Source: Massalongia carnosa (taxonomy: Eukaryota). From it: DNA of 64,000 nucleotides. How positions within the stretch are numbered: the stretch's first letter is position 1; every line of letters starts with the position of its first letter. The stretch is taken from assembly GCA_965645245.1 (NCBI GenBank), contig OZ287088.1, forward strand, positions 372,001 through 436,000, in the 5' to 3' direction. Of this stretch, positions 1 through 64,000 are shown one piece after another. Under the pieces are notes generated by a model. It did not search any database and was not told the DNA's origin. It saw only the letters and a program-made list of their open reading frames with translations. The position numbers and the translations under genes were made by a program.

Positions 1-1
1 A

Positions 2-526
2 GTCCAAGTCATCGGCAACTACAAGGATGTCTACTGGCGGGGTATGCGTCTCGTCTCGAAGGACGGTAGTGGTATAACCGAACCGCTGGGCTTATCCCCC
101 CCAAATAGCATCACGGCCCCGGGCGTAATTCCTCACTCCCCACCCAAATGCGCCGGTTTTCCGTTCGTGGGTCAAACCGAGGATGGGATGGTGTCCATGA
201 CGACCATCTACGATGGCTCTCCCCCGAATAAGCTCATCACCCTGCACTCTTTTTGGTGGGGCGCGGAGCTGCGAACCCAGCAAACGGTGGTAACAGTGCC
301 GCAGAACGCGCAGCTGATTGTCATCGGATACAATCAGGCTAATGAGGCCGTCGCCGTCAGGAATTACGATTACGATTTCACCGGTTTAAGTCAGCAAATG
401 GTCTTCGCGGACGCGGACTCGAGCTTCCAACTTGTCAGCTATGTGGAGTTTGCCGTCCAATCGGTAGCGGCCGGTCTGGTTGTTGCCATACTGTTGGATA
501 GCCTTAATTATACCGTCACAACGTAG
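2..526 (+). CDS. 3' part of a probable host gene, function unknown
   Basis: Frame is open from the window start (VQVIGNYKDVYWRGM...) to TAG at 526; no TE motifs recognised. Confidence 0.5.
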   Translation, partial: VQVIGNYKDVYWRGMRLVSKDGSGITEPLGLSPPNSITAPGVIPHSPPKCAGFPFVGQTEDGMVSMTTIYDGSPPNKLITLHSFWWGAELRTQQTVVTVPQNAQLIVIGYNQANEAVAVRNYDYDFTGLSQQMVFADADSSFQLVSYVEFAVQSVAAGLVVAILLDSLNYTVTT

Positions 527-1149
527 GTTACCATTCGTCTTCTGAGCGAATGTTGCGTAAGGGGAAAGTTTGAGTATCTCTTGAAAAGCACGAACATATT
601 GCGGGCGAGAAATTGGACGGTCGACTACTTGTCGAAGGAGCGGTTTAGTATCTTTTGACTGTCTTTTCCCCTCACATTCACGTAATACTACGAGGTCGTT
701 TCCCACTTAACTAGCTTAACTCTCAGATGTAGGAGACAGCATCAATCGCAATGCCGTTCTCCATCCGTACTAATATTTGCGTAGCATGTCCCATCTTACC
801 AGGTATATTAAGCATTATCAGAGCCGCGGTAAAAAAAATCTGCTCCTAAAACCCCGAAACGCTATCCTCTCGATACAGGGCTCCTTTTCGCTATTTTTCG
901 CGGTTCTTGGTGCCGCCCCCCTTTTTCTTGCCTGCCTGGCTGTCTACCTGCTTGGCATGCAGAGGTAGTGTTGAACAAAAATCAACTAGGCATACGGCAG
1001 CGGGATGCATGAGAAGAGGGTCTAGGTCTATCAAGAATAGGCAAAGAGAAGTGCTTGGCAAACGTGATGCAGGTACTCCGTATTTCCAGTGAAGATACTC
1101 CAAATTTAGCTATCTGCTGAACTGAATTCTGAACGACTGAATAGCTAAA

Positions 1150-1830
1150 TTACATGAGGAATCACCCCCTCTTTATACTGCTTGAAGGCCTTCATCTCGA
1201 TTTTATATCAAATGCATGAACTTGCTTCCTTTGGACTTTTTCAGCTGAGCAAAAATACATTTTATTGTTGACTGGAGACCCCGAGACACTCAGTGATCAC
1301 GAACAGCTGAAATGCCTCCGAAGTGTAGCATTTTTGCTTGGTAGTGATGATAATGCCGAATTTAAAGAACGAATTTTGGTCAAGCCTACCTCCGGATTGT
1401 AAGGTATCAACCCAGTTTTTTCCCAGGTTGATTTGATAATAGATGATTTAAATGCCTTTGTACGAAATTGATTGAATGCGGCCAGAAAATCCAGACCATT
1501 AAAGTCAACGTTACCCAACCGAATGGCGTTGTCATCAGCTTCAGCATGATAATGTTTCGTTGACTGAAAAACACCAAAGTCTAATGGCTGCGTCAAATGG
1601 GTTGAATGAGGAAATAATCCGAATAAACAGATCTTATTTTCTTTCGAATATTCCTAAAATTTATAAGTTAGATGAGATCCATATCCATATAACAAAAGAA
1701 GCCTAAACGCTCCTTTTTGAACCTTTTTTAAATGAGCATTAAAATGGTTTAACCACTCTAATGCTAGAAAATTATTCGAATAGCCGCTATCGCTTGTAGT
1801 CAACAAGATATCATCTTTCAAATCATTCTC
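1150..1830 (-). pseudogene. Fot1/pogo-type DDE transposase remnant
   Basis: Degenerate ...SGYSNNFLALEWLNHF...LLLLYGYGSH...FPHSTHLTQPLDFGVF...IKSTWEKTGLIPYNPE with internal stops; left limit approximate. Confidence 0.8.
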
Positions 1831-4800
1831 TATGTAAATCCAAATGCTAGCTCATTAGGAGTCTTTCCGGTGGTGGAAGACGAAGAGTTGTTCAGAGATG
1901 ACTGAATAGAAACTAGGACTTTCGGCCAGTCAGCTGGAGCCTCCAGGGTGCTTATGTGAAAACGTAAGGCAATTTCCGCCGTTTGGTTCGTTCGTTCCGA
2001 ACTTCCATCCGTCTGAGGATGATAAGCTGTGGAATAGAGTAGGGAAATACCCAGTCTATGAAAGATCGCCTTCCATAGCTCAGATAGGAACTTTGGATCC
2101 CGATCGGTAATAATCACCTTGGGGAGACCCCAGTTCATAAGAGAAAGACGTTCGTAGAGAAGGTCTGCCCAATTTACTGCACCGAACGTGGACTTTCCAG
2201 GTATCATGGTTCTTTGCTTGGTAAATTTATCTGTTACAGACATTATCGAGTCCCATGCTTCCTTAGTGATGGGAAGTGCTAGGATAAAATCCAAAGTAAT
2301 AGTATGAAATGGAACCGGTGAGCTGTCGGTAGGCTGAAGACTTCCCCAGGGTTTATGTCTTCTGGTCTGAAGTACTAGACACTCTAGACAGTGTCGTATG
2401 TACTCTCGTAATTTCCGTATCAGGTTCCTGACGTACCATGAACGAGTAACTATCTCATAGCACCTGGCAAATCCAGAATGACCATTTCCATGTGCTATAG
2501 CAAATATGTCTTTGACACAACTGGCTGGTATACAGAGACGTCTGATACCTGAGAATCTATCTATGTGATAGATGAGATCCTTGTCTGGTTTGCCAATTGA
2601 CAAAATGTCCTGAGTTGATTTTTCAGTTGAGTTCATCTCAGCTGGTTGAACGGAATTTCCATAGTGTTTCCCCGGGCAAAAGGAATTTTAGCGGCGTCCT
2701 CGCCGAGTTTATCGTTAATGTCTATCATCTGCATTATCTTGACCCATAATTTATCTGTAGAATAACCGGCGATAAGACGTTTTCTGAAGTCATTGCTCAT
2801 TTCTACGACTGTATTGTTATAGACGTATAAGACATCCAACTCCGAGTGATCATCGGCTAAGATAGGCCTCAAAGTGGTGCTGGCAAGCCGGGAAAGAGCA
2901 TCAGGAATGATGTGCTCTTTGCCTGGTTTATGTCTGATGTCGAGTCGGAATTGACTCAGAAACTGAGAAGCTCTGACCAATCGGACGTTCATTCTCATGG
3001 TCGATGTAGTGGCCGTTATTAGCTTTTGCTTACTGATTTCGATTATAGCAGAGTGATCTGTCTGAACGATCGTTGGACTCTCCGATGATTGGACAAGGTG
3101 TCTGACTTTTTTGATGGTCCATACTAGACCTGCCATCTCTAGTTCAGTAGGCCAGTAGTTCTTTTCAGCCGCCGTAAGGAGACGGCTAAGGAACATGATG
3201 GGTTCTATTTGATTTCTTAAGGCCATTTTCCGATTGGTACTATGACACCGACCTTGACATGGAAGACTATAACACCATACCCAAAATCTTTGGAGGCGTC
3301 TAGGTCTATCCAGAGAATGCGGTGTGGACTAAAATGAATGAGGATGGAGAGTTTGCTAAGCAGCTTCTGAAGGGTTATAAACGCTGAATTCTCTTCTTCG
3401 GTAGGGATTATCATAGTACGAGACGTGTAATTTCGTCGTTGTTGACCTCCTTTCGGAGATGCCCTTAGAAGGTGCGTTTTTAGGTCTTGTAGAGGGCGGG
3501 CTATGCCTGCATAGTAGTAGATAAAAGAACGTAGATAGCCGGTAAGACCGAGGTAATGTTCTAAGTCTATCAGTGCCTTGGGGAACTTCAACAGAGATAT
3601 GGCGCGAAGTTTCTCCTCGGAGGTGGACATGCCGAGCGAGTTTGCCCTCTGCCCGAGAAGATCAACGTCTGAATAGCCTAAAAAAGCCTTGGTGGGCTTG
3701 ATGGATATTCCAAGCTTCACGAATAGGGAGAAGATTTTCCGAAGATGCATTAAATGTTCATCTAGGGACGTTGATCTTACTACCACGTCATCTATGTAAG
3801 CTTTGACAAAGTCACGGAAGTCTTCCGGATGAACGCGCCATTGATAGAAGAAAGAATTCGCGTCTAGGACAGAAATACGAAGGTCTGCTATGACATCACT
3901 TTATAGATGGACCGGGTAGGCATTAGGAACCAGAAGATCATTCAAGCCTCTGATGTCTACGACGGCACGGCCTTTCCGGACGTCACCGATTTTCTTCCAG
4001 ACGACAAAAACAAGGTAGCTGAATGGAGTATGCGTATTGGTCCATATTAATCGTCCCTGTCGATGCATTTCGTCAAAGGTTTTATCTACTATTTCCCTGT
4101 CTTCTATTCCCAGGGGATAGACCTTGGATTTTCTAGAGACCTTGGACTGCCAATCCTCGCGAAGGGGTAGCTTCATCCACTGGTTCACAGGAACATCAAT
4201 GAAGCCTTCGTCCTTCCATAGTGAGGGAAACTCGTCTACCAGGTCTGAATAGGCCCTGGTGGCTATCGTGTCGCCATAGGTCATGACACCGTTGGCTAGC
4301 TTGGTCTCATACTTGTTGCAAGATGCTGTGGTAGCTACCTTAATGGAATTTTCTGGGGGAAATGATGAAAGACTTGGAGTAGGTAAATCCATAGTAACAG
4401 CAGTCAGGAATGCTGCTGCTGTAAATGCTTTTTTGAACCAACTTGCCTTTGGTGGTTTGGTGGCAAAGTCTTTGTCAGCTATGTAAAAACATTCGTTATA
4501 GTGGACCTCGGAGACCTGTCCGAGGCGAAATTTTCTTGGAAGTTCCACTGGTATAGGCGAGTCGTTTCGGACTACGATTTCTGCAGTAAGTGCATCTACG
4601 AGGTGATAGTACAAAGTTACATTTGCTTTATCGGTAGGTTCAAAAAGAAAGTCTCTGTCTGCTGGTAAGATCATGTTGACAGGGACTTTTAACTCAGCAC
4701 CTGGGGTGACGGTAACAGCGGCCTTTGTGCGAACGGTCTTTCTGATGAACGTTCCACGAGGTCTGACCTGAAGGCTGATGTTTACATCACAGCTACCGAT

Positions 4801-5150
4801 GTAAGCCCTTTTCTGGTTTATATCAATAACAAATTCTTCTAGTCCAAGTACGTCGTTTCCGATTAGCATATTGGCCTTGAGACCATCCACTATGTGGATT
4901 TCACGGGTGATACAGGCCAGAACCGACGTTCCATCGGACGCCTTTGAGGCCGGCATGTAGAATGGAACCAAAATGTATTCCTTTGTTTCATGCGTATTGG
5001 AACCAATACCTCGAACTCGTAGCGGATTTGCCATAAGATGAACCCTTAGCGTTAGGAATGTCTCTGCTAATCCACTCTCGATCTCCCAAAGTGGAACCAC
5101 AATCAGTGTCCAGACAGCAATCGGTGGATGGACCTTCCGGGGTAAACTTT
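1830..5150 (-). pseudogene. Gypsy pol (protease, dUTPase-like segment, RT, RNase H, integrase), frameshifted
   Basis: CLDTDCGSTL protease site; KGRAVVDIRGLN and YIDD RT motifs; DASKDFGYG/EKNYWPTELE/TDH/DALSR RNase H; HHCC and LDF..TDRD..SERTNQ integrase. Confidence 0.9.
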
Positions 5151-6528
5151 ACCGCTCCCTCGATGAAGTTCCAGCTACGAAAGCCTAGTCCAAAACCGAG
5201 GTTTTCTGTAGAAGCCTTGGATGTGACTATGATAGGAGTAGTAGTAGTGGTGTCTGCTACGGAAGTAGCATAGACGTTCGATCCGTGTTCATTCTCTTTG
5301 TCAACCGACATGAAATTTGCAAATTTTTCAAGGTTTTTGAGGTAGGCGATGTCCTGGAACATCCAGACCGTAGGTGTTTATGTAGTTTGTTCTTCAATGG
5401 AAAGGATTCCTGACAGTTGGTGTAGGAAGAGTCTATGCCGACAAACCAAGCGAAGTCCTCGGATTCCTCCGGTGCATCCTGCTCTGCATAGAACATCTCG
5501 TTCCCATGCTCATCATACCCAGCGAAATTTACCGGCATGTCCTCTGGCTCGACTGAGGATGTTCCGGGGCTCTCCTGCAGATCTTCGTCGTCTTGAACTG
5601 AAGCCTGATACGCCCTCCTATAGCCACCTTGATTTTTTTTGTTTCCTCCTCTTTGTTTGCGGTAGTTTGACCTTGGATATCCTTGTGCAGGACGGTCTGG
5701 TTTTGATGAGGAAGCTGATGCGTTTGACGCGTTGGGTGTAGCCGTTATGGCGAGAGGGGTTCGACCGGTGACTTGTAAGGCAGGACCTTGCTGGAACTGC
5801 TGTTGATTGTTAGGACCATTCCATTGTTTGTAGGAGGGACTATTCTGCCAGTTGGCGGATCGGGGCTGGTAGTTCCAACTTTCTGATGAACTACTAAAGA
5901 AAGGCCTTTATTGACCGATGTTGAACTTACTAGTCGACTTGTTGATTCGGGTGTTAGGCCTGATGTCGTAAGTACGATCAGGTTTGGAGAATCCAGGCGT
6001 CTTCTGCTGGCGAGAGGCTAGTTGCCACCAGATGTGTTTATGATCATCTAGGGAGCGAAGGAAAATATCTAGGTCAGTGGCTACGTTAGGTAATGGAAGA
6101 TCTCTCTGGAATTCCACATCCAAGCCGTTGTAGATGAGGAAGATGTGATTAGCGGTGGAGCCAATTTCGGCCGATTTAGATACACGAAGCATGGTGGCAG
6201 CGTATTCTCTGGGCTCTCGATGTTGACGAGCATCTTCCATAGTGTATTTACCTTTGATTATGTATAGCCGCCATGGCGACGTTGGGTGCCTCTTTGAACC
6301 GCTTGTGAAGCTGGGTTGTCCAATGATCAACCCCAGGACCATATCTTACCAAAAGCTTAGCTTCGTCAGATAGCTCGGCTGTGTACCATTGCAGAGCTAC
6401 GCCTCTAAGGCATGTGAACAGGTTTTCTATGATCAACTGGTCACCCTTGATGGCGGAAATATCTTCTACCCTTTCTATGAATAGATGAACATCTCTAAAG
6501 TATGTGTCTTTTCCCACATGCTCAATGG

Positions 6529-9500
6529 CTTTGATTACAGGAGGCTTAGTGGCAGACTGAAGGCTTTGAAAGGTGATTATATTAATGCTACCTAGAAGGA
6601 AGGAAGTTCGAGGGGTCCTCCCGAGGACCTTATTGACTAGATTGTTTGCTATAGCAAACATCTCCTTAACCACCTTACCGCATTAGGATTCAGGGGGCCG
6701 GCTTATTGTAAGGCCGGCCTCCGATAAGGCTAGGTGGACCGTCGCTATTGTCAATCCAAAGCTCCCTCACAATAGGAAGGTTCCAACCTCCAGAAGTTTG
6801 AATCAACCTCATTGATTTGATGCCTCAGGGGCAGTGGTCATATTCATCTGATCGATGAACCTTCGAAAGGAGATCCACGGTAGAGGCTTGATTAGTCCAT
6901 CAGCTATCATATCCTTAGTGGGCACATAGCTAATTTGAATAGCTTCCTCAGCGATCAGCTCCCTCGTCTTATGATACTGGATATCGATGTGTTTGGCCCG
7001 AGGATGATTGATGGGGTTGTCGGCTAGCTTTATAGCCGCCTTATTGTCAGCTTTCAGGGGAACGGGGCCATTGACACCATATCCCAAGGATTTCAAGGCA
7101 TTCGCCAAGAAGACAGCCTCCTTGCCAGCATGGCACTCCCCCATATACTCAGCCTCAGCTGTGGAGGTGGCCACCGAGGCCTGGCGTTTCGTTGACCAGC
7201 TGATTGGTCCGCTGTTCAGGAGGAAGACATAGGCGGAAGTGGATCTCCTAGTGTCCAGATAGTCTCCATAAGAGGCATCAGTATAACCGATTAAATTAGT
7301 GTGAATACCCTCATAGGAGGATCCAAAACATAGGCCTAGGTCCCTTGTTCCAGCCAAATATCGAATTATTCTTTTTAAGATTGCGCCTTGATAGGGGGTA
7401 GGATTGATTGAATATCTACTGCAGCGATTCACCGAGTAAGCAATATCCGGCCGAGTCATACATGCTAACCACAATAGAGATCCAATAAGCATTTGATATG
7501 CCTTGATCTCTCTATTTGTGGCCTCGTATATCTTGCCTTTATAGTAATTCTTGACCAGAAGAAGATTGGTCTCCATGGGTGTTTTGACGGATTTGCAATC
7601 GGACATGTCGACTACATCGATGATCCGCCTAATGTACGCCGATTGATGAACATATGTTCTTCTATTTGGCCGGTCCCGAGTGACGTGCCTTCCTAAATAG
7701 AAATTAATTGGTCCGAGATCCTTGATCCGGAATCGGTGAGACAATTCAGTCTTCAAAAGACTGATGTCCGAAAGAGAGGGTCCGATGAGAAGTAGATCAT
7801 CCACATAAATCGCTATTATGATGCCATTTTGCTGATGAATATAGACCGAATGGTCCTCGTCCACTCTCTTATAGCCCATGGTGATAAGATAGTCAGTGAG
7901 GGTGGAATACCATTCACGGGGGGCCTGCTTGAGACCATACAAGGCCTTCTTCAAGCGACAGGCATATCCCCCTGGTTTGTCAAACCCATGGGGTTGTTCC
8001 ATCCAGACCTCCTCTTTTAGAGGGGCCTCGAGGAAAGCGGTGACCACGTCGATCTGTTCGACCTCCAGGTCATATCTAGCCGCTATAGCCAGCAGGGCCT
8101 TCCATGTCATTGATTTGACCACGCTGGCATAGGTTTGATTATAGTCAATGCCTTCTATCTGGCAAAAACCTTTACCTACCCATCGGGCCTTATATCGAGA
8201 TATTTCCCCATCCGGACCGAGTTTGGTGGTATAAACCCATCTACCAGGGAGGATCTTCCTACCAGGTGGTGGAATTTCCAGGTCCCAGGTCCCGTTGATG
8301 GAATGAGATTCAACCTCCTCCTCTGATGCTCGGATCCATTCGGTAGCCTCTGAAGACTGAATGGCCTCCTTGTAGGTGCTGGGGACGGTGAGGTCGTTTA
8401 AGGAGGCCTTAAGAGCTCTCAATGCGAATCCCTTGTTACCTCCTTTCTTAGACCATGGATCAGCTAATTTAGCATAATCGGGTCGAGAGGTGTTTCGGGA
8501 TGGTCGGGATGATGATGTTGGTGGAGGTGGTGGTCTAGGTTCCTGAGGTACCTGTCCTGGTGCGGATTTGATCGACTGCTCGGAATTACTAGTAAATTGG
8601 CCTGTAAAAGGAGCAGTTGATGACCCAGAGGTCAGGTCGGCTACTTGTGAGTCCTCGGAATTTTCTGAACTTTCTGATTTATCATCGTCCTCTCTCCCGG
8701 TTCCTTCATCTGCAAATTCCGGTTCTAAAGGCCGTTTAGGGGTTCCTCATTAACGAGTTCCTCCTCTTCATTGGCATAAATTATCACTCCTGGTGTGTCC
8801 ACCTCGTCGTCACCATTTCGGTAGAAGAATTGTAAGAAGCCATAGTCGTCGTCGCCACCATCCCCCGATTCTTCAACCGAAAGGGATGCGGTCTCGTCCC
8901 ATAGCACGTGTGCCGAAATGATGAGTTTCTTGGAGGTGAGGTCCCAAAGGCGATACTTGTTGTTGCCTTGAAGGCCAAGAAATCTGCATTTGATGCTTCT
9001 GTCGTCCAGCTTCTTCTTCTGAGGGTCAACATTGTAAGAGTATGCTACGCACCCGAAGATACGAGCACCCGACAAGTCTGGCTGTCTGCCATACATCAGT
9101 TCGAAGGGTGTTTTATCACCATGCCTTGGACTCCTGTTTTTCAGGTAAGTAACGTAGGAAATAGCCTCCCCCCATTGATTAGAAGGCATTCCACTGTCAC
9201 TAAGAATCGCACGGGTTCGCTCGAAGAGGGTGCGAAAGCACCTCTCGGCTACCCCATTCTGATTCGGATTGTGTGGTGCTGTCGCATCCCACTCGATGCC
9301 ATTGTCCTTCAAAATTTGTAAGGTCTGATGGCCAGCATACTCCCCTCCGTTGTCACTGCGCATAAGTTTGACCGGATGTCCTTGTGTCTTCATCCATGCT
9401 AAATAGTCCTTTAGGACCTCCTTTAATTCGGATTTTTTCTTCAGAAGGTAAATCACCGTCCAGTCAGTAAAATCGTCAACGAAGGAGGCAGCATACTTGG

Positions 9501-11583
9501 CTCCCCCAATTGTCTGAGGTATGTCCCCCCCGCTAGCAATGTCGGTATGTACAATTTCACCGATGTTGGTGGCCTTTAGTCGTTGAATTCTAACTGGATT
9601 TCGATGTTGTTTTCCTATTGCACATGATGGACACACGTTGATTTTAGGTTCTGCTGATTCACATTTATCAGCCTTAATTGCATCAATGCCAGTGGAGAGT
9701 TTAGCTAAAATCTTGACGTCCTTCATGTTGAGATGGGATAATCGTCGGTGCCACACCGTCCACGAGGCATTGTCGGAGGATTTGTAAGAGGTATGTAAGG
9801 TCTTTGATTGGTCCAGGTCGATCGAGTGTGTGGATCCAGAAGAGTGACGAGTACCAGTAAGACAGATTTCTCCGTCAGGGGCAAAACATTCAGTTCTTCC
9901 TTTTCCTACTCGAAATTCGAATCCTTTCGACTCAATAACACCTACAGAAAACAGATTGTATGCTGACTCGGGTACGTGATGGACATCCTTTAGGCATACA
10001 GCCTTTGATTCACCATCCACGTCTAGATACAGGGTAACAGAACCTTTTCCTTTAATAATCATATCAGTGGAGTTGGCCGTTTTTATGACCTTCCCTCTAA
10101 TTGATTGATAGTCATCAAATAGGTCTTTGTCATAGCAAATATGGACATCGGAAGCCGAGTCTATCCACCAGGTACGATCCTTATTTTGAGACTTATGGAC
10201 GTTAGTAAAGAGGCTCTTGGTTATCATTGATCTTGGAACGAAGGCTGATTTGGACGAGGGATTCGATTCCTTCTTGTCCTTATCCTCCTTCCTATCCTCC
10301 TTCTTATTCTTCACCAAGTTTTCCTTAGATGGGGCCGGTTTCCAGTTATCGGGCCGGTTGGTTGCATTCAGATAATAGCAATTGGTCTTGTTGTGGCCAG
10401 GACCGTCACAGTATTCACATTTTGACGAATTGGTATTTTTCTCCTTTTTCCCCTTTTTGCTCTTCTCTTCTTCTTCTTTCTTTTCCTTCCTGTTGAACTT
10501 AGCCGTCAGTGCCTTGTTGGATTCCTCTAAGTTATGTTGACGGTTATCATGATCTATTAAGGCCATCATCACCTCGTCAACGTCTAACTCCCTCATGTTT
10601 GCTCTTGCAGCCTCTACGAGACTGAAGATATAAGGTTCCAGGTCCGGTTTAAGACCAAGTCGGAACGAGGTAGAGAGAACCCAGTCTGGTAACTTGTGAC
10701 CGAGTTGTATCAACTGGGAGTGGGCCTTCTTTAGGTGTTCGGCGTACTCCTGAATGGAATTGAAATCTGATTGGCTAGCACGAAGTTGAAGGAAGGCCAG
10801 GTCTCTAGTGGCCAGACTTGTTGCTTTGTAATGCTTTTCCAGTACATCCCACATCTCTTTTGGGTCTTCCAGGCCCTCTATATGGACTCGAGGGCCTGTA
10901 CCACAGTTCAAGTATATCTTGGTAGCTGCTTTTACCCTTCGCTTGTCCCATTTCTTCTGTTTGTCCTCGAAGGCCTCCAGTTTGTCCTCCCACCGCTCAA
11001 TAGTGCTTTGTGTCACTACTATGGCCGGGGTGGTGACTCCATCCTCTATCTTAGAAGGGGAGTCCACTGGTCGAGGTGGAGCATTAAGGGGTCGGAATTC
11101 TTCCCCTTTAACTATATCCCACAGTTCGTCTAAACTGAGGAGGCCTTTCACCTCCTCCTTCCATACATTGTAGTTCTTTTCACCTACCAACGGCTTTATC
11201 TGATAAGTTTCTAGTCCCATTGTTGAAGACTAAGCACCGACAGCTGAGGAGGTTCTTTGAGGCTTGATAATTGGCCTACAAGGACGAGGACTAGATATGT
11301 AGGAAGAGAAGAGATTATATAGCACTTCCCTAGCGTCTAGCCGGGCTCATAACCCTTTGATTACAGGAGGCTTAGTGGCAGACTGAAGGCTTTGAAAGGT
11401 GATTATATTAATGCTATCTAGAAGGAAGGAAGTTCGAGGGGTCCTCCCGAGGACCTTATTGACCAGATTGTTTGCTATAGCATCTCCTTAACCACCTTAC
11501 CGCATTAGGATTCAGGGGGCCGGCTTATTGTAAGGCCGGCCTCCGATAAGGCTAGGTGGACCGTCGCTATTGTCAATCCAAAG
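6529..11583 (-). mobile_element. Ty1/Copia element A, full length, one frameshift
   Basis: LTRs 6529-6761 and 11355-11583 (about 2 substitutions plus a 4-bp indel); TSD AATGG at 6524-6528 and 11584-11588; PBS GGTTATGAGCCC at 11343-11354; purine tract next to the 3' LTR. Confidence 0.95.
6809..11220 (-). CDS. Copia-A gag-pol polyprotein (ORFs 8725-11220 and 6809-8422 in different frames; frameshift near 8725)
   Basis: CCHC knuckle CEYCDGPGHNKTNC; WWIDSAS protease; HRRLSH..CPSC and DDE integrase; YVDD RT; KHIDIQYH and ADGL RNase H. Confidence 0.9.
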
Positions 11584-11626
11584 AATGGAACTTCCAGTAC
11601 ATAGTGGAAGACTTTATCATCGTACA

Positions 11627-11894
11627 TATGAAATATAAATTCACTTTGTAGGTATAGTAGTATGATTGTCATTGAAGGTGATTATCTATGTGGGCTATTT
11701 GTCTGCTTTATATAGCAGTCACAAAACAGTCACATCTAGGAGGTCAGACCTTGTCCCCTGACGGTCAGACCTTGTCCCCCTGACGGTCAGACCTTGTCTC
11801 CCATCTCTGCTTGTTTAGGCACTTTGCAAGGCACCTCCCGAGGCTCATGATGGATGCCCATGATGATGGTGGCCTCATCATCTAACATCCAACA
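11627..11894 (-). mobile_element. Solo LTR of Copia-B family
   Basis: Reverse-complement copy of the 12559-12870 LTR with three internal repeats instead of five; TSD GTACA at 11622-11626 and 11895-11899. Confidence 0.93.
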
Positions 11895-12194
11895 GTACAT
11901 TGGGTCAAAGAAACCTACGTCTGCTGCATTCTACCTTGGTTGCCCTGGTGCAGGTCCATCGACCTCTGGCTGGGGGCCTTGGGGACCAGGTGGACCACGC
12001 GGTCCACGCATTGGTGGGGTTTGCCGGTAGTAATCTGCTACTGCAGCGGCTATCATAGCTTGGAGGGCAGCGTTATCCATGATAACGGCGGGCTGATTGA
12101 TATGACTTCTGGAACTTTCTGGTCTTCCGAACTCCACGTCGGCCGAGGTCTGTCTTGTGTTTGGGGCAGTGAGAAGACTGTTAAACGGTAAGGC

Positions 12195-12483
12195 TACCAT
12201 CGGTTAGATGGTCAGACTACTACCACTAGTATAGGCATCCATCGTGAGTCCCACGGGTGCCTGCCAGGCATCTATAGGAGGTGCCTAATAGGCAGTTCGG
12301 GAGGTGCCTTGCAAAGTGCCTAAAAAAGCAGATATGGGGGGACAAGGTCTGACCGTTTAGGCTCCTAGATGTGACTATTTTGTGACTCCTATATAAAGCA
12401 GACTTATAGCCCACATAGATAATTACCTTCAATGACAATCATGCTACTACATGTATACCTACAAAGTGAATTTATATTTCATA
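12195..12483 (+). mobile_element. Diverged solo LTR related to Copia-B
   Basis: Shares GAGGTGCCTTGCAAAGTGCCTAAA...GTGAATTTATATTTCATA; flanks AAGGC/AAGAC (TSD with one mismatch). Confidence 0.75.
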
Positions 12484-12558
12484 AAGACCAAGTAGGTGAT
12501 CTCAGATTTCCGGGGTAGGTTCCTCCAGTGGTGTATTGGCTCTGACCGGGGTGCCACC

Positions 12559-15500
12559 TGTTGGATGTTAGATGATGAGGCCACCATCATCATGGGCATC
12601 CATCATGAGCCTCGGGAGGTGCCTTGCAAAGTGCCTAAACAAGCAGAGATTGGAGACAAGGTCTGACCGTCAGGGGGACAAGGTCTGACCGTCAGGGGAC
12701 AAGGTCTGACCGTCAGGAGGACAAGGTCTGACCGTTAGGGGGACAAGGTCTGACCTCCTAGATGTGACTGTTTTGTGACTGCTATATAAAGCAGACAAAT
12801 AGCCCACATAGATAATCACCTTCAATGACAATCATGCTACTATACCTACAAAGTGAATTTATATTTCATAGGTTATGAGCCCGGCTCACTTCTACTACGT
12901 TTGAATAAGCCCCTACATTGATTGTCAAACAAACTCACCTCCACCTCTTCCACCTACCTCATTCTATATTATATATATATTCCTTTTCATATCCCACTTC
13001 AAAATCCAAGCAACCAAAGGGACCCTCTTTTTCCCCCGCTCAGTAACCCCTACTCCTAAGCACGATGGCCAAAGGGGAGAGTCTATACACATTCCCAAAG
13101 CTAATGGGGAGTGGAAACTATAAGAAATGGTCCAGAGACATGGCCTTCGCCCTGCAGGAGGCGGAACTTTGGAACTACGTGACTGGTGCTCGGAAAATGC
13201 CTCGAGAAATCCCCCCTCCACCTCAAAAAGCTGATGAGACACCCCCGGAGGAAACAGAGGAACAGCTAGAAAAGCGGGACAAACGGGACCTTGAACGCCT
13301 AGAGTTCTCGGAGAAACAAAGGAGAGTAGTTGGTAAAATAGGCAAGATGTGCACAGATGACGTGCAACAGGAATTCTTGTCGATGAGAGACCTAGCCAGT
13401 GGGGGCATCTGGGACCCGAAGGACCTTTGGGAACACCTGAAAACCCGATACACCCTCAGAAATTGGAGTGCGAAATGGAGCACATTCAACCGGCTGGAGG
13501 AGATAAACTATGAAAAATGCAAGACCATCGAGGAGTATGGTAGCCTAGTCAGGGATATCAAGGCAGAAATCACCGACATGGCCCTGACCGTTGAGCACAT
13601 TGTAGTGCTCAAACTCCTCAATGGACTCGGCAGTTCATTCAACACCTACCTGACCATCCTGAACGAACAAGCTCGGCGGGAGGACAAATTCCCGGCGTTG
13701 GATGACTTACTAAAAAACCTGGAGGACGAGGAGGCTCGTATGCGCCAGGACCCTGTCGCCGTAGCTAACATGCTGAAGGCAAAGGGGAAGAAGCACCCCA
13801 CCGAACAGGGTAAGACCAAATGCAAATGCTGTGGTTATAATCACTCCGGAAAATGCAGGCATAGCAACGCTACATGTAGGAAGTGTAGTAAGATTGGCCA
13901 TCTGGAACGCGTTTGTGAAAGCAAAGAAGGTAATGAAACCTCAAACCCCCAAATAGTTTGTACAATAAGGGAATGTTCCGGGAAAAGAACCCAGGAAACA
14001 CCGCTTATTTGTATGGCGGGTCTGTGCCGGGGTCCCAAGAATGCCCACGATCTATTGATCGACTCCGGTGCCACCGCGCACATTATATGCAATAAAGATC
14101 TCTTTCAAGAAGGGACCTTTCGGAGCGAAAATAGCTGTTTAGAAACAGGTTCCGGAGAGGTGTTATCGACAGAGGGGAAAGGCTCTCTACTCGTATCACT
14201 GGACAATGGAAATGGAGGTGTAACGGACCTCATTTTGACCAACGTCCTTTTCGCCCCCGACCTAAAATTCAACCTCATCAGCACAATACAACTCGGCAAA
14301 AAGGGCATATCTACGTACCTGATGGCGGATGACAAGCCCGCTCAACTGGTGCATAAAGGAAAGGTGGTTGGACTGGCCAAAACAATAAATAATCAGTATG
14401 TTTTGCAGACAACCACTATTAGCCCTACCGAAGCACGGGCCCTCACCACCACAAACGGTACAAAGGCCCCTATCCAAACATGGCACGAACGACTCGGCCA
14501 TCTCAGCTACCCAAACCTCCTAAAATTAAATCATTTAGCCAATGGAGTCACCATCGAAGGACCCATACCAGAAGAAGTATGCGGCTCATGCATGATGGGA
14601 AGACAACAGCGGAAAATAAATCGCACTCCACGAACCCGAGCAACAGAATTTCTCGGAATAGTGCATAGCGACTTAGGGGGACCATTTCCACTGACAAGGT
14701 TCGGTGAACGTTTTTATGCTACGATGAAAGACGACTTCTCCGGGGTAGTGTGGATCTACCTGCTGAAAACAAAGGGTCAAACCTTCGAATGTTTTAAGCA
14801 GTTCAAGACATGGATAGAAAATCAATCGGGAAAGAAAATAAAGAGACTCCGAGCTGATGGAGGAGGGGAGTACACCAGTGGTGACTTCCAGGAATTCCTA
14901 AAGAGTGAAGGCATCCAGTGGGAGGCCCGGGCACCAAATGTGCCAGAACAGAATGGGAAGGCCGAAAGGCAAAATTATACCCTCATGGTCCCCACTCGGT
15001 CCATGATGAAGGCTAAAAAGCTCCCAAAGTCCCTTTGGGGGGAGGTCCTGAAGACGGCCGGGTACATCAAGAATAGAAGTCCCGGGGTTGACGAGGTCAC
15101 TCCATATGAACGCATGAATAATGCGAAACCCTTCCTCGGCCACATGAGAACGGTCGGGGCAAGGACATGGGTACATATCCCAAAAGAGAAGCGCAAGAAG
15201 CTGGACGATAGGTCCTGGCAGGGGATATTTGTTGGGTATGAAGGAAACAATCAGTATCGAATTTACGATCCTCTCACTGGAAAAGTCCATGTTTGTCGCG
15301 ATATCACCGTCGACGAAGGCAATATATATGATTCCAAGGATAAAAAGGCCTGGGACATAGCCGACATTCCATGGGAGGGAGACGATGATGCTTTGTTTGA
15401 TGACCCAGATGATTTTGTTGATGAAAACAAAAGTCATAATCCGCCATCTTCGTTGTCTCCGAAAACTCCGAGCTCTGAAATATCGAGAAGTTCGGAAATT

Positions 15501-17701
15501 CAAAATGAAACGGCCCCACCAACACCACGGATAGTGCTACATCCAATGGGAGTAAATGCTTCGGGGGAAGGCCGAGAAGAGGAGAATGGGGGGGAGAGTG
15601 ACTCCGATGAAGTGGAGGACATTCCTCGCCAGCCCATCGAACCTCGAAGATCTGGACGAATAAGGGTCCCCAGTCAAAGAGCACTGGAGAACATTCGTCC
15701 CAGCATCAACACCGTATTCAGTTCAAACCAGGTCCCGAAATCCCATGAGCACATGGTGCGGGTGCTAGCAACCCTGGCAGGAGGCGAGGACAATGAGGGC
15801 CTCGATGATCCTTTGACACTGAAAGAGGCTATGTCCTCACCCCACTGGGATCAATGGAGAAAGGCCATGGAGACCGAGTATCAATCGCTAGTGGAGAATG
15901 AAACTTGGACACTAGAAAGGGCACCGACTGATCGAAAGGTGATCACCGGTCGCTGGGTGTTCAAAATAAAGAAAGACAGAGATGGGAAAGTACTGAAGTA
16001 CAAAGCGAGATGGGTAGTTCATGGCTATAAACAAAAGGAAGGCCTGGACTACCTCGACACCTTTGCCACAGTGGTAAAACCAGTCTCTTATAAGGCATTG
16101 ATGGGAATCAGTGTAAAGAAGGGACTGTCCATTCATCACATGGATGTGGTGACTGCTTTCCTGTATGGCTTCCTAGATGAAGCCATATATGTCATACAAC
16201 CCACCTTGTTCGAAAAAGGGGAGAACAAGGTCTGCTTACTACGAAAGGCCCTATATGGCCTAAAACAATCCCCTCGTGTATGGTACCAGACCCTGCAGGA
16301 TTTTCTGCAAAAGATGGGGTTTAAACGAACAGATTCGGATCATGGAGTCTTTGTATCGGACGATATCTTTATAGCGATTTACGTTGACGACCTTCTCATC
16401 TTCGGAAAAGACACTTCGAAATTGCAGCAATTGCAACACGAATTGAAGTCCCGTTTCCGCATGACGGACTTGGGAGAAGTCTCCCATTATCTGGGAATCG
16501 AAGTCGATGTCAACATCGAAAAATCGGTTATAACTCTTCGACAAACAACTTACCTGAAGAAGGTGCTGCAGCGATTTAATATGGTCGACTGCAGGCCCAT
16601 TTCCACCCCCATGGACCCCGGTGCCGGAAACACACTCATGCCGTCGGATGACCAGGCCGATAAGGAAACAATTACCTGGTACCAGTCGGTGGTGGGCTCG
16701 CTGATGTGGCCAGCCATGCATACACGCCCCGACATCGCTTATGCAGTGGGAGTACTGAGTCGATATTGTTCGAACCCAGGCCCATTACACTGCAAATATC
16801 TTCAGCGCATTATGCGCTATATATCCAGTACCCTAAATACAGGCCTCGTGTTTAGAAAAGACACCGAGGATGACATTGTGGGATACTCGGACTCCGATTA
16901 TGCTGGAACGAAAGATGGGAGAAAATCGACCGGGGCCTATACGTTTTTGTTAGCAGGCGCCCCAATTTCCCACTGTTCCAAGCTACAACCTACCGTCGCC
17001 CTATCCACCTGCGAGGCCGAATATATGGCTCTGACGGAAGCAGCTAAAGAGGCCATTTGGTGCGCGCGATTTCTGGCCGAGTTAGGATATCGGAAGAAGG
17101 ACACCCCTGTCCTACTTCGAGGGGACAATCAAGGGTCAATTGCATTGGCTGAAAACCCCGAATTCCACCGTCGAACCAAGCACATCGAAATCAAATGGCA
17201 TTGGATCAGGGAGGTGGTTGAATTGGGAAGGGTAAGCATCAAGTTTATCCCTACCACAGAGATGGTGGCAGATGGGCTTACAAAGCCACTGGCCGCTAAA
17301 CCCTTTGAGGACTTTAAGTCAATGCTTGGCATGGGCTAAACCCAAAGAGGCAAAAATATCCGGAGAGCCTCAAGATGGCTGAATGGGAGTGTTGGATGTT
17401 AGATGATGAGGCCACCATCATCATGGGCATCCATCATGAGCCTCGGGAGGTGCCTTGCAAAGTGCCTAAACAAGCAGAGATTGGAGACAAGGTCTGACCG
17501 TCAGGGGGACAAGGTCTGACCGTCAGGGGACAAGGTCTGACCGTCAGGAGGACAAGGTCTGACCGTTAGGGGGACAAGGTCTGACCTCCTAGATGTGACT
17601 GTTTTGTGACTGCTATATAAAGCAGACAAATAGCCCACATAGATAATCACCTTCAATGACAATCATGCTACTATACCTACAAAGTGAATTTATATTTCAT
17701 A
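12559..17701 (+). mobile_element. Ty1/Copia element B, intact and young
   Basis: 312-bp LTRs 12559-12870 and 17390-17701 that look identical by eye; TSD CCACC; PBS GGTTATGAGCCC at 12871-12882; purine tract before 17390. Confidence 0.97.
13065..17339 (+). CDS. Copia-B gag-pol polyprotein, 1424 aa, uninterrupted
   Basis: Zn knuckles, LIDSGAT protease, HHCC plus DDE integrase, YVDD RT, TKHIEIKWH/ADGLTK RNase H. Confidence 0.97.
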   Translation: MAKGESLYTFPKLMGSGNYKKWSRDMAFALQEAELWNYVTGARKMPREIPPPPQKADETPPEETEEQLEKRDKRDLERLEFSEKQRRVVGKIGKMCTDDVQQEFLSMRDLASGGIWDPKDLWEHLKTRYTLRNWSAKWSTFNRLEEINYEKCKTIEEYGSLVRDIKAEITDMALTVEHIVVLKLLNGLGSSFNTYLTILNEQARREDKFPALDDLLKNLEDEEARMRQDPVAVANMLKAKGKKHPTEQGKTKCKCCGYNHSGKCRHSNATCRKCSKIGHLERVCESKEGNETSNPQIVCTIRECSGKRTQETPLICMAGLCRGPKNAHDLLIDSGATAHIICNKDLFQEGTFRSENSCLETGSGEVLSTEGKGSLLVSLDNGNGGVTDLILTNVLFAPDLKFNLISTIQLGKKGISTYLMADDKPAQLVHKGKVVGLAKTINNQYVLQTTTISPTEARALTTTNGTKAPIQTWHERLGHLSYPNLLKLNHLANGVTIEGPIPEEVCGSCMMGRQQRKINRTPRTRATEFLGIVHSDLGGPFPLTRFGERFYATMKDDFSGVVWIYLLKTKGQTFECFKQFKTWIENQSGKKIKRLRADGGGEYTSGDFQEFLKSEGIQWEARAPNVPEQNGKAERQNYTLMVPTRSMMKAKKLPKSLWGEVLKTAGYIKNRSPGVDEVTPYERMNNAKPFLGHMRTVGARTWVHIPKEKRKKLDDRSWQGIFVGYEGNNQYRIYDPLTGKVHVCRDITVDEGNIYDSKDKKAWDIADIPWEGDDDALFDDPDDFVDENKSHNPPSSLSPKTPSSEISRSSEIQNETAPPTPRIVLHPMGVNASGEGREEENGGESDSDEVEDIPRQPIEPRRSGRIRVPSQRALENIRPSINTVFSSNQVPKSHEHMVRVLATLAGGEDNEGLDDPLTLKEAMSSPHWDQWRKAMETEYQSLVENETWTLERAPTDRKVITGRWVFKIKKDRDGKVLKYKARWVVHGYKQKEGLDYLDTFATVVKPVSYKALMGISVKKGLSIHHMDVVTAFLYGFLDEAIYVIQPTLFEKGENKVCLLRKALYGLKQSPRVWYQTLQDFLQKMGFKRTDSDHGVFVSDDIFIAIYVDDLLIFGKDTSKLQQLQHELKSRFRMTDLGEVSHYLGIEVDVNIEKSVITLRQTTYLKKVLQRFNMVDCRPISTPMDPGAGNTLMPSDDQADKETITWYQSVVGSLMWPAMHTRPDIAYAVGVLSRYCSNPGPLHCKYLQRIMRYISSTLNTGLVFRKDTEDDIVGYSDSDYAGTKDGRKSTGAYTFLLAGAPISHCSKLQPTVALSTCEAEYMALTEAAKEAIWCARFLAELGYRKKDTPVLLRGDNQGSIALAENPEFHRRTKHIEIKWHWIREVVELGRVSIKFIPTTEMVADGLTKPLAAKPFEDFKSMLGMG

Positions 17702-18541
17702 CCACCTACGGAAGGAGAAAGGTCAAGGTCGAGGTAGTGTAGTGTTGGAACTGTGACTGCAACAGGCGGAATGGTAGGATTGGGCAATTGATATAACTAG
17801 TTCAACAAACGAGTTCTTGCACATGCAAAACAAACTGGGAGAAACGATTGACTATCTACCACTACGTAGGGTAAAACTGCTCCTATTTATGCCCCGTCCA
17901 CCAGTCATTCCAGAAGCCTCCATTCCCATCTCACCGGCTGTTTCTTCCGATGCGATTTCTGACTCCATGCAAATTTGCCACCGCCACAGGCCATTCCTTG
18001 CCGAGGTAGATGCAAATTGCTTTGTCAGCTAGTTTCGGTATTTGGCATCGGTTGCCCGTTTTAACATGTAGCAACTGAGGTGTCTCTCGGAAACTCCTTG
18101 TTCGGTCAGAGAAGTTTAGAACTACCCTTCGAAGGGCCGCAGAGTCTGACTTCCAACGAAACGGGTAGTTAGCGGAGACCTGAGATCTAGCACAACCTGA
18201 TCGGAGGGCAAGGCCTGATGATGGTTCCTCCGGACTTCTGTAGCTGTGGACTATATACTGAATGGTTCGTTCAATGGGAAGGATGTCCGAGCTAAAGCCG
18301 TATTCCTTGCGGTAATGAAAGAATTGAGAGGCTAACAGGATAAGGTCTTCTGAAAGAGGTGGAGGTGAACCTTGTGGAGGGGCAACAGAGGTGAATTGGG
18401 AAGCCAGGTTGGGCCTCGCCACGGTGAATTCGACCGAGGTGAGCTTTGGCAGGAAGACTAGTTGAAGTGCTACTTCTGGTGGAGGACTCCTCCTGGTGAT
18501 CTATACAGTAATCAATGGTACAGCTAGACAGTGCTACCATT

Positions 18542-18744
18542 TGTAAAGGTAATCATCATAATAAGGGTGTATAAAAGGATGTTCATTGAGCAAGCTCGTC
18601 TATATACAGCTAATCTAGACTATTCCCAATCTGGACCTGCTCCTATCATGGAAGGACCAAAGAGTTACCCGGTTAAGCCGGGCTTATCACGGCGATAAGC
18701 AAGCGTTAGAGTACGAAAGCATGCTATGTTATATTATCGTGACA
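18542..18744 (-). repeat. Putative 5' LTR of the Gypsy element
   Basis: Minus strand reads TGTCACG...TTTACA followed by a TGGTAGCA PBS-like sequence, with TATA-like motifs; no partner LTR in the window. Confidence 0.6.
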
Positions 18745-19136
18745 TATATTTTACTTTTAATCAAAAAATTCTCGAATACAAGCGTACTCGTTCGTACGTA
18801 CTTACGCATTAAAACGCAGCTGAAGCAAGTTGTGAGATTAATTGTTGCAAGCGAGGGTTTCTAGAATCGATAGATGCGAAATGATGTAAGAGCAGGGATA
18901 TTCATTTTTTTATGTATGATCTTTATTCAACTGGGGGTTTTTGAAATAAGGAGAAAGGATAAGGGGAAGGAGGGGGAGGGGAGAAGTTAACGGAGAGGGG
19001 AGGGGAAAAAAAGGGAAATAGAAGGTGGCGAGATAAGAAATAGGAACTCAATCGTCATTCAATATAACAGCTCGTCTTTGTAATCAGTGCATATGCTTGT
19101 GTTTATCAGTATATATGTAATTCGTATACATTTCTT

Positions 19137-21875
19137 TCATGAACAAGAAAAAACCTCATGTAAGTCCTCCTCAGCCCTCATCTGATCGAAAACGTCAATT
19201 GCATGACCTGACATGCTGGTAGCTCTTAGTGACAAGCGTTCGAGAAAGCTTCTGAGTTTATCGAAGTGAAGATTCTCGATGGGTTGACATAAATCCCCCA
19301 GACGCTGGAACTCCTCCAAGTCCTCCTCGGAGAGTTAATGAGTTCCACAAATAGCTTTTAGGGCAGCGGAAGGCATGAATCGAGGTTGTGCAGGAACTGG
19401 AGAGTCCATCACTTCAATTTGGGGGTCATCCATGAACACCTTCTCAGGTTCGGTTGGGTTTTTGGAGACGGGTTTCGTATGCGGGTTATCAGCATGATCC
19501 ATCTGAATTTCCGCCAAGACTGAAAGTATGTTCTGCAGCATTAATACTGCCTTTGACTGATTAGAGGCTAAGACCGCGCTGTATTTCTCGAATAAGTGAA
19601 ACCAAAATCGGTGCCACACCGCAAGTTTACAGGCCTGAACTGATGCGAACTGGTTAACATCGGTAATGGCTAACATTAAGACGACGAAACCACCGACTGG
19701 GTATTGAAGTAGGGGCGGCTTAGGCTGTTGGACATTTTCTATGTTTTTCTTCAAGACCTCAATCATCGGCATCGGCTGGACGTCAATGCTACTTTGCGGC
19801 GTGCTGCTGATCGTTGTCATACTCAAACATAGTGGCAGTTGAGTCGTTGCTGCGATCCAAGAAGATGCAGTCTTATATGCTTTGAACCGTAATTCAAAGT
19901 TGTTGTCGTCGAGGTCAGCGAGTGTGCTATAGATTATTGATAAGAAAATTGGTTTCACTAAAGACTTCTGAAAACGTTTCTTGAGAGCAGTGTCAATAAG
20001 ACGTAGAGTTGTCGATTTATAGTCCCCAGAAAAAGCTGCCTGCATTATTGGGATAGCTGCCGTTACTTTATCTCCATCGTATTCGATCTTTCCGTGAATA
20101 ATTGTGTTAGCACACGAGTCACAGCAAACTTGTGACGACAAGATGTCAGTCTCAGGGTACGTACCCATGGCAAGTGGATACGCAAGGCCTTTCCGAGCAT
20201 TTGGCTGTGGGAAGTTTGGAGTAGAAATGTCTGTCGGAGGTGACTTCAGCAAGAAGACGAGTAAGACATTTCTTTCTTTACAGGCTGGGCATGTGCCCAG
20301 AACGCCATCGCTAGAGTATCCTTGTCGATACTTATATCGCTGAATATACAAGACCCCATTACATTCACCTTCAAGGCTAGATTTCAGATCGTGAAGATTG
20401 AAGCGATTCGTTGTTTTCGGAGCTGGGTTTCTGAAACCGGGCTGGGATGGCGCGATGGCAGCATTGCTTGTTTGAGGCAACCTCCTATCCTGTAGCCGTT
20501 GGGGCGGGCCCAGCGTATAAGAGTCATTGGCGAAATGCAATGTATACTGGTCGGAATCTTCCTGGAATCGAGGGTGATGCCTGCTATGGTAGAGTTGAGA
20601 CTCACGCTTATTCAAGCTTGAAAAAACCGAACTGAGCATTTCAGAGCTAGATCTGGAAGAGTTTATTTGATTTCGGTTGAAACTAATCCGTTCCATGACA
20701 TTAGAGACGACGCTACTTCGCTCCGACATGTCATTGTATTTTCTTCTAAGAATCGATACAAATTTTATCCAATTTGTCTGATGGGCGGTTCGTAGGTCAT
20801 GCTGCAAGGCCGGGATTCTATCATCTGGATCTGGTTGGGCGAGGGCTGAAAATAGCGCCCGCATTGCAACGAAAGCTTTTTGATCCACGTCCGGTCTCTC
20901 GCAAACTAGAATGTCCTCGCCTCCGATTCTCTGCTCGGAGATCCATTGGCGAATTTTGTCATCGTCGCCTCGAAGTTGTGCAGCAAGCAACACTGACTGC
21001 AGGTTGTCGTTGTTCGATAGAATTTCGTCGGCTGTTGAGCGATCAACCTGATTCTGATACAAATCTTGCAGTCTAATCTTATGTCTGCTTTGAAGTAACA
21101 GATCGTTGGGCCCCAAGGGTTGCCGCGTTGGCAGGAACAGGTTGAAAAGTTGACGGTAGTTAAACAGTGGAATATCACTCCATACAGTCCTTGCATCGAG
21201 GATGAGCTCATGCTCGCCAGGTGATATCATTACATTGAAAACACCCTTGGTCTGAAGGATATAGACCTGTGCAGTATCGATATCATGAAATAGAAACAAG
21301 CAGTCTGCAGCACTGCTGAAGACCGACAGACCGACAGATATGTTGCACCCCACAGGACGGGTCGTCTTATAGCCGAACAGGATGATCACACAAGGCGTAC
21401 CGTGAAGGCCCGCCTCACAGATGCCTCGTGAGAAGCCTTGAATCTCCTGGAGACCAATTTCTCCATCGGTTAGCAGGAACCATGCGGAGCATTTACTCAA
21501 AGCCAATCTGGCTTGAGGGCTAGCATGAAGTCTACTGGGAATGGTTCCTCCAGATGAAAAGAGAGTCTCGAGTCCGTCGACACTGACTAAAGACTGGACC
21601 TCGTTACTCCATGGTATGATATTCGCCTGCCTAGAAGCCTCTCGAGAGAAGCCACTACAGAGTGTCTTGATTACTTCCTTCTCTTCCTTGAGCACCTTGC
21701 CTTGGGTACTCCCTGATGTGTCCACAGCAAATACTGCGACACTATCAGAGTAAAAAATCTTCTCACTACCATTATCAGGTCTTTGTAGGCTCTTCTCGAC
21801 AAGCTCGGTAGTCGCACTTGATTCGATGGGACGCTTCAGGGGCAACTCTCTTGGAATTGTGTAGCTCGCCTCCAT
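19137..21875 (-). CDS. Host vWA-domain protein with Cys-rich motifs; in-frame TAA at 19335-19337 (possible pseudogene)
   Basis: VFAVDTSGST (MIDAS DxSxS), GGT and FLLTDGEI; CPAC...CCDSC; ORF 19137-19319 continues in the same frame after a single stop. Confidence 0.7.
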
Positions 21876-22605
21876 GACTTGATTAAGATCCTGGTCTTTA
21901 TAGTCTTATATTCTCATATTCTCGTGTAGGACACTTCAGCTGGGCTTGTTAGTTCATGGTTTGATCTAGCGAGGCGTACATCAAACGTTTGAGAGATTTT
22001 GAGCCGCACGTATGTAGGGGAGGATCGCACTTTGATATGGTTGCTTTGAATGGGTATTGTAAGCTAGGTCTTGTAGCCTTTGGCGCCTGTGTCGTCCAGC
22101 TGTTCGTGTAGGTCGGCAAATAGCAGATACTTCTGGACTTTGGATGGTATTAGGACAAGTGTATAGATGTTTGACCAATTTCACAGCTAATATTCGACGT
22201 TCTATCGGATATTTCCTTGTACTAAGAGAAGAAGAGTATTGCTAGCTCGCCGCTACAAGAGCCTTAGATACTGTGCTGTGGTTGTCGTCAAGCACGAAGT
22301 GCTGGGAGTTCGTGGACAATGTTTAACAAGCAGTACATATCAACTCAAAGATGTTGAAGCAGTTTGCATACTGTGACTAGATCTATGAGTCGTGGATGTT
22401 CACACGAGTAGACATGTTAGATGTCCTCTCACATTAATTGGGCTCAGGCAGACTTGCTATCTTCAGCCTGATAACACGAGGTTCCCAACTTAAGGCGAGG
22501 TGCGGGACTCTGCGTTTCCCTTGCAATACACAGCCTATCACAAACTCCTATGAAAATTGATCGAGTCCTCGATTAGCTGCATCGTGGCTGAGGACGGCGT
22601 CGGAC

Positions 22606-23475
22606 TTAATAATTCGAATAATTCGACGACATGGAAGGGGGTCTGGCAGGTACGTCGCATCCGTAGGAAGAATGGCTTGTTCTAGTTGATGATGAGTTTA
22701 CCACCGATATTGGCCTTGCATCACCGAATGATCGAGATGGTCGCAATCCAAAATAGGATCTCTGACCGGATCGGGATGAACCGTTTACGGCATTGTCATA
22801 GTAAAACACCGGCGACCGCTGCTCCTCGTGTACCAGCTTTCCAAAGGTTGCTACCATCTGCATAATGTCTATCGGCACTGGGGTCGGCATGACCTCGTTG
22901 CGGTTCTCGGGTGATATGTGTATCGGTCCATTAAGGCGTTTGGCAGGCTGATGGTGGGACCTTGGCTCGAGGCTTTCATCATGAAGTTTGAAATCTAGTG
23001 GTGCAGAACCAGGAGACCTTCGTAGGGGCGGTAACAATGGATTTCCGATAATTAAATCATCGTCTGACCCCGAGGTGACCCAATCTGGGGGCAATGACTT
23101 CTTGTAGCGATGACGCCGTTTGGTCTCCGGTTGAGCGTTGGTTGGACGTGAGTTAGGCTGAAATTCAATTGGAATATTCGATGGATTTTCATCCAAAGCA
23201 CGGGTTGGATGGATTGGATATTTTATCGCAGAAGAGCTCGCCGTTATGGTGGTGGCCTCTACATCCGAATGAGTTGAGATCACCCAGTCTTCCGCGAGGC
23301 CACGCGAGTATCGAGTGTGTTTCTTGTGCATGATTTCTATCTCGTGATACCAGTGTCCTTTTGACGCGGAGGTTGATCGATGGATCCTGTGAGTTGTAAG
23401 AATTTCTTCGGAGACAGATCCGGATGTTTGAGGTTGTGGGCTCGTTGGGATAGGATTGTGGCTTTGCATTTGCAT
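22606..23475 (-). CDS. Ser/Pro/Arg-rich hypothetical protein, possibly one exon of a host gene
   Basis: 289-aa ORF with no recognisable domain or TE motif. Confidence 0.35.
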   Translation of the reverse strand: MQMQSHNPIPTSPQPQTSGSVSEEILTTHRIHRSTSASKGHWYHEIEIMHKKHTRYSRGLAEDWVISTHSDVEATTITASSSAIKYPIHPTRALDENPSNIPIEFQPNSRPTNAQPETKRRHRYKKSLPPDWVTSGSDDDLIIGNPLLPPLRRSPGSAPLDFKLHDESLEPRSHHQPAKRLNGPIHISPENRNEVMPTPVPIDIMQMVATFGKLVHEEQRSPVFYYDNAVNGSSRSGQRSYFGLRPSRSFGDARPISVVNSSSTRTSHSSYGCDVPARPPSMSSNYSNY

Positions 23476-23730
23476 AGCCCGAACCCTTAGTTATGTCTCC
23501 GAACTGTGAATTGGAAAAACGCGGGCGCAAAACTAAACTACTTAATTAGGCGATCGGTACTCCTAATTTACATCCATTTGCAATCCAATATCTCCAAATT
23601 TTCGCACTTTTTAGCTAGCACTAGAAATTGCATTCGTTACCCATACAAGCCCTCAATAGTCATTGTGATCACGTAGAATTGCTCCCCGACTCTGTAGCTA
23701 TCTTGGCCGAAAGTTATATCGTCCCTTCTG

Positions 23731-25440
23731 TTGTGGCTGCATTGTGCCAACCATGGGGAGCTCTTTTGTCGTGCCCAACGACGCCCCCCCGATTCACTAG
23801 ACGAGCATCGTCACTTCCTCACCAATGTGCTTCATAACTTAACTAACTGCGAGGCATATCAGAAGCAAAGACCTATGAAGGGTCAGTCTTACACCCTGTT
23901 ACTCTCCAGTATGCTCAGCCTACTGGAGAAGATGCGCAACCATCCCACGATGGATCAGCTCCAAGCTACCATCAACCAAATAAAGAACACTACAGAGCAA
24001 ACGCTCACTAAAGTCACCTATGTCGAGCGCAAGCAAGACACCGCCCGCACAACACCCACTACCTCCTCCGCGGCCACTACTGGCTACAAGAGGACGATGA
24101 TCTGGGCAGAACGGGCAGCCTTTGCTGCCTCGGCCCCAACGATCTCTACGCTTTCGGGGACGTCCATCCCCGCTCCTATACTAGAAGAGAAAGCTCGTGA
24201 AATCGTCGTCAAATTGAACGACGAAGCCATAGCAAAGGATCTGGCCAAACTGGCCTCCTCAGCGCTCAAAGACAGAATCAACGCGGCAATATCTAACGCG
24301 TTAAAGGATCATAACAACACGAGAATTCCGACCAATCAAAACGCTCCCGCCCCCCTTATTTCCAATGCCACAGCCACGGCAGCAGCCGTAGCAATAGCAG
24401 CAAGGGTCCTCCCTAGCGGAGACCTACAGGTAATAGTCAACAACGCCTCAGACACGGAACGCCTAAGAAAAGACACCCGATGGGCCATCAGGCTATCGAG
24501 CAAAGCTACTATAATACAGCCAAGCTTCGGCTTAATCGCGCACTTTGTACCGGCTAATCTAAGCATGATAGACATCAAGGAACGCCTCTGGGAGGAAATA
24601 AGTCACATATGCCCGTTAGGAATAGGGTAACAGGAGTAGAATGGTTGTCCCGCACGAGTAAGGCAGGAGCCACAGCTAGATCCATGGTGGTATACTTTTA
24701 GAACGAATTAGACTGTAACGCCATTTTGGCCTCGCAGCTACATTTGGATGGGAGATCTTTCGCGGTGGAAAGCCATGTTCCGGAGGCCAGGCTTAGGCAA
24801 TGTTTCCGGTGCGGTAAGTATGGTCACACGAGCCATGCTTGCCGACAGAAGCATCAAACATGCTTCAAATGTTCCGAAAAGTCACCACATGACCGATTGC
24901 AAATCGGTCACTCCCAAATGCAATGCGTGTGGCAAGGAGGGCCACGGGGCAAGCGCAGAGTCTTGCCCGGAGCGAAAAAAGGAAAAGGCCCGAATGAAGC
25001 GGGCCAAAGAAGAAGCTCTCCCCTTCTGGCCTCTCAGGGCCTCCTCAAGGGAGACCCTAAATGGTCAGGAACAAGAACGGAGCAGTCCGCCGGCATCGAC
25101 CACGCCGACGGTCACGACAAGCAGTGGGGTGACCCCAGCCTCAACCCAGGTGGAACAGGGCCCTTGAACGGGCTCTGTACGAGAGAAAGATTGGCAAAGC
25201 GTGCCAACTCTCCGCAAGGGGAAGAAGCGGGCGCATGGGGAGGTAGAGCCCCTGGCAGACAACCCCAGCTCTACCAACAGGAGCATGGCACAAGCAGCTT
25301 CTAAGAAGGGAAAGAAGAAACCCTCCTCGAAGGCTGTGGAGGTCTTGAGCGATAAGGAGAACGACGATAGTTCTTCAATGACCACCAGATCGGCAACCCG
25401 TCGCTTGCAGCCCAGTACTCAGACAGAAGAGGAACTATGA
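23731..25440 (+). pseudogene. LINE ORF1 (gag-like, three CCHC knuckles), frameshifted
   Basis: LPSGDL motif; CFRCGKYGHTSHAC, a split CFKC..H..C and CNACGKEGH..C. Confidence 0.85.
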
Positions 25441-28400
25441 GTGAATACAACCACTATCTGTCCATACTTCAGTACAACTGCAACAAATCCAAGAACACTG
25501 TCATGGCGGACTTCCTTCGCAGGGAGGAAAGCATGAAATACGGCATCCTGGCCATCCAGGAACCCTGGGCGGGGAACCCATATCAACACACCACGCACAA
25601 TCCGGTCAAAAATGTTTTTCACCTTCTCTATCCCCCCGAAACAGGAGAACAAGAGCTCCCTCCGAGAGTATGCATGTTCGTCAACAAAGACATAGCAAGC
25701 GCCTCTTGGAAGGTAACATTCCACTCTCCCGATCTGATGACTTTGCACTTGGAATTTCCTAGCGAAACCCAGCGAGTCATCAATATCCATAACATCTACA
25801 ATCCCTCCCCCTCTCAGGGAAACTACAGCACCTTGCTAGACCTAAGCAAGGCGCTAGAGGTGGAGGGAGAACACATAGTGGTAGGGGACTTCAATCTTCA
25901 CCATCCCCTATGGACTGGCGAAGACTACCATCATCAACATCCGGAGGCAGACCAACTACTGGAGATTCTCGATCAAAGCGAGCTAGAACTTCTGCTCCCC
26001 CCTGGCACCATAACATACGATCATAGATCAGCGCAGAGCACGATAGACTTAACGTTCGCGACCCCCGCAGTAGCTTCAGCCGTACTCATGTGCGATGTGA
26101 GAAGAGAGTTGGATAGTGACTCAGATCACTACCCTATTGGCACAGCATTCGATATCACCACGGTTAAGAGGGACATAAGGTCCTCTCGCATGTGGTCTAG
26201 TCTAAGACTGATAGGAAAAAGCTACTAGACACGCTGACAGACAAGCTCCCGGCACCTAGGAGCGTGAGCACAGTTCAAGAACTCGACATTTGGCCCATGA
26301 GTTAGTTGAAGCTATCCAGCACGCAGTGGAGCCAGCAGTCCCACTTTCTAGAGGGTGCAATCATTCAAAACCTGGCTTTACTCCGGAATGCAAAGAGGCA
26401 GTCACCCTATGCAGACGTCTCAGGCGCAAGCATAAGGAAACGCGCTCTCTGGAAGACTGGGAAGCCTACCGAGAGGCGAGAAACAGCAAAAACAAAATCG
26501 TACAAAAAGCTCTCAAGACAACACATAGGGACAGGGTAGAGGAGGCCACCAGCACCCCAGATGGTCTCTTGAAGCTTGCGAAATGGGCTAAGAACAGGTC
26601 GACCCCATTCCAAGCCTTCACCCCAACCCTAATGAAAAGCGATGGCTCCAAAGTGACGGAGGCCTCGGGCAAGGCTGAACTGCTTCGCAGATAGTTTTTT
26701 CCTATCCCGGACGCCACCAATCTTGAAGACATCGCCGATTATCACTATCCAGAGCCAATCCAATTTGCTCCCATCTTAGCTCGGGAAATAACTAAAGCCA
26801 TCACAAAGGCAACACCATTCTCGGCCCCAGGCCCCAACGGACTGCCTAATAGAATCCTCAGAGATGTGTTACCGCTCATCATGCCCACACTTGTAGCTCT
26901 GTATAACGCCAGCTGGGAACTGGGTCATCACCCCAATGCTTTCAGAGATTCCACCACGGTGGTTTTTAGAAAACCAGCTAAGGCCGACTATAGTTTGCCG
27001 AATTCATACAGACCCATAGCCTTGCTCAACACTTTAGGTAAGACTATGGAGAAGATCATTCCAACCAGAATTAATCACGCGGTGGAGACCGAGAGCCTAC
27101 TCCCCAGACTCCATATAGGCGGCAGGCGAGCTAGATCACCCGAACTCGCCCTCCATCTGCTCCTAGAGGCCATCCACGCAGCCTGGCTTAACAACGAAGT
27201 GGCCACAGTGCTCATGCTGGACATCTCGGGTGCTTACGATAACGTATCCCACAAAAGACTACTGCACAACCTACGGAAGAGAACGATAGGCGGCAACATA
27301 GCTAAATGGATCGAAAGCTTCTTTCAGGAAAGGAAAACGATCATCGCCATGCCCGACTACACCTCGCAACCATTCACCACGAACTTTGGAGTCCCTCAGG
27401 GATCCCCTATATCTCCTATTCTTTATCTCTTCTACAACGCCGACCTTATGGAAGAGGAAGGGCCCAAAAAGATGAACTTGGGCTATGTCGATGACATATC
27501 CAAACTAATTATTGGAACTTCAGCACAACAGAACTGTAGAAATCTCGAAGCCTCGTTCATGACGAGGGAGCAGAAATGGGCGGACACATGCCTCCAAATT
27601 TGCCCCCGCCATATTCCAGCTCTTGCACTTTATCAAAGGACCCTCAGAGACGGATTTGAACCCCCCGGAGAGAGCTATCTCCCTAGCGGGCAAAACCATC
27701 AAGCCACAGCATACCGCCACCTACCTGGGCGCCACATTCGACGACAAGCTCAAATGGCACGCCCATTTAAGGAAACTGGAAGCCAAAACCTCAAAGAGAC
27801 TGGGGGCCCTAGGCAGCCTTGCGGGCTCCACATGGGGCACCAGTCTTGCGAGCCTTCGAAGAATCTATCAAGCCACCATACTACCGCAACTCACCTTTGG
27901 ATGCTCTGCATGGTATGTTCCCGAGGGCGGATACGGGACTATCACGCAAGCAACCGCCGTGCTCAAAGCCGTCAGATCTATTCAGCGACGGGCGGCACTG
28001 ATCATTTCAGGGGCATTTAGAACAACCTCGGGCCCGGCCTTGGATATGGAGCTTCACCTCCTGCCTGGCCGGCAACGCATGGAGCAGGCAGTGAACGAGT
28101 CACTACTGCGCATACGTTCAAGCCCCCTTTACGCCATAATACGTGAGATCCGCGCCTGGACAAGCCAAGCGGACTCCCACTATCGATACTGGAGCCCTCT
28201 AGCTAAGCTAGAGTCCCGCTTAATGACTTCGGGGAAATGCCCTCAACCTTGGCGGTTAGAGGTCATTCTTCCATTCATAGTGGAACCATGGTGGTCTCCC
28301 CCCGAAACGCACATTGCTTCCAGTAAAGAGGAAGCAATCAAAGAGCATGACAAGATGACATCAGAGCCGAACCAAATAGTCATATACACGGATGGGAGTG

Positions 28401-29293
28401 ATAACCCCTTCGGAGTTGGTGCGGCAGCGGTCATCCCCAGCGACAACACACGGGTAGTAACCCGCCTCGGAACGAACAAAGAAGCCACAGTTTACCTCGC
28501 GGAACTAGTGGGCATCGACATGGGACTGGCGGCGGCTATTGCACGATGGCAAGGGGAGATAATAACCGTTTTTGCAGATAATCAATCAGCCATCAAATCA
28601 GTAGCCGACCCCGGAACTTAATTAGGTCAGTTCATACTACGCGAGATCATTGGAAAAATCCACGCATGCCGGGAGATGCAGGCCAGAGTCAGACTCTGCT
28701 GGATACATGGGCATGTGGGAGTAGAAGGCAACGAGATAGCAGACCAAGCAGCAAAAGAAGCATCAAGCTGGTTAGAACCTGGCCAAAGTCCCTCCATCAC
28801 CCACTTCGACTTCCTCGGACACACAGTGAAGTCGGCGATAAAACGCAACATGAGGACAATGATCAGCAAAGAATGGGCTGGGGATTGGGAGGTAGAAAAA
28901 CGCGGATAGATGACGAAAAAACTCCTCCCCCAGCCCACTAACAAGGTCTTGCAGCTCTACCAGGGGCTTCACAAGTCAATGAGTTCCACCCTGGTGCAGA
29001 TGAGAACAGGTAAGATTGGTCTCCGCAAGTATCTCTCAGATATAGGCCGCACCGAAACGGGCGAATGTCCATGCGGCTTCGGTTATCAAACAGTTCACCA
29101 TGTGCTTCTGGAGTGCGTCAGGTACCATCGACTACGCATGGAGACTATCTGGAAAGGCCGGAAGGTGTTCGATCTCCAAGAAATTTTTAGCACCCCCAGA
29201 CTGGCCAAGGCAGCATCCAAATTCATGCTACCCTCACGTCTCCTCGGCCAATTTGGAGACGTGAGGATAGCAACCAAACAATCCACGAGTTAA
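25437..29293 (+). pseudogene. LINE ORF2 (APE endonuclease, RT, RNase H, C-terminal Zn motif) with stops and frameshifts
   Basis: ILQYNC, AIQEPW, GDFNLHH, SDHYPI; YRPIALL, GVPQGSPISP, YVDD; YTDGS, AELVGI, GHVGVEGNE; CPCG..HVLLEC. Confidence 0.93.
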
Positions 29294-31329
29294 CGGCAGG
29301 CCGGCTCTTGTTTTATCCCGCTCACAGAATAGTCTCTACCATGGTAGGGCTTGCATGTATCAACACCAAGCACAGGGGCCCAGGAGGGTGGCGTTGGAGT
29401 TCTATTTATCGATTTGTCTCAAGCGGTTTGTCCCTCTGTTCGTGTCTTCTTTTCCCTCTTCCTTGCATTCGCAACCCCTTGTACAGCTAAAAGAGTTTTT
29501 GTATTTTTTGTACTTTCAGCGCTTAGTGCAGCAATTCTGCCCTCAGTAGACTTAGATACCTATCCCCTGGGACACCCCCCGATGTAGCTTAGCACTCCCG
29601 CATAAGGGCCTTCGGCCCTTGGATCGGTGTATGAATCAATCAATCAATCAACATCCATTTGCAATCTCTTTGCAACTTTTTTATTATTATTAATTCATTA
29701 AGCGTATGCGTCCTAAGGATATGACGCTGTGACTGCTATTTTTGTACACAAACAACAGTCAGGAATAGGAAACCTGATCCTCAGGATAAAATCACTCCCT
29801 TATTCCATATTGAACGCAACGAAATCGTTCTTCTACCACGCGGTATATACATCTAGATCTTTTAGCGCTAGGAATCCTGTAGACTCGATGAACTAGACAG
29901 TGTATATTTACACATTCGATGAACGTTCTCTCGTTTTAATCGTTTTGACTCAATAAAGGAAAAACTGACCGTGATCGAGGGCAGATCATGATGTCGTATA
30001 ATTGAAGGCGTGGAGGTGTGATTATTCCGAATGAATAAGCTTTTTCGATATGATAAGAGGCTATCGTTTGAGATGTGTGGTCATTCCGAATAAATAGGCT
30101 TGGTATGTCTTCGAAGTAGTGAATGATCAGTAGAGACGTTGATCATTCAAACGGTCATCAAGATGGCTTCCGCGTTGGCGATGTTCAGATATTGGCCACC
30201 TCCGACGAGGTATTGATAGCCTGCATCACGTGAAGTTTCCGATCTAGCAGGCCCCTTTCCAACTTAATCGCCGCTCTGTCGCGATACTTTCTGCTCTTTA
30301 GACGGGATTTTACCAGCAGGTTCTGCAGATCGAATGACGATAGAGGAGATATTTAATATGTTTTATCGATTCGGATTTTGGTGCTTGACACGATTTACTC
30401 GAGAAGCCTCCATTTTATCTCGAGCAGAGCAGGCAACAACAAGATGAATATATTTTACTATCTATTTTACTATCTAAATCTGCCAAATCAAAGAACCGGT
30501 ATCCGACGCTCAAAGCTTGCACTCAGCTTCTGACGTAATTTACCGCTATTCGGAACACCCGCTTATTCGGAACTAACAAACTTGATACCAACCTTCGTAA
30601 TTTTTTATCACCGCCGCATCCGCAAAATTTCTAGCAAATGTACTCGGGAATTGATGAACAGGTTCTAGTGAATATATATAGCTAGCATAAGCTTGTAGAG
30701 CTACATTTTACGAGTGTTACAGATGACACGACCGCGCGAACTAACCCGAACCTTTAAAACTTCCTACTTCTCCCCCTTTCCTACTATTTCCACATCACCT
30801 TGTACCAACCTAGTGATGTTTTTCTTTCTTGGTATACCTTTTCCTTTATTTCGAGCAGTTTTTATAAACCCTAGGTCACCCTCAACTGTCTCCATATAAA
30901 TATGAGATGCAATCTGAATAAGGTCGTGAAAAGCGTTTTGAAAGATAGAACCGTCTCGTTTCTTATTTTTAAGTAAAGATCAAGATGTTACAAGATCAGG
31001 CACGTATATTAGGTCGGATTCAAATCGCATATGGTCTTTAGATACCTGAAAAAAATAGTCGATCATTCTGTTTTTTTCCTTACCTGTCATCTAGCCTCTT
31101 TGTCAACCTTTCTGACCAATTACATGGATTCAAGAAGGATGAAAAGACTGTATACTGTATGTGGGAAATGCCTACATCTAGCTACCTATATAGAAGGGAA
31201 AAGGGGTCATGGCGGCAACGATATCAAGCCCAGCAAATTGAGGGGTAAAGGTGGGAAAGAAATGGCGTAGTCTTAGCGGTATCTGCCGCGACAGGGGGTC
31301 GAGGATCGGCGATGAGAATCGACCGCATT

Positions 31330-32204
31330 CAGGTTTGACACTCTTTCTCCTTTTTCTTATTTTCAGCTAGTTGTCTTCTTTTCTCTACATCTTCTAAACT
31401 CAATACGCGAGCCCCTTGAATATAGTATTGAGTTCCCGTACGTTGAGCTCGTTGTTTTTTCGTGTATTGGCAGCTAAAAGCTCCGTATTAGTACGATTCA
31501 ACACAATACGATCAGTCATAGCAAGCCTAGCTGCTTTAAGGGTTTTTTGTAGAAGAGTAAGCTTAGAGGAATCAAGTGTGACGAAGCGAGATAGTGAATA
31601 GATTTCTACCATTGCGCCACCTGTCCTTCCCGACCAAAAGGCACAATACTTAGTCCGCAGAATAAGCTCTATTCTACTATAACTGGGACTCCTGCTATGT
31701 TCGCTGTAGGTCCTGCCGTCCGCACCACGCATGGTCGAACGGTTACATCAAGAGTCTGATGTCGAAATAGTAATATAAACTCCTCAACCTCTGAGACTTG
31801 TACTATGTTTCCTGATATTGGTGATATTTGGCCTGAAAGATAACGCGTTTAAATAAGAGTACTAGCGCTAGGTAGAGTATCATCGTCCGTATAAGGCTTA
31901 GCTGATATTTTGTCAAAGGCGGAGTCTGGTAGCTCTAGTTAACCCAGCTCTGAAGAGATCCCTCCTCCTCGGGCGTTAACCTCTGCTTTGAAGTAACGTA
32001 CGATACCTGGTACTGGCGACTATTTATCCTGTGATACAATGTTTTTTTCGGTACCGCATGAAGTCAAGCAGTTTGCGTAATAGATAACGACCCTTCTGTC
32101 TTCTCATAGACCTTAACTGCCTATTTCAAACGTTCTCTAACCTCGTCTTTCAAGGTAGTACGCAATCCCGATTTTGTAACTCGAAACTGCCGGGAAGAAG
32201 CCAT
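31330..32204 (-). pseudogene. Internally deleted Fot1/pogo-type transposase remnant
   Basis: N-terminal HTH (VPKKTLYHRIN...SKQRLTPEEE) at about 31830-32204 joined to a C-terminal-like segment (NTELLAANTRK..GARVL); DDE core absent. Confidence 0.65.
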
Positions 32205-33598
32205 TTCAGCAGTGTAATTTATCGATAATCAGCTACTAGTGAAACGCAGCCACCTTGTGTTTGCTATTCTAGTGTTTGGGCAAAGTCCTGACCCTAGGGT
32301 GTGGCATGACACCGTTCGTGCGCCGTCCGCGCCGGGTAGGCTACGGGGTCCATGGACGCTGTAGATGCGAACCCTGGGGTCAAGACATACTCCCAAAACC
32401 CCAAAACCGTGTTTCTCGCAGAGGAATGGTTTAGATCGTGCGAAGTCTCGCGATGGTGTGGGTGCGGTGTGCATGTGGTGAGGATTCGGGTAAGGTGCAG
32501 GACATGTGGTATTCAGCCTCTTTGATGTCGTCTCGAGGCATTCCATATGATTGAGGGGTTTGTGTGTATGTATAATCGGTAGGCGTCTGATTTCCAGCGT
32601 CCTAGCAGCTTGATTTCATCCTCGTTTAGGCCGGCGTTTTTCGCGGAGGTGGCGGCCCCTCTCCGAAAGGAGTGACCTGAATAATTTCCCTGATATCCCT
32701 TGTCTTTTAGAACGTCTCGTAATGCTTTAGTGACAAAGTTTCGCGTGAAAGCCTTTTTTGGATAGAACATAGGTTGGCTGAGATCTATTGGAAAACGTTC
32801 GATCAGAATTCTCAATGATCGGACTGGGCAGGCTTCGTCATTGACGGCCGCTACTGTAACTGTGACCCCTTGTCGGAAGGGATCCGTCTTGGAGGCGGGA
32901 AGGGTCAGCTGTAATCTGTCCTCGCTCAGTAATAGTGAACCTCTGGTTATGTGCCATTGGGCAAAGTCGTCTCCCCACATGTTTTCTTCCCATGTGAATT
33001 TTCCGATACGTAAGAAGGCCGCGAAGGCTAAACAGAAGGCCGCGTGCAGTATGGCTCCCCTTAAGGAATTTTGATCAAAAGTACTAACGATCTCTTCTAG
33101 GATGGATCGGGTTATAGGACGACGTTCTCGCGGCTGGGCGGCGGGACGGAGCCGGCGTATGCCTGCCACGATTCTCTCTAGTTGGAGATGATGGAAAATA
33201 TCTAATTCGGCCTTCGACGCGCCTCGGTCGACTTGATAAGATCTGATGCCGCTTAAGTATTGATGATGATGATGTATTCATACTCCGATATGTCACCGGC
33301 CGTAGGCCGGCCCATGCGGGCAAAGCTATCTAAGTTATATTACATGGAAAACCTTTTTCAGGTGTAAAAACCATATCCCTTGATACAGTCGACTGCAAAA
33401 GGTTGGTCGCGACCCTGCATTTGGGACCACACATCACGCGAAAATGGCAAAATGCCGGCAAAAATCCGAAAAACTACCCTCACCGCCTACATGCCAATGA
33501 AGTCGTACTACTGGTCAGTATTGAAGCGACTTGTAGATTAGTATATGTAGATGCCATTCCCCGTCTTTTTTCCCTCTCTCCTCTGCCATTTTCCCAAA

Positions 33599-34643
33599 AT
33601 GCCCCCCCCTCTCAGTGAGACCCTTCGTGAGACAATCACGCTTCGTTTTGTACGAGGTGACAGCAATAAGACAATTGAATCTGTCACTGGTGTTGGCATC
33701 AGACAGATTCAACGAATGAGACGTAATTGGACTCATTTTGGAGATGTGGTTCTACCTCAATTGTCAATTGGACATCGCCCTCGTAAACTCAGTCAATTTC
33801 ATGAGATTGAACTTCTGAAATATCTGGAGCAACGTCCGCATGCCTATCTGGACGAAATGTGCTGGTTCATTTGGGACGAATTTCAGATCTCTGCAGATGA
33901 GACCACCGTTGGTCGTGCCCTAAAAAGGCTTGGTTGGAATCGAAAGAAGGTGATCAAACAAGCAGCTCAAAGAAATCAAGGCCTTCGAGATGGATGGATG
34001 CAGAGATTCGGAGAATGGACTGCAGAGCAATTGATCTTTTTGGACGAAAGTGCAGCTTGCGAAAGAACCGGTTATTTCCTATCTCATCTTTCATCCCATC
34101 TTCGTCATTTTTCTGACTTTCTGACTAGGTGATCGACGATACGGATGGGCTCAGGCAGGCGTCCCTCCAATCATGATTCAGGATTTGAAAAGGTCAAAGA
34201 GATGGAGCATTCTTCCTGCATTTACCGTCGATGGATATATAGCTTGGGAGGTGCATCAGGGCTCCATAACTGCCGAAATTTTCAACGACTTCGTTCGAAA
34301 TCAGGTTCTTCCTCAGACGACTGCCAATGGAGGTCCTAGATCTGTTTTAGTACTAGATAATGCCAGCATTCATTGGAATCAGGAGCTTATTCAGATGTGC
34401 GAGACAGCCAACGTCACCTTGGCACGACTACCTCCTTATTCTCCATATTTCAATCCAATTGAAACGTCGTTTGCATTGCTAAAGGCATGGATTCGACGGA
34501 ATGGAGATTTGAGTCTTTCGTACACGGAGGAGTATGGGGGATTCGGACAATTTCTTCGGGATGCAGTCAAAGATCTGAGAATGGGAGGCCCGGGAACTTT
34601 ATTTAGATTGGCTGGCATTCAGTATCCCACCATTTCAATCTGA
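33599..34643 (+). CDS. DD34E transposase with one intron (34071-34128)
   Basis: HTH region; FLDES; splicing GT..CTGAC..AG restores ERTG-DRRYGW in frame; VLDNASIH..PPYSPYFNPIE gives 34 residues between D and E. Confidence 0.92.
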
Positions 34644-34658
34644 TTAGATACATAGTAT

Positions 34659-36836
34659 CTAATCCTCATCTTCATCTTCGGCATAATCGTATTCTAGACT
34701 ATGCGTCTCATCTTCCTCAATTGTATCTCTCACTCCAGATCCTACCTCCCCGCCCCCGTCCACCTCCCCATCCTCCATCCCCTTATCCACCCGAGTGACC
34801 GCCTGAGTGACCGCCTGAGTGGCCATTTGCGATGTCGGTAAATGGCGTTGACGCCGAGGGGGAGGCGGGGGCATTTGCTGAGATATCTGTCGAGACATTT
34901 GTCGAGACATTTGCAAAGGCATTTGCCGAGACATTTCTCTTCCAAATTTACTGACGTCTCGCGCCAGTTGAATCCCGATTCCCGGAGGAATTCCTAGCTC
35001 CTGCCAGAACGTCTGATGCTCGATGCCTTTCAAGGATTGAACGGTCATCAGATCGTACCCACCTTCCATCAATCGATCGCAGGCGTTGGTGAGCACTCCT
35101 TTCAAATGAGGCTTCATTTGAACAAGCCAACTGACATAGTCTTCCAGATCTTCTTCCACTGGACTGCTGCGGGCGACGGAGGGGAGAGGGAGAAATCGAC
35201 TCACGCTTCGACTGCTTCTGGATGATCTCGAATCTCTCCAATCCAACGGCGTTTCCTCAAGGGCTCGTCTCGAGTCAGGTAATGTAGAAGGAGCATACTG
35301 AGAAGGATAAAATGCCGGGGGAGGAAATGCCGAGTGAGGAAATGCCGAGGGGAATGCCGAGGGAAATGTCGAGGGGAATGCCAATGACGAGGGGGGAAAT
35401 GTCGAGTGGGGGATTTGGTACGAGTGGTGTTGATACATGGGATGTTGATAAATGGAATGCCCACCTCCAAAGGGCATTTCCTGAGACGAGGTTTCCTGTT
35501 TTGGAGATGATGATTCAGTCTTTTTCTTACCTTTATTCAGGGAGAATAAATTCTCTCTGATCTTCGGTGGAGGTGTTCGAGAATCAATGTCTGAAATTCC
35601 ATCATCTAGTGCTTTATTCCAGGTCACGAAATGAGCACTGTTGAGAGGATAATGCTGATTCTTCGTCTCATCATTCCAACAGTACTGTCCGAAATTCCTA
35701 CATGCGCGTTTTTCACAGAGATGCAGACTTTGCAATTCGGACATTCTTTCGGCCGTCATGCCTTGCAACATGGCTCGTTCCTCCATCTCTTTTTGCAGCT
35801 TCATGGTCGCGGTTCCCAATTTCTTGGTGGCGACAGCTGTGGCAGCAGCAATAGGATCATCGGGAGGAATGACGCCATCTTTGGTACGACTGAAGTTGAA
35901 AATAAGATCAACCGCGAAGCTTTTCTTTCGAATGCTGCTGTCTTCTAAATGAATTAGAACCTCCTCAATGGGCTGCCAGGATTCGATCAACATGAGAGCT
36001 GATTTTTCATGCGGTTTGATTCCATTCCATAACACGGTCGCTTTGATATCGACCAAATGACAAGCATACATTTTGGAATTCGCATACGTCTCGGCTTTCA
36101 AACTCATGTCCCCGGTGTAGCTTCTCAAAAAGAATCTTTTCGACGTAGTTGAATTGACTTCGTATGGAATCACCGTCTCGAAAACGACGTGCTTCTCATA
36201 CGACATCTTCACATTTAGTAGATATTTGATTACCATCGGAGGCAGTGGCGAAGGGGATAAACGGGAGGGTTCTTTTCTTCTTGGTTTTCTAGACTTCTTA
36301 CTGACAATCGAGTTACTAGGCACATTGAGATCTTCGACATCATCTTCGGCATCATCTTCGGAATCATCTTCGGCATCATCTTCGGCATCATCTTCGGCAT
36401 CTACAGCTTTCATCGCGTTCTCCTTTCTCCACTGACCCTGCCACCTCTGCTTCTCGTCTTCATCCGTCCAGTCGTCGGAGGAATCCTCCGTAATGACAAG
36501 GGGACTATAATAATTCGATTCGAAAGTCTTTGACTGCTGAGGCTGGACCTTTGACTTGGGAGGGGCCTTTGGCTTGGGAGGGACCTTTGGCTTGGGAGGG
36601 GCCTTTGGCTTGAGGGGGGCCTTTGGCTTGAAGGGGGGCTTTGACTTGAGGGGAGGCTTTGGCTTGGGAGGGGCCGACGTCGATTCCGGCGAGGCTTCAT
36701 CGATGCCGGCGGCGACAATGGCTCTGGCTCTCGGCCCTCCCAAAGTCAGTTTGATTCTCTTACCTTTGAAAGGCTCTTTTCCAGCCGGGGGGGGGCCGGA
36801 ATTTGATCTTTTTGCTCTCGGTTCACGAAGTTTCAT
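34659..36836 (-). CDS. Transposon-borne accessory protein, about 725 aa, function unknown
   Basis: Uninterrupted ORF; PKPKAP-type repeats, DDAE repeats, C-x4-C-x6-C-x8-H motif, possible SAM-like C-terminal helical domain. Confidence 0.8.
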   Translation of the reverse strand: MKLREPRAKRSNSGPPPAGKEPFKGKRIKLTLGGPRARAIVAAGIDEASPESTSAPPKPKPPLKSKPPFKPKAPLKPKAPPKPKVPPKPKAPPKSKVQPQQSKTFESNYYSPLVITEDSSDDWTDEDEKQRWQGQWRKENAMKAVDAEDDAEDDAEDDSEDDAEDDVEDLNVPSNSIVSKKSRKPRRKEPSRLSPSPLPPMVIKYLLNVKMSYEKHVVFETVIPYEVNSTTSKRFFLRSYTGDMSLKAETYANSKMYACHLVDIKATVLWNGIKPHEKSALMLIESWQPIEEVLIHLEDSSIRKKSFAVDLIFNFSRTKDGVIPPDDPIAAATAVATKKLGTATMKLQKEMEERAMLQGMTAERMSELQSLHLCEKRACRNFGQYCWNDETKNQHYPLNSAHFVTWNKALDDGISDIDSRTPPPKIRENLFSLNKGKKKTESSSPKQETSSQEMPFGGGHSIYQHPMYQHHSYQIPHSTFPPSSLAFPSTFPSAFPSAFPHSAFPPPAFYPSQYAPSTLPDSRRALEETPLDWRDSRSSRSSRSVSRFLPLPSVARSSPVEEDLEDYVSWLVQMKPHLKGVLTNACDRLMEGGYDLMTVQSLKGIEHQTFWQELGIPPGIGIQLARDVSKFGREMSRQMPLQMSRQMSRQISQQMPPPPPRRQRHLPTSQMATQAVTQAVTRVDKGMEDGEVDGGGEVGSGVRDTIEEDETHSLEYDYAEDEDED

Positions 36837-37180
36837 ATCTGAGATAAAAAATGGGGAATGGCAGAGGGGGAAGGGAAAAAAGACGGGGAATGGCATCTAC
36901 ATATACTAATCTACAAATCGCTTCAATACTGACCAGTAGTACGACTTCATTGGCATGTAGGCGGTGAGGGTAGTTTTCAGATTTTTGCCGGCATTTTGCC
37001 ATTTTCGCATAAATATTTGATGTGTGGTCCCAAATTCAGGGTCGCGACCAACCTTTTGCAGTCGACTGTACCTGTCCGATGTGACACCGGGTTGACGTCG
37101 GACAGGAGACGCAGAGCGAAAATCATGTGAGAACTGTGACGCCTTGTGAGATAAGAAGGAAAAGAGAAGTGAAACTACTG

Positions 37181-38390
37181 TTAATTGTACAATAGTGTAG
37201 ATGGCAGTGAGAATTGGGTCAGTAGACCTGTTTTCATTAGCCAAGTAGTTAATATCTTTAGACTTTTTGATGTTTCGGTCAGCTGTTGATAGTTGTTCGT
37301 GCCAGCGGCGCAAAACCTCTGTTCTCTATTGTCAATAAGTCTACAGAACATAATTACGTGTTCTGGAGTTTGTCTGTGCCAGCCACATGGGCAGGCCGGT
37401 GAGGTGACGGCGGGGACCCGTCGCTGGTAGAGGAAGTCAGCTAGACCGATCTTACCGGTGCGGATCTGTGTTGTCAGGGCGCTTTCTGCCTTTTTTAGCA
37501 GCGTGTGTATTTTTAGTCGTTTTTTGCTCAGTGGGACTGATTGCGCTATGGAGGGTTCGGTGACGCGATTTTGATATGCGCTCCACGAGTCGTTCCAGAC
37601 TTTCAGCTGTCGTGCTTTAATTGTCTGCATTTGTTTTTGACGAGCCAACGCTGCTACGGAGACTTCGCGGAGATGCGCTGGGGAGGGGTCGGACCATGGT
37701 GGGTGTGCTTTGGGTGGTTGAACGATTTTTGCGTCGATCAGTAGGTTTTTGGCCCAGGTGTGCTTCAGCTCTCCCGGAGTGGGTTTTTGAAGGCGTTTGC
37801 GACCTGCCTTGCCTTGAAGTTTGTTAACTATTTTGCTGCATGCAGAAGAAATGACCTTCGATTGACCTCCGGCTCGGAGTCGATGTCTGGCCTGCGCCTG
37901 TAGCGTGTCGAGGTGTACATCTATGGGTGCTATGTATGTCTCTGCTTCAAGAACTGGAATGGGAGTGGCTTTAAAGGCACCGGCTATGGTGCGAAGGCAG
38001 TTGTTTTGCATAACGGAGAGCTTGCTCGTTGACGTTTTTGACTTTTTGACTTCTTTGGGCATGTGCCATACGGTTGACCCGTATGTCATGACCGGACGCA
38101 CTACGGCGCTGTAAACTTGCCTTGCTTTGGTGAAGGTGGCACCCCAAGTCGATGTGGAGATTTTTGTCAATGCCATGGATTATTTAACCATTTTCTTTTG
38201 CGTTTTGCGAACGTGCGGTCCCCATTTCAATTTGGTGTCAATTTGCAAGCCTAAGACTCTAATGTCCGTTTTTGGTTCACTTTCGGTGCTTGCAATGTTG
38301 ATAGATGCAGCCATATTGAATCTTTTAGGATTTCTAGACAAGTGAATGAGTTCGTACTTCGTCGGAGCGAATAGAGATCCGTGTCGGGCT
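37181..38390 (-). pseudogene. LINE-2 ORF2 C-terminal fragment (RT end plus Zn motif, no RNase H)
   Basis: FAPTKYELIH, LGLQIDTKLKWGPH, STWG, QIRTGKIGL, CPCG..EHVIMFC. Confidence 0.88.
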
Positions 38391-39211
38391 AAGAATGATA
38401 AAATAGAGTTGACATCTCCTTCGTGAAGTCTCTATCCCAGTTTTCGTTCATCTCACTGGTGCGTTTTACGGCCCAAGACTATTGATGAATTCTACGATTG
38501 GGGTGAACGACGTCCCTTTCGCCCAGGTCAAACCCAGTTTACTCCTTAAGCATATATCAAGGGCGAGTCTAGCCGTAGCACATGCGCCGGCGAACCGACG
38601 GGGTCTCGTTACGAGCGAGATAGACATTCCCTGCTCTATATACACCGACATGCGCATACTGTCCTCTCGGGCTATGCAGACGGTCTCCGTACGGTGGCCG
38701 CCATTGCATACCACACCTCACGGGTTTTTTACGCCCACTTCGCGTTATTCATAAAGGTCTCCCGTTTATGAACCGACCATGTCTCGCAGGGATTTCGGCC
38801 ACTATGCTCCTGACCAGGCAGTATAGTATCGATTTTCCATCCCTACTAACCAAAACGAGTCGAGGACAACTCGGAGGGGTGCTCGTTTGAAATTCGTCTA
38901 CTAGCTCAGGGCCTAGACTGTTATCAATTAACGGGTTCCTCGTATATTGCCCTCTTCTTGTCCCAAGCGTGTCCTATTTGATGACTAGGTTGCCTCCACC
39001 ATCCCCGGTACGACTCCGGTTCGGGCCGTGTTGCTCACGGTAGCCATCAATCGGATGGTTTTCATAACCCAAATCCCTTGTATCGTGTAGGGTGTGACCC
39101 TACACTATGTATCTATATGTTTTATTTCTTTCAGCCGGAGGGTTCCGTGTTGTAGACGAAGGAGACCCGTGTGATAGACATAGCTGACCCGTGTCGTACG
39201 TCTTTAGCTCT

Positions 39212-39950
39212 CAGCCGATGACTGCATGAAAGGACTTGAACCTTTAAGAGTATGACCGAACGTTGTTAACGAGGTCTATGAAAATCTTATTAACGAGGTC
39301 TTCGAGAACAATATTAACGAAGTTCCGCTGAACTCTTTTCATTCGTTTTGTGATCCATCGAGGTCTACCCGTGTCAAATCCACACCATGCCCGTGTCAAA
39401 ATACATTATTTTCAGCTGATGACTGCTAGAGAGGACTTGAACCTCTAAAAATATGTACTCCGATATTAACGGGGTGCAGATCTGTCTTAACGAGCCCCCG
39501 CAGAACCCCCTTCACAGGGACGTGTTATTGATTTGTGACTGTGTTTTTTGTGACTGTGTGTTTTGTGACTGTGTGTTTTGTGACTATGTGTTTGTGATAT
39601 GTTTGTGACTGTATTTTTGTGACTGTATGCTTTGTGACTGTGTGCTTTGTACAACGTGTGATTGATGACTATGTGTTTTGTGACTCCGTGTTTTCCTCGA
39701 TTTTATTTAACAGGCCGGGCCTATTAAATGGGATATTGTTATTCTGCTCCGAGATGGAGTTTTCTTGAGGTGACAGCATTCGCCCCGGTGCCTTTACGCG
39801 CTCTGTTGATCCCAGCTGATGACTGCATGGGGAGACTTGAACTCTCAGGAGCTAGAACGCGTGTCGACTGTGCCCGGGTGGGGGATGATGCGGCTCCTTT
39901 TGTTCACATCTTCTTCCAGCTGATGACTGCATGAAGGGACTTGAACCCTT
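39212..39950 (-). repeat. Four 34-bp T-arm/B-box-like modules
   Basis: NNNRG-TTCAAGT-CYNNN-CATGCAGTCATCAGCTG at 39212, 39413, 39813 and 39917; a fifth degenerate copy lies at 47097. Confidence 0.8.
39531..39685. repeat. About 15-bp minisatellite with a TTTGTGAC core (8 copies)
   Basis: Read directly: repeated TTTTGTGACTGTGTG units. Confidence 0.9.
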
Positions 39951-40426
39951 AGAAGCATGGTGCAGGGACGCGCGCATTCTACCCTCAGGCGGTTGGCCTT
40001 CGTATCCTCTTCCGTACGTACGTCTGCGACGCGTGTGAACGCGTTAAATTAGCATTGTTTTGATGCGAAGAGATAGGAGCAAATCTATGTTTGACGGTCG
40101 CCCCACGGTGAGGCCTTTGGCGTCTCCGTGGTGACCGATGGTGTAGAAGGAGGAGGACCGATGGTGTAGAAGGAGGACCGATGGTGTAGCTCAACCGGAG
40201 TTTTAATAACGACAGCGACAACGACGAAGAACCGTAAGGAGATACTCAGGAAATTCGCCGCTTAAGTATTGTTTTATGGTTTTTGGGTTAATTCCCTTGT
40301 CGCCTAAATGAGCTGCCCAGTCGCATAATGAGCGAATGGACGGAGGAAAGGGGACGTGATTCCATATCACGTAGTATTCGGTGTAGCTTCGTCGTGCCTG
40401 CTCGTACGATGTTCTAGTCCCTACAG

Positions 40427-42600
40427 CTAGGCCCCACCATAGATATCTCGCTGCTGAGTTTGACAGTTCTTGGTTTTGGAACCAGTGTTCCGGTGGTTCA
40501 CCGATTGCGCCCCGTGGGCTAATGTCAAGTCCTGTAGTAAAGGATAGTTGTCGGCAATTTTGTTCCATTGACCGCGGGAAAGTATATCTGCCAGAGTATT
40601 TTCTCTTGATGAGATCCAATGTGATTCAATGACGATGTCATGTAATGCTAGTAGCATGGCAATTTCCCGTAGGGTTTCATGGCCGGGCCGCGTATGGAGC
40701 CGTTGCGTAGTCCATTTACGACCGCTTGACTGTCGCCATATATGACGAGTTTGGATCCTTTAAAATAGGTAGCCATTTGCGCAGTGCGTGTAATACAGCC
40801 ATCATTTCTTTGACATTGATATGTTTCTTCATGTCTCTGGACGAGGTCCTTATCGAGAATACTTCGGCGGACGAGACTACAGATTCCTTTGAATGTCCTT
40901 CGTCGATCGTTCCGACTATTTTGCTATGCGCCATGCGTGACGCGGCATGTTCCCGGACGAGGTCCGGTGAACCTTTGATACCTCGAGCAGATGCAGCGAG
41001 AAATTCTTTGGAATTTTCTTCGTCTGTCACCCCGGCCATCCGCATCGAAGACACCTCGGCAGACACCTCCAGAACTTCGCTGTAATTTCCTTCTTCGGTT
41101 ATCTCGGTTGTCCCGGACTTAAAGGTGCGCATTGCGATGTCCCCGGACGAGGTCCGTATGGCTGACGTCTCGGCAGGTGTGACTAGGAATTCGTTGAAAT
41201 TCTCGTCGTCTATCACCCCGACTATCCCCTGAGACTGCGAGACCCGGACATCTTGTATCCTTAACTCGTTGTCTGAAGACGTCTCGAAAGAGATTGAGTT
41301 CTTCTTCTTTGAAGGCATCCAATGCGAGGGTCTCGTGAGAACACCTCGTCTTGGGAGAGATACCTCGGCAAACGCACGCTGTGTTTCGGTTGTCTCTAGT
41401 GTTTGTGTATTTGAATAACGAGAAAGCGTGCCCGCTTCGGTGGAGTGTGGGGTTCGGTGCACCGAATAGTACCCGCCCATTCCCCATGTTCCCGAAGCGT
41501 CTGTCCATAGACGAATTTCCTCTCTAGTGTTCAGCGATCGTAAGATTTGAACGCCGTTCCATCGGGGCAAGAAATATTGCCACCATAATAGATCTAGTCG
41601 CATGTCGCCGGCTATGCGGATCCGACCCGTGTCTTCGCCGAGGGCGGTAAATAGGCGGCGTAAAAAGGCTCTGCCTGGTTTGACCACTTTGGCCGCAAAT
41701 GATAGAAAACCCTTGAAGGGAACGTAGTTCGTCTTTGGACATATAGTCTTGCGTCAATGCGCTGTTGACCCATTCGATGGCCTTTTTTAATTTGTCGGGA
41801 GGTAGGCGGGCTTCCATGCGTTTAGTGTCTAGTGTTAACCCGAGAAAATCGCAGATTTGCCCCGTCTCTCCCTTTGATGCGTTTATACGCATGCCCAACT
41901 CGTCGCACAACGTGTCGAACGTGGACTCGTAACGGGATGCCTCCTCGCTCGTCTTGACAATCGTGAGGAAGTCATCTAAAATAATGTAGGACTAGCCAGT
42001 TCTGAACGACTAATATCAAGTTTATTCCCTTCGCGAAGAGATCGAAGATAAATGGGGAGGTAAGAAGACCAAATGAAATAGGAGGAAGATGTCCATCCAA
42101 TAAGAATTGTTCCACTGAAAACCCAGCAGCCACCAGTCCGCTCTTGCGACGGGTATGTGCCGGAAGGCGTCCGCGAGGTCGCGTTTTACGAGGTATGCTC
42201 CTCGTCCGACGTCAAGAAGAGCTTCTAGTGCTTCGTCAAATAACGTGTACTCTAGGGCACCCCATTCAGCGGGAATGTGATAATTGACCGAGCCCTTGCG
42301 TGGATGAGACAGATGATGAATTCTTCGCCATTTGTCATTGGGGTTGGGGACGAGGCCCAGTGGGGAGGACATAAAGTGAGGCGGTGGTTCCCGTACGGGT
42401 ACTACACGGTGAAGTTGAATCTGTTCGTCCAGATCTTTGGACAACACCTAGGGTGCATCTTTGGTAGAAGATAGGTTCGGGCTTATGATACGCTGTTTTG
42501 GCCCTGAGTAGCCAATCCTTGCCCCACATCGAATGATGTTAAGAATTGTCCTTCTATAGACACTGTCTGGATGTTTCTCCAATCGTCATTTCCATCCCGC
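40427..42600 (-). pseudogene. RT/RNase H of the YR retrotransposon, frameshifted
   Basis: SSPLGLVP, WRRIHHLSHP, KRDLADAFRHIP, LDDFL, FLGLTLDT, WTDASG, HINVKEM, ENTLADILSR. Confidence 0.88.
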
Positions 42601-42699
42601 TGACTTAAGTGGGCATCGTACCTCGTTAGCATCCGCGTCGGTGTCTATCCAATATGGAAACCCCTCGGAAATGAACGAGAGAGCGCTTGAGACGGATAG

Positions 42700-43650
42700 T
42701 CAACTGGGCTTGCTTTGCTGTGGAGGATATGGATTGACACGCATGCGAAAATCGCGTTGCGTATGCTGGCGTCCGCATGACGCGCAAACGTGACGAAATG
42801 TGCAGTTGCTTGGACAATCGCCGCCGTTGTTGTATCGTCTGCACGCTGCTATGCCGCGTTGATCGTCTTGACTTGACGTGCGTTGGACGAGCGAATTCGT
42901 GCTCTGTGTTCGACGAAGATTGGGGCCAGCGTTGTAATCGATTTTTCGACGGAGATTTCGTTCCTCTAAACCTCTGTTCGGGGTCCGCCAACCGTGCGGG
43001 TCGTCCACGCCCTCCACGAGGCGGGCTTTATGAAAGCCGAAGTGGAATTGACGAATTGATTCGAACGTGTATAGAAGAAACCATCCTAGCAATTGATCGA
43101 TGTAGACGTGCATTGCCGCTTGAAGTTCCATTTGTGTGCCCGCGTGAGCGATGTGAATGACGATTTGACAGTATACGAGAAACGCGCGAAGAAGATGTGT
43201 GATTCCTCGTGCGTCCGAGGCCAGGGCGTCCTCTTCCCGATATTCCACCCTCAGCATGAAATGTCGCGAACGCGCTCGGTCTCGCTGGTAGCATTAAAGA
43301 ATTTGTGGGTGGTGCGGATTCTGTGCGTGACAGCACCGCTTCGTCTCTGAGACGTTGTATCACGCGTTCGAGCTCTGCCTCCTCTTGCTCGATTTCTCTG
43401 GCTTTTGCTTCGGCTCGTAGCCTTTCGGCTTCCGCCCTGAGGGCCGCGTGACGCTCTGGAGGCGGGATTGCCTCGGGGGAGGAGTGGCGTTACTCATTTT
43501 CTATTGTGGCCTCTCTAGAGTCTGATTGAGGTGTGACTCGGCCTCCCCGGCCGCGTGTGCCTCTGCCTCGACCCCGACTGCTGGTCGCACCACGGGGAGG
43601 ATTCGTCTGGCGATTCTCTCGCTCGCTTTTTGACTGCGTGTGTTCATGAT
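42700..43650 (-). pseudogene. gag-like ORF1 of the YR retrotransposon
   Basis: Coiled-coil N-terminus and C-terminal CRRYNNGGDC..C..RHVC..C...H finger upstream of RT. Confidence 0.65.
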
Positions 43651-43678
43651 GTGAATAGAATATGAATAATATGTTTGC

Positions 43679-43704
43679 GTGTGTGTGTGTGTGTGTGTGT
43701 GTGT
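43679..43704. repeat. (GT)n microsatellite
   Basis: Read directly. Confidence 0.95.
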
Positions 43705-43989
43705 AGAAACAGCGAAACACGATTTTTGATGAGTGTTGATGAGGAAAGAGAGAAGAGATGAGGGGATGGAGGAGGTGCCGTCCGTCACGGTGACAACTTC
43801 ACTAGCCCCCAGCAAGCTGGTGCGTTTATCTATATGGGACGAAATATCTGGGAATCCAGTACTCGGCCAAAGGGGGCGGTGAAATCACTACTATGGCAAA
43901 GCATGGACCGGCCCCGGCTAATAAGCAGGTTTTTGAGGCAACGGCTGATGCATCCTATGCAAATAACCCAGATAGGAAAAGCTCCGAGG

Positions 43990-44400
43990 GCTATACATTC
44001 AAGCTATTTGGTAGGATGATTGACTGGGCCGCTAGGAAGCAACTGACCGTGACCACGTCAACCACTTAGGCCGAGTTATTGTCTATGCTTCATGCGGGTA
44101 AAGAGCTCATATGGTGGGATACATCTATTTGAAAAGCTACAATTTAACCTGGATCAAGATATAGTCTTCTATAACGATAACCTACAGACAATTCGCATTT
44201 TAACCTCCGAAATGGGAAAAATTGACACTAAATTGAGGCATATAGACGTCGCCCAATGCTGGCTTATGCAATCTGTGCAAAGGGGGGAATTATGTGTTGA
44301 CTATGTGCCGACTAATCAGATGTTCGCAGATGGTTTAACCAAGATCCTACCTCCTCGAAAGCATCAACATTTCGTCAAGCTATTAGGTATAGTCAAATGC
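43990..44400 (+). pseudogene. Copia RNase H remnant; probable 3' LTR starts near 44546
   Basis: IDWAARKQ..AEL..KLRHIDV..YVPTNQMFADGLTK; a purine tract followed by TGTCAGG at 44546. Confidence 0.75.
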
Positions 44401-45249
44401 CATAGACCTGGTCAACAATCAGAAGAAGGGAAATACGGCCACAAATTGAATCGGCCAAAATCACTAGAAATTAAGGTAAAACATGGGAATTTTTCACTTA
44501 ATATAGGGTTTTCGGTCATGGCAGCTTTGGTCAAAGCTAGGGGTATGTCAGGCGATTAGGGGTCACATGACCCGCCATGGGTCACATGACCCACTAACCC
44601 CTACTAGATATATCCCTCAGTTAGCTAGCCTAGACCTCCCATATATCAATACACACCACTCCTTTTCACCTATATTCCACATTAGCCCATACAGCTTGAT
44701 ACTTATTATGGAGGTGTTTTCGTAGTACACGAAGTATTCCCTCGCCTCGCCTGCCTAGTTTCATCTACCCGAGTGTTTCGGAGACCGAAGTATTTCGGAG
44801 TCCGAAAATACCAGTTAGTATGGGCAAGGTATGGAAGAAGAGCTTATGTTGTAGATTGTCCTATCATATATAGATCAATGATTAAGCACTACAAAATGGT
44901 AGCATTTAGTCTACCCTTTGACCCGAACCTACCTATTTGTACCTCTATTGTGACAATCACGTTGTGTAGCCCCTGTGGATCCCGTCTTCCAGTAATGAAT
45001 GCCTGCTAGGAGAAGGTCTCCCCGTTTCAATAAGCTTATGATCTAATCGCGTCGATTACTTAATCTCAGATTAAGCGGTGAAAGAGATCGAGGATTCCGC
45101 CGCGCTAAACCTTATTTCTATCTTGATTCAATGAATCTTCACGTGTTCATTTCATATCACGACAGAGTTCACATCATGAAAGTAGTTCTCTTCTTCGAGG
45201 CCTGAGTCCTCGCAGGTCATTGACATCAGTCGAGGTGGGTCATTGAGGC

Positions 45250-46760
45250 TCATCTGAATAACGTTGATAAAATTACTACACTCGGCTGATGGCATTGCTG
45301 ACGTACTGAACGAGGTACTTGAGACGTTTTCTTATAAGCTTAAAGTCTAGATTTTCCTTCTCTCCATACTCTTTCTCGTCATAGACGAGAACGGCTGAGG
45401 GCGTAAAGAAAATGTGAACAGAATAAGGATCGCGATGAATCGAAGTCAAAAGCGAGACGTGAAACATCGAGTAAATCTTCATATCGAAGAAGAGGTCGAG
45501 GCGATACGCGTATTTGCTGACGACTTGAGACACTCGAAACGAGTCGAGTTTCTTTCAGTTCAATTTACGAGCAGGTTTTTGAGTACGTATGTTTTTAGCG
45601 TTTAGCCATACACTGTCTTCTTTCTAATAAATCGAGGCTGAGACTCGATATTCATGACCATTGAATTCGTGCTTTGTCTGCGAAAACTTTATTTCTTTCT
45701 GAAGTTTCTTGCTTATCTCTTGCATTTTGATCACAAAATTCTCAGCGTTAAGGCTCGCAGATAATGACGCTTCGTACACAAGCTCGAATCTCATACGTGA
45801 GTAAAATTTTATTTCTGCGTACAAAGGGCTGAATTCGATTGTCTTCGAGGTTGTATTATTCCTCGAGAATTTCGTCAGCGACAATCAGTTCATTCAGTCG
45901 TTCTTTAAGTAATCGAAATAAATTCGCAGGTATTGTTTCATGAAGAAATTGGCTCGCTTCGTTTAATCGTCGATTTTCGAATGAAAGACTATAAACAGAA
46001 GACCACGAATTCTCAAACGTTTGCACAATAATTTTCAGAAATTAGCAATAAAAAGTATATCTCGATTCGAAATGATTATTCGAGGTAGCTTATATAATCT
46101 TCAGATATCTTTCACGAATAGTGCGGCGAGGCCTTCGACGTCAAGAGTAATATGACAGGACGAGAAATGACGTCTCTTAAATAGACGATCAATCACGATT
46201 ATTATCGTATCAAAAATCCTTGCTCTTGAGCGGATCGGTGACGAAGTCTACTGAAATATCTGACGAGAGGTCTTACTTCGAGCGTAAACATGACAGTGCT
46301 TCATATATATGACTATAAACTGATAAAATCGAGATAAATAGTATTGACATTGCATAAGGTTGAAGGTTTTCGCTCTTTTTAAATATCTTATCACTGAGTT
46401 GTCATGCATCATTCTACAGAGCTGCATTTTCAGTGCAGGTGAGTTCGAGACGTACAAATTTCCTCGAAAATGTAGTTGATCGTTGATTTCTTCGCACTAC
46501 GCCAAGAATATTTTCTTCGAATTACTCACTTTGTTTCGCAGTAGTTCAAGAATCCTCGTCGAAAAGAGAATGACACGAGGCCCTTCAGCTTTGAGTTCTT
46601 TCAGAGTTTGTTTATCTTTCTTTTGCTTCAGATATTGATCGTCAACTTCGTTAGCATTCTGTATACTATTGTTCAGAAGTTTCGGATTTCGAGATTTCAA
46701 GATCACTTGATGTTGAATTTTTAATCGAGAGTTATTATCTTCTTTAGATAGATCTTGAAA
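45250..46760 (-). pseudogene. Heavily mutated Ty3/Gypsy integrase plus chromodomain remnant
   Basis: Degenerate integrase core; AYRLDL..FHVSLL; LKYLVQY chromodomain-like segment; many stops. Confidence 0.8.
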
Positions 46761-47417
46761 TCATTTGATATACGAGTTCTAGGTAGATGCCTGGGACTCG
46801 GCGTCTATATAGAAAGGCGGCTAGGCCTATCATTTCTGAACGTATCTGAAGTGTTAACGCGCTCTCCGCTTTGACTAGGATTTCGTGCAATTAATGCGTA
46901 TTTTTGACAGTAGGCTGCTTGCGATAGAGTGGGGATGGGTGTGCATTACTAGTATGGCTTCCACTATGCCTGACATACGTCTATGTGTCGTTTTCTGATA
47001 ATAGCGGTCATTTTATTTTGAACGGCGCATGCAGATTCGAGGGGTTTCGGACCTGACGGATTTGGTGTCGGTGATCCGTGTTGCGTTTGTAGCTCTCAGC
47101 CGTTGACGGCATGAAAGGACTTGAATTCCTAAGAGTATTAACGAACATTATTAACGAGGTCCTGGGAACGGCTATTCCATCTCCAAAATTGTAGCAACCA
47201 CAAATGATGATGAAGAAAGGGTCGAAAGAAATGTTAAAGACTTCAAACTGAAACGGGGAGACCGTCTCCCAGCAGGCATTCACTACTGGAAAAGGGAATC
47301 CACAGGGGCTACACAACGTGATGGTCACAATAGAGATACAAATAGGTAGGGTCGGGTCAAAGGGTAGACTAAATGCTACCCTTTTGAAGTGCTTGATTAT
47401 TTATCTATATAGGATAG

Positions 47418-47662
47418 TGTCACGATTCTACTCGGCACGACCTCGGCACTCGGATCAATTTGGCACCAAACCGTAGATGCCCGCACCATCGATTTTGTTC
47501 CTGCAGTCACGAGAAGATTCTACCGCGACTATACCACATAGATACTAGCGCAGTAGAGAATATATAGGGACAGGTTCGGGATGTCGATTGGCTTTTTCTT
47601 CTTTATCTTTATTGTATTCGATTCTATTGTCCCTATGACTTGTCTCTAGGTAGATCATAACA
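47418..47662. mobile_element. Solo LTR, 245 bp
   Basis: TGTCACG...TAACA termini; perfect TSD GATAG; splits the inverted-repeat arm precisely. Confidence 0.9.
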
Positions 47663-47863
47663 GATAGGACAATCCACAACATAAGCTCTTCTTCCATAAC
47701 TTGCCTATACTACCTGGTATTTTCGGACTCCGAAATACTTCGGTCTCTGAAACACTCGGGTAGATGAGACTAGGCAGGCGAGCTAGGGGAGGTGAGGCGA
47801 GGCGAGGGGATACTTCGTGTACTACGAAAACGCCTCTATAATAAGTTAAGTCCCCACACTATT

Positions 47864-48099
47864 TGTTGAATGCTCAACTTCTACCAGCATTGCCTAGCCG
47901 ATAGATTAGATAAGATCAGATCTAATCTAATCGCATAGAGGCTCGGATAAACTATTATCATCTCGCTTAGCAGAGGTGACCAACATAAAAGGAACAGATT
48001 GCTCTGCACTCCGTAGCAACTCTGCATCCTTAACATCATGGTCATACAGGCCCCTATCTTTGCATAGTCATATAGCCATAGTCATAGACCTATTCAACA
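47864..48099 (+). mobile_element. Diverged LTR related to Copia-D, in opposite orientation
   Basis: TGTTGAA...TTCAACA termini; shares the reverse complement of TATGACTATGGCTATAT and GATGTTAAGGATG; TSD imperfect. Confidence 0.7.
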
Positions 48100-48118
48100 T
48101 TATGCCTTACTGGGATAG

Positions 48119-48444
48119 TGTAATGGGCTACGAGACCAGTAAGCTATTCACAAGCGACACTGATCTCGAAAGGGGAAATGCTCAGCATGAGAGGAGGAAG
48201 ATAGCTACTACGTGCTAGTCTCCGAGAGTATATGTGATCCAAAGAACTAATGGATGTGGAAGTGCTTGGACCAAGAGATCTCGTCCGAGACCCAAACGTA
48301 GGTTGTTCATAGAATAAAGACTAATTGCTAACGAATACTACAAGATTCGTTCTGATATTTATCCTACTCACCCCAAGCCTATAACCTTGGGAGCCTTGGA
48401 GCCTTAGGAGCCTTGCAAGCCTTGGGAGTCTTGCGAGCATTACA
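48119..48444 (+). repeat. Possible LTR remnant
   Basis: TGTAATG...CATTACA inverted ends and AGCCTTG repeats; no TSD or partner found. Confidence 0.3.
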
Positions 48445-49560
48445 GCCTTGCAATCCACATCCGACTTTATCGCATTACATCCAACCATCCCTCAGGATCC
48501 ATCCACGAACTCGGCGTTCGCTGGATCATCTAGTCAGCCTCGAGCAGCCTTCTAGATCTTCCCTTGCAAGGTAGAACAATTCTACCCCCGGCTAGATCCC
48601 TCACTACATGCCTCAGGCTATGTAGCTTCATTTCGCCGTCACCACTACCTAGTGATGGAAGGTTACCTCCGACTGAATACCTCGCTACACTGCGGACCTG
48701 CCTCTAGACACAAGGTCTAGACAACGAGGTCATGTAGGTTCATTCAGCCGACATCACTACTAACGTAGTAATAAAGGTTGAAGCTGAAGTTTACACCGGG
48801 GAGCCTAGCTCAAGCTGCGTCCAGCGAGCCGTGCCTCCTGCTACCTCTCTTGAACCATCAAGAGATCCAGTAGCTCCGAGTAGGCCAGTAGATTCCATAT
48901 AGAGTTCCTTGGCGTCTCCACAGGAGTCCGCCTTACACTCCATGGCAATCTACCACCACGGCCTCGACAGGTGTTTGATCTGTAAGTAGTCAAGAACGTG
49001 ATAACAATAACTCCGAAGTTTCGGGGCAAGATGGCAGTGTGTCAGCCTCGACGGCTTATGCGACTTCGTACTACGGCATGGTCCACGCTAGTTAATCCCG
49101 CAACCGCCATAGGCGATCACGTATCCCTCTAGCGCCATCCGTATTACACCCAACCCAACCAGTTTCGGGGCGTACGTACTGATGTCAGAGAAAAAATCAA
49201 TCAATTGAATTTCAAAGACTCAAATAGAGACTATCGTGAAAAAGAAAATGAGAAATCAACAAGTGAAAGCAAGAGTAGAAAAATCTCTTCAACGATCAAA
49301 ATCATACTCAATAAAGAATAAGATCATCATCAACGTTAATCAGAAAAAGAAGATAAAAGCGTTTACATCAATATAACCCTTTTCATCATTTTCAGCAGAT
49401 AATTAAATTATCAGAAATTCATGACTGTTGAATAACGAATCAAATAATTACGTTTGCAATAATAGCATGAAATTCAGATACACACTTCATCGGGAAATCG
49501 GGAGGACCCTCGAATTGGTCAAATTGTCGACCAATTAACTTGTTGTTTTAGTAACGATTG

Positions 49561-52500
49561 TGTTGAAATAGGTATATGACTATGGCTATATGGCTATGTA
49601 ATAATAAAGGTATGTATGACCGTGATGTTAAGGATGAAGAGTTGCTAGGCAGCAATCTTTTCCTATTACTGGTCACCCCCTTCTAAGCGAGGTGATCTTA
49701 TCTTATCTTGGGACTAAGCCTAATGCGGCATCTACGGTTTCCAATGATCTGTCCATCTAGGGCAGCCGTAGGTGCTATGTCCATCGTACTGATAGGTGTT
49801 CATTGTGCTAGTAGGAATTGGATATTCAACACCCCCCCTCAAGTCCTACCAGTACTTGTTTCCATCGTGGATTCAACCGTGGTTGAACTTCTTTACCTCT
49901 CATGTCTGTTTGTCCATGTTGAGCTGTCTGATAAAGGAGAAGAACTTGACGTGCGTGAGGGTTTTTGTCAGTCCATCTGCAATCATGTCTTCGGTCGGAA
50001 CATAGGTGAGGTCGATTCTTCCTTCTAGCACCTCGTTTCGTATGAAGTAGTGCTGAATGTCGATATACTTGGTCCTGGAGTGTAATACGGGGTTATTGGC
50101 CAGTGCTATGGCGCTTTGATTGTCGCCTTTCAATGCAATTGTGCCTTCTCCTCTTAACACGTTTATTGTCGGGGATCCGTCATCAGAAGTCATCAATCCG
50201 AGTTGAGTCATCAGTAAACGTAGCCATGTTGCCTCCTTTGCTGCTAAGGTGAGTGCCATATACTCTGCTTCGGTTGATGACAATGTGACGGTTGTTTGTC
50301 TTTTGGAACACCAGCTTATTGGTCCATTGTTCAGCATGAACACATAACCTCAGTTGGATTTTCGCTGCTATTTGTCGAAGGTGATGTCTCTATTCTTGGT
50401 ACCGCTGAGGTATCTGAGAATGTGTTTGGCCGCTTCCATAATTGTTTTGCCTGGATTCTTTGCATGTCGACTGATTACGGACGTTGCGAAAGCTATGTCA
50501 GGCTTGGTTTCTATCATTGAGAACGTGATGGATCCGACCATGGTTTGATATTGCTTTATGTCCTTGTCGGAGTCCTGAAATTCATTGATGAAGAGACAGC
50601 CTTCTCGCATGGGAGTGCTTTATGGTTTTGTTGACTCGATCTCGTTCGACTTTAAGGCCTAGATAGTAGCTGATTGGTCCCATGTTTACCATCTTGAAAG
50701 CTAGCTTGAGCTGTTTCTTGACTTCGGTGATCATCGGGGAACCCTTTGGGCCTATGATGTTCAAATCGTCAACGAAAGAGGTAACAATGTGTCCTTTTAT
50801 CCCTTGAGGTGTGACGAAAATGTTATGATCTGCGTGGAGTTTCTCCAATCCTAATTTGCTCAATAGAAAAGCTGACAGTCATTCATACCAGAGACGCGGA
50901 GACTGTTCAAACCGTACAGGGCTTTGTTCAACCTACACACCATGCCAGCTGTGTCATATCCTTTCGGCATGTGGACATAGATGAGTTGATAATGAGACCG
51001 TTCAGAAAAGCTGTCACTATATCCAGTCGCTCGATGTGCAGATAGTGATGAGCAGCTAACGCGAATAGCAAGCGAAAAGCCATTGTTTGACCATAGATGC
51101 AAAGGTTTGATCGAAATCTACTCAGTATTGTTGTAGATATCCTTTGACAACCCATCTGGCTTTAAAGCGAACGATCTTTTCATTTACGTCCCGTTTCAGC
51201 TTGAATACTCATTTGCCACTTAAGACTATATGTCCGGGTTCCATGGACTCGGTAGGTAATGTATCCCAGGTTTTATTCTCCAGCAGACTTTTGATCTCAT
51301 CCATTACCCAGACTGACTCCATTCGTTTGCGTATTTGGAGTTCATTGCTTGATGGTATGTTGAGTCGTACGTGGGTAGAGCGGTCCCATATTTGAATGTG
51401 GCGTTTTCATGAATTCGTAAGTCCTTGACCCTGATGACCTTGTAGTCTTTTTCCATAAAGACGCGATAGATGGTGCTTCTGTCATATCCACACAGGATTC
51501 CTTTCTGAGCCCTCGGAGAAAATTTAGCAGCCTTGCTGTTTATTCCTTTTCGCTCTTTTTCGTGAATTAATGCATAGACTGTAGATCCGAGAATTCTCAT
51601 GTGATCCAGCTTAGGTGACTTCTTCTCGAAGATCTCATACGGGGTTTTACCTGCTAAGGCGTTGGTTGGTCTGATGTTCTTGGTGTGAACCATGGCTAGA
51701 ACCACTTCTGCCCACAAGTAGTCTGGAATGTCTCCGGCAATGACACTGCATCTTGTCATGTCCATGATGGTTCTTCCCATTCGTTCCGCGACTCCGTTTT
51801 CCTCTTGAGTATGGAGCAGCTGTTTCAAACGTTATGCCTTGTTCCAAGGACCAAACGTCTGACTTGTGACTGCGAAGCTCCGTGCCGAAGTCAGTGCGAA
51901 AACTGCTTATGAGTTTAGCCTTTCCGGATTTGTTTTGAGCCATGCTGTAGTATGTCAACAAGTGATCAAACCATTCACTCTTCTTGTGTCCGGTATAGAC
52001 ATGAGTGTATCTGCTAGCATCAGAGGTGAAAGTGAAGAAGTAAAGTTCTTCAAGAAGTCCTGATGGCTTGATTAGTCCCACTAGGTCAGAGTTTATCTTT
52101 TGAAAGAGCTCTGTGGCCTTCTCTTGCCGTGTTCGGTTATATATCTTCTTGGCTTTTCCCATTTCGCATGCATGGAAAAACCAACCGTGGTTGATATCGT
52201 CATCGTACGTTATGTCTAGCGTTTTCAGATATTTTCGACACGTTGCTATGTTGAGATGACCAAGCCTTCCATGCCATGTAGTGAGTTTTGATTTGACAGA
52301 TAATGACGTCCAGTCCTTGATAGGTGTCCTCGTCCACTTTGCTCAACTGCATCCTCAAATCTGGAGTGTCAATGGTCGTTGGAATGTTGGTTGAAGTATG
52401 AGATAAGTCCGCCCTTCGTTTCTAACGAGGTAGTCTTTTGTTTCTTTGCTCTTCCGGATTCGAGCGAACTTCTATGTCTTTTTAACTGTGGAAACTTCTA

Positions 52501-55500
52501 CAAACAGGTATCTAGCCAATGACGAGTGTTCTTTCTCTTGACACATTAAGAGAAGGTGCAGTTCCCTGATGGGGCTCGACCTCTTGAGTCAGGCGTGCTG
52601 ATATGAAGTGCCTTGGTGATTTTCATGTTGACATAATAAGCAATAATGGTCTTCATTGCTTCCGAGAGGTTTGTGGTTTCGTATGTTCAATCTCGTCGAA
52701 GTTGGGCTATCAATGGGGAATAGACGTCTGGTGTTACCCAGCATCATTCCCTTAAGCATAAACTCCACGGTATGCACATCCACTTTGGCCTTGTCGTCCA
52801 GTATTCCTTTAATCTTGTTTAAAGCGCTCTCGTAATATGCACAGTATAGACTGGTCGTCTCGAAGTCGGTCATCTTCTTGGAACTAACCTTCAGAATGAT
52901 GTCGCTGATGCTCATTGGTGCTATATCTTGGAATCTATCCTTCAGGATTTTCCACATTTCTGCCGCATTCTTGTTGTCGATGAGGCTGTAATGGCACTCC
53001 GCAACTAATCCGTGAATGATTCCTATAGCCTTGGTCATCTCGGCCTTCTGTCTATTCTTCTAGTCACGCAGTTCTTTTACCAAGATGCTGACTGAAATAC
53101 CTTTGGCGTCGAAGCCTGCTTGTATTAAACCTTCCTTGATGGTTTCAGCGGTGATTTCTGATTGATTCTCTAGAATGGCTCCTTCGCAGTTGTTCTTGAG
53201 CAGAATGCCCTTCGTATAGCTTGCCCATGCCGAATATCTTTCGGCTTTCTCCAAAAGATGTGACGTATCTATGATAGACATAATGGGAGAATGGGGAGCA
53301 ATTGAACAAGGCGAGAAACTTAGTAGTGACTGAAAGAATGTGGATCTGTGACCTTTCTTATAGACAAGGAAAAAACAGTCCCTCCTTAGCCAGTGTCCAC
53401 TCTGATGTCTCAACAGAGAAACCTGTTTGCTTAACATGCTTGTTTGCCATGATGAGAATTTCAACTTCGGCTTTTTCAAGGGTCCAATTGACCAGAAGCA
53501 AATTGAGCGCAGGGTTATTCCAATTTGATTTAACCGGCTTTAGGCCGGTTAAATAATAAGAGGCAACTGCCGCACAATCTCATCTAGTGCCTTAAGAAGG
53601 CATAATTGCCAAAAAGAAAGGTCTTTGTGCCTTCGATCAATGAGTTTACTAAGCTCTTTGATATCCGAGGGATTTTGTATTTTTTGCGTGTCCAGAACTC
53701 AACCACGGGTGAAACTGACGCTTTGATGATTTTTGAACCAATGGGGCGCTCAGGGCCAGCAATATACTTTTTTTGCCTTCGACCATCGAGCTTAGCGAGC
53801 TCTTTTGGTGTCCGAGGACTTGAGTGCCTTCGACCATCGAGCTTAGCAAGCTCTTCTGGTGTCCGAGGACTTGGGTGCCTTCGACCATCGAGCATAGCAA
53901 GCTCTTTTGGTGTCCGAGGACTTGAGTGCCTTCGACCATCGAGCATAGCAAGCTCTTCTGGTGTCCGAGGACTTAAGTGCCTTCGACCATCGAGCATAGC
54001 AAGCTCTTCTGGTGTCCAAGGACTTGAGTGCCTTCGACCATCGAGCTTAGCAAGCTCTTTGGTGTCCGAGGGCTTGAGTGCCTTCGACCATCGGGCTTAG
54101 CAAGCTCTTTGGTGTCCGAGGACTTGAGTGCCTTCGACCATCGAGCTTAGCAAGCTCTTTGGTGTCCGAGGATTTAAGTGCCTTCGACCATCGAGCTTAG
54201 CAAGCTCTTCTGGTGTCCGAGGACTTGGGTGCCTTCGACCATCGAGCTTAGCAAGCTCTTTGGTGTCCGAGGACTTGGGTGCCTTCGACCATCGAGCTTA
54301 GCAAGCTCTTTGGTGTCCGAGGACTTGAGTGCCTTCGACCATCGAGCATTGCAAGCTCTTTTGGTGTCCGAGGACTTGAGTGCCTTCGACCATCGAGCAT
54401 AGCAAGCTCTTCTGGTGTCCGAGGACTTAAGTGCCTTCGACCATCGAGCATAGCAAGCTCTTCTGGTGTCCAAGGACTTGAGTGCCTTCGACCATCGAGC
54501 ATAGCAAGCTCTTTGGTGTCCGAGGGCTTGAGTGCCTTCGACCATCGGGCTTAGCAAGCTCTTTGGTGTCCGAGGACTTGAGTGCCTTCGACCATCGAGC
54601 TTAGCAAGCTCTTTGGTGTCCGAGGATTTAAGTGCCTTCGACCATCGAGCTTAGCAAGCTCTTCTGGTGTCCGAGGACTTGGGTGCCTTCGACCATCGAG
54701 CTTAGCAAGCTCTTTGGTGTCCGAGGACTTGGGTGCCTTCGACCATCGAGCTTAGCAAGCTCTTTGGTGTCCGAGGACTTGAGTGCCTTCGACCATCGAG
54801 CATTGCAAGCTCTTTTGGTGTCCGAGGACTTGAGTGCCTTCGACCATCGAGCTTAGCAAGCTCTTTGGTGTCCGAGGGCTTGAGTGCCTTCGACCAGCGG
54901 GCTTAGCAAGCTCTTTGGTGTCCGAGGACTTGATTGCCTTCGACCATCGAGCTTAGCAAGCTCTTTGGTGTCCGAGGGCTTGAGTGCCTTCGACCATCGG
55001 GCTTGGCAAGCTCTTTGGTGTCCGAGGGCTTGAGTGCCTTCGACCATCGGGCTTGGCAAGCTCTTTGGTGTCCGAGGACTTGATTGCCTTCGACCATCGA
55101 GCTTAGCAAGCTCTTTGGTGTCCGAGGACTTGATTGCCTTCGACCATCGAGCTTGGCAAGCTCTTTGGTGTCCGAGGACTTGATTGCCTTCGACCATCGA
55201 GCTTAGCAAGCTCTTTGGTGTCCGAGGGCTTCGGTGTAGTACGATCAATGTGTTCATGCTCTTTCTAATACGCAGTTTTTGTGCTTCTGACAAGAAATCG
55301 CTGTGTACAGAAGAGAGAACTGATTGATGTGATTTGAGGGATCGTTTCTAAAGACACAGAAAGAATTTAGTCATGGGTCTACGATTCATTGAATAGGAAC
55401 GATGCTTAGCTGATTGCACTGCGATGCTGCGGATTAAAAGCTTCGATTCATTTAAATCGATAGCACCCTTCCGGGCTCATAACCTGTTGAAATAGGTATA

Positions 55501-55731
55501 TGACTATGGCTATATGGCTATGTAATAATAAAGGTATGTATGACCGTGATGTTAAGGATGAAGAGTTCCTATTACTGGTCACCCCCTTCTAAGCGAGGTG
55601 ATCTTATCTTATCTTGGGACTAAGCCTAATGCGGCATCTACGGTTTCCATAGATGATCTGTCCATCTAGGGCAGCCGTAGGTGCTATGTTCATCGTACTG
55701 ATAGGTGTTCATTGTGCTGGTAGGAATTGCA
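49561..55731 (-). mobile_element. Ty1/Copia element D, degraded
   Basis: LTRs 49561-49831 and 55485-55731; TSD GATTG; PBS at 55473-55484; G-run PPT; fragmented gag/IN/RT/RNase H at 49900-53283. Confidence 0.92.
53775..55230. repeat. Tandem array of about 29 copies of a 50-51-bp unit in the Copia-D 5' leader
   Basis: Unit GTGCCTTCGACCATCGAGCTTAGCAAGCTCTTTGGTGTCCGAGGACTTGA. Confidence 0.97.
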
Positions 55732-56147
55732 GATTGTAACAAATCTTGCGTATGTCAAAATACACTGCTTTTGTTTTCTTTTCGAGCGCTTGATGCTGCA
55801 AGATACGACAATAAAGACACACCAGTCAAGTATATTATCAAGATTTGGGTTAAATAATGTTATGTGAGTTCTCTCATATTGTCGTCCTCGCTCGCAGAGT
55901 CTTCATCTGCTTGAGATTGCGCCCAGTTTCCTCTTCGTATCATTACTCTGTGCACCTGTTCCACCCGATCCAAAAACGAACTACAGTCAGATCGGGTTAT
56001 AAGAAACTGCTGATTAAGAAACCTCGGCTAGTAAGAAACTCGGACGAAAAGACCGGTTTTTTTTTTGGTGAGGAATAAGAAACCTCGCTCTATTAGAAAG
56101 TTTCTTAACTTTCTTTAAAAATTTTGCGGTGGTTTCTTATAGTAAAT

Positions 56148-57902
56148 ATGACTTCTCCTTCGACTTCTTTGAGATATAATAGTCAAAATTCGGAGATTCC
56201 ATCTCCTTCATCTCGAAATCCTCGAAAACGTCCTACATCCCCGCTTTCTCCCAGAGAGAGAAGCAGAAAAAAGCGTGACGCCTTTACCGACGATCAACGA
56301 CGAGCATTACGACAGCGTTACCAAGATCCTGCTGTATCTGGAGATGACAAGAAATACGAAAAACTGGCAGTTTGGTTTGACAATCTTTACCGCCATAAAA
56401 TTGACAAAGGACAAGTTTCCAAAATCCTCTCACATAAATGGGCTCATCTGGATACATCTCACGCATTGCTACGCCCGAATCTGAAGAAAACTCGAACGGC
56501 ACATTGGCCTGAATTAGAAACGGCCTTATTTGAGTGGCAACAGCGCATGCAACACAAAAGAGCGCCTTTGTCGGGCGATTTGTTAAGAGAAATGGCCTTG
56601 AAATTTTGGAAACGATTGCCTCTGTACCGTAATGAACCACCTCCCAGGTTCTCTATTGGATGGCTGGATTCTTTCAAAAGAAGATACAAGATTACAAAAC
56701 ATAGACAACACGGCGAGCTCGGTTCCGTCAAGCGTGTGGAGGTTGAAGAAGAGCTAGAAGTAATACGAGTACAGCTATTATCATACGATCAGGAAGATAT
56801 CTACAACATGGATGAAACTGCGTTATTTTGGAAGGCTACACCCAGTACTACATTGGCTACGGAACAGCTCCTAGGCGGCAAGGTGGAAAAAGCGAGAATT
56901 ACTGCAAATTTCTGTTGCAATGCTACTGGAACTCACAAGCTTCCCATATGGTTCATTGGGACGGCCAAAAATCCGCGTGCTTTTGGTTCACAGGGTGTTC
57001 ACGCTTGTAACCTGCATATGGTATGGCGCAGTAATAGCAGAGCTTGGATGTCGGGCGATATATTTTGGGAGTATTTACGCTGGTTTAATGGCAACGTAAG
57101 TCGTAAGGTTGTATTGTTAATTGACAATTTTTCAGCCCATCAAAGCGGCTGGGATATCATAATTGCTGAAGGTGGTTTATCCAATGTTAGCGTTATATTT
57201 CTACCAGCCAATGCTACCAGCTTATGCCAGCCACTGGATCAGGGTATTATAGGCGCTTTCAAGGTTCATTATAGACAACGCTGGCTAGAGTACATGGCCT
57301 CCGAATATGACGCAGATAGGGAGCCGTTAAAAACCATCAACGTACTGATGGCAATACGTTGGTGCGTAGCTGCCTGGAATTACGGTGTTACTCAGTTAAC
57401 TATCTCTAATTGTTGGCTGAAATCCCGTGTAATCGGGGCAAAATATGGGCCAATGACTCTAGAAGAGGCGGAGAAATATGGCTATCTCAATGAGACTCAG
57501 GCGCAAGAGCAAGAAACGGAGCAACGATTACAGATACAAGCTACAATACGGCGTTTGGAAGACCGTGGTCATATACAAAGCGCCATGCGTATTGGCGAAT
57601 TTCTGAACCCTGTTGAAGAGGTGGTAGAGGATACCGAAGAGGATTTGGAGGATCACATCGTTGCTATATATGGTAGCCATGAAAGAGAATACGAGACGGA
57701 GGAGGAGGAGGTCATTGTATCACGTGTCCAAAACAAGGACGCTCTACGAGCTCTTGAAACGTTACGGTTATATGAGGAGCAACGAGAGGTCGGTGACGAT
57801 GATTTGATACGTCGTCTGAATCGTAAGGAGTGGGATATCAGGACCTCAATGGCGGTTAGCTCTAGGCAAGCTGTAATGACGGATTTCTTTGCCATTAGGT
57901 AG
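56148..57902 (+). CDS. CENP-B/pogo-type transposase, intact ORF
   Basis: HTH (FSIGWLDSFKRRY), NMDETAL, IDNFSAH, QPLDQGII. Confidence 0.93.
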   Translation: MTSPSTSLRYNSQNSEIPSPSSRNPRKRPTSPLSPRERSRKKRDAFTDDQRRALRQRYQDPAVSGDDKKYEKLAVWFDNLYRHKIDKGQVSKILSHKWAHLDTSHALLRPNLKKTRTAHWPELETALFEWQQRMQHKRAPLSGDLLREMALKFWKRLPLYRNEPPPRFSIGWLDSFKRRYKITKHRQHGELGSVKRVEVEEELEVIRVQLLSYDQEDIYNMDETALFWKATPSTTLATEQLLGGKVEKARITANFCCNATGTHKLPIWFIGTAKNPRAFGSQGVHACNLHMVWRSNSRAWMSGDIFWEYLRWFNGNVSRKVVLLIDNFSAHQSGWDIIIAEGGLSNVSVIFLPANATSLCQPLDQGIIGAFKVHYRQRWLEYMASEYDADREPLKTINVLMAIRWCVAAWNYGVTQLTISNCWLKSRVIGAKYGPMTLEEAEKYGYLNETQAQEQETEQRLQIQATIRRLEDRGHIQSAMRIGEFLNPVEEVVEDTEEDLEDHIVAIYGSHEREYETEEEEVIVSRVQNKDALRALETLRLYEEQREVGDDDLIRRLNRKEWDIRTSMAVSSRQAVMTDFFAIR

Positions 57903-57943
57903 TCGATAGGTATAGTCTTGAAAATATGCCAAGAATTTTGATA

Positions 57944-60580
57944 GAGTACGGATACGTGGACACCCCTTTGGTTACCTGGACACCCCCCAGTGATACACGG
58001 ACACCCCCTTCCTAGAATAGGTAAGAATCAAGGGTTCAGCCCCCTCACTTACCCACTTCGGGGTAAGCTCCCGGGCGCATATCGGGGAAATTTTTCCTTC
58101 ACCTTTTGAAAGTGGTCGAGAATTTCTGAAACGAAGTCGATTGGCACTGGCTTTGCAAATCAGACTCTGATTCTAGAAACTAAGCCTCATTTGGTCTAAT
58201 TAATGATGATAACCTCCTCATCTCCGCTTGCTGTCGCTGTCCCCCCCCCCCTGTCGCCGTCCCCGCCTCCGAGTCATTTGTAGTCAGCCTATCTGCCAAT
58301 CCCCTTGTTATAACCCCTCCTCTAGCCCTACCTCCCCGTCCCCGTCCCCATCCCGATCCCCGTCCCCGTCTGCCTCGTCCACGACCAGGTGCCGGGTCCG
58401 CTCGATGAACGGCTGATTGATCTGCATCCGGGTCCACCAGCTCGAAAAGGGAAGGATCACGATTAGTAGATGCCTCGAATGCTTGCTGTCTTCTATTCAA
58501 ATTCTCCGCACCTGGAGATCTGCCCCTTGGTCTAGCAACTTCGGGTGCCTGAACCCGAAGATAAGGATTATCAATAGCCACACGGGCTGTCCTATCAAAC
58601 CTCCAATGAGGATGAATATCTTCCAATAGCAACTTTCCCCCCCATCCCCATACAATCGTTCCTGAATCTTATGACTGCACGGAAGACCCATGGTTAAACT
58701 GAACGTTCCAGTACAGGCCGGAATAGCTGTTGGTTGACCAACCAAACGTTCGTATTGAGGCATTATCTTTCTCAAAGCATAGGAAGTGACGTATGGACTG
58801 ATTTCCTGAAAGATAGGTTTGCGAATATCCATAGGTAGTCGCACCTTCGCTTCATCAAGACGAATCAGATGATTGTGAAGTTCATTGATCAATAGAAGAT
58901 TGATTCCGTCCACCACCGTCTTAAGATCTCTAGATGATGACCCTAGCTGTCGCTTAAGTACTGCATGCCCACCTTCACCTCGAGAGGTAGTGGTGGTTTC
59001 GAAATGAGTAATCATACTGGTATAGCACTTGACAAAACGATGTCGGAAGGGTATGTAGATGTCGTTTAGATATTCCACACATTGATCCTGACCCTGATAC
59101 TGAATCCTGAATCGCTCCCATGACTCCAAAAACTCTGGTTCTGACGAGGCATAAACGACCGTTTTCCAGTCAGCGAAGAAGGAGTCCCACGCCTCTTTGG
59201 TATCGAAGCTCTTCTTGCAATTGGTCAGGACGTTATTATTGATGTGCCATAAGCAAAGCAGATGATTGGTTGCGGGGAAAACATCCTCAATTCCAGCTAT
59301 CAGACTCTTTTCCATGTCCGTGACTATGACGATCGGGTTAGGAAGCATCATCCCATCATACATACCTCGCAATTGCTGCAACATCCAGGTATAATCAGAC
59401 GTGGCTTCCTTGGCCATGAAGCAAAATGCCACATAGAAGTTGGTATGTAGGGCGGTTTGACCACTGATGATCAATAAGGGCATCTTATATCTGTTGGTTT
59501 TGTAAGTGGCGTCCATCACCAACACCTCGTAATTCGTCTTCAATAGTCGTTGAGAACAGCCCTTAATAAAGAATAAATGAGTTATTCTATCTAGATCATC
59601 CTTTTGCATCTGATACGTCCAATCTCCTTGATCCAGCTCTCGGATTAATGCCTGAACCGGAGTCAATGGGCCGAGTGTCTCGCGACGAAGCTGTGCTTTG
59701 ACGTTGTAGATATCCCGAGGTTTGAATAAGGGATTGATGATGTAGGGATTTTCTGGATCGTCAAAATTGATTCCCGTCGTCGGATCAGCAACACGAAGAC
59801 TAGATAAAATCTTGAAAGGGGCTGTTTGCACGATCAGAGCTCGGGAAATCTCACTTTTAACCTCTTTCGTCATCGCCAATTTCCTCAACGCTGGATGAGC
59901 ACCAGCGAGGGTAGAAGCATGATTATGAGTCGATTTGACCACCTCCAAAAACCAGATACCACTGTCGTTTTCTCGTGTGGCCACACAAGAGAAAGGGCAT
60001 TCAATTCGTCGGCTACCCGTATGTCGCCGATCCTGACCTCTTGGTCCGTCGGTTTTTCTTCCTCGATCACATATCAGCCATGCCTTTCTTGTTACCTTAA
60101 GTTTCGACTTCTTGGTTCGACCCAAAACGACTGCGTATCCTTGACGACCAGCATGCTCATTGACTCGTAGAACCAGGTCTTCCAGACTTTCAAAACTTTG
60201 TCCATCCTCGGGGGGTGCAAGTCCGCCAGGGGGTAGAGGGCCAGGTGGTCGGGGTGGAGTAGCTGGTTCATCTTCGAGGGGTGCAAGTCCGTCAGGAGGT
60301 GGGGCAGAGGTTGGGGGTCAGGAGGTGGTGCAGACATAATAAAGTGTCAAAATGTTGGTAATGATGATGTTTACGAAGTGCCAAAATGTTGGTGTTTACG
60401 GTTGAAAAAAAATTCCCGAGGTGCACCCTCGGGAGCTTACCCCGAAGTGGGTAAGTGAGGGGGCTGAACCCTTGATTCTTACCTATTCTAGGAAGGGGGT
60501 GTCCGTGTATCACTGGGGGGTGTCCAGGTAACCTCAGGGGGTGTCCAGGTAGCCAAAGGGGTGTCCACGTATCCGTACTC
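57944..60580 (-). mobile_element. Mutator-like element MULE-1, nested downstream of the pogo ORF
   Basis: About 150-bp TIRs starting GAGTACGGATACGTGGACACCCC; 8-bp TSD TTTTGATA. Confidence 0.95.
58180..60337 (-). pseudogene. MULE-1 transposase with frameshifts
   Basis: CDRG..CPF..HNH DNA-binding region; MDATYKTN, VTDME, LCLWH, SRGEGGH; SWIM-like C..GLPCSH. Confidence 0.9.
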
Positions 60581-60933
60581 TTTTGATATTAGAAACCTCG
60601 CTTAATAAGAAACCTAGGTGCTACGATTTTGGAGTTTCTTATAACCCGATCTGACTGTATTTAGAAGTAGGATGTACTATATGTAATATATACCCACGCT
60701 AAAAATGACTAACAAGTATTGAAACAGCTAGCTCTGGTATTAAACTTTAGCTTGTCCGATTACTTTTGACTTAGACCTCCGTACCTATTTCAAAACTTCG
60801 TTATTAAGAATAAGTTTTATCTTCATGTTCAGTTTGAAAATGTTTAATATATGAATACGCGCAAAATATTCGTCAATGAATTCGACTTTACTTTTAGGGT
60901 TCGGATACGGGGACACCGGGTAGGATGCATGTA

Positions 60934-62799
60934 CAGAGGCGAATCTCAAAAGTAATAATAATACGCTAAAAGCTAGTGCCGTAATTTAAATTTTCCGTAC
61001 CGAGCAAATTTCCCCTTTTCTTTCCCCTTTTCTCATCCCAAATCATTTACGAACCAACATTTGATCAAATCATCATCATGGTCAATAAATCAGCTGATAT
61101 TTCTTTGCGGGCTCAGGTCTTGACGTTGTCTTATTGCACCCCGGCCTCAATTGAATTTATTGCAGCTACTACAGGTTATTCTGTCCCCAACATTTATCGT
61201 ATTCGTCGCATTGCCAGGGATCGAGGATTTGATCCCGCCATTTCTTTGCAGGTGCTTGATAAATACGCCCGTCATGAAGAAAAATCTGGTCGACCGAGAA
61301 AGGCTACTACTGAGAAAGAAGATGAAGTCATTGATCTAGTCATAAAAGACAGATACGCCCGTGAAAAAACCAGTGCCCAGTTGGCAAGAGAAGTTGGACT
61401 GTCCAGATGCACCGTGTGGAGAATCCTGAAACAAAGAGGCTATAAAAAAGTCAAACCGTCGTATAGACCAGGGCTTACTCCTGAAATGAAAGCGGCTAGA
61501 CTGGCTTTTTGTCTCCTGTATAAAGACTGGACCGTGGAGGATTGGAAGCGGGTTATTTGGTCAGATGAAACAGCAATAGTGCTTGGTCACCGTCGCGGAG
61601 CTGTCAAAATTTGGCGTACAACCAAGGAAGGAAGAAGACCAGTCAAATCCACCGTACGTGCCAGGTGGCATGGGGCTCATGAATTCATGTTTTGGGGATG
61701 CTTTTCCTACGATTGGAAGGGCCATGTCATTGCTGGAAACCGGAGACAAAAGCGGAAAAAGCGGAAGCCAAAACCAAGCTTGACGAGATGAATGCTGCAT
61801 TGGAAGCCAGTGAGAGATTAAATTGGGAGCTGACCAATGGAATGAGACGTCTTTCAACTCGCAATTTACCAGGAAAAAAGCCGCAATGGAAATGGGATGA
61901 GGAACATGGAAAGATGATCAGAAAAGAAGGTAAAGGAGGCATTGATTGGTGGCGGTATCAAAACGTCATACTTCTGCCAAAACTGATTCCTTTTGCTCAG
62001 CAATGCAATGCAAAAAGAAGAGAAGCCGGATTGTCTGAAATGATCGTACAGGAAGATAAGGCTCCGTCTCATGCTTCCAAGCATCAGATTCCCATCTTCT
62101 CTCGTCATGGCATCGAGCGTCTTTTATGGCCCGGAAACTCTCCTGATCTCAACATGATTGAACCCTGCTGGCCCTGGATGAAGCGACGTACAACTGCCAA
62201 AGGTCCTCCTAGTTCTCGGTTAATTGCTGAATCTATGTGGCATCGCACTTGGGACGATCTACCTCAGGAGAATATTCAGGCATGTATTGAAAGAATTCCA
62301 TGTCACATTGCAAAAGTCATTGAATTGGAAGGTGGAAATGAGTATTGCGAAGGACGTTTGGACGTTGATGGACGGACCAAAGAAGGAAAAATGCGACTTC
62401 AACAGCTGAGGGAAGAATTGCTCAGTAATACAGCAAAACCAGCTTCTTCTTCTTCTTCTTCTTCTTCTGTGGCGTCAACGAGACCATCATCCAGACAATC
62501 AAATGATGATACACCCAGCCCGTTGAATGTCAGGGCAGTTACCCCTGAGCCCCCTACACAGAAGCCATTGACACCCCCCTTATTGAGAAAAAGAGCCGTT
62601 TTATCTCCGAAAAATCACCTTCCCCCACGCATTCAAAAGGTGGTTCGTACTGCAGCCAGTTTCAGACCAAAAAGACGTTGATTAGATGGTTGGTAATGGC
62701 ATTTGTAGATAGTTGGTAGAATTTCAGGCTCGGTATGGAAAATCTAAATTACAGCGCTAGTCTTTAGCGTATTATCATTACTTTTGAGATTCGCCTCCG
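60934..62799 (+). mobile_element. Tc1/mariner-family DNA transposon
   Basis: About 72-bp imperfect TIRs at 60934-61005 and 62728-62799; TA TSD. Confidence 0.93.
61078..62681 (+). pseudogene. DD34E Tc1-like transposase with one frameshift near 61720
   Basis: SGRPRK, WKRVIWSDET, FWGCFSY, QEDKAPSH, WPGNSPDLNMIE. Confidence 0.9.
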
Positions 62800-64000
62800 T
62801 ACACCGGGCACTTGATACATACTATGTATACACCCTCTTCCCAAAAAGGTAAAGGGCCGGCACATTTCGCACAACTTTACCTTTCTTGGTTAGCAGATGA
62901 AAAATCAGATGGTGATTTGAAAACTATGCGGCAATGAAGTTTTCAGCATTGATCTGTTGCATCTCATCAAGATTGATAAGATGACATCTTCTAGCTACTC
63001 GGTCGCAATTGCCTCGTCAGTCCTACCCCTTCTTCCCCTGCCCGCCCTGCCCCCCCTGCCCGCCTCGCCGACCTTTTTCGCCTTGTCCGCCCTGTCCGCC
63101 CTGTCCGCCCTGCCCGCCCTGCCCGCCCTAGTTGCTGCTTGAGTCGCAGGCCTGGATGAGGCACGAGTGCCTGCCACCTCACCTTCATCTCATTGTCGCT
63201 CGCGCCCGCGCCCGCGCCCGCGTCCCGCTGATGTAGCCTCGGCTCTTGCCAGAACTCGTTCGATATTCGCTGGCAGTTCATTCCCATGTTGCTCTGCTAT
63301 TTCACCTTCAACGATTTCGAATTGAGATGGATTCCGATAGGTGGAGTTGTCCAATGCTTGTCTACGATTCTCCGCCCCTGCAGGACGTCCTCGAGGTTGG
63401 ACAACTGCTGGTTTTTCCACCTGAAGTAGCGGATCGAGAGCTGGATCATTGATTGGATCAGGTAAGGAAGATCTTTCAAACCTCCAATGAGGATGGACAT
63501 CTTCCAAAATCAGACATCCCTCAGGTCCGAATAAACGTTCCTGCACTTTGTGACTGTATGGTAATCCGGTAGTAGTTGTAAAGCTTCCAGTGCAACGATT
63601 GACTGCCGTTGCTTGGTCCGTCAACAGTCTGTATTGATCATCAATTCTTCTCAATGCGTATGGGGTTACGAACGCCGCGATGCGATTGAAAACTGGTTTT
63701 CGAAGATCCATAGGGTATCGCATCTTCGCTTCGTCAAAGGCTATCATGTAATTTTGTCGCTCGTTGATTAGAAGTAGGTTGATGCCATCTACAACTGTTT
63801 TTCAAATCTCCTACAGCTCAGTCAGTATTGAATGTTTCTTAGGGTTGTACTCATTACCTGTTGATACTCCGAGATGACGTTTAAGAGTTGCGTGCCCCCC
63901 CTCACCTCTAGAAGTAGTTGTGGTTCCGAAATGTAACACCTGATCGGTTTGAAATTTCACGAAGCGACGATGAAAGGACATGATGTACGTTTCTCGCAGA

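Follow-up and report, generated by a model that had tools for sequence, protein, structure and literature searches.

What is a second gene doing in a Tc1-like transposon? Classical Tc1-like elements of fungi and animals encode a transposase only, whereas the element described here and six related loci possess a second, convergent and conserved gene (ORF2), a layout that is unusual for Tc1-type transposons. The locus raises the question of whether ORF2 is a factor dedicated to the element or host DNA captured by it, and of what its product might do. The reading we prefer, to which we assign a probability of about 60%, is that of a clade of two-gene Tc1-like elements in which ORF2 starts just inside the opposite end and may encode an accessory partner.

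The locus represents a single copy of a fungal Tc1/IS630-type DD34E cut-and-paste transposon, which occupies positions 33386-37068 of the window, the whole stretch of 64,000 nucleotides of DNA that was analysed (Table 1). It measures 3683 bp, with TA duplications at its borders; CAGTCGAC is preceded by TA at both ends, the terminal motif is CAGT, and the terminal 31-nt word is present in exactly two copies in the window, against a chance expectation of 0. The inverted-repeat search resolves the inverted ends into three collinear arm pairs and, when aligned end to end, these ends (about 207 bp) are 95% identical with a single 8-bp indel. The ends of the element are also fixed independently, since contigs of X2 and X3, two runs with public contigs from two organisms, join position 33383 directly to 37069 and skip 3685 nt (three contigs in each run). 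These contigs are paralogous copies of the surrounding repeat that are free of the element and have a single TA. The preliminary description had proposed a 3.7-kb TA-flanked element with near-identical inverted repeats of about 210 bp, and the measurements bear it out on both counts. Read depth in X2 is uniform across both genes (about 3000-3300). DNA of the locus was found in one lichen metagenome and four coded organisms. As for its surroundings, the element lies in a block of other transposons, and nested transposons abound in the window.

Table 1. Features of the two-gene element (positions in the window) and the basis or measure of each.
Feature	Position	Strand	Basis or measure
Left TA target-site duplication	33384..33385	.	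TA before CAGTCGAC; single TA in element-free contigs
Left terminal inverted repeat, about 205 bp	33386..33590	+	inverted-repeat arms, end-to-end alignment
Arm pair 1	33384-33436/37018-37070		53 nt, 98%
Arm pair 2	33438-33472/36974-37008		35 nt, 97%
Arm pair 3	33461-33590/36857-36986		130 nt, 94%
Transposase exon 1 (helix-turn-helix, first catalytic D)	33599..34070	+	Pfam HTH_33
Transposase spliceosomal intron, predicted, 58 nt	34071..34128	+	GT..AG, two CTGAC boxes
Transposase exon 2 (DDE_3 core, stop TGA)	34129..34643	+	Pfam DDE_3
Perfect 10-bp palindrome, 3-nt loop, overlapping both stop codons	34642..34664	.	fold prediction
ORF2, 725 aa, convergent with transposase	34659..36836	-	open frame, no internal stop
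Five-helix SAM-like domain with GIPPGIGIQLA loop, residues about 564-638	34923..35147	-	model
Long helix (328-371), then C374/C379/C386/H395 knuckle, W406, P422; residues 328-440	35517..35855	-	model, conservation
Beta-grasp domain, PB1-like topology, residues about 200-325	35862..36239	-	AlphaFold2 model
ORF2 low-complexity N-terminal part	36318..36693	-	direct-repeat families D1, D2
Right terminal inverted repeat, about 212 bp	36857..37068	-	arms, end-to-end alignment
Right TA target-site duplication	37069..37070	.	sequence and element-free contigs

The transposase gene is an open spliced frame for a DD34E protein of 328 aa, whose start is the same as in the relatives P0130 and P0132. Removal of the predicted intron yields ...ACERTGDRRYGW..., to be compared with ...NERTGDRKYGW in the relatives, and the second D is separated from the E by 34 residues (LDNASIH ... 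NPIE, counted on the spliced translation). Pfam recognizes DDE_3 (E 5.6e-25, 88.3 bits vs a cut-off of 28.6) and HTH_33 (E 6.9e-06, 26 bits vs a cut-off of 25), together with a match to HTH_32 in exon 1 (E 5.1e-04) that lies under the cut-off of this family. The two genes had been called intact, which holds for both open reading frames and goes no further than these: the transposase of the window has Y264, one of its differences from the X2/X3 version, at the site where its relatives carry a D in YSPDxNPIE. Among the best-supported differences listed between the window and X2/X3, all seven in the transposase and five of seven in ORF2 are amino-acid changes which, judging by the sequence, look like neutral decay of the window copy.

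ORF2 occupies more than half of the element. Its N-terminal part contains PKPKAP-type repeats of 18 nt, for which the direct-repeat search counts seven copies at 36527-36693 (about eight in the preliminary description), and acidic DDAE-type repeats of 12 nt at 36318-36413; both are real, and the X3 version of ORF2 has an in-frame deletion of 12 nt at 36363. The motif C374-x4-C379-x6-C386-x8-H395 that had been pointed out in the protein is present and conserved. Across 17 long relatives, three of its residues (C374, C386 and H395) are invariant, as are W406, P422, S558 and P559, and C379 and G619 are each at least 90% conserved. The sequence search retrieved 126 protein relatives at E<=0.001 (45 at E<=1e-10), many of which are short fragments, as expected of decaying transposon genes. 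No Pfam family matched the 725-aa protein, nor did any match 25 of 26 relatives at E<=0.01, with PB1 found in none of the 26. ORF2 is a real protein family, currently without name or classification.

The conservation of the pair was tallied on 80 metagenome loci retrieved by the transposase query alone, and the 126 relatives of ORF2 were tallied by protein sequence. An ORF2 relative lies just downstream of the transposase, on the opposite strand, in six of the 80 loci (L002, L003, L004, L015, L020 and L035), which amounts to six of the 11 whose transposase identity is 40% or more and whose downstream sequence is 400 bp or longer. L002 is a complete element of 3065 bp, with 144-nt ends that are 99% alike and the start codons of both genes at the inner edges of these inverted ends. 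L035 is a complete element as well (3304 bp), with an ORF2 relative that becomes visible only if stop codons are ignored in translation (E 1.7e-20), and L004 contains an open ORF of 510 aa (HMM E 3.9e-25). L015 and L020 belong to one sub-family, L003 is 81% identical to P0031, and L003 and L035 are heavily degraded relatives with a GC of 38%. The carriers are distributed over at least four transposase sub-lineages of one clade, which includes named transposases of Ascomycota and Basidiomycota, and the two-gene layout recurs where transposases share merely 42-48% identity with that of the window. In the other five of the 11 close loci (L001, L005, L007, L024 and L045) no second gene was seen; L001, with 915 bp downstream, has a different ORF there, and L045 groups with low-identity loci outside the fungal clade. 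In some lineages, therefore, the gene would be dispensable, have been lost or have escaped detection. Whether homologues lie consistently tail to tail with DD34E transposases had been put forward as a check: the arrangement was found in six metagenome loci and is not universal.

Selection was compared in one element pair, L020 and L015, where ORF2 shows a dN of 0.08 and a dS of 0.411 (dN/dS 0.19, 123 codons) and the transposase a dN of 0.033 and a near-equal dS of 0.426 (dN/dS 0.08, 103 codons). The dN/dS comparison proposed in the preliminary description thus shows, for this pair, that purifying selection acts on ORF2 at the protein level and that the gene evolves jointly with the transposase. 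The suggestion first made from the window, that ORF2 is a factor encoded by the element and dedicated to it, as opposed to host DNA that was captured, is supported by the six tail-to-tail loci (two of them complete elements), by their spread over several sub-lineages and by the dS shared between the genes.

Predicted structures give some indication of what such a factor may look like. The AlphaFold2 model of the beta-grasp domain (mean pLDDT 89.1) follows the order beta-beta-alpha-beta-beta-alpha-beta, as PB1 and ubiquitin-like folds do, and that of the C-terminal domain has a pLDDT of 76.4, with 89-93 across model residues 21-90. Best Z scores of 7-8 are typical even for models without a true match, and those of ORF2 are 6.5-7.0: the beta-grasp model is closest to the PB1 complex 4mjs_A (Z 7.0, rmsd 3.1, 85/88 residues), and the SAM-like model to the SAM domains of tankyrase (5jti_A, Z 6.5, rmsd 2.4, 62/63 residues), Sans (Z 6.5) and SARM1 (Z 6.1). 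Other PB1 domains reach Z 5.4-6.0 with the former, streptokinase and ubiquitin-like domains score alike, and Foldseek found no match for this model at E<=0.001. The latter also aligns with the Scm SAM domain 1pk3_B (TM 0.60, rmsd 2.7, E 1.9), and is equally like the hairpin-helix DNA-binding domains of RAD51 paralogues (N-terminal) and of NusA (repeat), at Z 5.3-5.8. Its loop GIPPGIGIQLA (residues 615-625) resembles the hydrophobic-G-hydrophobic-G hairpin of the helix-hairpin-helix DNA-binding motif. Likeness to PB1 and SAM modules resides in the fold order and the five-helix bundle, whereas a sequence-profile match is absent: Pfam PB1, SAM_1, SAM_2, hairpin-helix and Myb/SANT models do not match ORF2 at E<=1, and the ORF2 profile, searched against solved structures, gave a best E of 0.016, to Lon protease, with the SAM domains of MAP3K15 at E 0.12 and ANKS3 at E 0.44. 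The SAM-like C-terminus of the preliminary description is thus recovered at the level of the fold, and not by Pfam or sequence profiles.

The charged disordered arms, the PB1-like module, the zinc knuckle and the SAM-like module with its hairpin loop are the reasons for our guess that the ORF2 product might be a nuclear, DNA- or chromatin-binding, self-associating protein, to which we give somewhat less than even odds. A contact between ORF2 and the transposase was predicted in silico with a score of 0.55, against 0.00 for the best control (partner pLDDT 55-56, three runs agreeing in at least 10% of contacts; verdict, weak support). The pass mark is met by 51 of 78 solved complexes and two of 108 mismatched pairs, but scores of 0.60 or less comprise five of the 78 solved complexes and all four passing mismatches (of 180), and 0.55 falls in a range in which a pass is likelier to be wrong than right. 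If the accessory-partner reading is correct, the ORF2 protein would work with the transposase, assisting complex assembly at the long inverted ends or, alternatively, choosing or holding the target, and each inverted end would probably be the promoter of the gene beginning inside it. Since the transposase has its own helix-turn-helix, it is not obvious why end recognition should require a helper. In its most ambitious form, which we consider rather unlikely, an old and widespread fungal clade would depend on a partner protein that polymerises, binds DNA or chromatin, contacts the transposase and either bridges the two long inverted ends or steers insertion, in the latter case into safe places such as other repeats. 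Were this true, the Tc1/mariner superfamily would have its first accessory-protein system outside ciliates, with a founding family that is still nameless.

Several other roles have to be weighed against this one. Plant VANDAL elements, which are Mutator-like, encode the anti-silencing protein VANC, and by analogy ORF2 may counter host silencing, binding the element's own DNA or chromatin to keep it free of repressive marks or RNA silencing, with no part in cutting and pasting. The likeness, already drawn in the preliminary description, consists in an additional protein that the element encodes and that falls in no general family, even though superfamily and kingdom are different. Retention with the element under purifying selection would agree with such a role, as would the beta-grasp and SAM-like folds and the charged disordered arms, which are typical of chromatin-associated scaffolds; the copy sits within a transposon block, where silencing is expected, and the degradation of L003 and L035 fits strong host defence. 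However, the weak predicted contact with the transposase points in the opposite direction, if in any, nothing in this analysis favours either VANC-like anti-silencing or target tethering, and we regard this role as improbable. Distinctly improbable is a brake exerted by ORF2 on its own element, either through its protein, which would titrate the transposase or the element's ends, or through convergent transcription. Very short spacers between the tail-to-tail genes are retained in the window (stop codons 15 bp apart, as first described), L002 (22 bp) and L004 (33 bp), and stops 15-33 bp apart would result in overlapping antisense 3' ends and hence in double-stranded RNA. The palindrome across both stops in the window (-10.2 kcal/mol, z -4.84, equalled by 0 of 200 shuffles) and the weak predicted contact with the transposase would also suit a brake, but no palindrome was seen at the equivalent place in L002 and L004, the spacer between the genes of L020 is 94 bp, and a brake by transcription only has no need for 500-800 conserved residues, folded domains or a dN/dS of 0.19.

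The lack of ORF2 in the close transposase relatives L001, L005, L007 and L024 would be compatible with a passenger, that is, a host gene captured once and carried without a role for the element. Contrary to this, elements spread over at least four sub-lineages, with transposases only 42-48% identical to that of the window, have ORF2 in an unchanged location and orientation and beginning at the inner border of the inverted end, both genes have equal dS and are under purifying selection, and many relatives are fragmentary in the manner of decaying transposon genes, with 25 of 26 outside any Pfam family, all of which makes a passenger very improbable. Hardly credible is that each gene comes from an element of its own and that one of these elements is inserted in the other, an idea for which the richness of the window in nested transposons could be invoked. 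In the repeat search of the window, the element has a single pair of inverted ends, with neither ends nor duplications in its interior, L002 and L035 have the two-gene unit within single end pairs, and the empty sites miss all 3685 nt together.

The accessory-partner reading has precedents of varying closeness, even though no published two-gene fungal Tc1 element was found in our literature search. PIF/Harbinger elements are cut-and-paste transposons with a transposase and a Myb-like DNA-binding protein, and their second gene encodes a non-catalytic partner, as is proposed for ORF2. They differ in their transposase superfamily, the Pfam search of ORF2 at E<=1 returned no Myb/SANT family, and, in contrast to PIF/Harbinger, the transposase of the window retains a DNA-binding domain of its own. 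The general rule from which the preliminary description started, that Tc1/mariner elements normally have a transposase as their single product, does not extend to the ciliate TBE and Tec elements, relatives of Tc1/mariner with three ORFs, among them a zinc-finger protein in TBE (PMC7325037). These share with the window element a DD34E transposase accompanied by further element-encoded ORFs, and by their description are set apart from it by the number of ORFs, the host kingdom, a tie to programmed DNA elimination and, in Tec, a site-specific recombinase. The yeast Tc1-OP1 is a fungal Tc1 relative with additional coding capacity, in which the transposase is fused to an extra 'domainX' (PMC9977792); this extra part belongs to one fused protein, whereas the extra coding sequence of the window element, ORF2, is a gene by itself on the opposite strand. 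With the classical fungal and animal DD34E elements the window element has in common the TA duplication, the terminal CAGT and the inverted ends, as well as a transposase with helix-turn-helix, DDE_3 and the 34-residue spacing from second D to E. Unlike those of the classical members, its inverted ends are long (about 207 bp).

Tc1/mariner elements are the textbook minimal transposons, with a single gene, two inverted ends and the ability to work in almost any cell, and it is because of this minimal design that they are so widely spread and so often used as gene-transfer tools. The element at window positions 33386-37068 matches the Tc1-like members of IS630/Tc1/mariner in its transposase, its ends and its TA duplication, and departs from them solely in the 'one gene' rule, since it carries a convergent second gene, ORF2, between its inverted ends. 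The data show a mobile two-gene unit, with a conserved arrangement and a constrained second protein.

The inverted ends comprise three arm pairs in collinear order, of 53, 35 and 130 nt (98, 97 and 94% alike); over their full length they align at 95% identity with a single 8-bp indel. Their 31-nt terminal word occurs twice in the window, at the two element ends, against 0 occurrences expected. The stop codons of the two genes lie 15 bp apart and each gene starts within 10-20 bp of the inner edge of an inverted end, in agreement with the convergent pair of the preliminary description. Public contigs from four sequencing runs (X2, X3, X6 and X7, the last two from the coded organisms C and D) were compared with the element plus 1 kb of flank per side. 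In copies of the flanking repeat, three contigs from X2 and three from X3 join 33383 straight to 37069, lacking 3685 nt, which corresponds precisely to the element and one TA. Joins of this kind, offset by a few bases or differing in a few letters, are found in diverged copies (X2, X6, X7). These element-free joins define the ends and the TA duplication without recourse to the inverted repeats, and the TA-flanked element proposed from sequence is upheld.

Depth in X2 is even across the transposase and the second gene (about 3000-3300), which means that the versions collapsed in those contigs carry both genes. Protein records contain several slightly different versions, 94-99% identical, on contigs of 3.77, 2.30 and 1.69 Mb, with frameshifts in some and a stop changed to Y in one; they could represent copies or strains. 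The element is also present, in short pieces, in X6 and X7 at about 100% identity (0-1 differences) and a depth of 2-4, while the copies of the flanking repeat in these runs diverge by 11-16% (comparison over window 32384-38070). The pieces represent either sample carry-over or recent transfer between species, and carry no weight in the argument here.

Coordinates of the features of the element, its second protein, its relatives and the surrounding window
Feature	Position	Strand	Remarks
Element	window 33384-37070		3683 bp between TA copies; TA on either side
Transposase exon 1	window 33599-34070	+	Pfam HTH_33, E 6.9e-06
Transposase intron, predicted	between 34070 and 34129	+	58 nt; GT..AG, two CTGAC boxes
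Transposase exon 2	window 34129-34643	+	Pfam DDE_3, E 5.6e-25
ORF2	window 36836 to 34659	-	725 codons, open frame
ORF2 arm	residues 1-195		basic, then proline/lysine repeats, then acidic repeats
ORF2 N-terminal domain	residues about 200-325		beta-beta-alpha-beta-beta-alpha-beta (model)
ORF2 helix	residues 328-371		single long helix (model)
ORF2 knuckle	residues 372-440		C-x4-C-x6-C-x8-H, two short hairpins, helices after (model)
ORF2 linker	residues about 440-555		rich in proline/serine/phenylalanine
ORF2 five-helix domain	residues 564-638		five helices (model)
ORF2 tail			MSRQ repeats, acidic end
L004 transposase	27-1007
L004 second gene	1041-2573	-	open 510-aa ORF, E 3.9e-25; stops 33 bp apart
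L002 complete element	9259-12323		3065 bp; 144-nt ends 99% alike; CAGCGG preceded by TA
L035 complete element			3304 bp; 122-nt ends 91% alike; GC 38%
L003			degraded carrier; 81% identical to P0031, 74% to P0070
L020 and L015			carriers, single AT-rich sub-family
Copia-type polyprotein	window 8725-11220	-
Copia-type polyprotein	window 13065-17339	+
RVT_1 ORF	window 26866-28020
Pogo/Fot1-like DDE_1 transposase	window 56124-57902		Tc5 and ABP1 helix-turn-helix parts
MULE transposase	window 58497-60125

The transposase is a DD34E enzyme, as proposed: its spliced frame is open over 328 residues, the spacing from the second D to the E is 34 residues when counted on the translation, and the predicted splice yields ...ACERTGDRRYGW..., in agreement with the ...NERTGDRKYGW... 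of its relatives. Both genes had also been called intact, which holds for their open frames but probably not for the window copy as a whole. Residues 264, 311 and 314 (window 34446, 34588 and 34597) are Y, G and T in this copy and D, D and N in the X2 and X3 contigs and the relatives, D264 being within the conserved YSPDxNPIE block, directly ahead of the catalytic E. Since the contigs match the relatives at these positions and the window does not, the window copy is probably slightly decayed, and may be impaired despite its open frame. Among the best-supported differences between the window and these contigs (a partial list), all 7 in the transposase and 5 of the 7 in ORF2 change the amino acid.

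Both frames stay open upstream into the inverted ends (window 33551-33598 and 36837-36896) up to an in-frame ATG, and either protein could begin with a common end-encoded peptide, MPFPVFFP. The transposase relatives use the inner ATG as start; P0005, a near-identical protein record, reads into the inverted end beyond that point. Exactly at the junction of the two genes, overlapping both stop codons, is a perfect palindrome of 10 bp with a loop of 3 nt (window 34642-34664; -10.2 kcal/mol, z -4.84); as a conserved terminator it was discarded, having no counterpart in L002 or L004, two of the metagenome loci.

ORF2 belongs to a protein family of its own. Searched in full with HMMER, 1.84 billion representatives yielded 126 relatives at E<=0.001; 45 of these pass E<=1e-10 and 7 still pass E<=1e-30. 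About 17 are long (430-806 aa), and the remainder are mostly short fragments. No Pfam family is present in 25 of the 26 relatives scanned, and the other bears a piece of DUF7924 at its start; the two Pfam matches of the protein P0001 were rejected as noise (2L_N_poxvirus, E 0.0047, with 17.2 bits where the cut-off is 27; COPI_C, E 0.19). A word-indexed protein search with the profile A1, an alignment of the family, gave five proteins, all of them close, and a protein atlas gave leads only, to Basidiomycota clusters at scores of 0.90-0.91 and to a SAM cluster at 0.79. The C-x4-C-x6-C-x8-H motif of the preliminary description is real and conserved: C374, C386 and H395 are invariant among the 17 long relatives, together with W406, P422, S558 and P559, and C379 is at least 90% conserved, as are W287, S557, A585 and G619. 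Direct-repeat families likewise bear out the PKPKAP-type and DDAE-type repeats, with seven 18-nt units of the former, a run of 12-nt units of the latter and five 12-nt units near the C-terminus. In X3, P0004 and P0005, an in-frame 12-nt deletion at window 36363 removes one DDAE unit, so that the number of acidic repeats differs between versions. Many long relatives also have in common a short basic motif, (K/R)L(R/K/T)L-x-G/P-P-(K/R), at A1 columns about 120-135, amid unalignable N-terminal arms; its window form is KIKLTLGGPRA (residues 27-37), and its role may be that of a short linear motif for binding.

AlphaFold2 models built with family alignments as input are confident for residues 195-450 (mean pLDDT 89.1) and for the folded core of residues 545-665 (89-93, against a mean of 76.4 for the whole segment). 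Among 48,161 solved chains, the N-terminal domain is closest to the PB1 complex 4mjs_A (Z 7.0, rmsd 3.1, 85 of 88 residues), followed by other PB1 domains at Z 5.4-6.0, with streptokinase and ubiquitin-like domains within the same range. For the five-helix domain the top matches are SAM domains, namely Sans (Z 6.5), tankyrase 5jti_A (Z 6.5, rmsd 2.4, 62 of 63 residues) and SARM1 (Z 6.1), and hairpin-helix domains of RAD51 paralogues and NusA match at Z 5.3-5.8; a best Z of 7-8 is usual for models even where there is no true kinship. Foldseek against the PDB gave nothing at E<=0.001 for either model, its first row for the five-helix model being the SAM domain of Scm (TM 0.60, rmsd 2.7, E 1.9), while the bacterial superantigens at the top for the N-terminal model (TM 0.16-0.21, rmsd 8-12) were set aside as a chance beta-grasp likeness. 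Against solved structures, the single sequence had no match below E 0.25 and the profiles reached at best E 0.016, with Lon protease; neither these nor Pfam linked the ORF2 domains to PB1 or SAM. Given this lack of a profile link and the usual range of Z, we name the domains PB1-like and SAM-like folds rather than members, and the SAM-like C-terminus suspected earlier is retained as a likeness of fold and not of sequence profile. The loop GIPPGIGIQLA resembles a helix-hairpin-helix motif.

The association of the two genes was examined in metagenomes. A scan with A5, an alignment of two ORF2 sequences, gave 394 pattern matches and 0 confirmed, whereas an alignment of the transposase alone gave at least 596 pattern matches and at least 531 confirmed relatives, of which the best 80 loci (L-numbered) were kept and searched, in all six frames, with HMMs of the ORF2 alignments. 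A relative of ORF2 was found in 6 of these 80, always on the opposite strand and directly downstream of the transposase. These carriers make up 6 of the 11 listed loci whose transposase is at least 40% identical and whose downstream sequence is 400 bp or longer; there is no match in the 69 listed loci under 40%, which are mostly GC-rich and bacterial-looking and often have short downstream sequence. L002 and L035 are complete within inverted ends, and the tail-to-tail pairing foreseen in the preliminary description recurs in independent loci, which support a dedicated element gene over captured DNA. In L002, each ATG (9407 for the transposase, 12163 for the second gene) is at the inner edge of an end, 22 bp separate the stops, and the second gene consists of four open pieces, probably separated by introns. 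That of L035 is visible only with stops read through (E 1.7e-20), and is therefore a pseudogene. The records P0031 and P0070, close to the carrier L003, had both been recovered by protein search with ORF2 alone.

Five close loci gave no ORF2 match. L001 (1-1430) has the closest transposase among the listed loci (52% identity) and 915 bp downstream with an unrelated ORF (1008-1316), being either a one-gene relative or a truncated element. L005 is degraded, L007 and L024 have 441 and 585 bp downstream, and L045 clusters with the low-identity, GC-rich loci in the transposase tree. This tree of the catalytic half was built from 39 rows, namely the window, 24 of the 80 loci and 14 proteins; L015, L020 and L045 occupy under half of its columns. 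Every carrier falls within one 29-row clade (support 90/95), which includes named transposases from Ascomycota and Basidiomycota (Zopfia, Alternaria, Cladophialophora, Gymnopilus and Candolleomyces). Carriers occupy at least four sub-lineages: the window with L003 (100/94), L004 with L024 and L007 (100/99), L020 and L015 with L010 (100/97), and L002 alone, with L035 positioned apart. The simplest reading of this distribution would be that an old ancestor had both genes and that the second was later lost or decayed in places, but the second gene may instead have been gained repeatedly.

Selection can be followed in L020 and L015, which are 84-91% identical in DNA. The dN/dS check proposed earlier gives 0.19 for the C-terminal part of ORF2 (123 codons; dN 0.08, dS 0.411) and 0.08 for the transposase (103 codons; dN 0.033, dS 0.426). 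The equal dS indicates an equal divergence time for both genes, and the ratios show purifying selection on both in this pair.

What the second gene does is a matter of prediction. Its acidic tails, a putative zinc knuckle, a putative hairpin loop, two modules resembling types that commonly pair or polymerise, and basic stretches that could serve as nuclear signals together suggest a nuclear protein that would stick to DNA or chromatin and to itself. Our main reading, with a probability of about 0.4, is that of a predicted helper in complex assembly or target choice. An in-silico contact test, in which ORF2 residues 195-665 were paired with the two transposase exons entered as individual chains, returned the verdict 'weak support', at 0.55 (runs 0.57, 0.55 and 0.55) against 0.00 for the best control, with a partner pLDDT of 55-56 and a contact agreement between runs of at least 10%. 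In the calibration, which used single-chain pairs, unlike this job, the mark is passed by 51 of the 78 solved complexes but by just 2 of 108 mismatches, and passes at 0.60 or under come from only 5 of the 78 complexes and from all 4 passing mismatches (of 180). The modelled score would give a small push in favour of ORF2 as a partner of the transposase.

A putative defence of the element against silencing is unlikely in our estimate. Quite unlikely is a putative brake on transposition. Whichever reading holds, in three elements the stops are only 15-33 bp apart, so both messages must overlap at their 3' ends, and this overlap could feed RNA silencing. That ORF2 is a passenger we consider improbable, the pairing recurring in independent loci and both genes being under constraint in L020 and L015, and that the two genes are nested separate elements highly improbable, as L002 and L035 hold both within one pair of ends.

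Extra coding capacity is known elsewhere: PMC7325037 describes ciliate TBE elements, which carry a small ORF and a zinc-finger protein besides the transposase, as well as Tec elements with three ORFs, and PMC9977792 a yeast Tc1 with an extra domain fused onto its transposase. A survey covering the cut-and-paste elements of 1,726 fungal genomes (PMC5751038) makes no mention of a second ORF for Tc1/mariner in the passages searched, nor does the term ORF2 occur in the preprint 10.1101/656579, on mollusc Tc1-like elements with introns (TLEWI). Full-text literature searches turned up no two-gene Tc1/mariner element from fungi; a prior entry in Repbase or Dfam is possible. A second large gene kept through deep transposase divergence means that the minimal Tc1/mariner design is not universal, and offers a compact system of 3-3.7 kb with two genes for asking what a helper gives a cut-and-paste element, be it the assembly of complexes, the choice of targets, evasion of fungal genome defence or self-restraint. 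ORF2 also defines a family of at least 126 clusters with two confidently modelled domains and no Pfam entry, whose predictions in fungal genomes could be labelled as belonging to transposons rather than as host 'hypothetical proteins'.

The window itself is a block of transposons, and includes an open frame of 846 aa without a Pfam family at 19335-21875 (minus strand). The element's flanks (33144-33383 and 37071 onward) are a repeat with a summed depth about 10 times that of the element, and loose ends suggest that this repeat stops near 33261-33281. Within it, a minus-strand ORF of 331 aa (37181-38176), without a Pfam match, has a C-terminal C-x-C...H-x4-C stretch that resembles reverse-transcriptase zinc-binding tails, and the region may be the 3' part of a LINE-like element. 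On the other side, a 218-aa minus-strand ORF (32513-33169) matches Phage_integrase below the threshold (E 4.4e-04, 20.5 bits where the cut-off is 27.1); its C-terminus is R...HxxR...Y-like, and it may be the remnant of a Crypton-like tyrosine recombinase.

What the first reader, a model, noticed from the sequence alone, without database searches (positions are those of the whole stretch)
39212..39950. Repeated T-arm/B-box modules with compensatory stem changes
Seen: four 34-bp modules with an invariant TTCAAGT loop (minus strand) closed by different 5-bp stems: AAAGG/CCTTT, AGAGG/CCTCT, AAGGG/CCCTT and GAGAG/CTCCC (one mismatch). Each is followed by a conserved C(AT/TA)GCAGTCATCRGCTG, while the spacers largely differ. 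I found no full cloverleaf or clear A box. Known: GGTTCRANTCC is the tRNA T-arm and TFIIIC B box. Inference: a selected RNA structure (tRNA mimic or T-loop module) or a TFIIIC-recruiting barrier inside a retroelement leader.
Basis: partly seen in the sequence, partly recalled or inferred. Interest (0 to 1): 0.7.

Follow-up and report, generated by a model that had tools for sequence, protein, structure and literature searches.

The report
tRNA-arm-like RNA modules in retroelement leader
The four repeats are real copies of a conserved folded RNA module that resembles one arm of a transfer RNA and sits in the non-coding front part of a fungal jumping gene that rides on the tail of a LINE retrotransposon; the module family is widespread, and I found no description of it in Rfam or in four literature searches.

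Summary
Four modules lie at 39196-39263, 39396-39464, 39797-39864 and 39901-39968. A decayed fifth lies at 47081-47148.

A degenerate pattern found the same module in 45 metagenome contig loci. A covariance model then found 113 copies (74 distinct) in the 42 loci searched, one to four per locus.

The 5-bp stem covaries: 95-96% of cells are paired and 4-5 of 5 pairs show compensatory changes. An outer helix also covaries. G-U wobbles favour the window's minus strand, the T-arm reading.

They are not tRNAs, SINE heads, hammerheads or C/D boxes. ARAGORN and Rfam gave no credible match, and CUGAUGA is not conserved.

The modules sit in a 1.87-kb non-coding "head" (40256 to about 38387, minus strand). 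The head is fused at a constant 3' end to a 5'-truncated LINE tail. The composite element is flanked by a 15-bp target-site duplication, and one contig in a public run shows the empty site. This matches the MINE/WEIRD chimeras of Magnaporthe.

The head also carries a roughly 470-nt structured RNA domain (85 pairs, 42 compensatory) with no Rfam match.

Best reading: the modules are T-arm-mimicking docking sites on the head RNA. A DNA-level B-box or promoter role remains a rival.

The parts
39196..39263 (-). Module M1: outer helix P1, 5-bp stem AAAGG/CCTTT with loop TTCAAGT, conserved CATGCAGTCATCGGCT bulge
   Evidence: CM R1 61.2 bits, E 7.9e-18; sequence
39396..39464 (-). Module M2: stem AGAGG/CCTCT
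   Evidence: CM R1 65.5 bits
39797..39864 (-). Module M3: stem GAGAG/CTCCC with one A.C; P1 with an internal loop
   Evidence: CM R1 58.5 bits
39901..39968 (-). Module M4: stem AAGGG/CCCTT
   Evidence: CM R1 64.1 bits
38387..40256 (-). Non-coding 'head' of the composite retroelement. Its 5' end abuts the target-site duplication and its 3' end is ...TCTTAGCC(C).
   Evidence: TSD and 5' end; 3' end and junction. Loose ends at 38386-38388 in 4 runs show the head joined to different partners. No ORF of 90 aa or more between 38752 and 40205.
38400..38860 (-). Conserved structured RNA domain of the head ('block B'), about 470 nt
   Evidence: 15-sequence alignment A5. 85 pairs in 15 helices, 95.5% of cells paired, 42 pairs compensatory, 0 of 500 shuffles reach this, slid controls 33-47%. 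No credible Rfam match.
38956..39112 (-). Second conserved non-module block of the head ('block A')
   Evidence: blastn 70-76% identity to heads in 11 other loci (L004, L005, L009, L011, L015, L019, L024, L027, L029, L036, L043)
39532..39694 (.). 15-nt tandem repeat (about 11 copies) between M2 and M3; its length varies among copies
   Evidence: TRF score 163; 26-nt and 11-nt deletions in other runs (table 4)
37071..38388 (-). LINE tail, first part: C-terminal half of a non-LTR ORF2 (332-aa open frame 37184-38179) and the start of the 3' UTR
   Evidence: tblastn to LINE ORF2 of L012 and L049; translation
33263..33383 (-). LINE tail, second part: end of the 3' UTR with a (CAT)n tail
   Evidence: Sequence. 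Contigs that skip 33383 to 37069 join the two LINE parts in other copies.
33384..37070 (+). Nested Tc1-like DNA transposon that interrupts the LINE 3' UTR
   Evidence: Terminal inverted repeats 94-98% complementary; DDE_3 E 4e-25; joints that skip it in 2 runs
40257..40271 (-). Upstream copy of the 15-bp target-site duplication (CAATACTTAAGCGGC)
   Evidence: empty-site contig with 15 shared letters (table 5)
33248..33262 (-). Downstream copy of the 15-bp target-site duplication
47081..47148 (-). Decayed fifth module of an older copy, with GTTAATA motifs upstream and a LINE ORF2 remnant at 46992-46786 just downstream
   Evidence: CM R1 36.2 bits, E 2.2e-9; tblastn; sequence

Best explanation
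The four repeats are copies of a conserved structured cis-element in the sense RNA of a mobile non-coding 'head'.

The head is about 1.9 kb in this window. It is found fused, at a constant 3' end, to 5'-truncated tails of an APE/RT/RNase H non-LTR retrotransposon. The fused unit is inserted by the LINE machinery. This is a MINE/WEIRD-type composite retroelement.

Each module is an outer helix (P1, closed by a conserved U.G pair) that stacks directly on a 5-bp stem. The stem is capped by an invariant UUCAAGU loop with a G-C closing pair, which is the tRNA T-arm sequence. A conserved single-stranded bulge of about 16 nt, (G/A)CAGUCAYYNGCU, lies on the 3' side. Each locus shows one to four such modules, followed by a roughly 470-nt highly structured domain.

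Most likely mechanism (inferred): the modules are multivalent T-arm-mimicking docking sites on the RNA. The partner would be a host T-arm-binding factor or a LINE RNP protein. Docking would stabilise the head RNA and bring it to the LINE reverse-transcription complex, where it is copied onto LINE cDNA by template switching and later mobilised in trans. The brome mosaic virus box B is a precedent: a T-arm mimic that recruits viral RNA to replication.

Shown here: the structure, the strand, conservation across diverged lineages, the position in the head, and the mobility of the element. Inferred: the binding partner and the recruitment role.
For: Structure:
- 41 distinct copies in the sense orientation: hairpin 96.1% paired, 4 of 5 pairs with changes on both sides; whole structure 79.8% paired against 66.3 +/- 1.2 in shuffles (0 of 500 reach it) and 40.8-65.7% when slid.
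- 74 distinct CM-found copies: hairpin 95.0% paired, 5 of 5 pairs compensatory.
- 35 distinct stem combinations among 72 copies. The loop is TTCAAGT in 65 of 72.

Strand:
- Non-Watson-Crick pairs are G.U on the minus/sense strand 18 times against 3 on the plus strand for the hairpin, and 16 against 4 for inner P1.
- In 72 locus copies the counts are 34 against 13 and 24 against 6.
- The P1-closing U.G pair is conserved in 62 of 74 rows.
- The RNA intermediate must have this sense. The element ends in the LINE 3' UTR and a (CAT)n tail, and it is flanked by a 15-bp TSD. An empty-site contig confirms the insertion.

Context:
- LINE ORF2 homology was found in 19 of the 42 loci searched. In all 19 it lies downstream on the module's sense strand.
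- In one lineage (16 loci) a constant head of about 1.96 kb ends at the same base and joins different LINE positions, while the LINE 3' end is constant.
- In the window, head contigs and LINE contigs part at 38386-38388 in 4 runs.

Selection: the module core is kept where the rest of the 5' head has diverged beyond blastn detection between lineages.

Precedents: MINE/WEIRD (PMC2104539, passages read) and BMV box B (PMC4083346, one passage).
Against: - There is no direct RNA evidence. All runs available were contigs, so no transcript ends, strand or modification could be seen.
- No binding partner is identified.
- An invariant loop and bulge are equally what a DNA-binding site would show.
- Many modules are flanked by polar short repeats that look like transcription-factor sites. 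GTTAAYA-like motifs occur 61 times upstream and 17 downstream; ACAYGGG-like motifs occur 53 times downstream and 7 upstream.
- 13 A.C cells and 5 other mismatches occur in hairpins.
- P1 beyond the inner 5-6 pairs is poorly supported: 163 of 360 outer cells are mismatched.
- The copies were retrieved with a pattern that fixed 20 bases of the core, and the second alignment is fitted to the model. Many rows are related copies, so the counts are not independent events.
- The module's topology has the bulge on the 3' strand, the mirror image of a tRNA. A host T-arm binder that needs the acceptor/T stack may therefore not accept it.
Confidence: 0.55

Rival explanations
1. DNA-level element. Each module, with its flanking short repeats, is a unit of an internal promoter or enhancer of the head, as mouse L1 5' monomers are. 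The GGTTCAAGTCC core acts as a B box that binds TFIIIC as activator, insulator or anti-silencing barrier.
For: - A retroelement must carry its promoter inside the transcribed 5' part, and the modules lie there.
- The organisation is repeated and varies in copy number: 183-nt monomers occur two or three times in tandem in one lineage, on top of a proximal module.
- Polar flanking motif repeats look like factor sites.
- Every loop base is invariant, more than a T-loop fold alone needs.
Against: - A duplex DNA site does not need the two stem arms to stay complementary, yet 4-5 of 5 stem pairs and the inner P1 pairs covary.
- The wobble asymmetry (34 against 13) is a single-strand property.
- The modules lie 286 nt (window) to about 860 nt (another lineage) downstream of the element's 5' end, too far for a type-2 Pol III promoter to set that start.
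- Runs of four or more T on the sense strand are only modestly depleted: 26 observed against about 43 expected over 16 heads, with T5 runs present. Pol III read-through of 2-3 kb is therefore not supported.
- No A box.
Confidence: 0.22
2. RNA-processing signal. The T-arm-like helix is cut by RNase P or RNase Z, or the module is part of a self-cleaving motif. This would define RNA ends, much as HDV-like ribozymes do at the 5' ends of R2 and L1Tc.
For: - Ribozymes at LINE 5' ends are a known precedent (PMC3383444, abstract seen in a search listing only).
- The head has a sharply defined 3' end.
- The helix-plus-T-arm stack resembles the half of a tRNA that these enzymes read.
Against: - The defined end lies about 800 nt downstream of the last module, not at a module.
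- Whole heads with up to four intact modules are what gets reverse-transcribed, so the modules are not efficiently cut.
- No credible Rfam ribozyme or tRNA match at E up to 10 in the window, or E up to 1 in 10 loci.
- The bulge is on the wrong strand for a pre-tRNA-like substrate.
Confidence: 0.1
3. Plus-strand reading: a hammerhead-like ribozyme or box C/D snoRNA-like motif built on CUGAUGA.
For: CUGAUGA is present in three of the four window modules on the plus strand; M1 has CCGAUGA. M3's stem mismatch is a G.U on the plus strand.
Against: - The heptamer is not conserved in the family; CCGGUGA, CUAAUGA, CAAAUGA and others occur.
- There is no GAAA or D box at the required places.
- No Rfam hit to any hammerhead or snoRNA family.
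- Pairing is worse on the plus strand: hairpin 88.8% against 96.1%.
- The plus strand is antisense to the RNA intermediate.
Confidence: 0.02
4. Inert relics: tRNA pseudogene or SINE-head fragments, or chance palindromes, with no function.
For: The T-arm sequence is one that occurs in natural tRNAs (recalled, not tested). The window is a transposon graveyard.
Against: - No cloverleaf by ARAGORN in the window or in 40 loci.
- The core is kept across lineages whose LINE proteins are only about 30-57% identical, and whose other head sequence has diverged.
- There are compensatory changes.
- Distinct module types are orthologous between lineages.
Confidence: 0.03

Closest known systems
MINE composite retroelements and their WEIRD 5' part in Magnaporthe (PMC2104539; passages read, supplements unreadable)
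   Same: A full-length non-coding 5' part of 1-2 kb is fused directly to 5'-truncated LINE copies at many different LINE positions. The unit has a constant LINE 3' end and 10-20-bp target-site duplications. No solo copies of the 5' part are seen. The switch site lies next to a G/C-rich triplet: GCC*A/U in MINE, and a CCC overlap at 38386-38388 here.
   Different: Sequence homology between this head and WEIRD could not be tested, because no WEIRD sequence was available. The passages I read describe neither T-arm modules nor a conserved structured domain for WEIRD, and state that no similar sequence was found in other genomes. Here the head family spans many diverged contig lineages.
Brome mosaic virus box B recruitment element (PMC4083346, one passage read)
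   Same: A stem-loop in a non-coding region of a replicating RNA carries the tRNA T-psi-C loop / B-box sequence. It acts at the RNA level as a cis signal for template recruitment and stabilisation.
   Different: BMV is an RNA virus with one box B per RNA and a known dependence on protein 1a. Here a DNA-encoded retroelement shows one to four copies per locus, each with an added conserved bulge and closing helix, and the partner is unknown.
tRNA T-arm and the Pol III B box of tRNA genes and tRNA-derived SINE heads
   Same: A 5-bp stem, a 7-nt loop UUCAAGU, a G-C closing pair and covarying distal stem pairs. The sequence fits the B-box consensus and, from recall, the GUUCNANNC motif read by the psi-55 synthase.
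   Different: There are no acceptor, D or anticodon arms and no A box. The strand that carries the extra sequence is the 3' strand, the mirror of a tRNA. Loop positions that vary in tRNAs are invariant here.
Monomer arrays of mouse L1 5' UTRs (recalled)
   Same: Tandem units of about 100-200 bp that vary in copy number at the 5' end of a LINE-type element.
   Different: L1 monomers sit on full-length elements upstream of ORF1 and act as DNA promoters. They are not known for covarying hairpins. Here I found no head attached to a LINE 5' part with ORF1.
HDV-like ribozymes at the 5' ends of R2 and L1Tc (PMC3383444, listing abstract only)
   Same: A structured RNA in the leader of non-LTR retroelements.
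   Different: No Rfam match to any HDV-like family. The modules are internal and multiple, not at the RNA's 5' end.

Membership tests
tRNA gene, pseudogene or tRNA-derived SINE head | Cloverleaf with acceptor, D, anticodon and T arms | tested here: not met
   ARAGORN finds 0 genes in the window and 0 in 40 loci. There is no Rfam tRNA hit at E up to 10 or E up to 1.
tRNA gene, pseudogene or tRNA-derived SINE head | T-arm / B box (5-bp stem, 7-nt T loop, G-C closing pair) | tested here: met
   Loop TTCAAGT in 65 of 72 copies; closing G-C in 69 of 74 rows.
tRNA gene, pseudogene or tRNA-derived SINE head | A box about 30-60 nt upstream of the B box | tested here: not met
   No conserved A-box-like sequence in the aligned 5' flanks. 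The P1 5' strand is variable and the nearest conserved motif is GTTAAYA. The A-box consensus itself is recalled.
Hammerhead ribozyme (plus strand) | Conserved CUGANGA and GAAA cores around three helices | tested here: not met
   The heptamer varies among copies. No Rfam hammerhead hit.
Box C/D snoRNA (plus strand) | C box RUGAUGA and D box CUGA brought together by a terminal stem | tested here: not met
   The C-box-like heptamer is not conserved, there is no D box next to P1, and there is no Rfam snoRNA hit.
MINE-type chimeric (composite) LINE retroelement | Non-coding 5' part with a constant 3' end fused to LINE copies truncated at variable positions | tested here: met
   Head end ...CCTTGG or ...CCTTAG joined to 8 different LINE sequences in 10 loci of one lineage. 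Window junction at 38386-38388 with divergent partners in 4 runs.
MINE-type chimeric (composite) LINE retroelement | Constant LINE 3' end and a 10-20-bp target-site duplication around the whole unit | tested here: met
   Common LINE 3' end in L047, L002, L026, L033 and L042. 15-bp TSD in the window and an empty-site contig.
MINE-type chimeric (composite) LINE retroelement | Sequence homology of the 5' part to WEIRD | not testable with these tools
   No WEIRD sequence was available. The supplements of PMC2104539 could not be read.
T-arm-mimic RNA recruitment element (BMV box B type) | T-psi-C-like stem-loop in a non-coding region of the replicated RNA | tested here: met
   The RNA sense follows from the element's architecture.
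T-arm-mimic RNA recruitment element (BMV box B type) | Required in cis for recruitment or stabilisation by the replication machinery; loop modified to T and psi | not testable with these tools
   Needs genetics and modification mapping.
LINE 5'-UTR monomer array (L1 type) | Tandem units directly upstream of ORF1 of a full-length LINE, with promoter activity | tested here: inconclusive
   Repeated units are present. In the 19 loci with LINE hits the earliest LINE position joined is near the start of the endonuclease domain (L008, L016). I did not search for ORF1 with a profile, and promoter activity cannot be tested here.
TFIIIC-bound B-box (ETC-like) insulator | TFIIIC occupancy without Pol III transcription | not testable with these tools
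   Only the sequence match to the B-box consensus can be seen.
HDV-like ribozyme of LINE 5' ends | Nested double pseudoknot with cleavage at its own 5' end | tested here: not met
   No Rfam HDV-like or CPEB3/drz hit.

The most novel reading that the evidence does not exclude
The whole head is an ancient, self-standing family of structured non-coding RNA that parasitises fungal LINEs and is the wider family to which the unexplained WEIRD RNA of Magnaporthe belongs. It consists of up to four T-arm modules plus a 15-helix domain of about 470 nt that ends at a conserved ...CCUUGG(C) terminus. On this reading the T-arm modules hijack host tRNA T-arm machinery (psi-55/m5U-54 enzymes, export or chaperone factors) or the LINE RNP. 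The large domain would be a new ribozyme-sized RNA that sets its own 3' end or captures the LINE reverse transcriptase to programme the template switch.
Probability: 0.25. Interest if true: 0.85.

Novelty: new variant of a known kind. Interest (0 to 1): 0.68.

Why it matters
Composite head-plus-LINE retroelements (MINE) have been described, in the literature I could search, only in Magnaporthe. There the 5' RNA, WEIRD, is an unexplained, highly expressed non-coding RNA reported to have no relatives. In this window and in 45 metagenome contig loci, elements of the same architecture carry two strongly covarying RNA features: repeated T-arm mimics and a roughly 470-nt structured domain. Neither is in Rfam.

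This turns a vague 'chimeric pseudogene' into a family with conserved, testable RNA parts. It gives specific mutations (stem disruption and restoration, loop, bulge) for asking how a non-coding RNA gets itself copied by a LINE. It also adds a candidate large structured RNA in eukaryotic mobile DNA.

Tried and rejected
- **Hammerhead or C/D-box reading of the plus strand.** Rejected, because CUGAUGA is not conserved and Rfam has no hit.
- **tRNA or SINE head.** ARAGORN and Rfam are negative.
- **Single-sequence folding.** Folding 81-nt windows on both strands gives z-scores near 0 for 6 of 8 folds, so thermodynamics alone says nothing.
- **Pseudoknot between loop CAAG and the CUUG linker.** Rejected. 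The linker varies without compensation and there is no spacer.
- **Mini-hairpin inside the conserved bulge.** No covariation.
- **An extended 31-bp helix formed by the flanks.** It mixes G.U-type and A.C-type mismatches on either strand, so it is not a credible helix in the sense RNA.
- **Pairing of the bulge with the invariant GAUUGAC of block B.** Only 5 bp, with no compensation in L049 or L005.
- **Pol III read-through.** Runs of four or more T number 26 observed against about 43 expected over 16 heads, two of them related. This is not decisive.
- **A tRNA-like start of the head in one lineage** (acceptor-like pairing plus GGTTCGAATC). It is not recognised by ARAGORN or Rfam.
- **Telomerase-RNA and SRP-RNA likenesses of block B.** The template-like 8-mer lies in a variable stem, and no Rfam SRP hit was found.
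- **Splicing as the cause of the constant head end.** 2 of 2 checkable LINE junction sites are preceded by AG. However, the same sites also fit the G/C microhomology of a template switch, and the window junction shows a CCC overlap. This is left open.
- **Module mimicry of the LINE 3' UTR.** No CM hit there.
- **Whole-genome search.** No genome is held.
- **Expression.** No RNA holder is listed. All four laid runs are contigs, so they show no transcript ends.
- **Earlier findings of this scan.** Nothing relevant.
- **Module pattern outside metagenomes.** Prokaryote genomes gave 1 chance hit without a hairpin, and viral contigs gave 0.
- **Block B motif in prokaryote genomes and viral contigs.** 0 and 0.
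- **Supplements of PMC2104539,** which hold the MINE/WEIRD junction sequences, could not be read.
- **Literature searches** for such modules in LINE or retroelement leaders found nothing beyond MINE (listings only).
Full report
**1. The observation**

The 14-mer CAGCYGATGACTGC occurs exactly at + 39212, 39413, 39813 and 39917, and once more with two mismatches at 47097. Chance expectation is 0.63, and 0 of 100 dinucleotide-preserving shuffles reach five matches. The repeat finder reports them as one four-copy family with spacings of 201, 400 and 104 nt. The copies are only 72-76% identical over 50 nt because the flanks differ.

On the minus strand each module has a 5-bp stem: AAAGG/CCTTT, AGAGG/CCTCT, GAGAG/CTCCC (one A.C) or AAGGG/CCCTT. 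The stem encloses TTCAAGT and is followed by C(AT/TA)GCAGTCATCRGCTG.

ARAGORN finds no tRNA in the window. An Rfam scan of 38500-40700 at E up to 10 gives one chance hit, a streptococcal sRNA at 19.8 bits against a gathering score of 50. Single-sequence folding is uninformative, with z near 0 for six of eight 81-nt folds.

**2. A large family elsewhere**

No genome is held for this window. I therefore scanned the public collections with GCYGATGACTGC-N8-ACTTGAAC.
- Metagenome contigs gave 49 loci.
- Prokaryote genomes gave one locus.
- Viral contigs gave none.

Five hits (L020, L030, L031, L034, L050) have no complementary stem and lie in unrelated, mostly GC-rich sequence. I dropped them as chance matches. 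That leaves 45 metagenome loci. All the remaining hits show the hairpin, with many different stems.

I aligned 41 distinct 68-nt copies, 37 from loci and 4 from the window, on both strands. A covariance model built from the sense alignment gave these results:
- It finds the four window modules at 58.5-65.5 bits.
- It finds a fifth, decayed copy at 47081-47148 on the minus strand (36.2 bits, E 2.2e-9).
- In the 42 loci searched it finds 113 matches, 74 of them distinct. 109 of the 113 have E at or below 1.2e-7.
- Loci hold one to four modules; many are cut by contig ends.

**3. Structure and strand**

In the sense (minus-strand) alignment of 41 copies:
- The hairpin is paired in 96.1% of cells, and four of five pairs change on both sides. 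The fifth pair, the G-C closing pair, was fixed by my search pattern.
- With the outer helix P1 included, 79.8% of cells pair. Shuffles give 66.3 +/- 1.2 (0 of 500 reach the observed value), and slid partners give 40.8-65.7%.

The same structure on the plus strand pairs less well: hairpin 88.8%, whole structure 72.6%.

On the 74 distinct model-found copies the hairpin is 95.0% paired, with all five pairs compensatory. That alignment is fitted to the model and leans towards it.

Non-Watson-Crick cells favour the minus strand:

| Set | Helix | G.U on minus (sense) | G.U on plus (A.C in sense) |
|---|---|---|---|
| 41 copies | hairpin | 18 | 3 |
| 41 copies | inner P1 | 16 | 4 |
| 72 locus copies | hairpin | 34 | 13 |
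| 72 locus copies | inner P1 | 24 | 6 |

The pair that closes P1 against the hairpin is U.G in 62 of 74 rows and U-A in 10. On the plus strand it would be a C.A mismatch.

P1 is well supported only for its inner five or six pairs. The outer five columns are mismatched in 163 of 360 cells, partly because P1 has internal loops of different size in different lineages.

In copies that were not forced by the search pattern, the conserved core is:
- G-UUCAAGU-C (65 of 72 loops; five more are TTTAAGT in AT-rich, apparently C-to-T-mutated loci);
- a single-stranded (G/A)CAGUCAYYNGCU after the stem.

The plus-strand CUGAUGA is therefore not invariant; CCGGUGA, CUAAUGA, CAAAUGA and others occur. That removes the hammerhead and C-box readings.

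**4. What the modules sit in**

tblastn with non-LTR ORF2 pieces was run against all loci. The queries came from two loci (L008, L012) and from the window, and carry Exo_endo_phos_2, RVT_1 and RNase_H domains.
- LINE homology appears in 19 of the 42 loci.
- In 19 of 19 it lies downstream of the modules on the module's sense strand, 137-1371 nt after the last module.
- 23 loci gave no hit. Many are short contigs. One of them, L001, shows an RNase H-like tail by eye.

In one lineage with 16 loci the picture is clear:
- A constant block of about 1.96 kb is shared at 92-96% identity.
- It starts at the same sequence in nine loci, with at least six different upstream flanks.
- It ends at the same base (...TATCCTTGG or ...CCTTAG) in every copy that reaches that point.
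- It is joined there to 8 different LINE sequences in the 10 loci examined.
- The LINE 3' end is again constant in the five copies that share the same LINE subfamily.

The unit is thus a non-coding 'head' plus a LINE tail of variable length.

**5. The window copy, base by base**

- On the minus strand an ORF reads ...KQYLSG and is interrupted at 40256. It resumes as QYLSGIRSYQ... at 33262.
- The 15-mer CAATACTTAAGCGGC stands at 40271-40257 and again at 33262-33248.
- In one public run a contig joins 33247 to 40257 with 15 letters shared by both sides. This is the empty site (table 5).
- The inserted element is therefore 40256 to 33263 (6,994 nt). It ends in a LINE 3' UTR with a (CAT)n tail.
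- It contains a nested Tc1-like DNA transposon at 33384-37070. The evidence is terminal inverted repeats 94-98% complementary, a DDE_3 domain, and contigs in two runs that skip exactly this piece.
- The head runs from 40256 to about 38387. The LINE tail begins at about 38388 with the C-terminal half of ORF2.
- At 38386-38388 (CCC) contigs from four runs part company. Head contigs continue into different sequences, and LINE contigs continue into the LINE's own upstream sequence (table 7).
- The interrupted host ORF has a weak Phage_integrase match (E 6.7e-4, below the curated cut-off). Calling it a DIRS/Ngaro-like element is my reading and was not tested.

**6. The closest known system**

This architecture is that of MINE in Magnaporthe. 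There a full-length 1.1-kb non-coding RNA, WEIRD, is fused to 5'-truncated MGL LINE copies at 28 different positions and flanked by 10-20-bp direct repeats. No solo WEIRD copy and no relative in other genomes was found. The proposed origin is template switching of the LINE reverse transcriptase at sites with the consensus GCC*A/U (PMC2104539; passages read; its supplements could not be read).

The CCC overlap at the window junction, and the frequent C after ...TTGG in other copies (11 of 14 junctions I listed), fit a microhomology-assisted switch to the 3' end of a head RNA. Splicing from a donor at the head's end is not excluded: 2 of 2 checkable LINE sites are preceded by AG. I could not test whether the head is homologous to WEIRD.

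**7. What else the head contains**

- Many modules have polar flanking repeats. GTTAAYA-like motifs occur 61 times upstream and 17 downstream; ACAYGGG-like motifs occur 53 times downstream and 7 upstream. 43 and 32 of 76 modules have at least one. M1 and M2 of the window show this; M3 and M4 do not.
- Downstream of the modules, two blocks are conserved at 70-85% identity between lineages whose LINE proteins are only about 30-57% identical. They lie at window 39112-38956 and 38854-38520.
- The larger block, aligned from 15 loci, folds into 85 pairs in 15 helices. 95.5% of cells are paired and 42 pairs have compensatory changes. 0 of 500 shuffles reach this, and slid controls give 33-47%.
- Several G.U pairs in that block are invariant and exist only on the sense strand.
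- The block has no credible Rfam match. Its most conserved motif is absent from the prokaryote-genome and viral collections.
- It ends in the conserved ...ATCCTTGG(C) terminus at which the LINE tail is attached.

**8. How the modules most likely work**

The element is copied through an RNA of LINE sense, so the T-arm reading is the one present in the RNA intermediate. Covarying stems, the wobble asymmetry and a conserved U.G pair are single-strand properties. A duplex DNA site does not need them. I therefore place the function on the RNA.

Each module is a continuous helix (P1 stacked on the 5-bp stem) capped by a T-loop. It presents an invariant loop and an invariant bulge of about 16 nt. Each locus shows one to four copies, and individual module types are orthologous between lineages.

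The best analogy is the box B of brome mosaic virus, a T-psi-C mimic needed for recruitment and stabilisation of the viral RNAs (PMC4083346, one passage). I infer that the modules dock a protein that keeps the head RNA stable and brings it to the LINE reverse-transcription complex. Candidates are a host T-arm reader or a LINE RNP component. The loop fits the recalled GUUCNANNC motif of the psi-55 synthase. This step is inference and no partner was identified.

The main rival is a DNA-level role as promoter/enhancer units or TFIIIC-bound B boxes. The position in the 5' part, the copy-number variation and the flanking motif repeats favour it. A dual role, as in tRNA genes, is possible. Against a Pol III promoter for the whole unit:
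- The modules lie 286 to about 860 nt inside the element.
- T-runs are only modestly depleted.

A processing role is unlikely, because whole heads with intact modules are what is reverse-transcribed and the defined 3' end lies about 800 nt away.

**9. Novelty and limits**

I found no description of such modules, or of the structured domain, in Rfam 15. Four literature searches (listings only) found nothing beyond the MINE papers.

Limits:
- The copies come from metagenome contigs retrieved with a pattern that fixes part of the core.
- Many rows are related copies, so the counts are not independent events.
- No RNA data were available, because all runs are contigs.
Fungal Zn2Cys6 factor genes next to related copies, and a lichen-metagenome run that holds 54% of the stretch's words, point to a filamentous fungus.

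I file the finding as a new variant of a known kind: a MINE-type composite retroelement whose head carries a new T-arm-mimic RNA module family and a new large structured domain.

Noticed in passing
window 38400-38860 (minus strand); alignment A5 of 15 loci: A conserved structured RNA domain of about 470 nt lies downstream of the modules. It has 85 pairs in 15 helices, 95.5% of cells paired and 42 compensatory pairs, with no Rfam match. It ends at the conserved ...CCTTGG(C) terminus where the LINE tail is attached. Its size and conservation are those of a ribozyme-class RNA.
   Followed up: partly
L016, L028 and related loci: first ~95 nt of the head (sense strand): In one lineage the head starts with a tRNA-like stretch: 5-bp acceptor-like pairing, a long central hairpin and a GGTTCGAATC T-arm-like hairpin. 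ARAGORN and Rfam do not call it a tRNA.
   Followed up: partly
window 33384-37070: A Tc1-like DNA transposon with ~200-bp terminal inverted repeats carries a split DDE_3 transposase on the plus strand. On the opposite strand it carries a 745-aa open frame (34662-36896) full of 12-nt and 18-nt tandem repeats, with no credible Pfam family.
   Followed up: no
window 40257-41753 and 32516-33262 (minus strand): The composite element has split an ORF with a weak tyrosine-recombinase match. Upstream lies an RNase H-like ORF (by eye) with an internal repetitive insert. Together they look like a DIRS/Ngaro-type retroelement, but no Pfam RT hit was obtained.
   Followed up: no
window 39532-39694: A 15-nt tandem repeat (TTTGTGACTGTGTGT, about 11 copies) lies inside the head between M2 and M3. 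Other copies in public runs differ by 26-nt and 11-nt deletions. One contig collapses M1-M4 by joining 39255 to 39956.
   Followed up: partly
window 6812-11229 (-), 13047-17336 (+), 23698-29290 (+), 56109-57899 (+), 58500-60317 (-), 60985-62678 (+): The window is a transposon-rich region. It holds two Copia elements (one with an intact 1430-aa polyprotein), a second unrelated non-LTR element with EN and RT but no modules, a pogo/Tc5 element, a MULE and another Tc1-like element.
   Followed up: no
L002, L013, L018, L021, L025, L033, L042, L047 (GC 32-34%): Copies of one head lineage sit in very AT-rich surroundings and carry many C-to-T/G-to-A changes, for example loop TTCAAGT to TTTAAGT. This is consistent with repeat-induced point mutation.
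   Followed up: no
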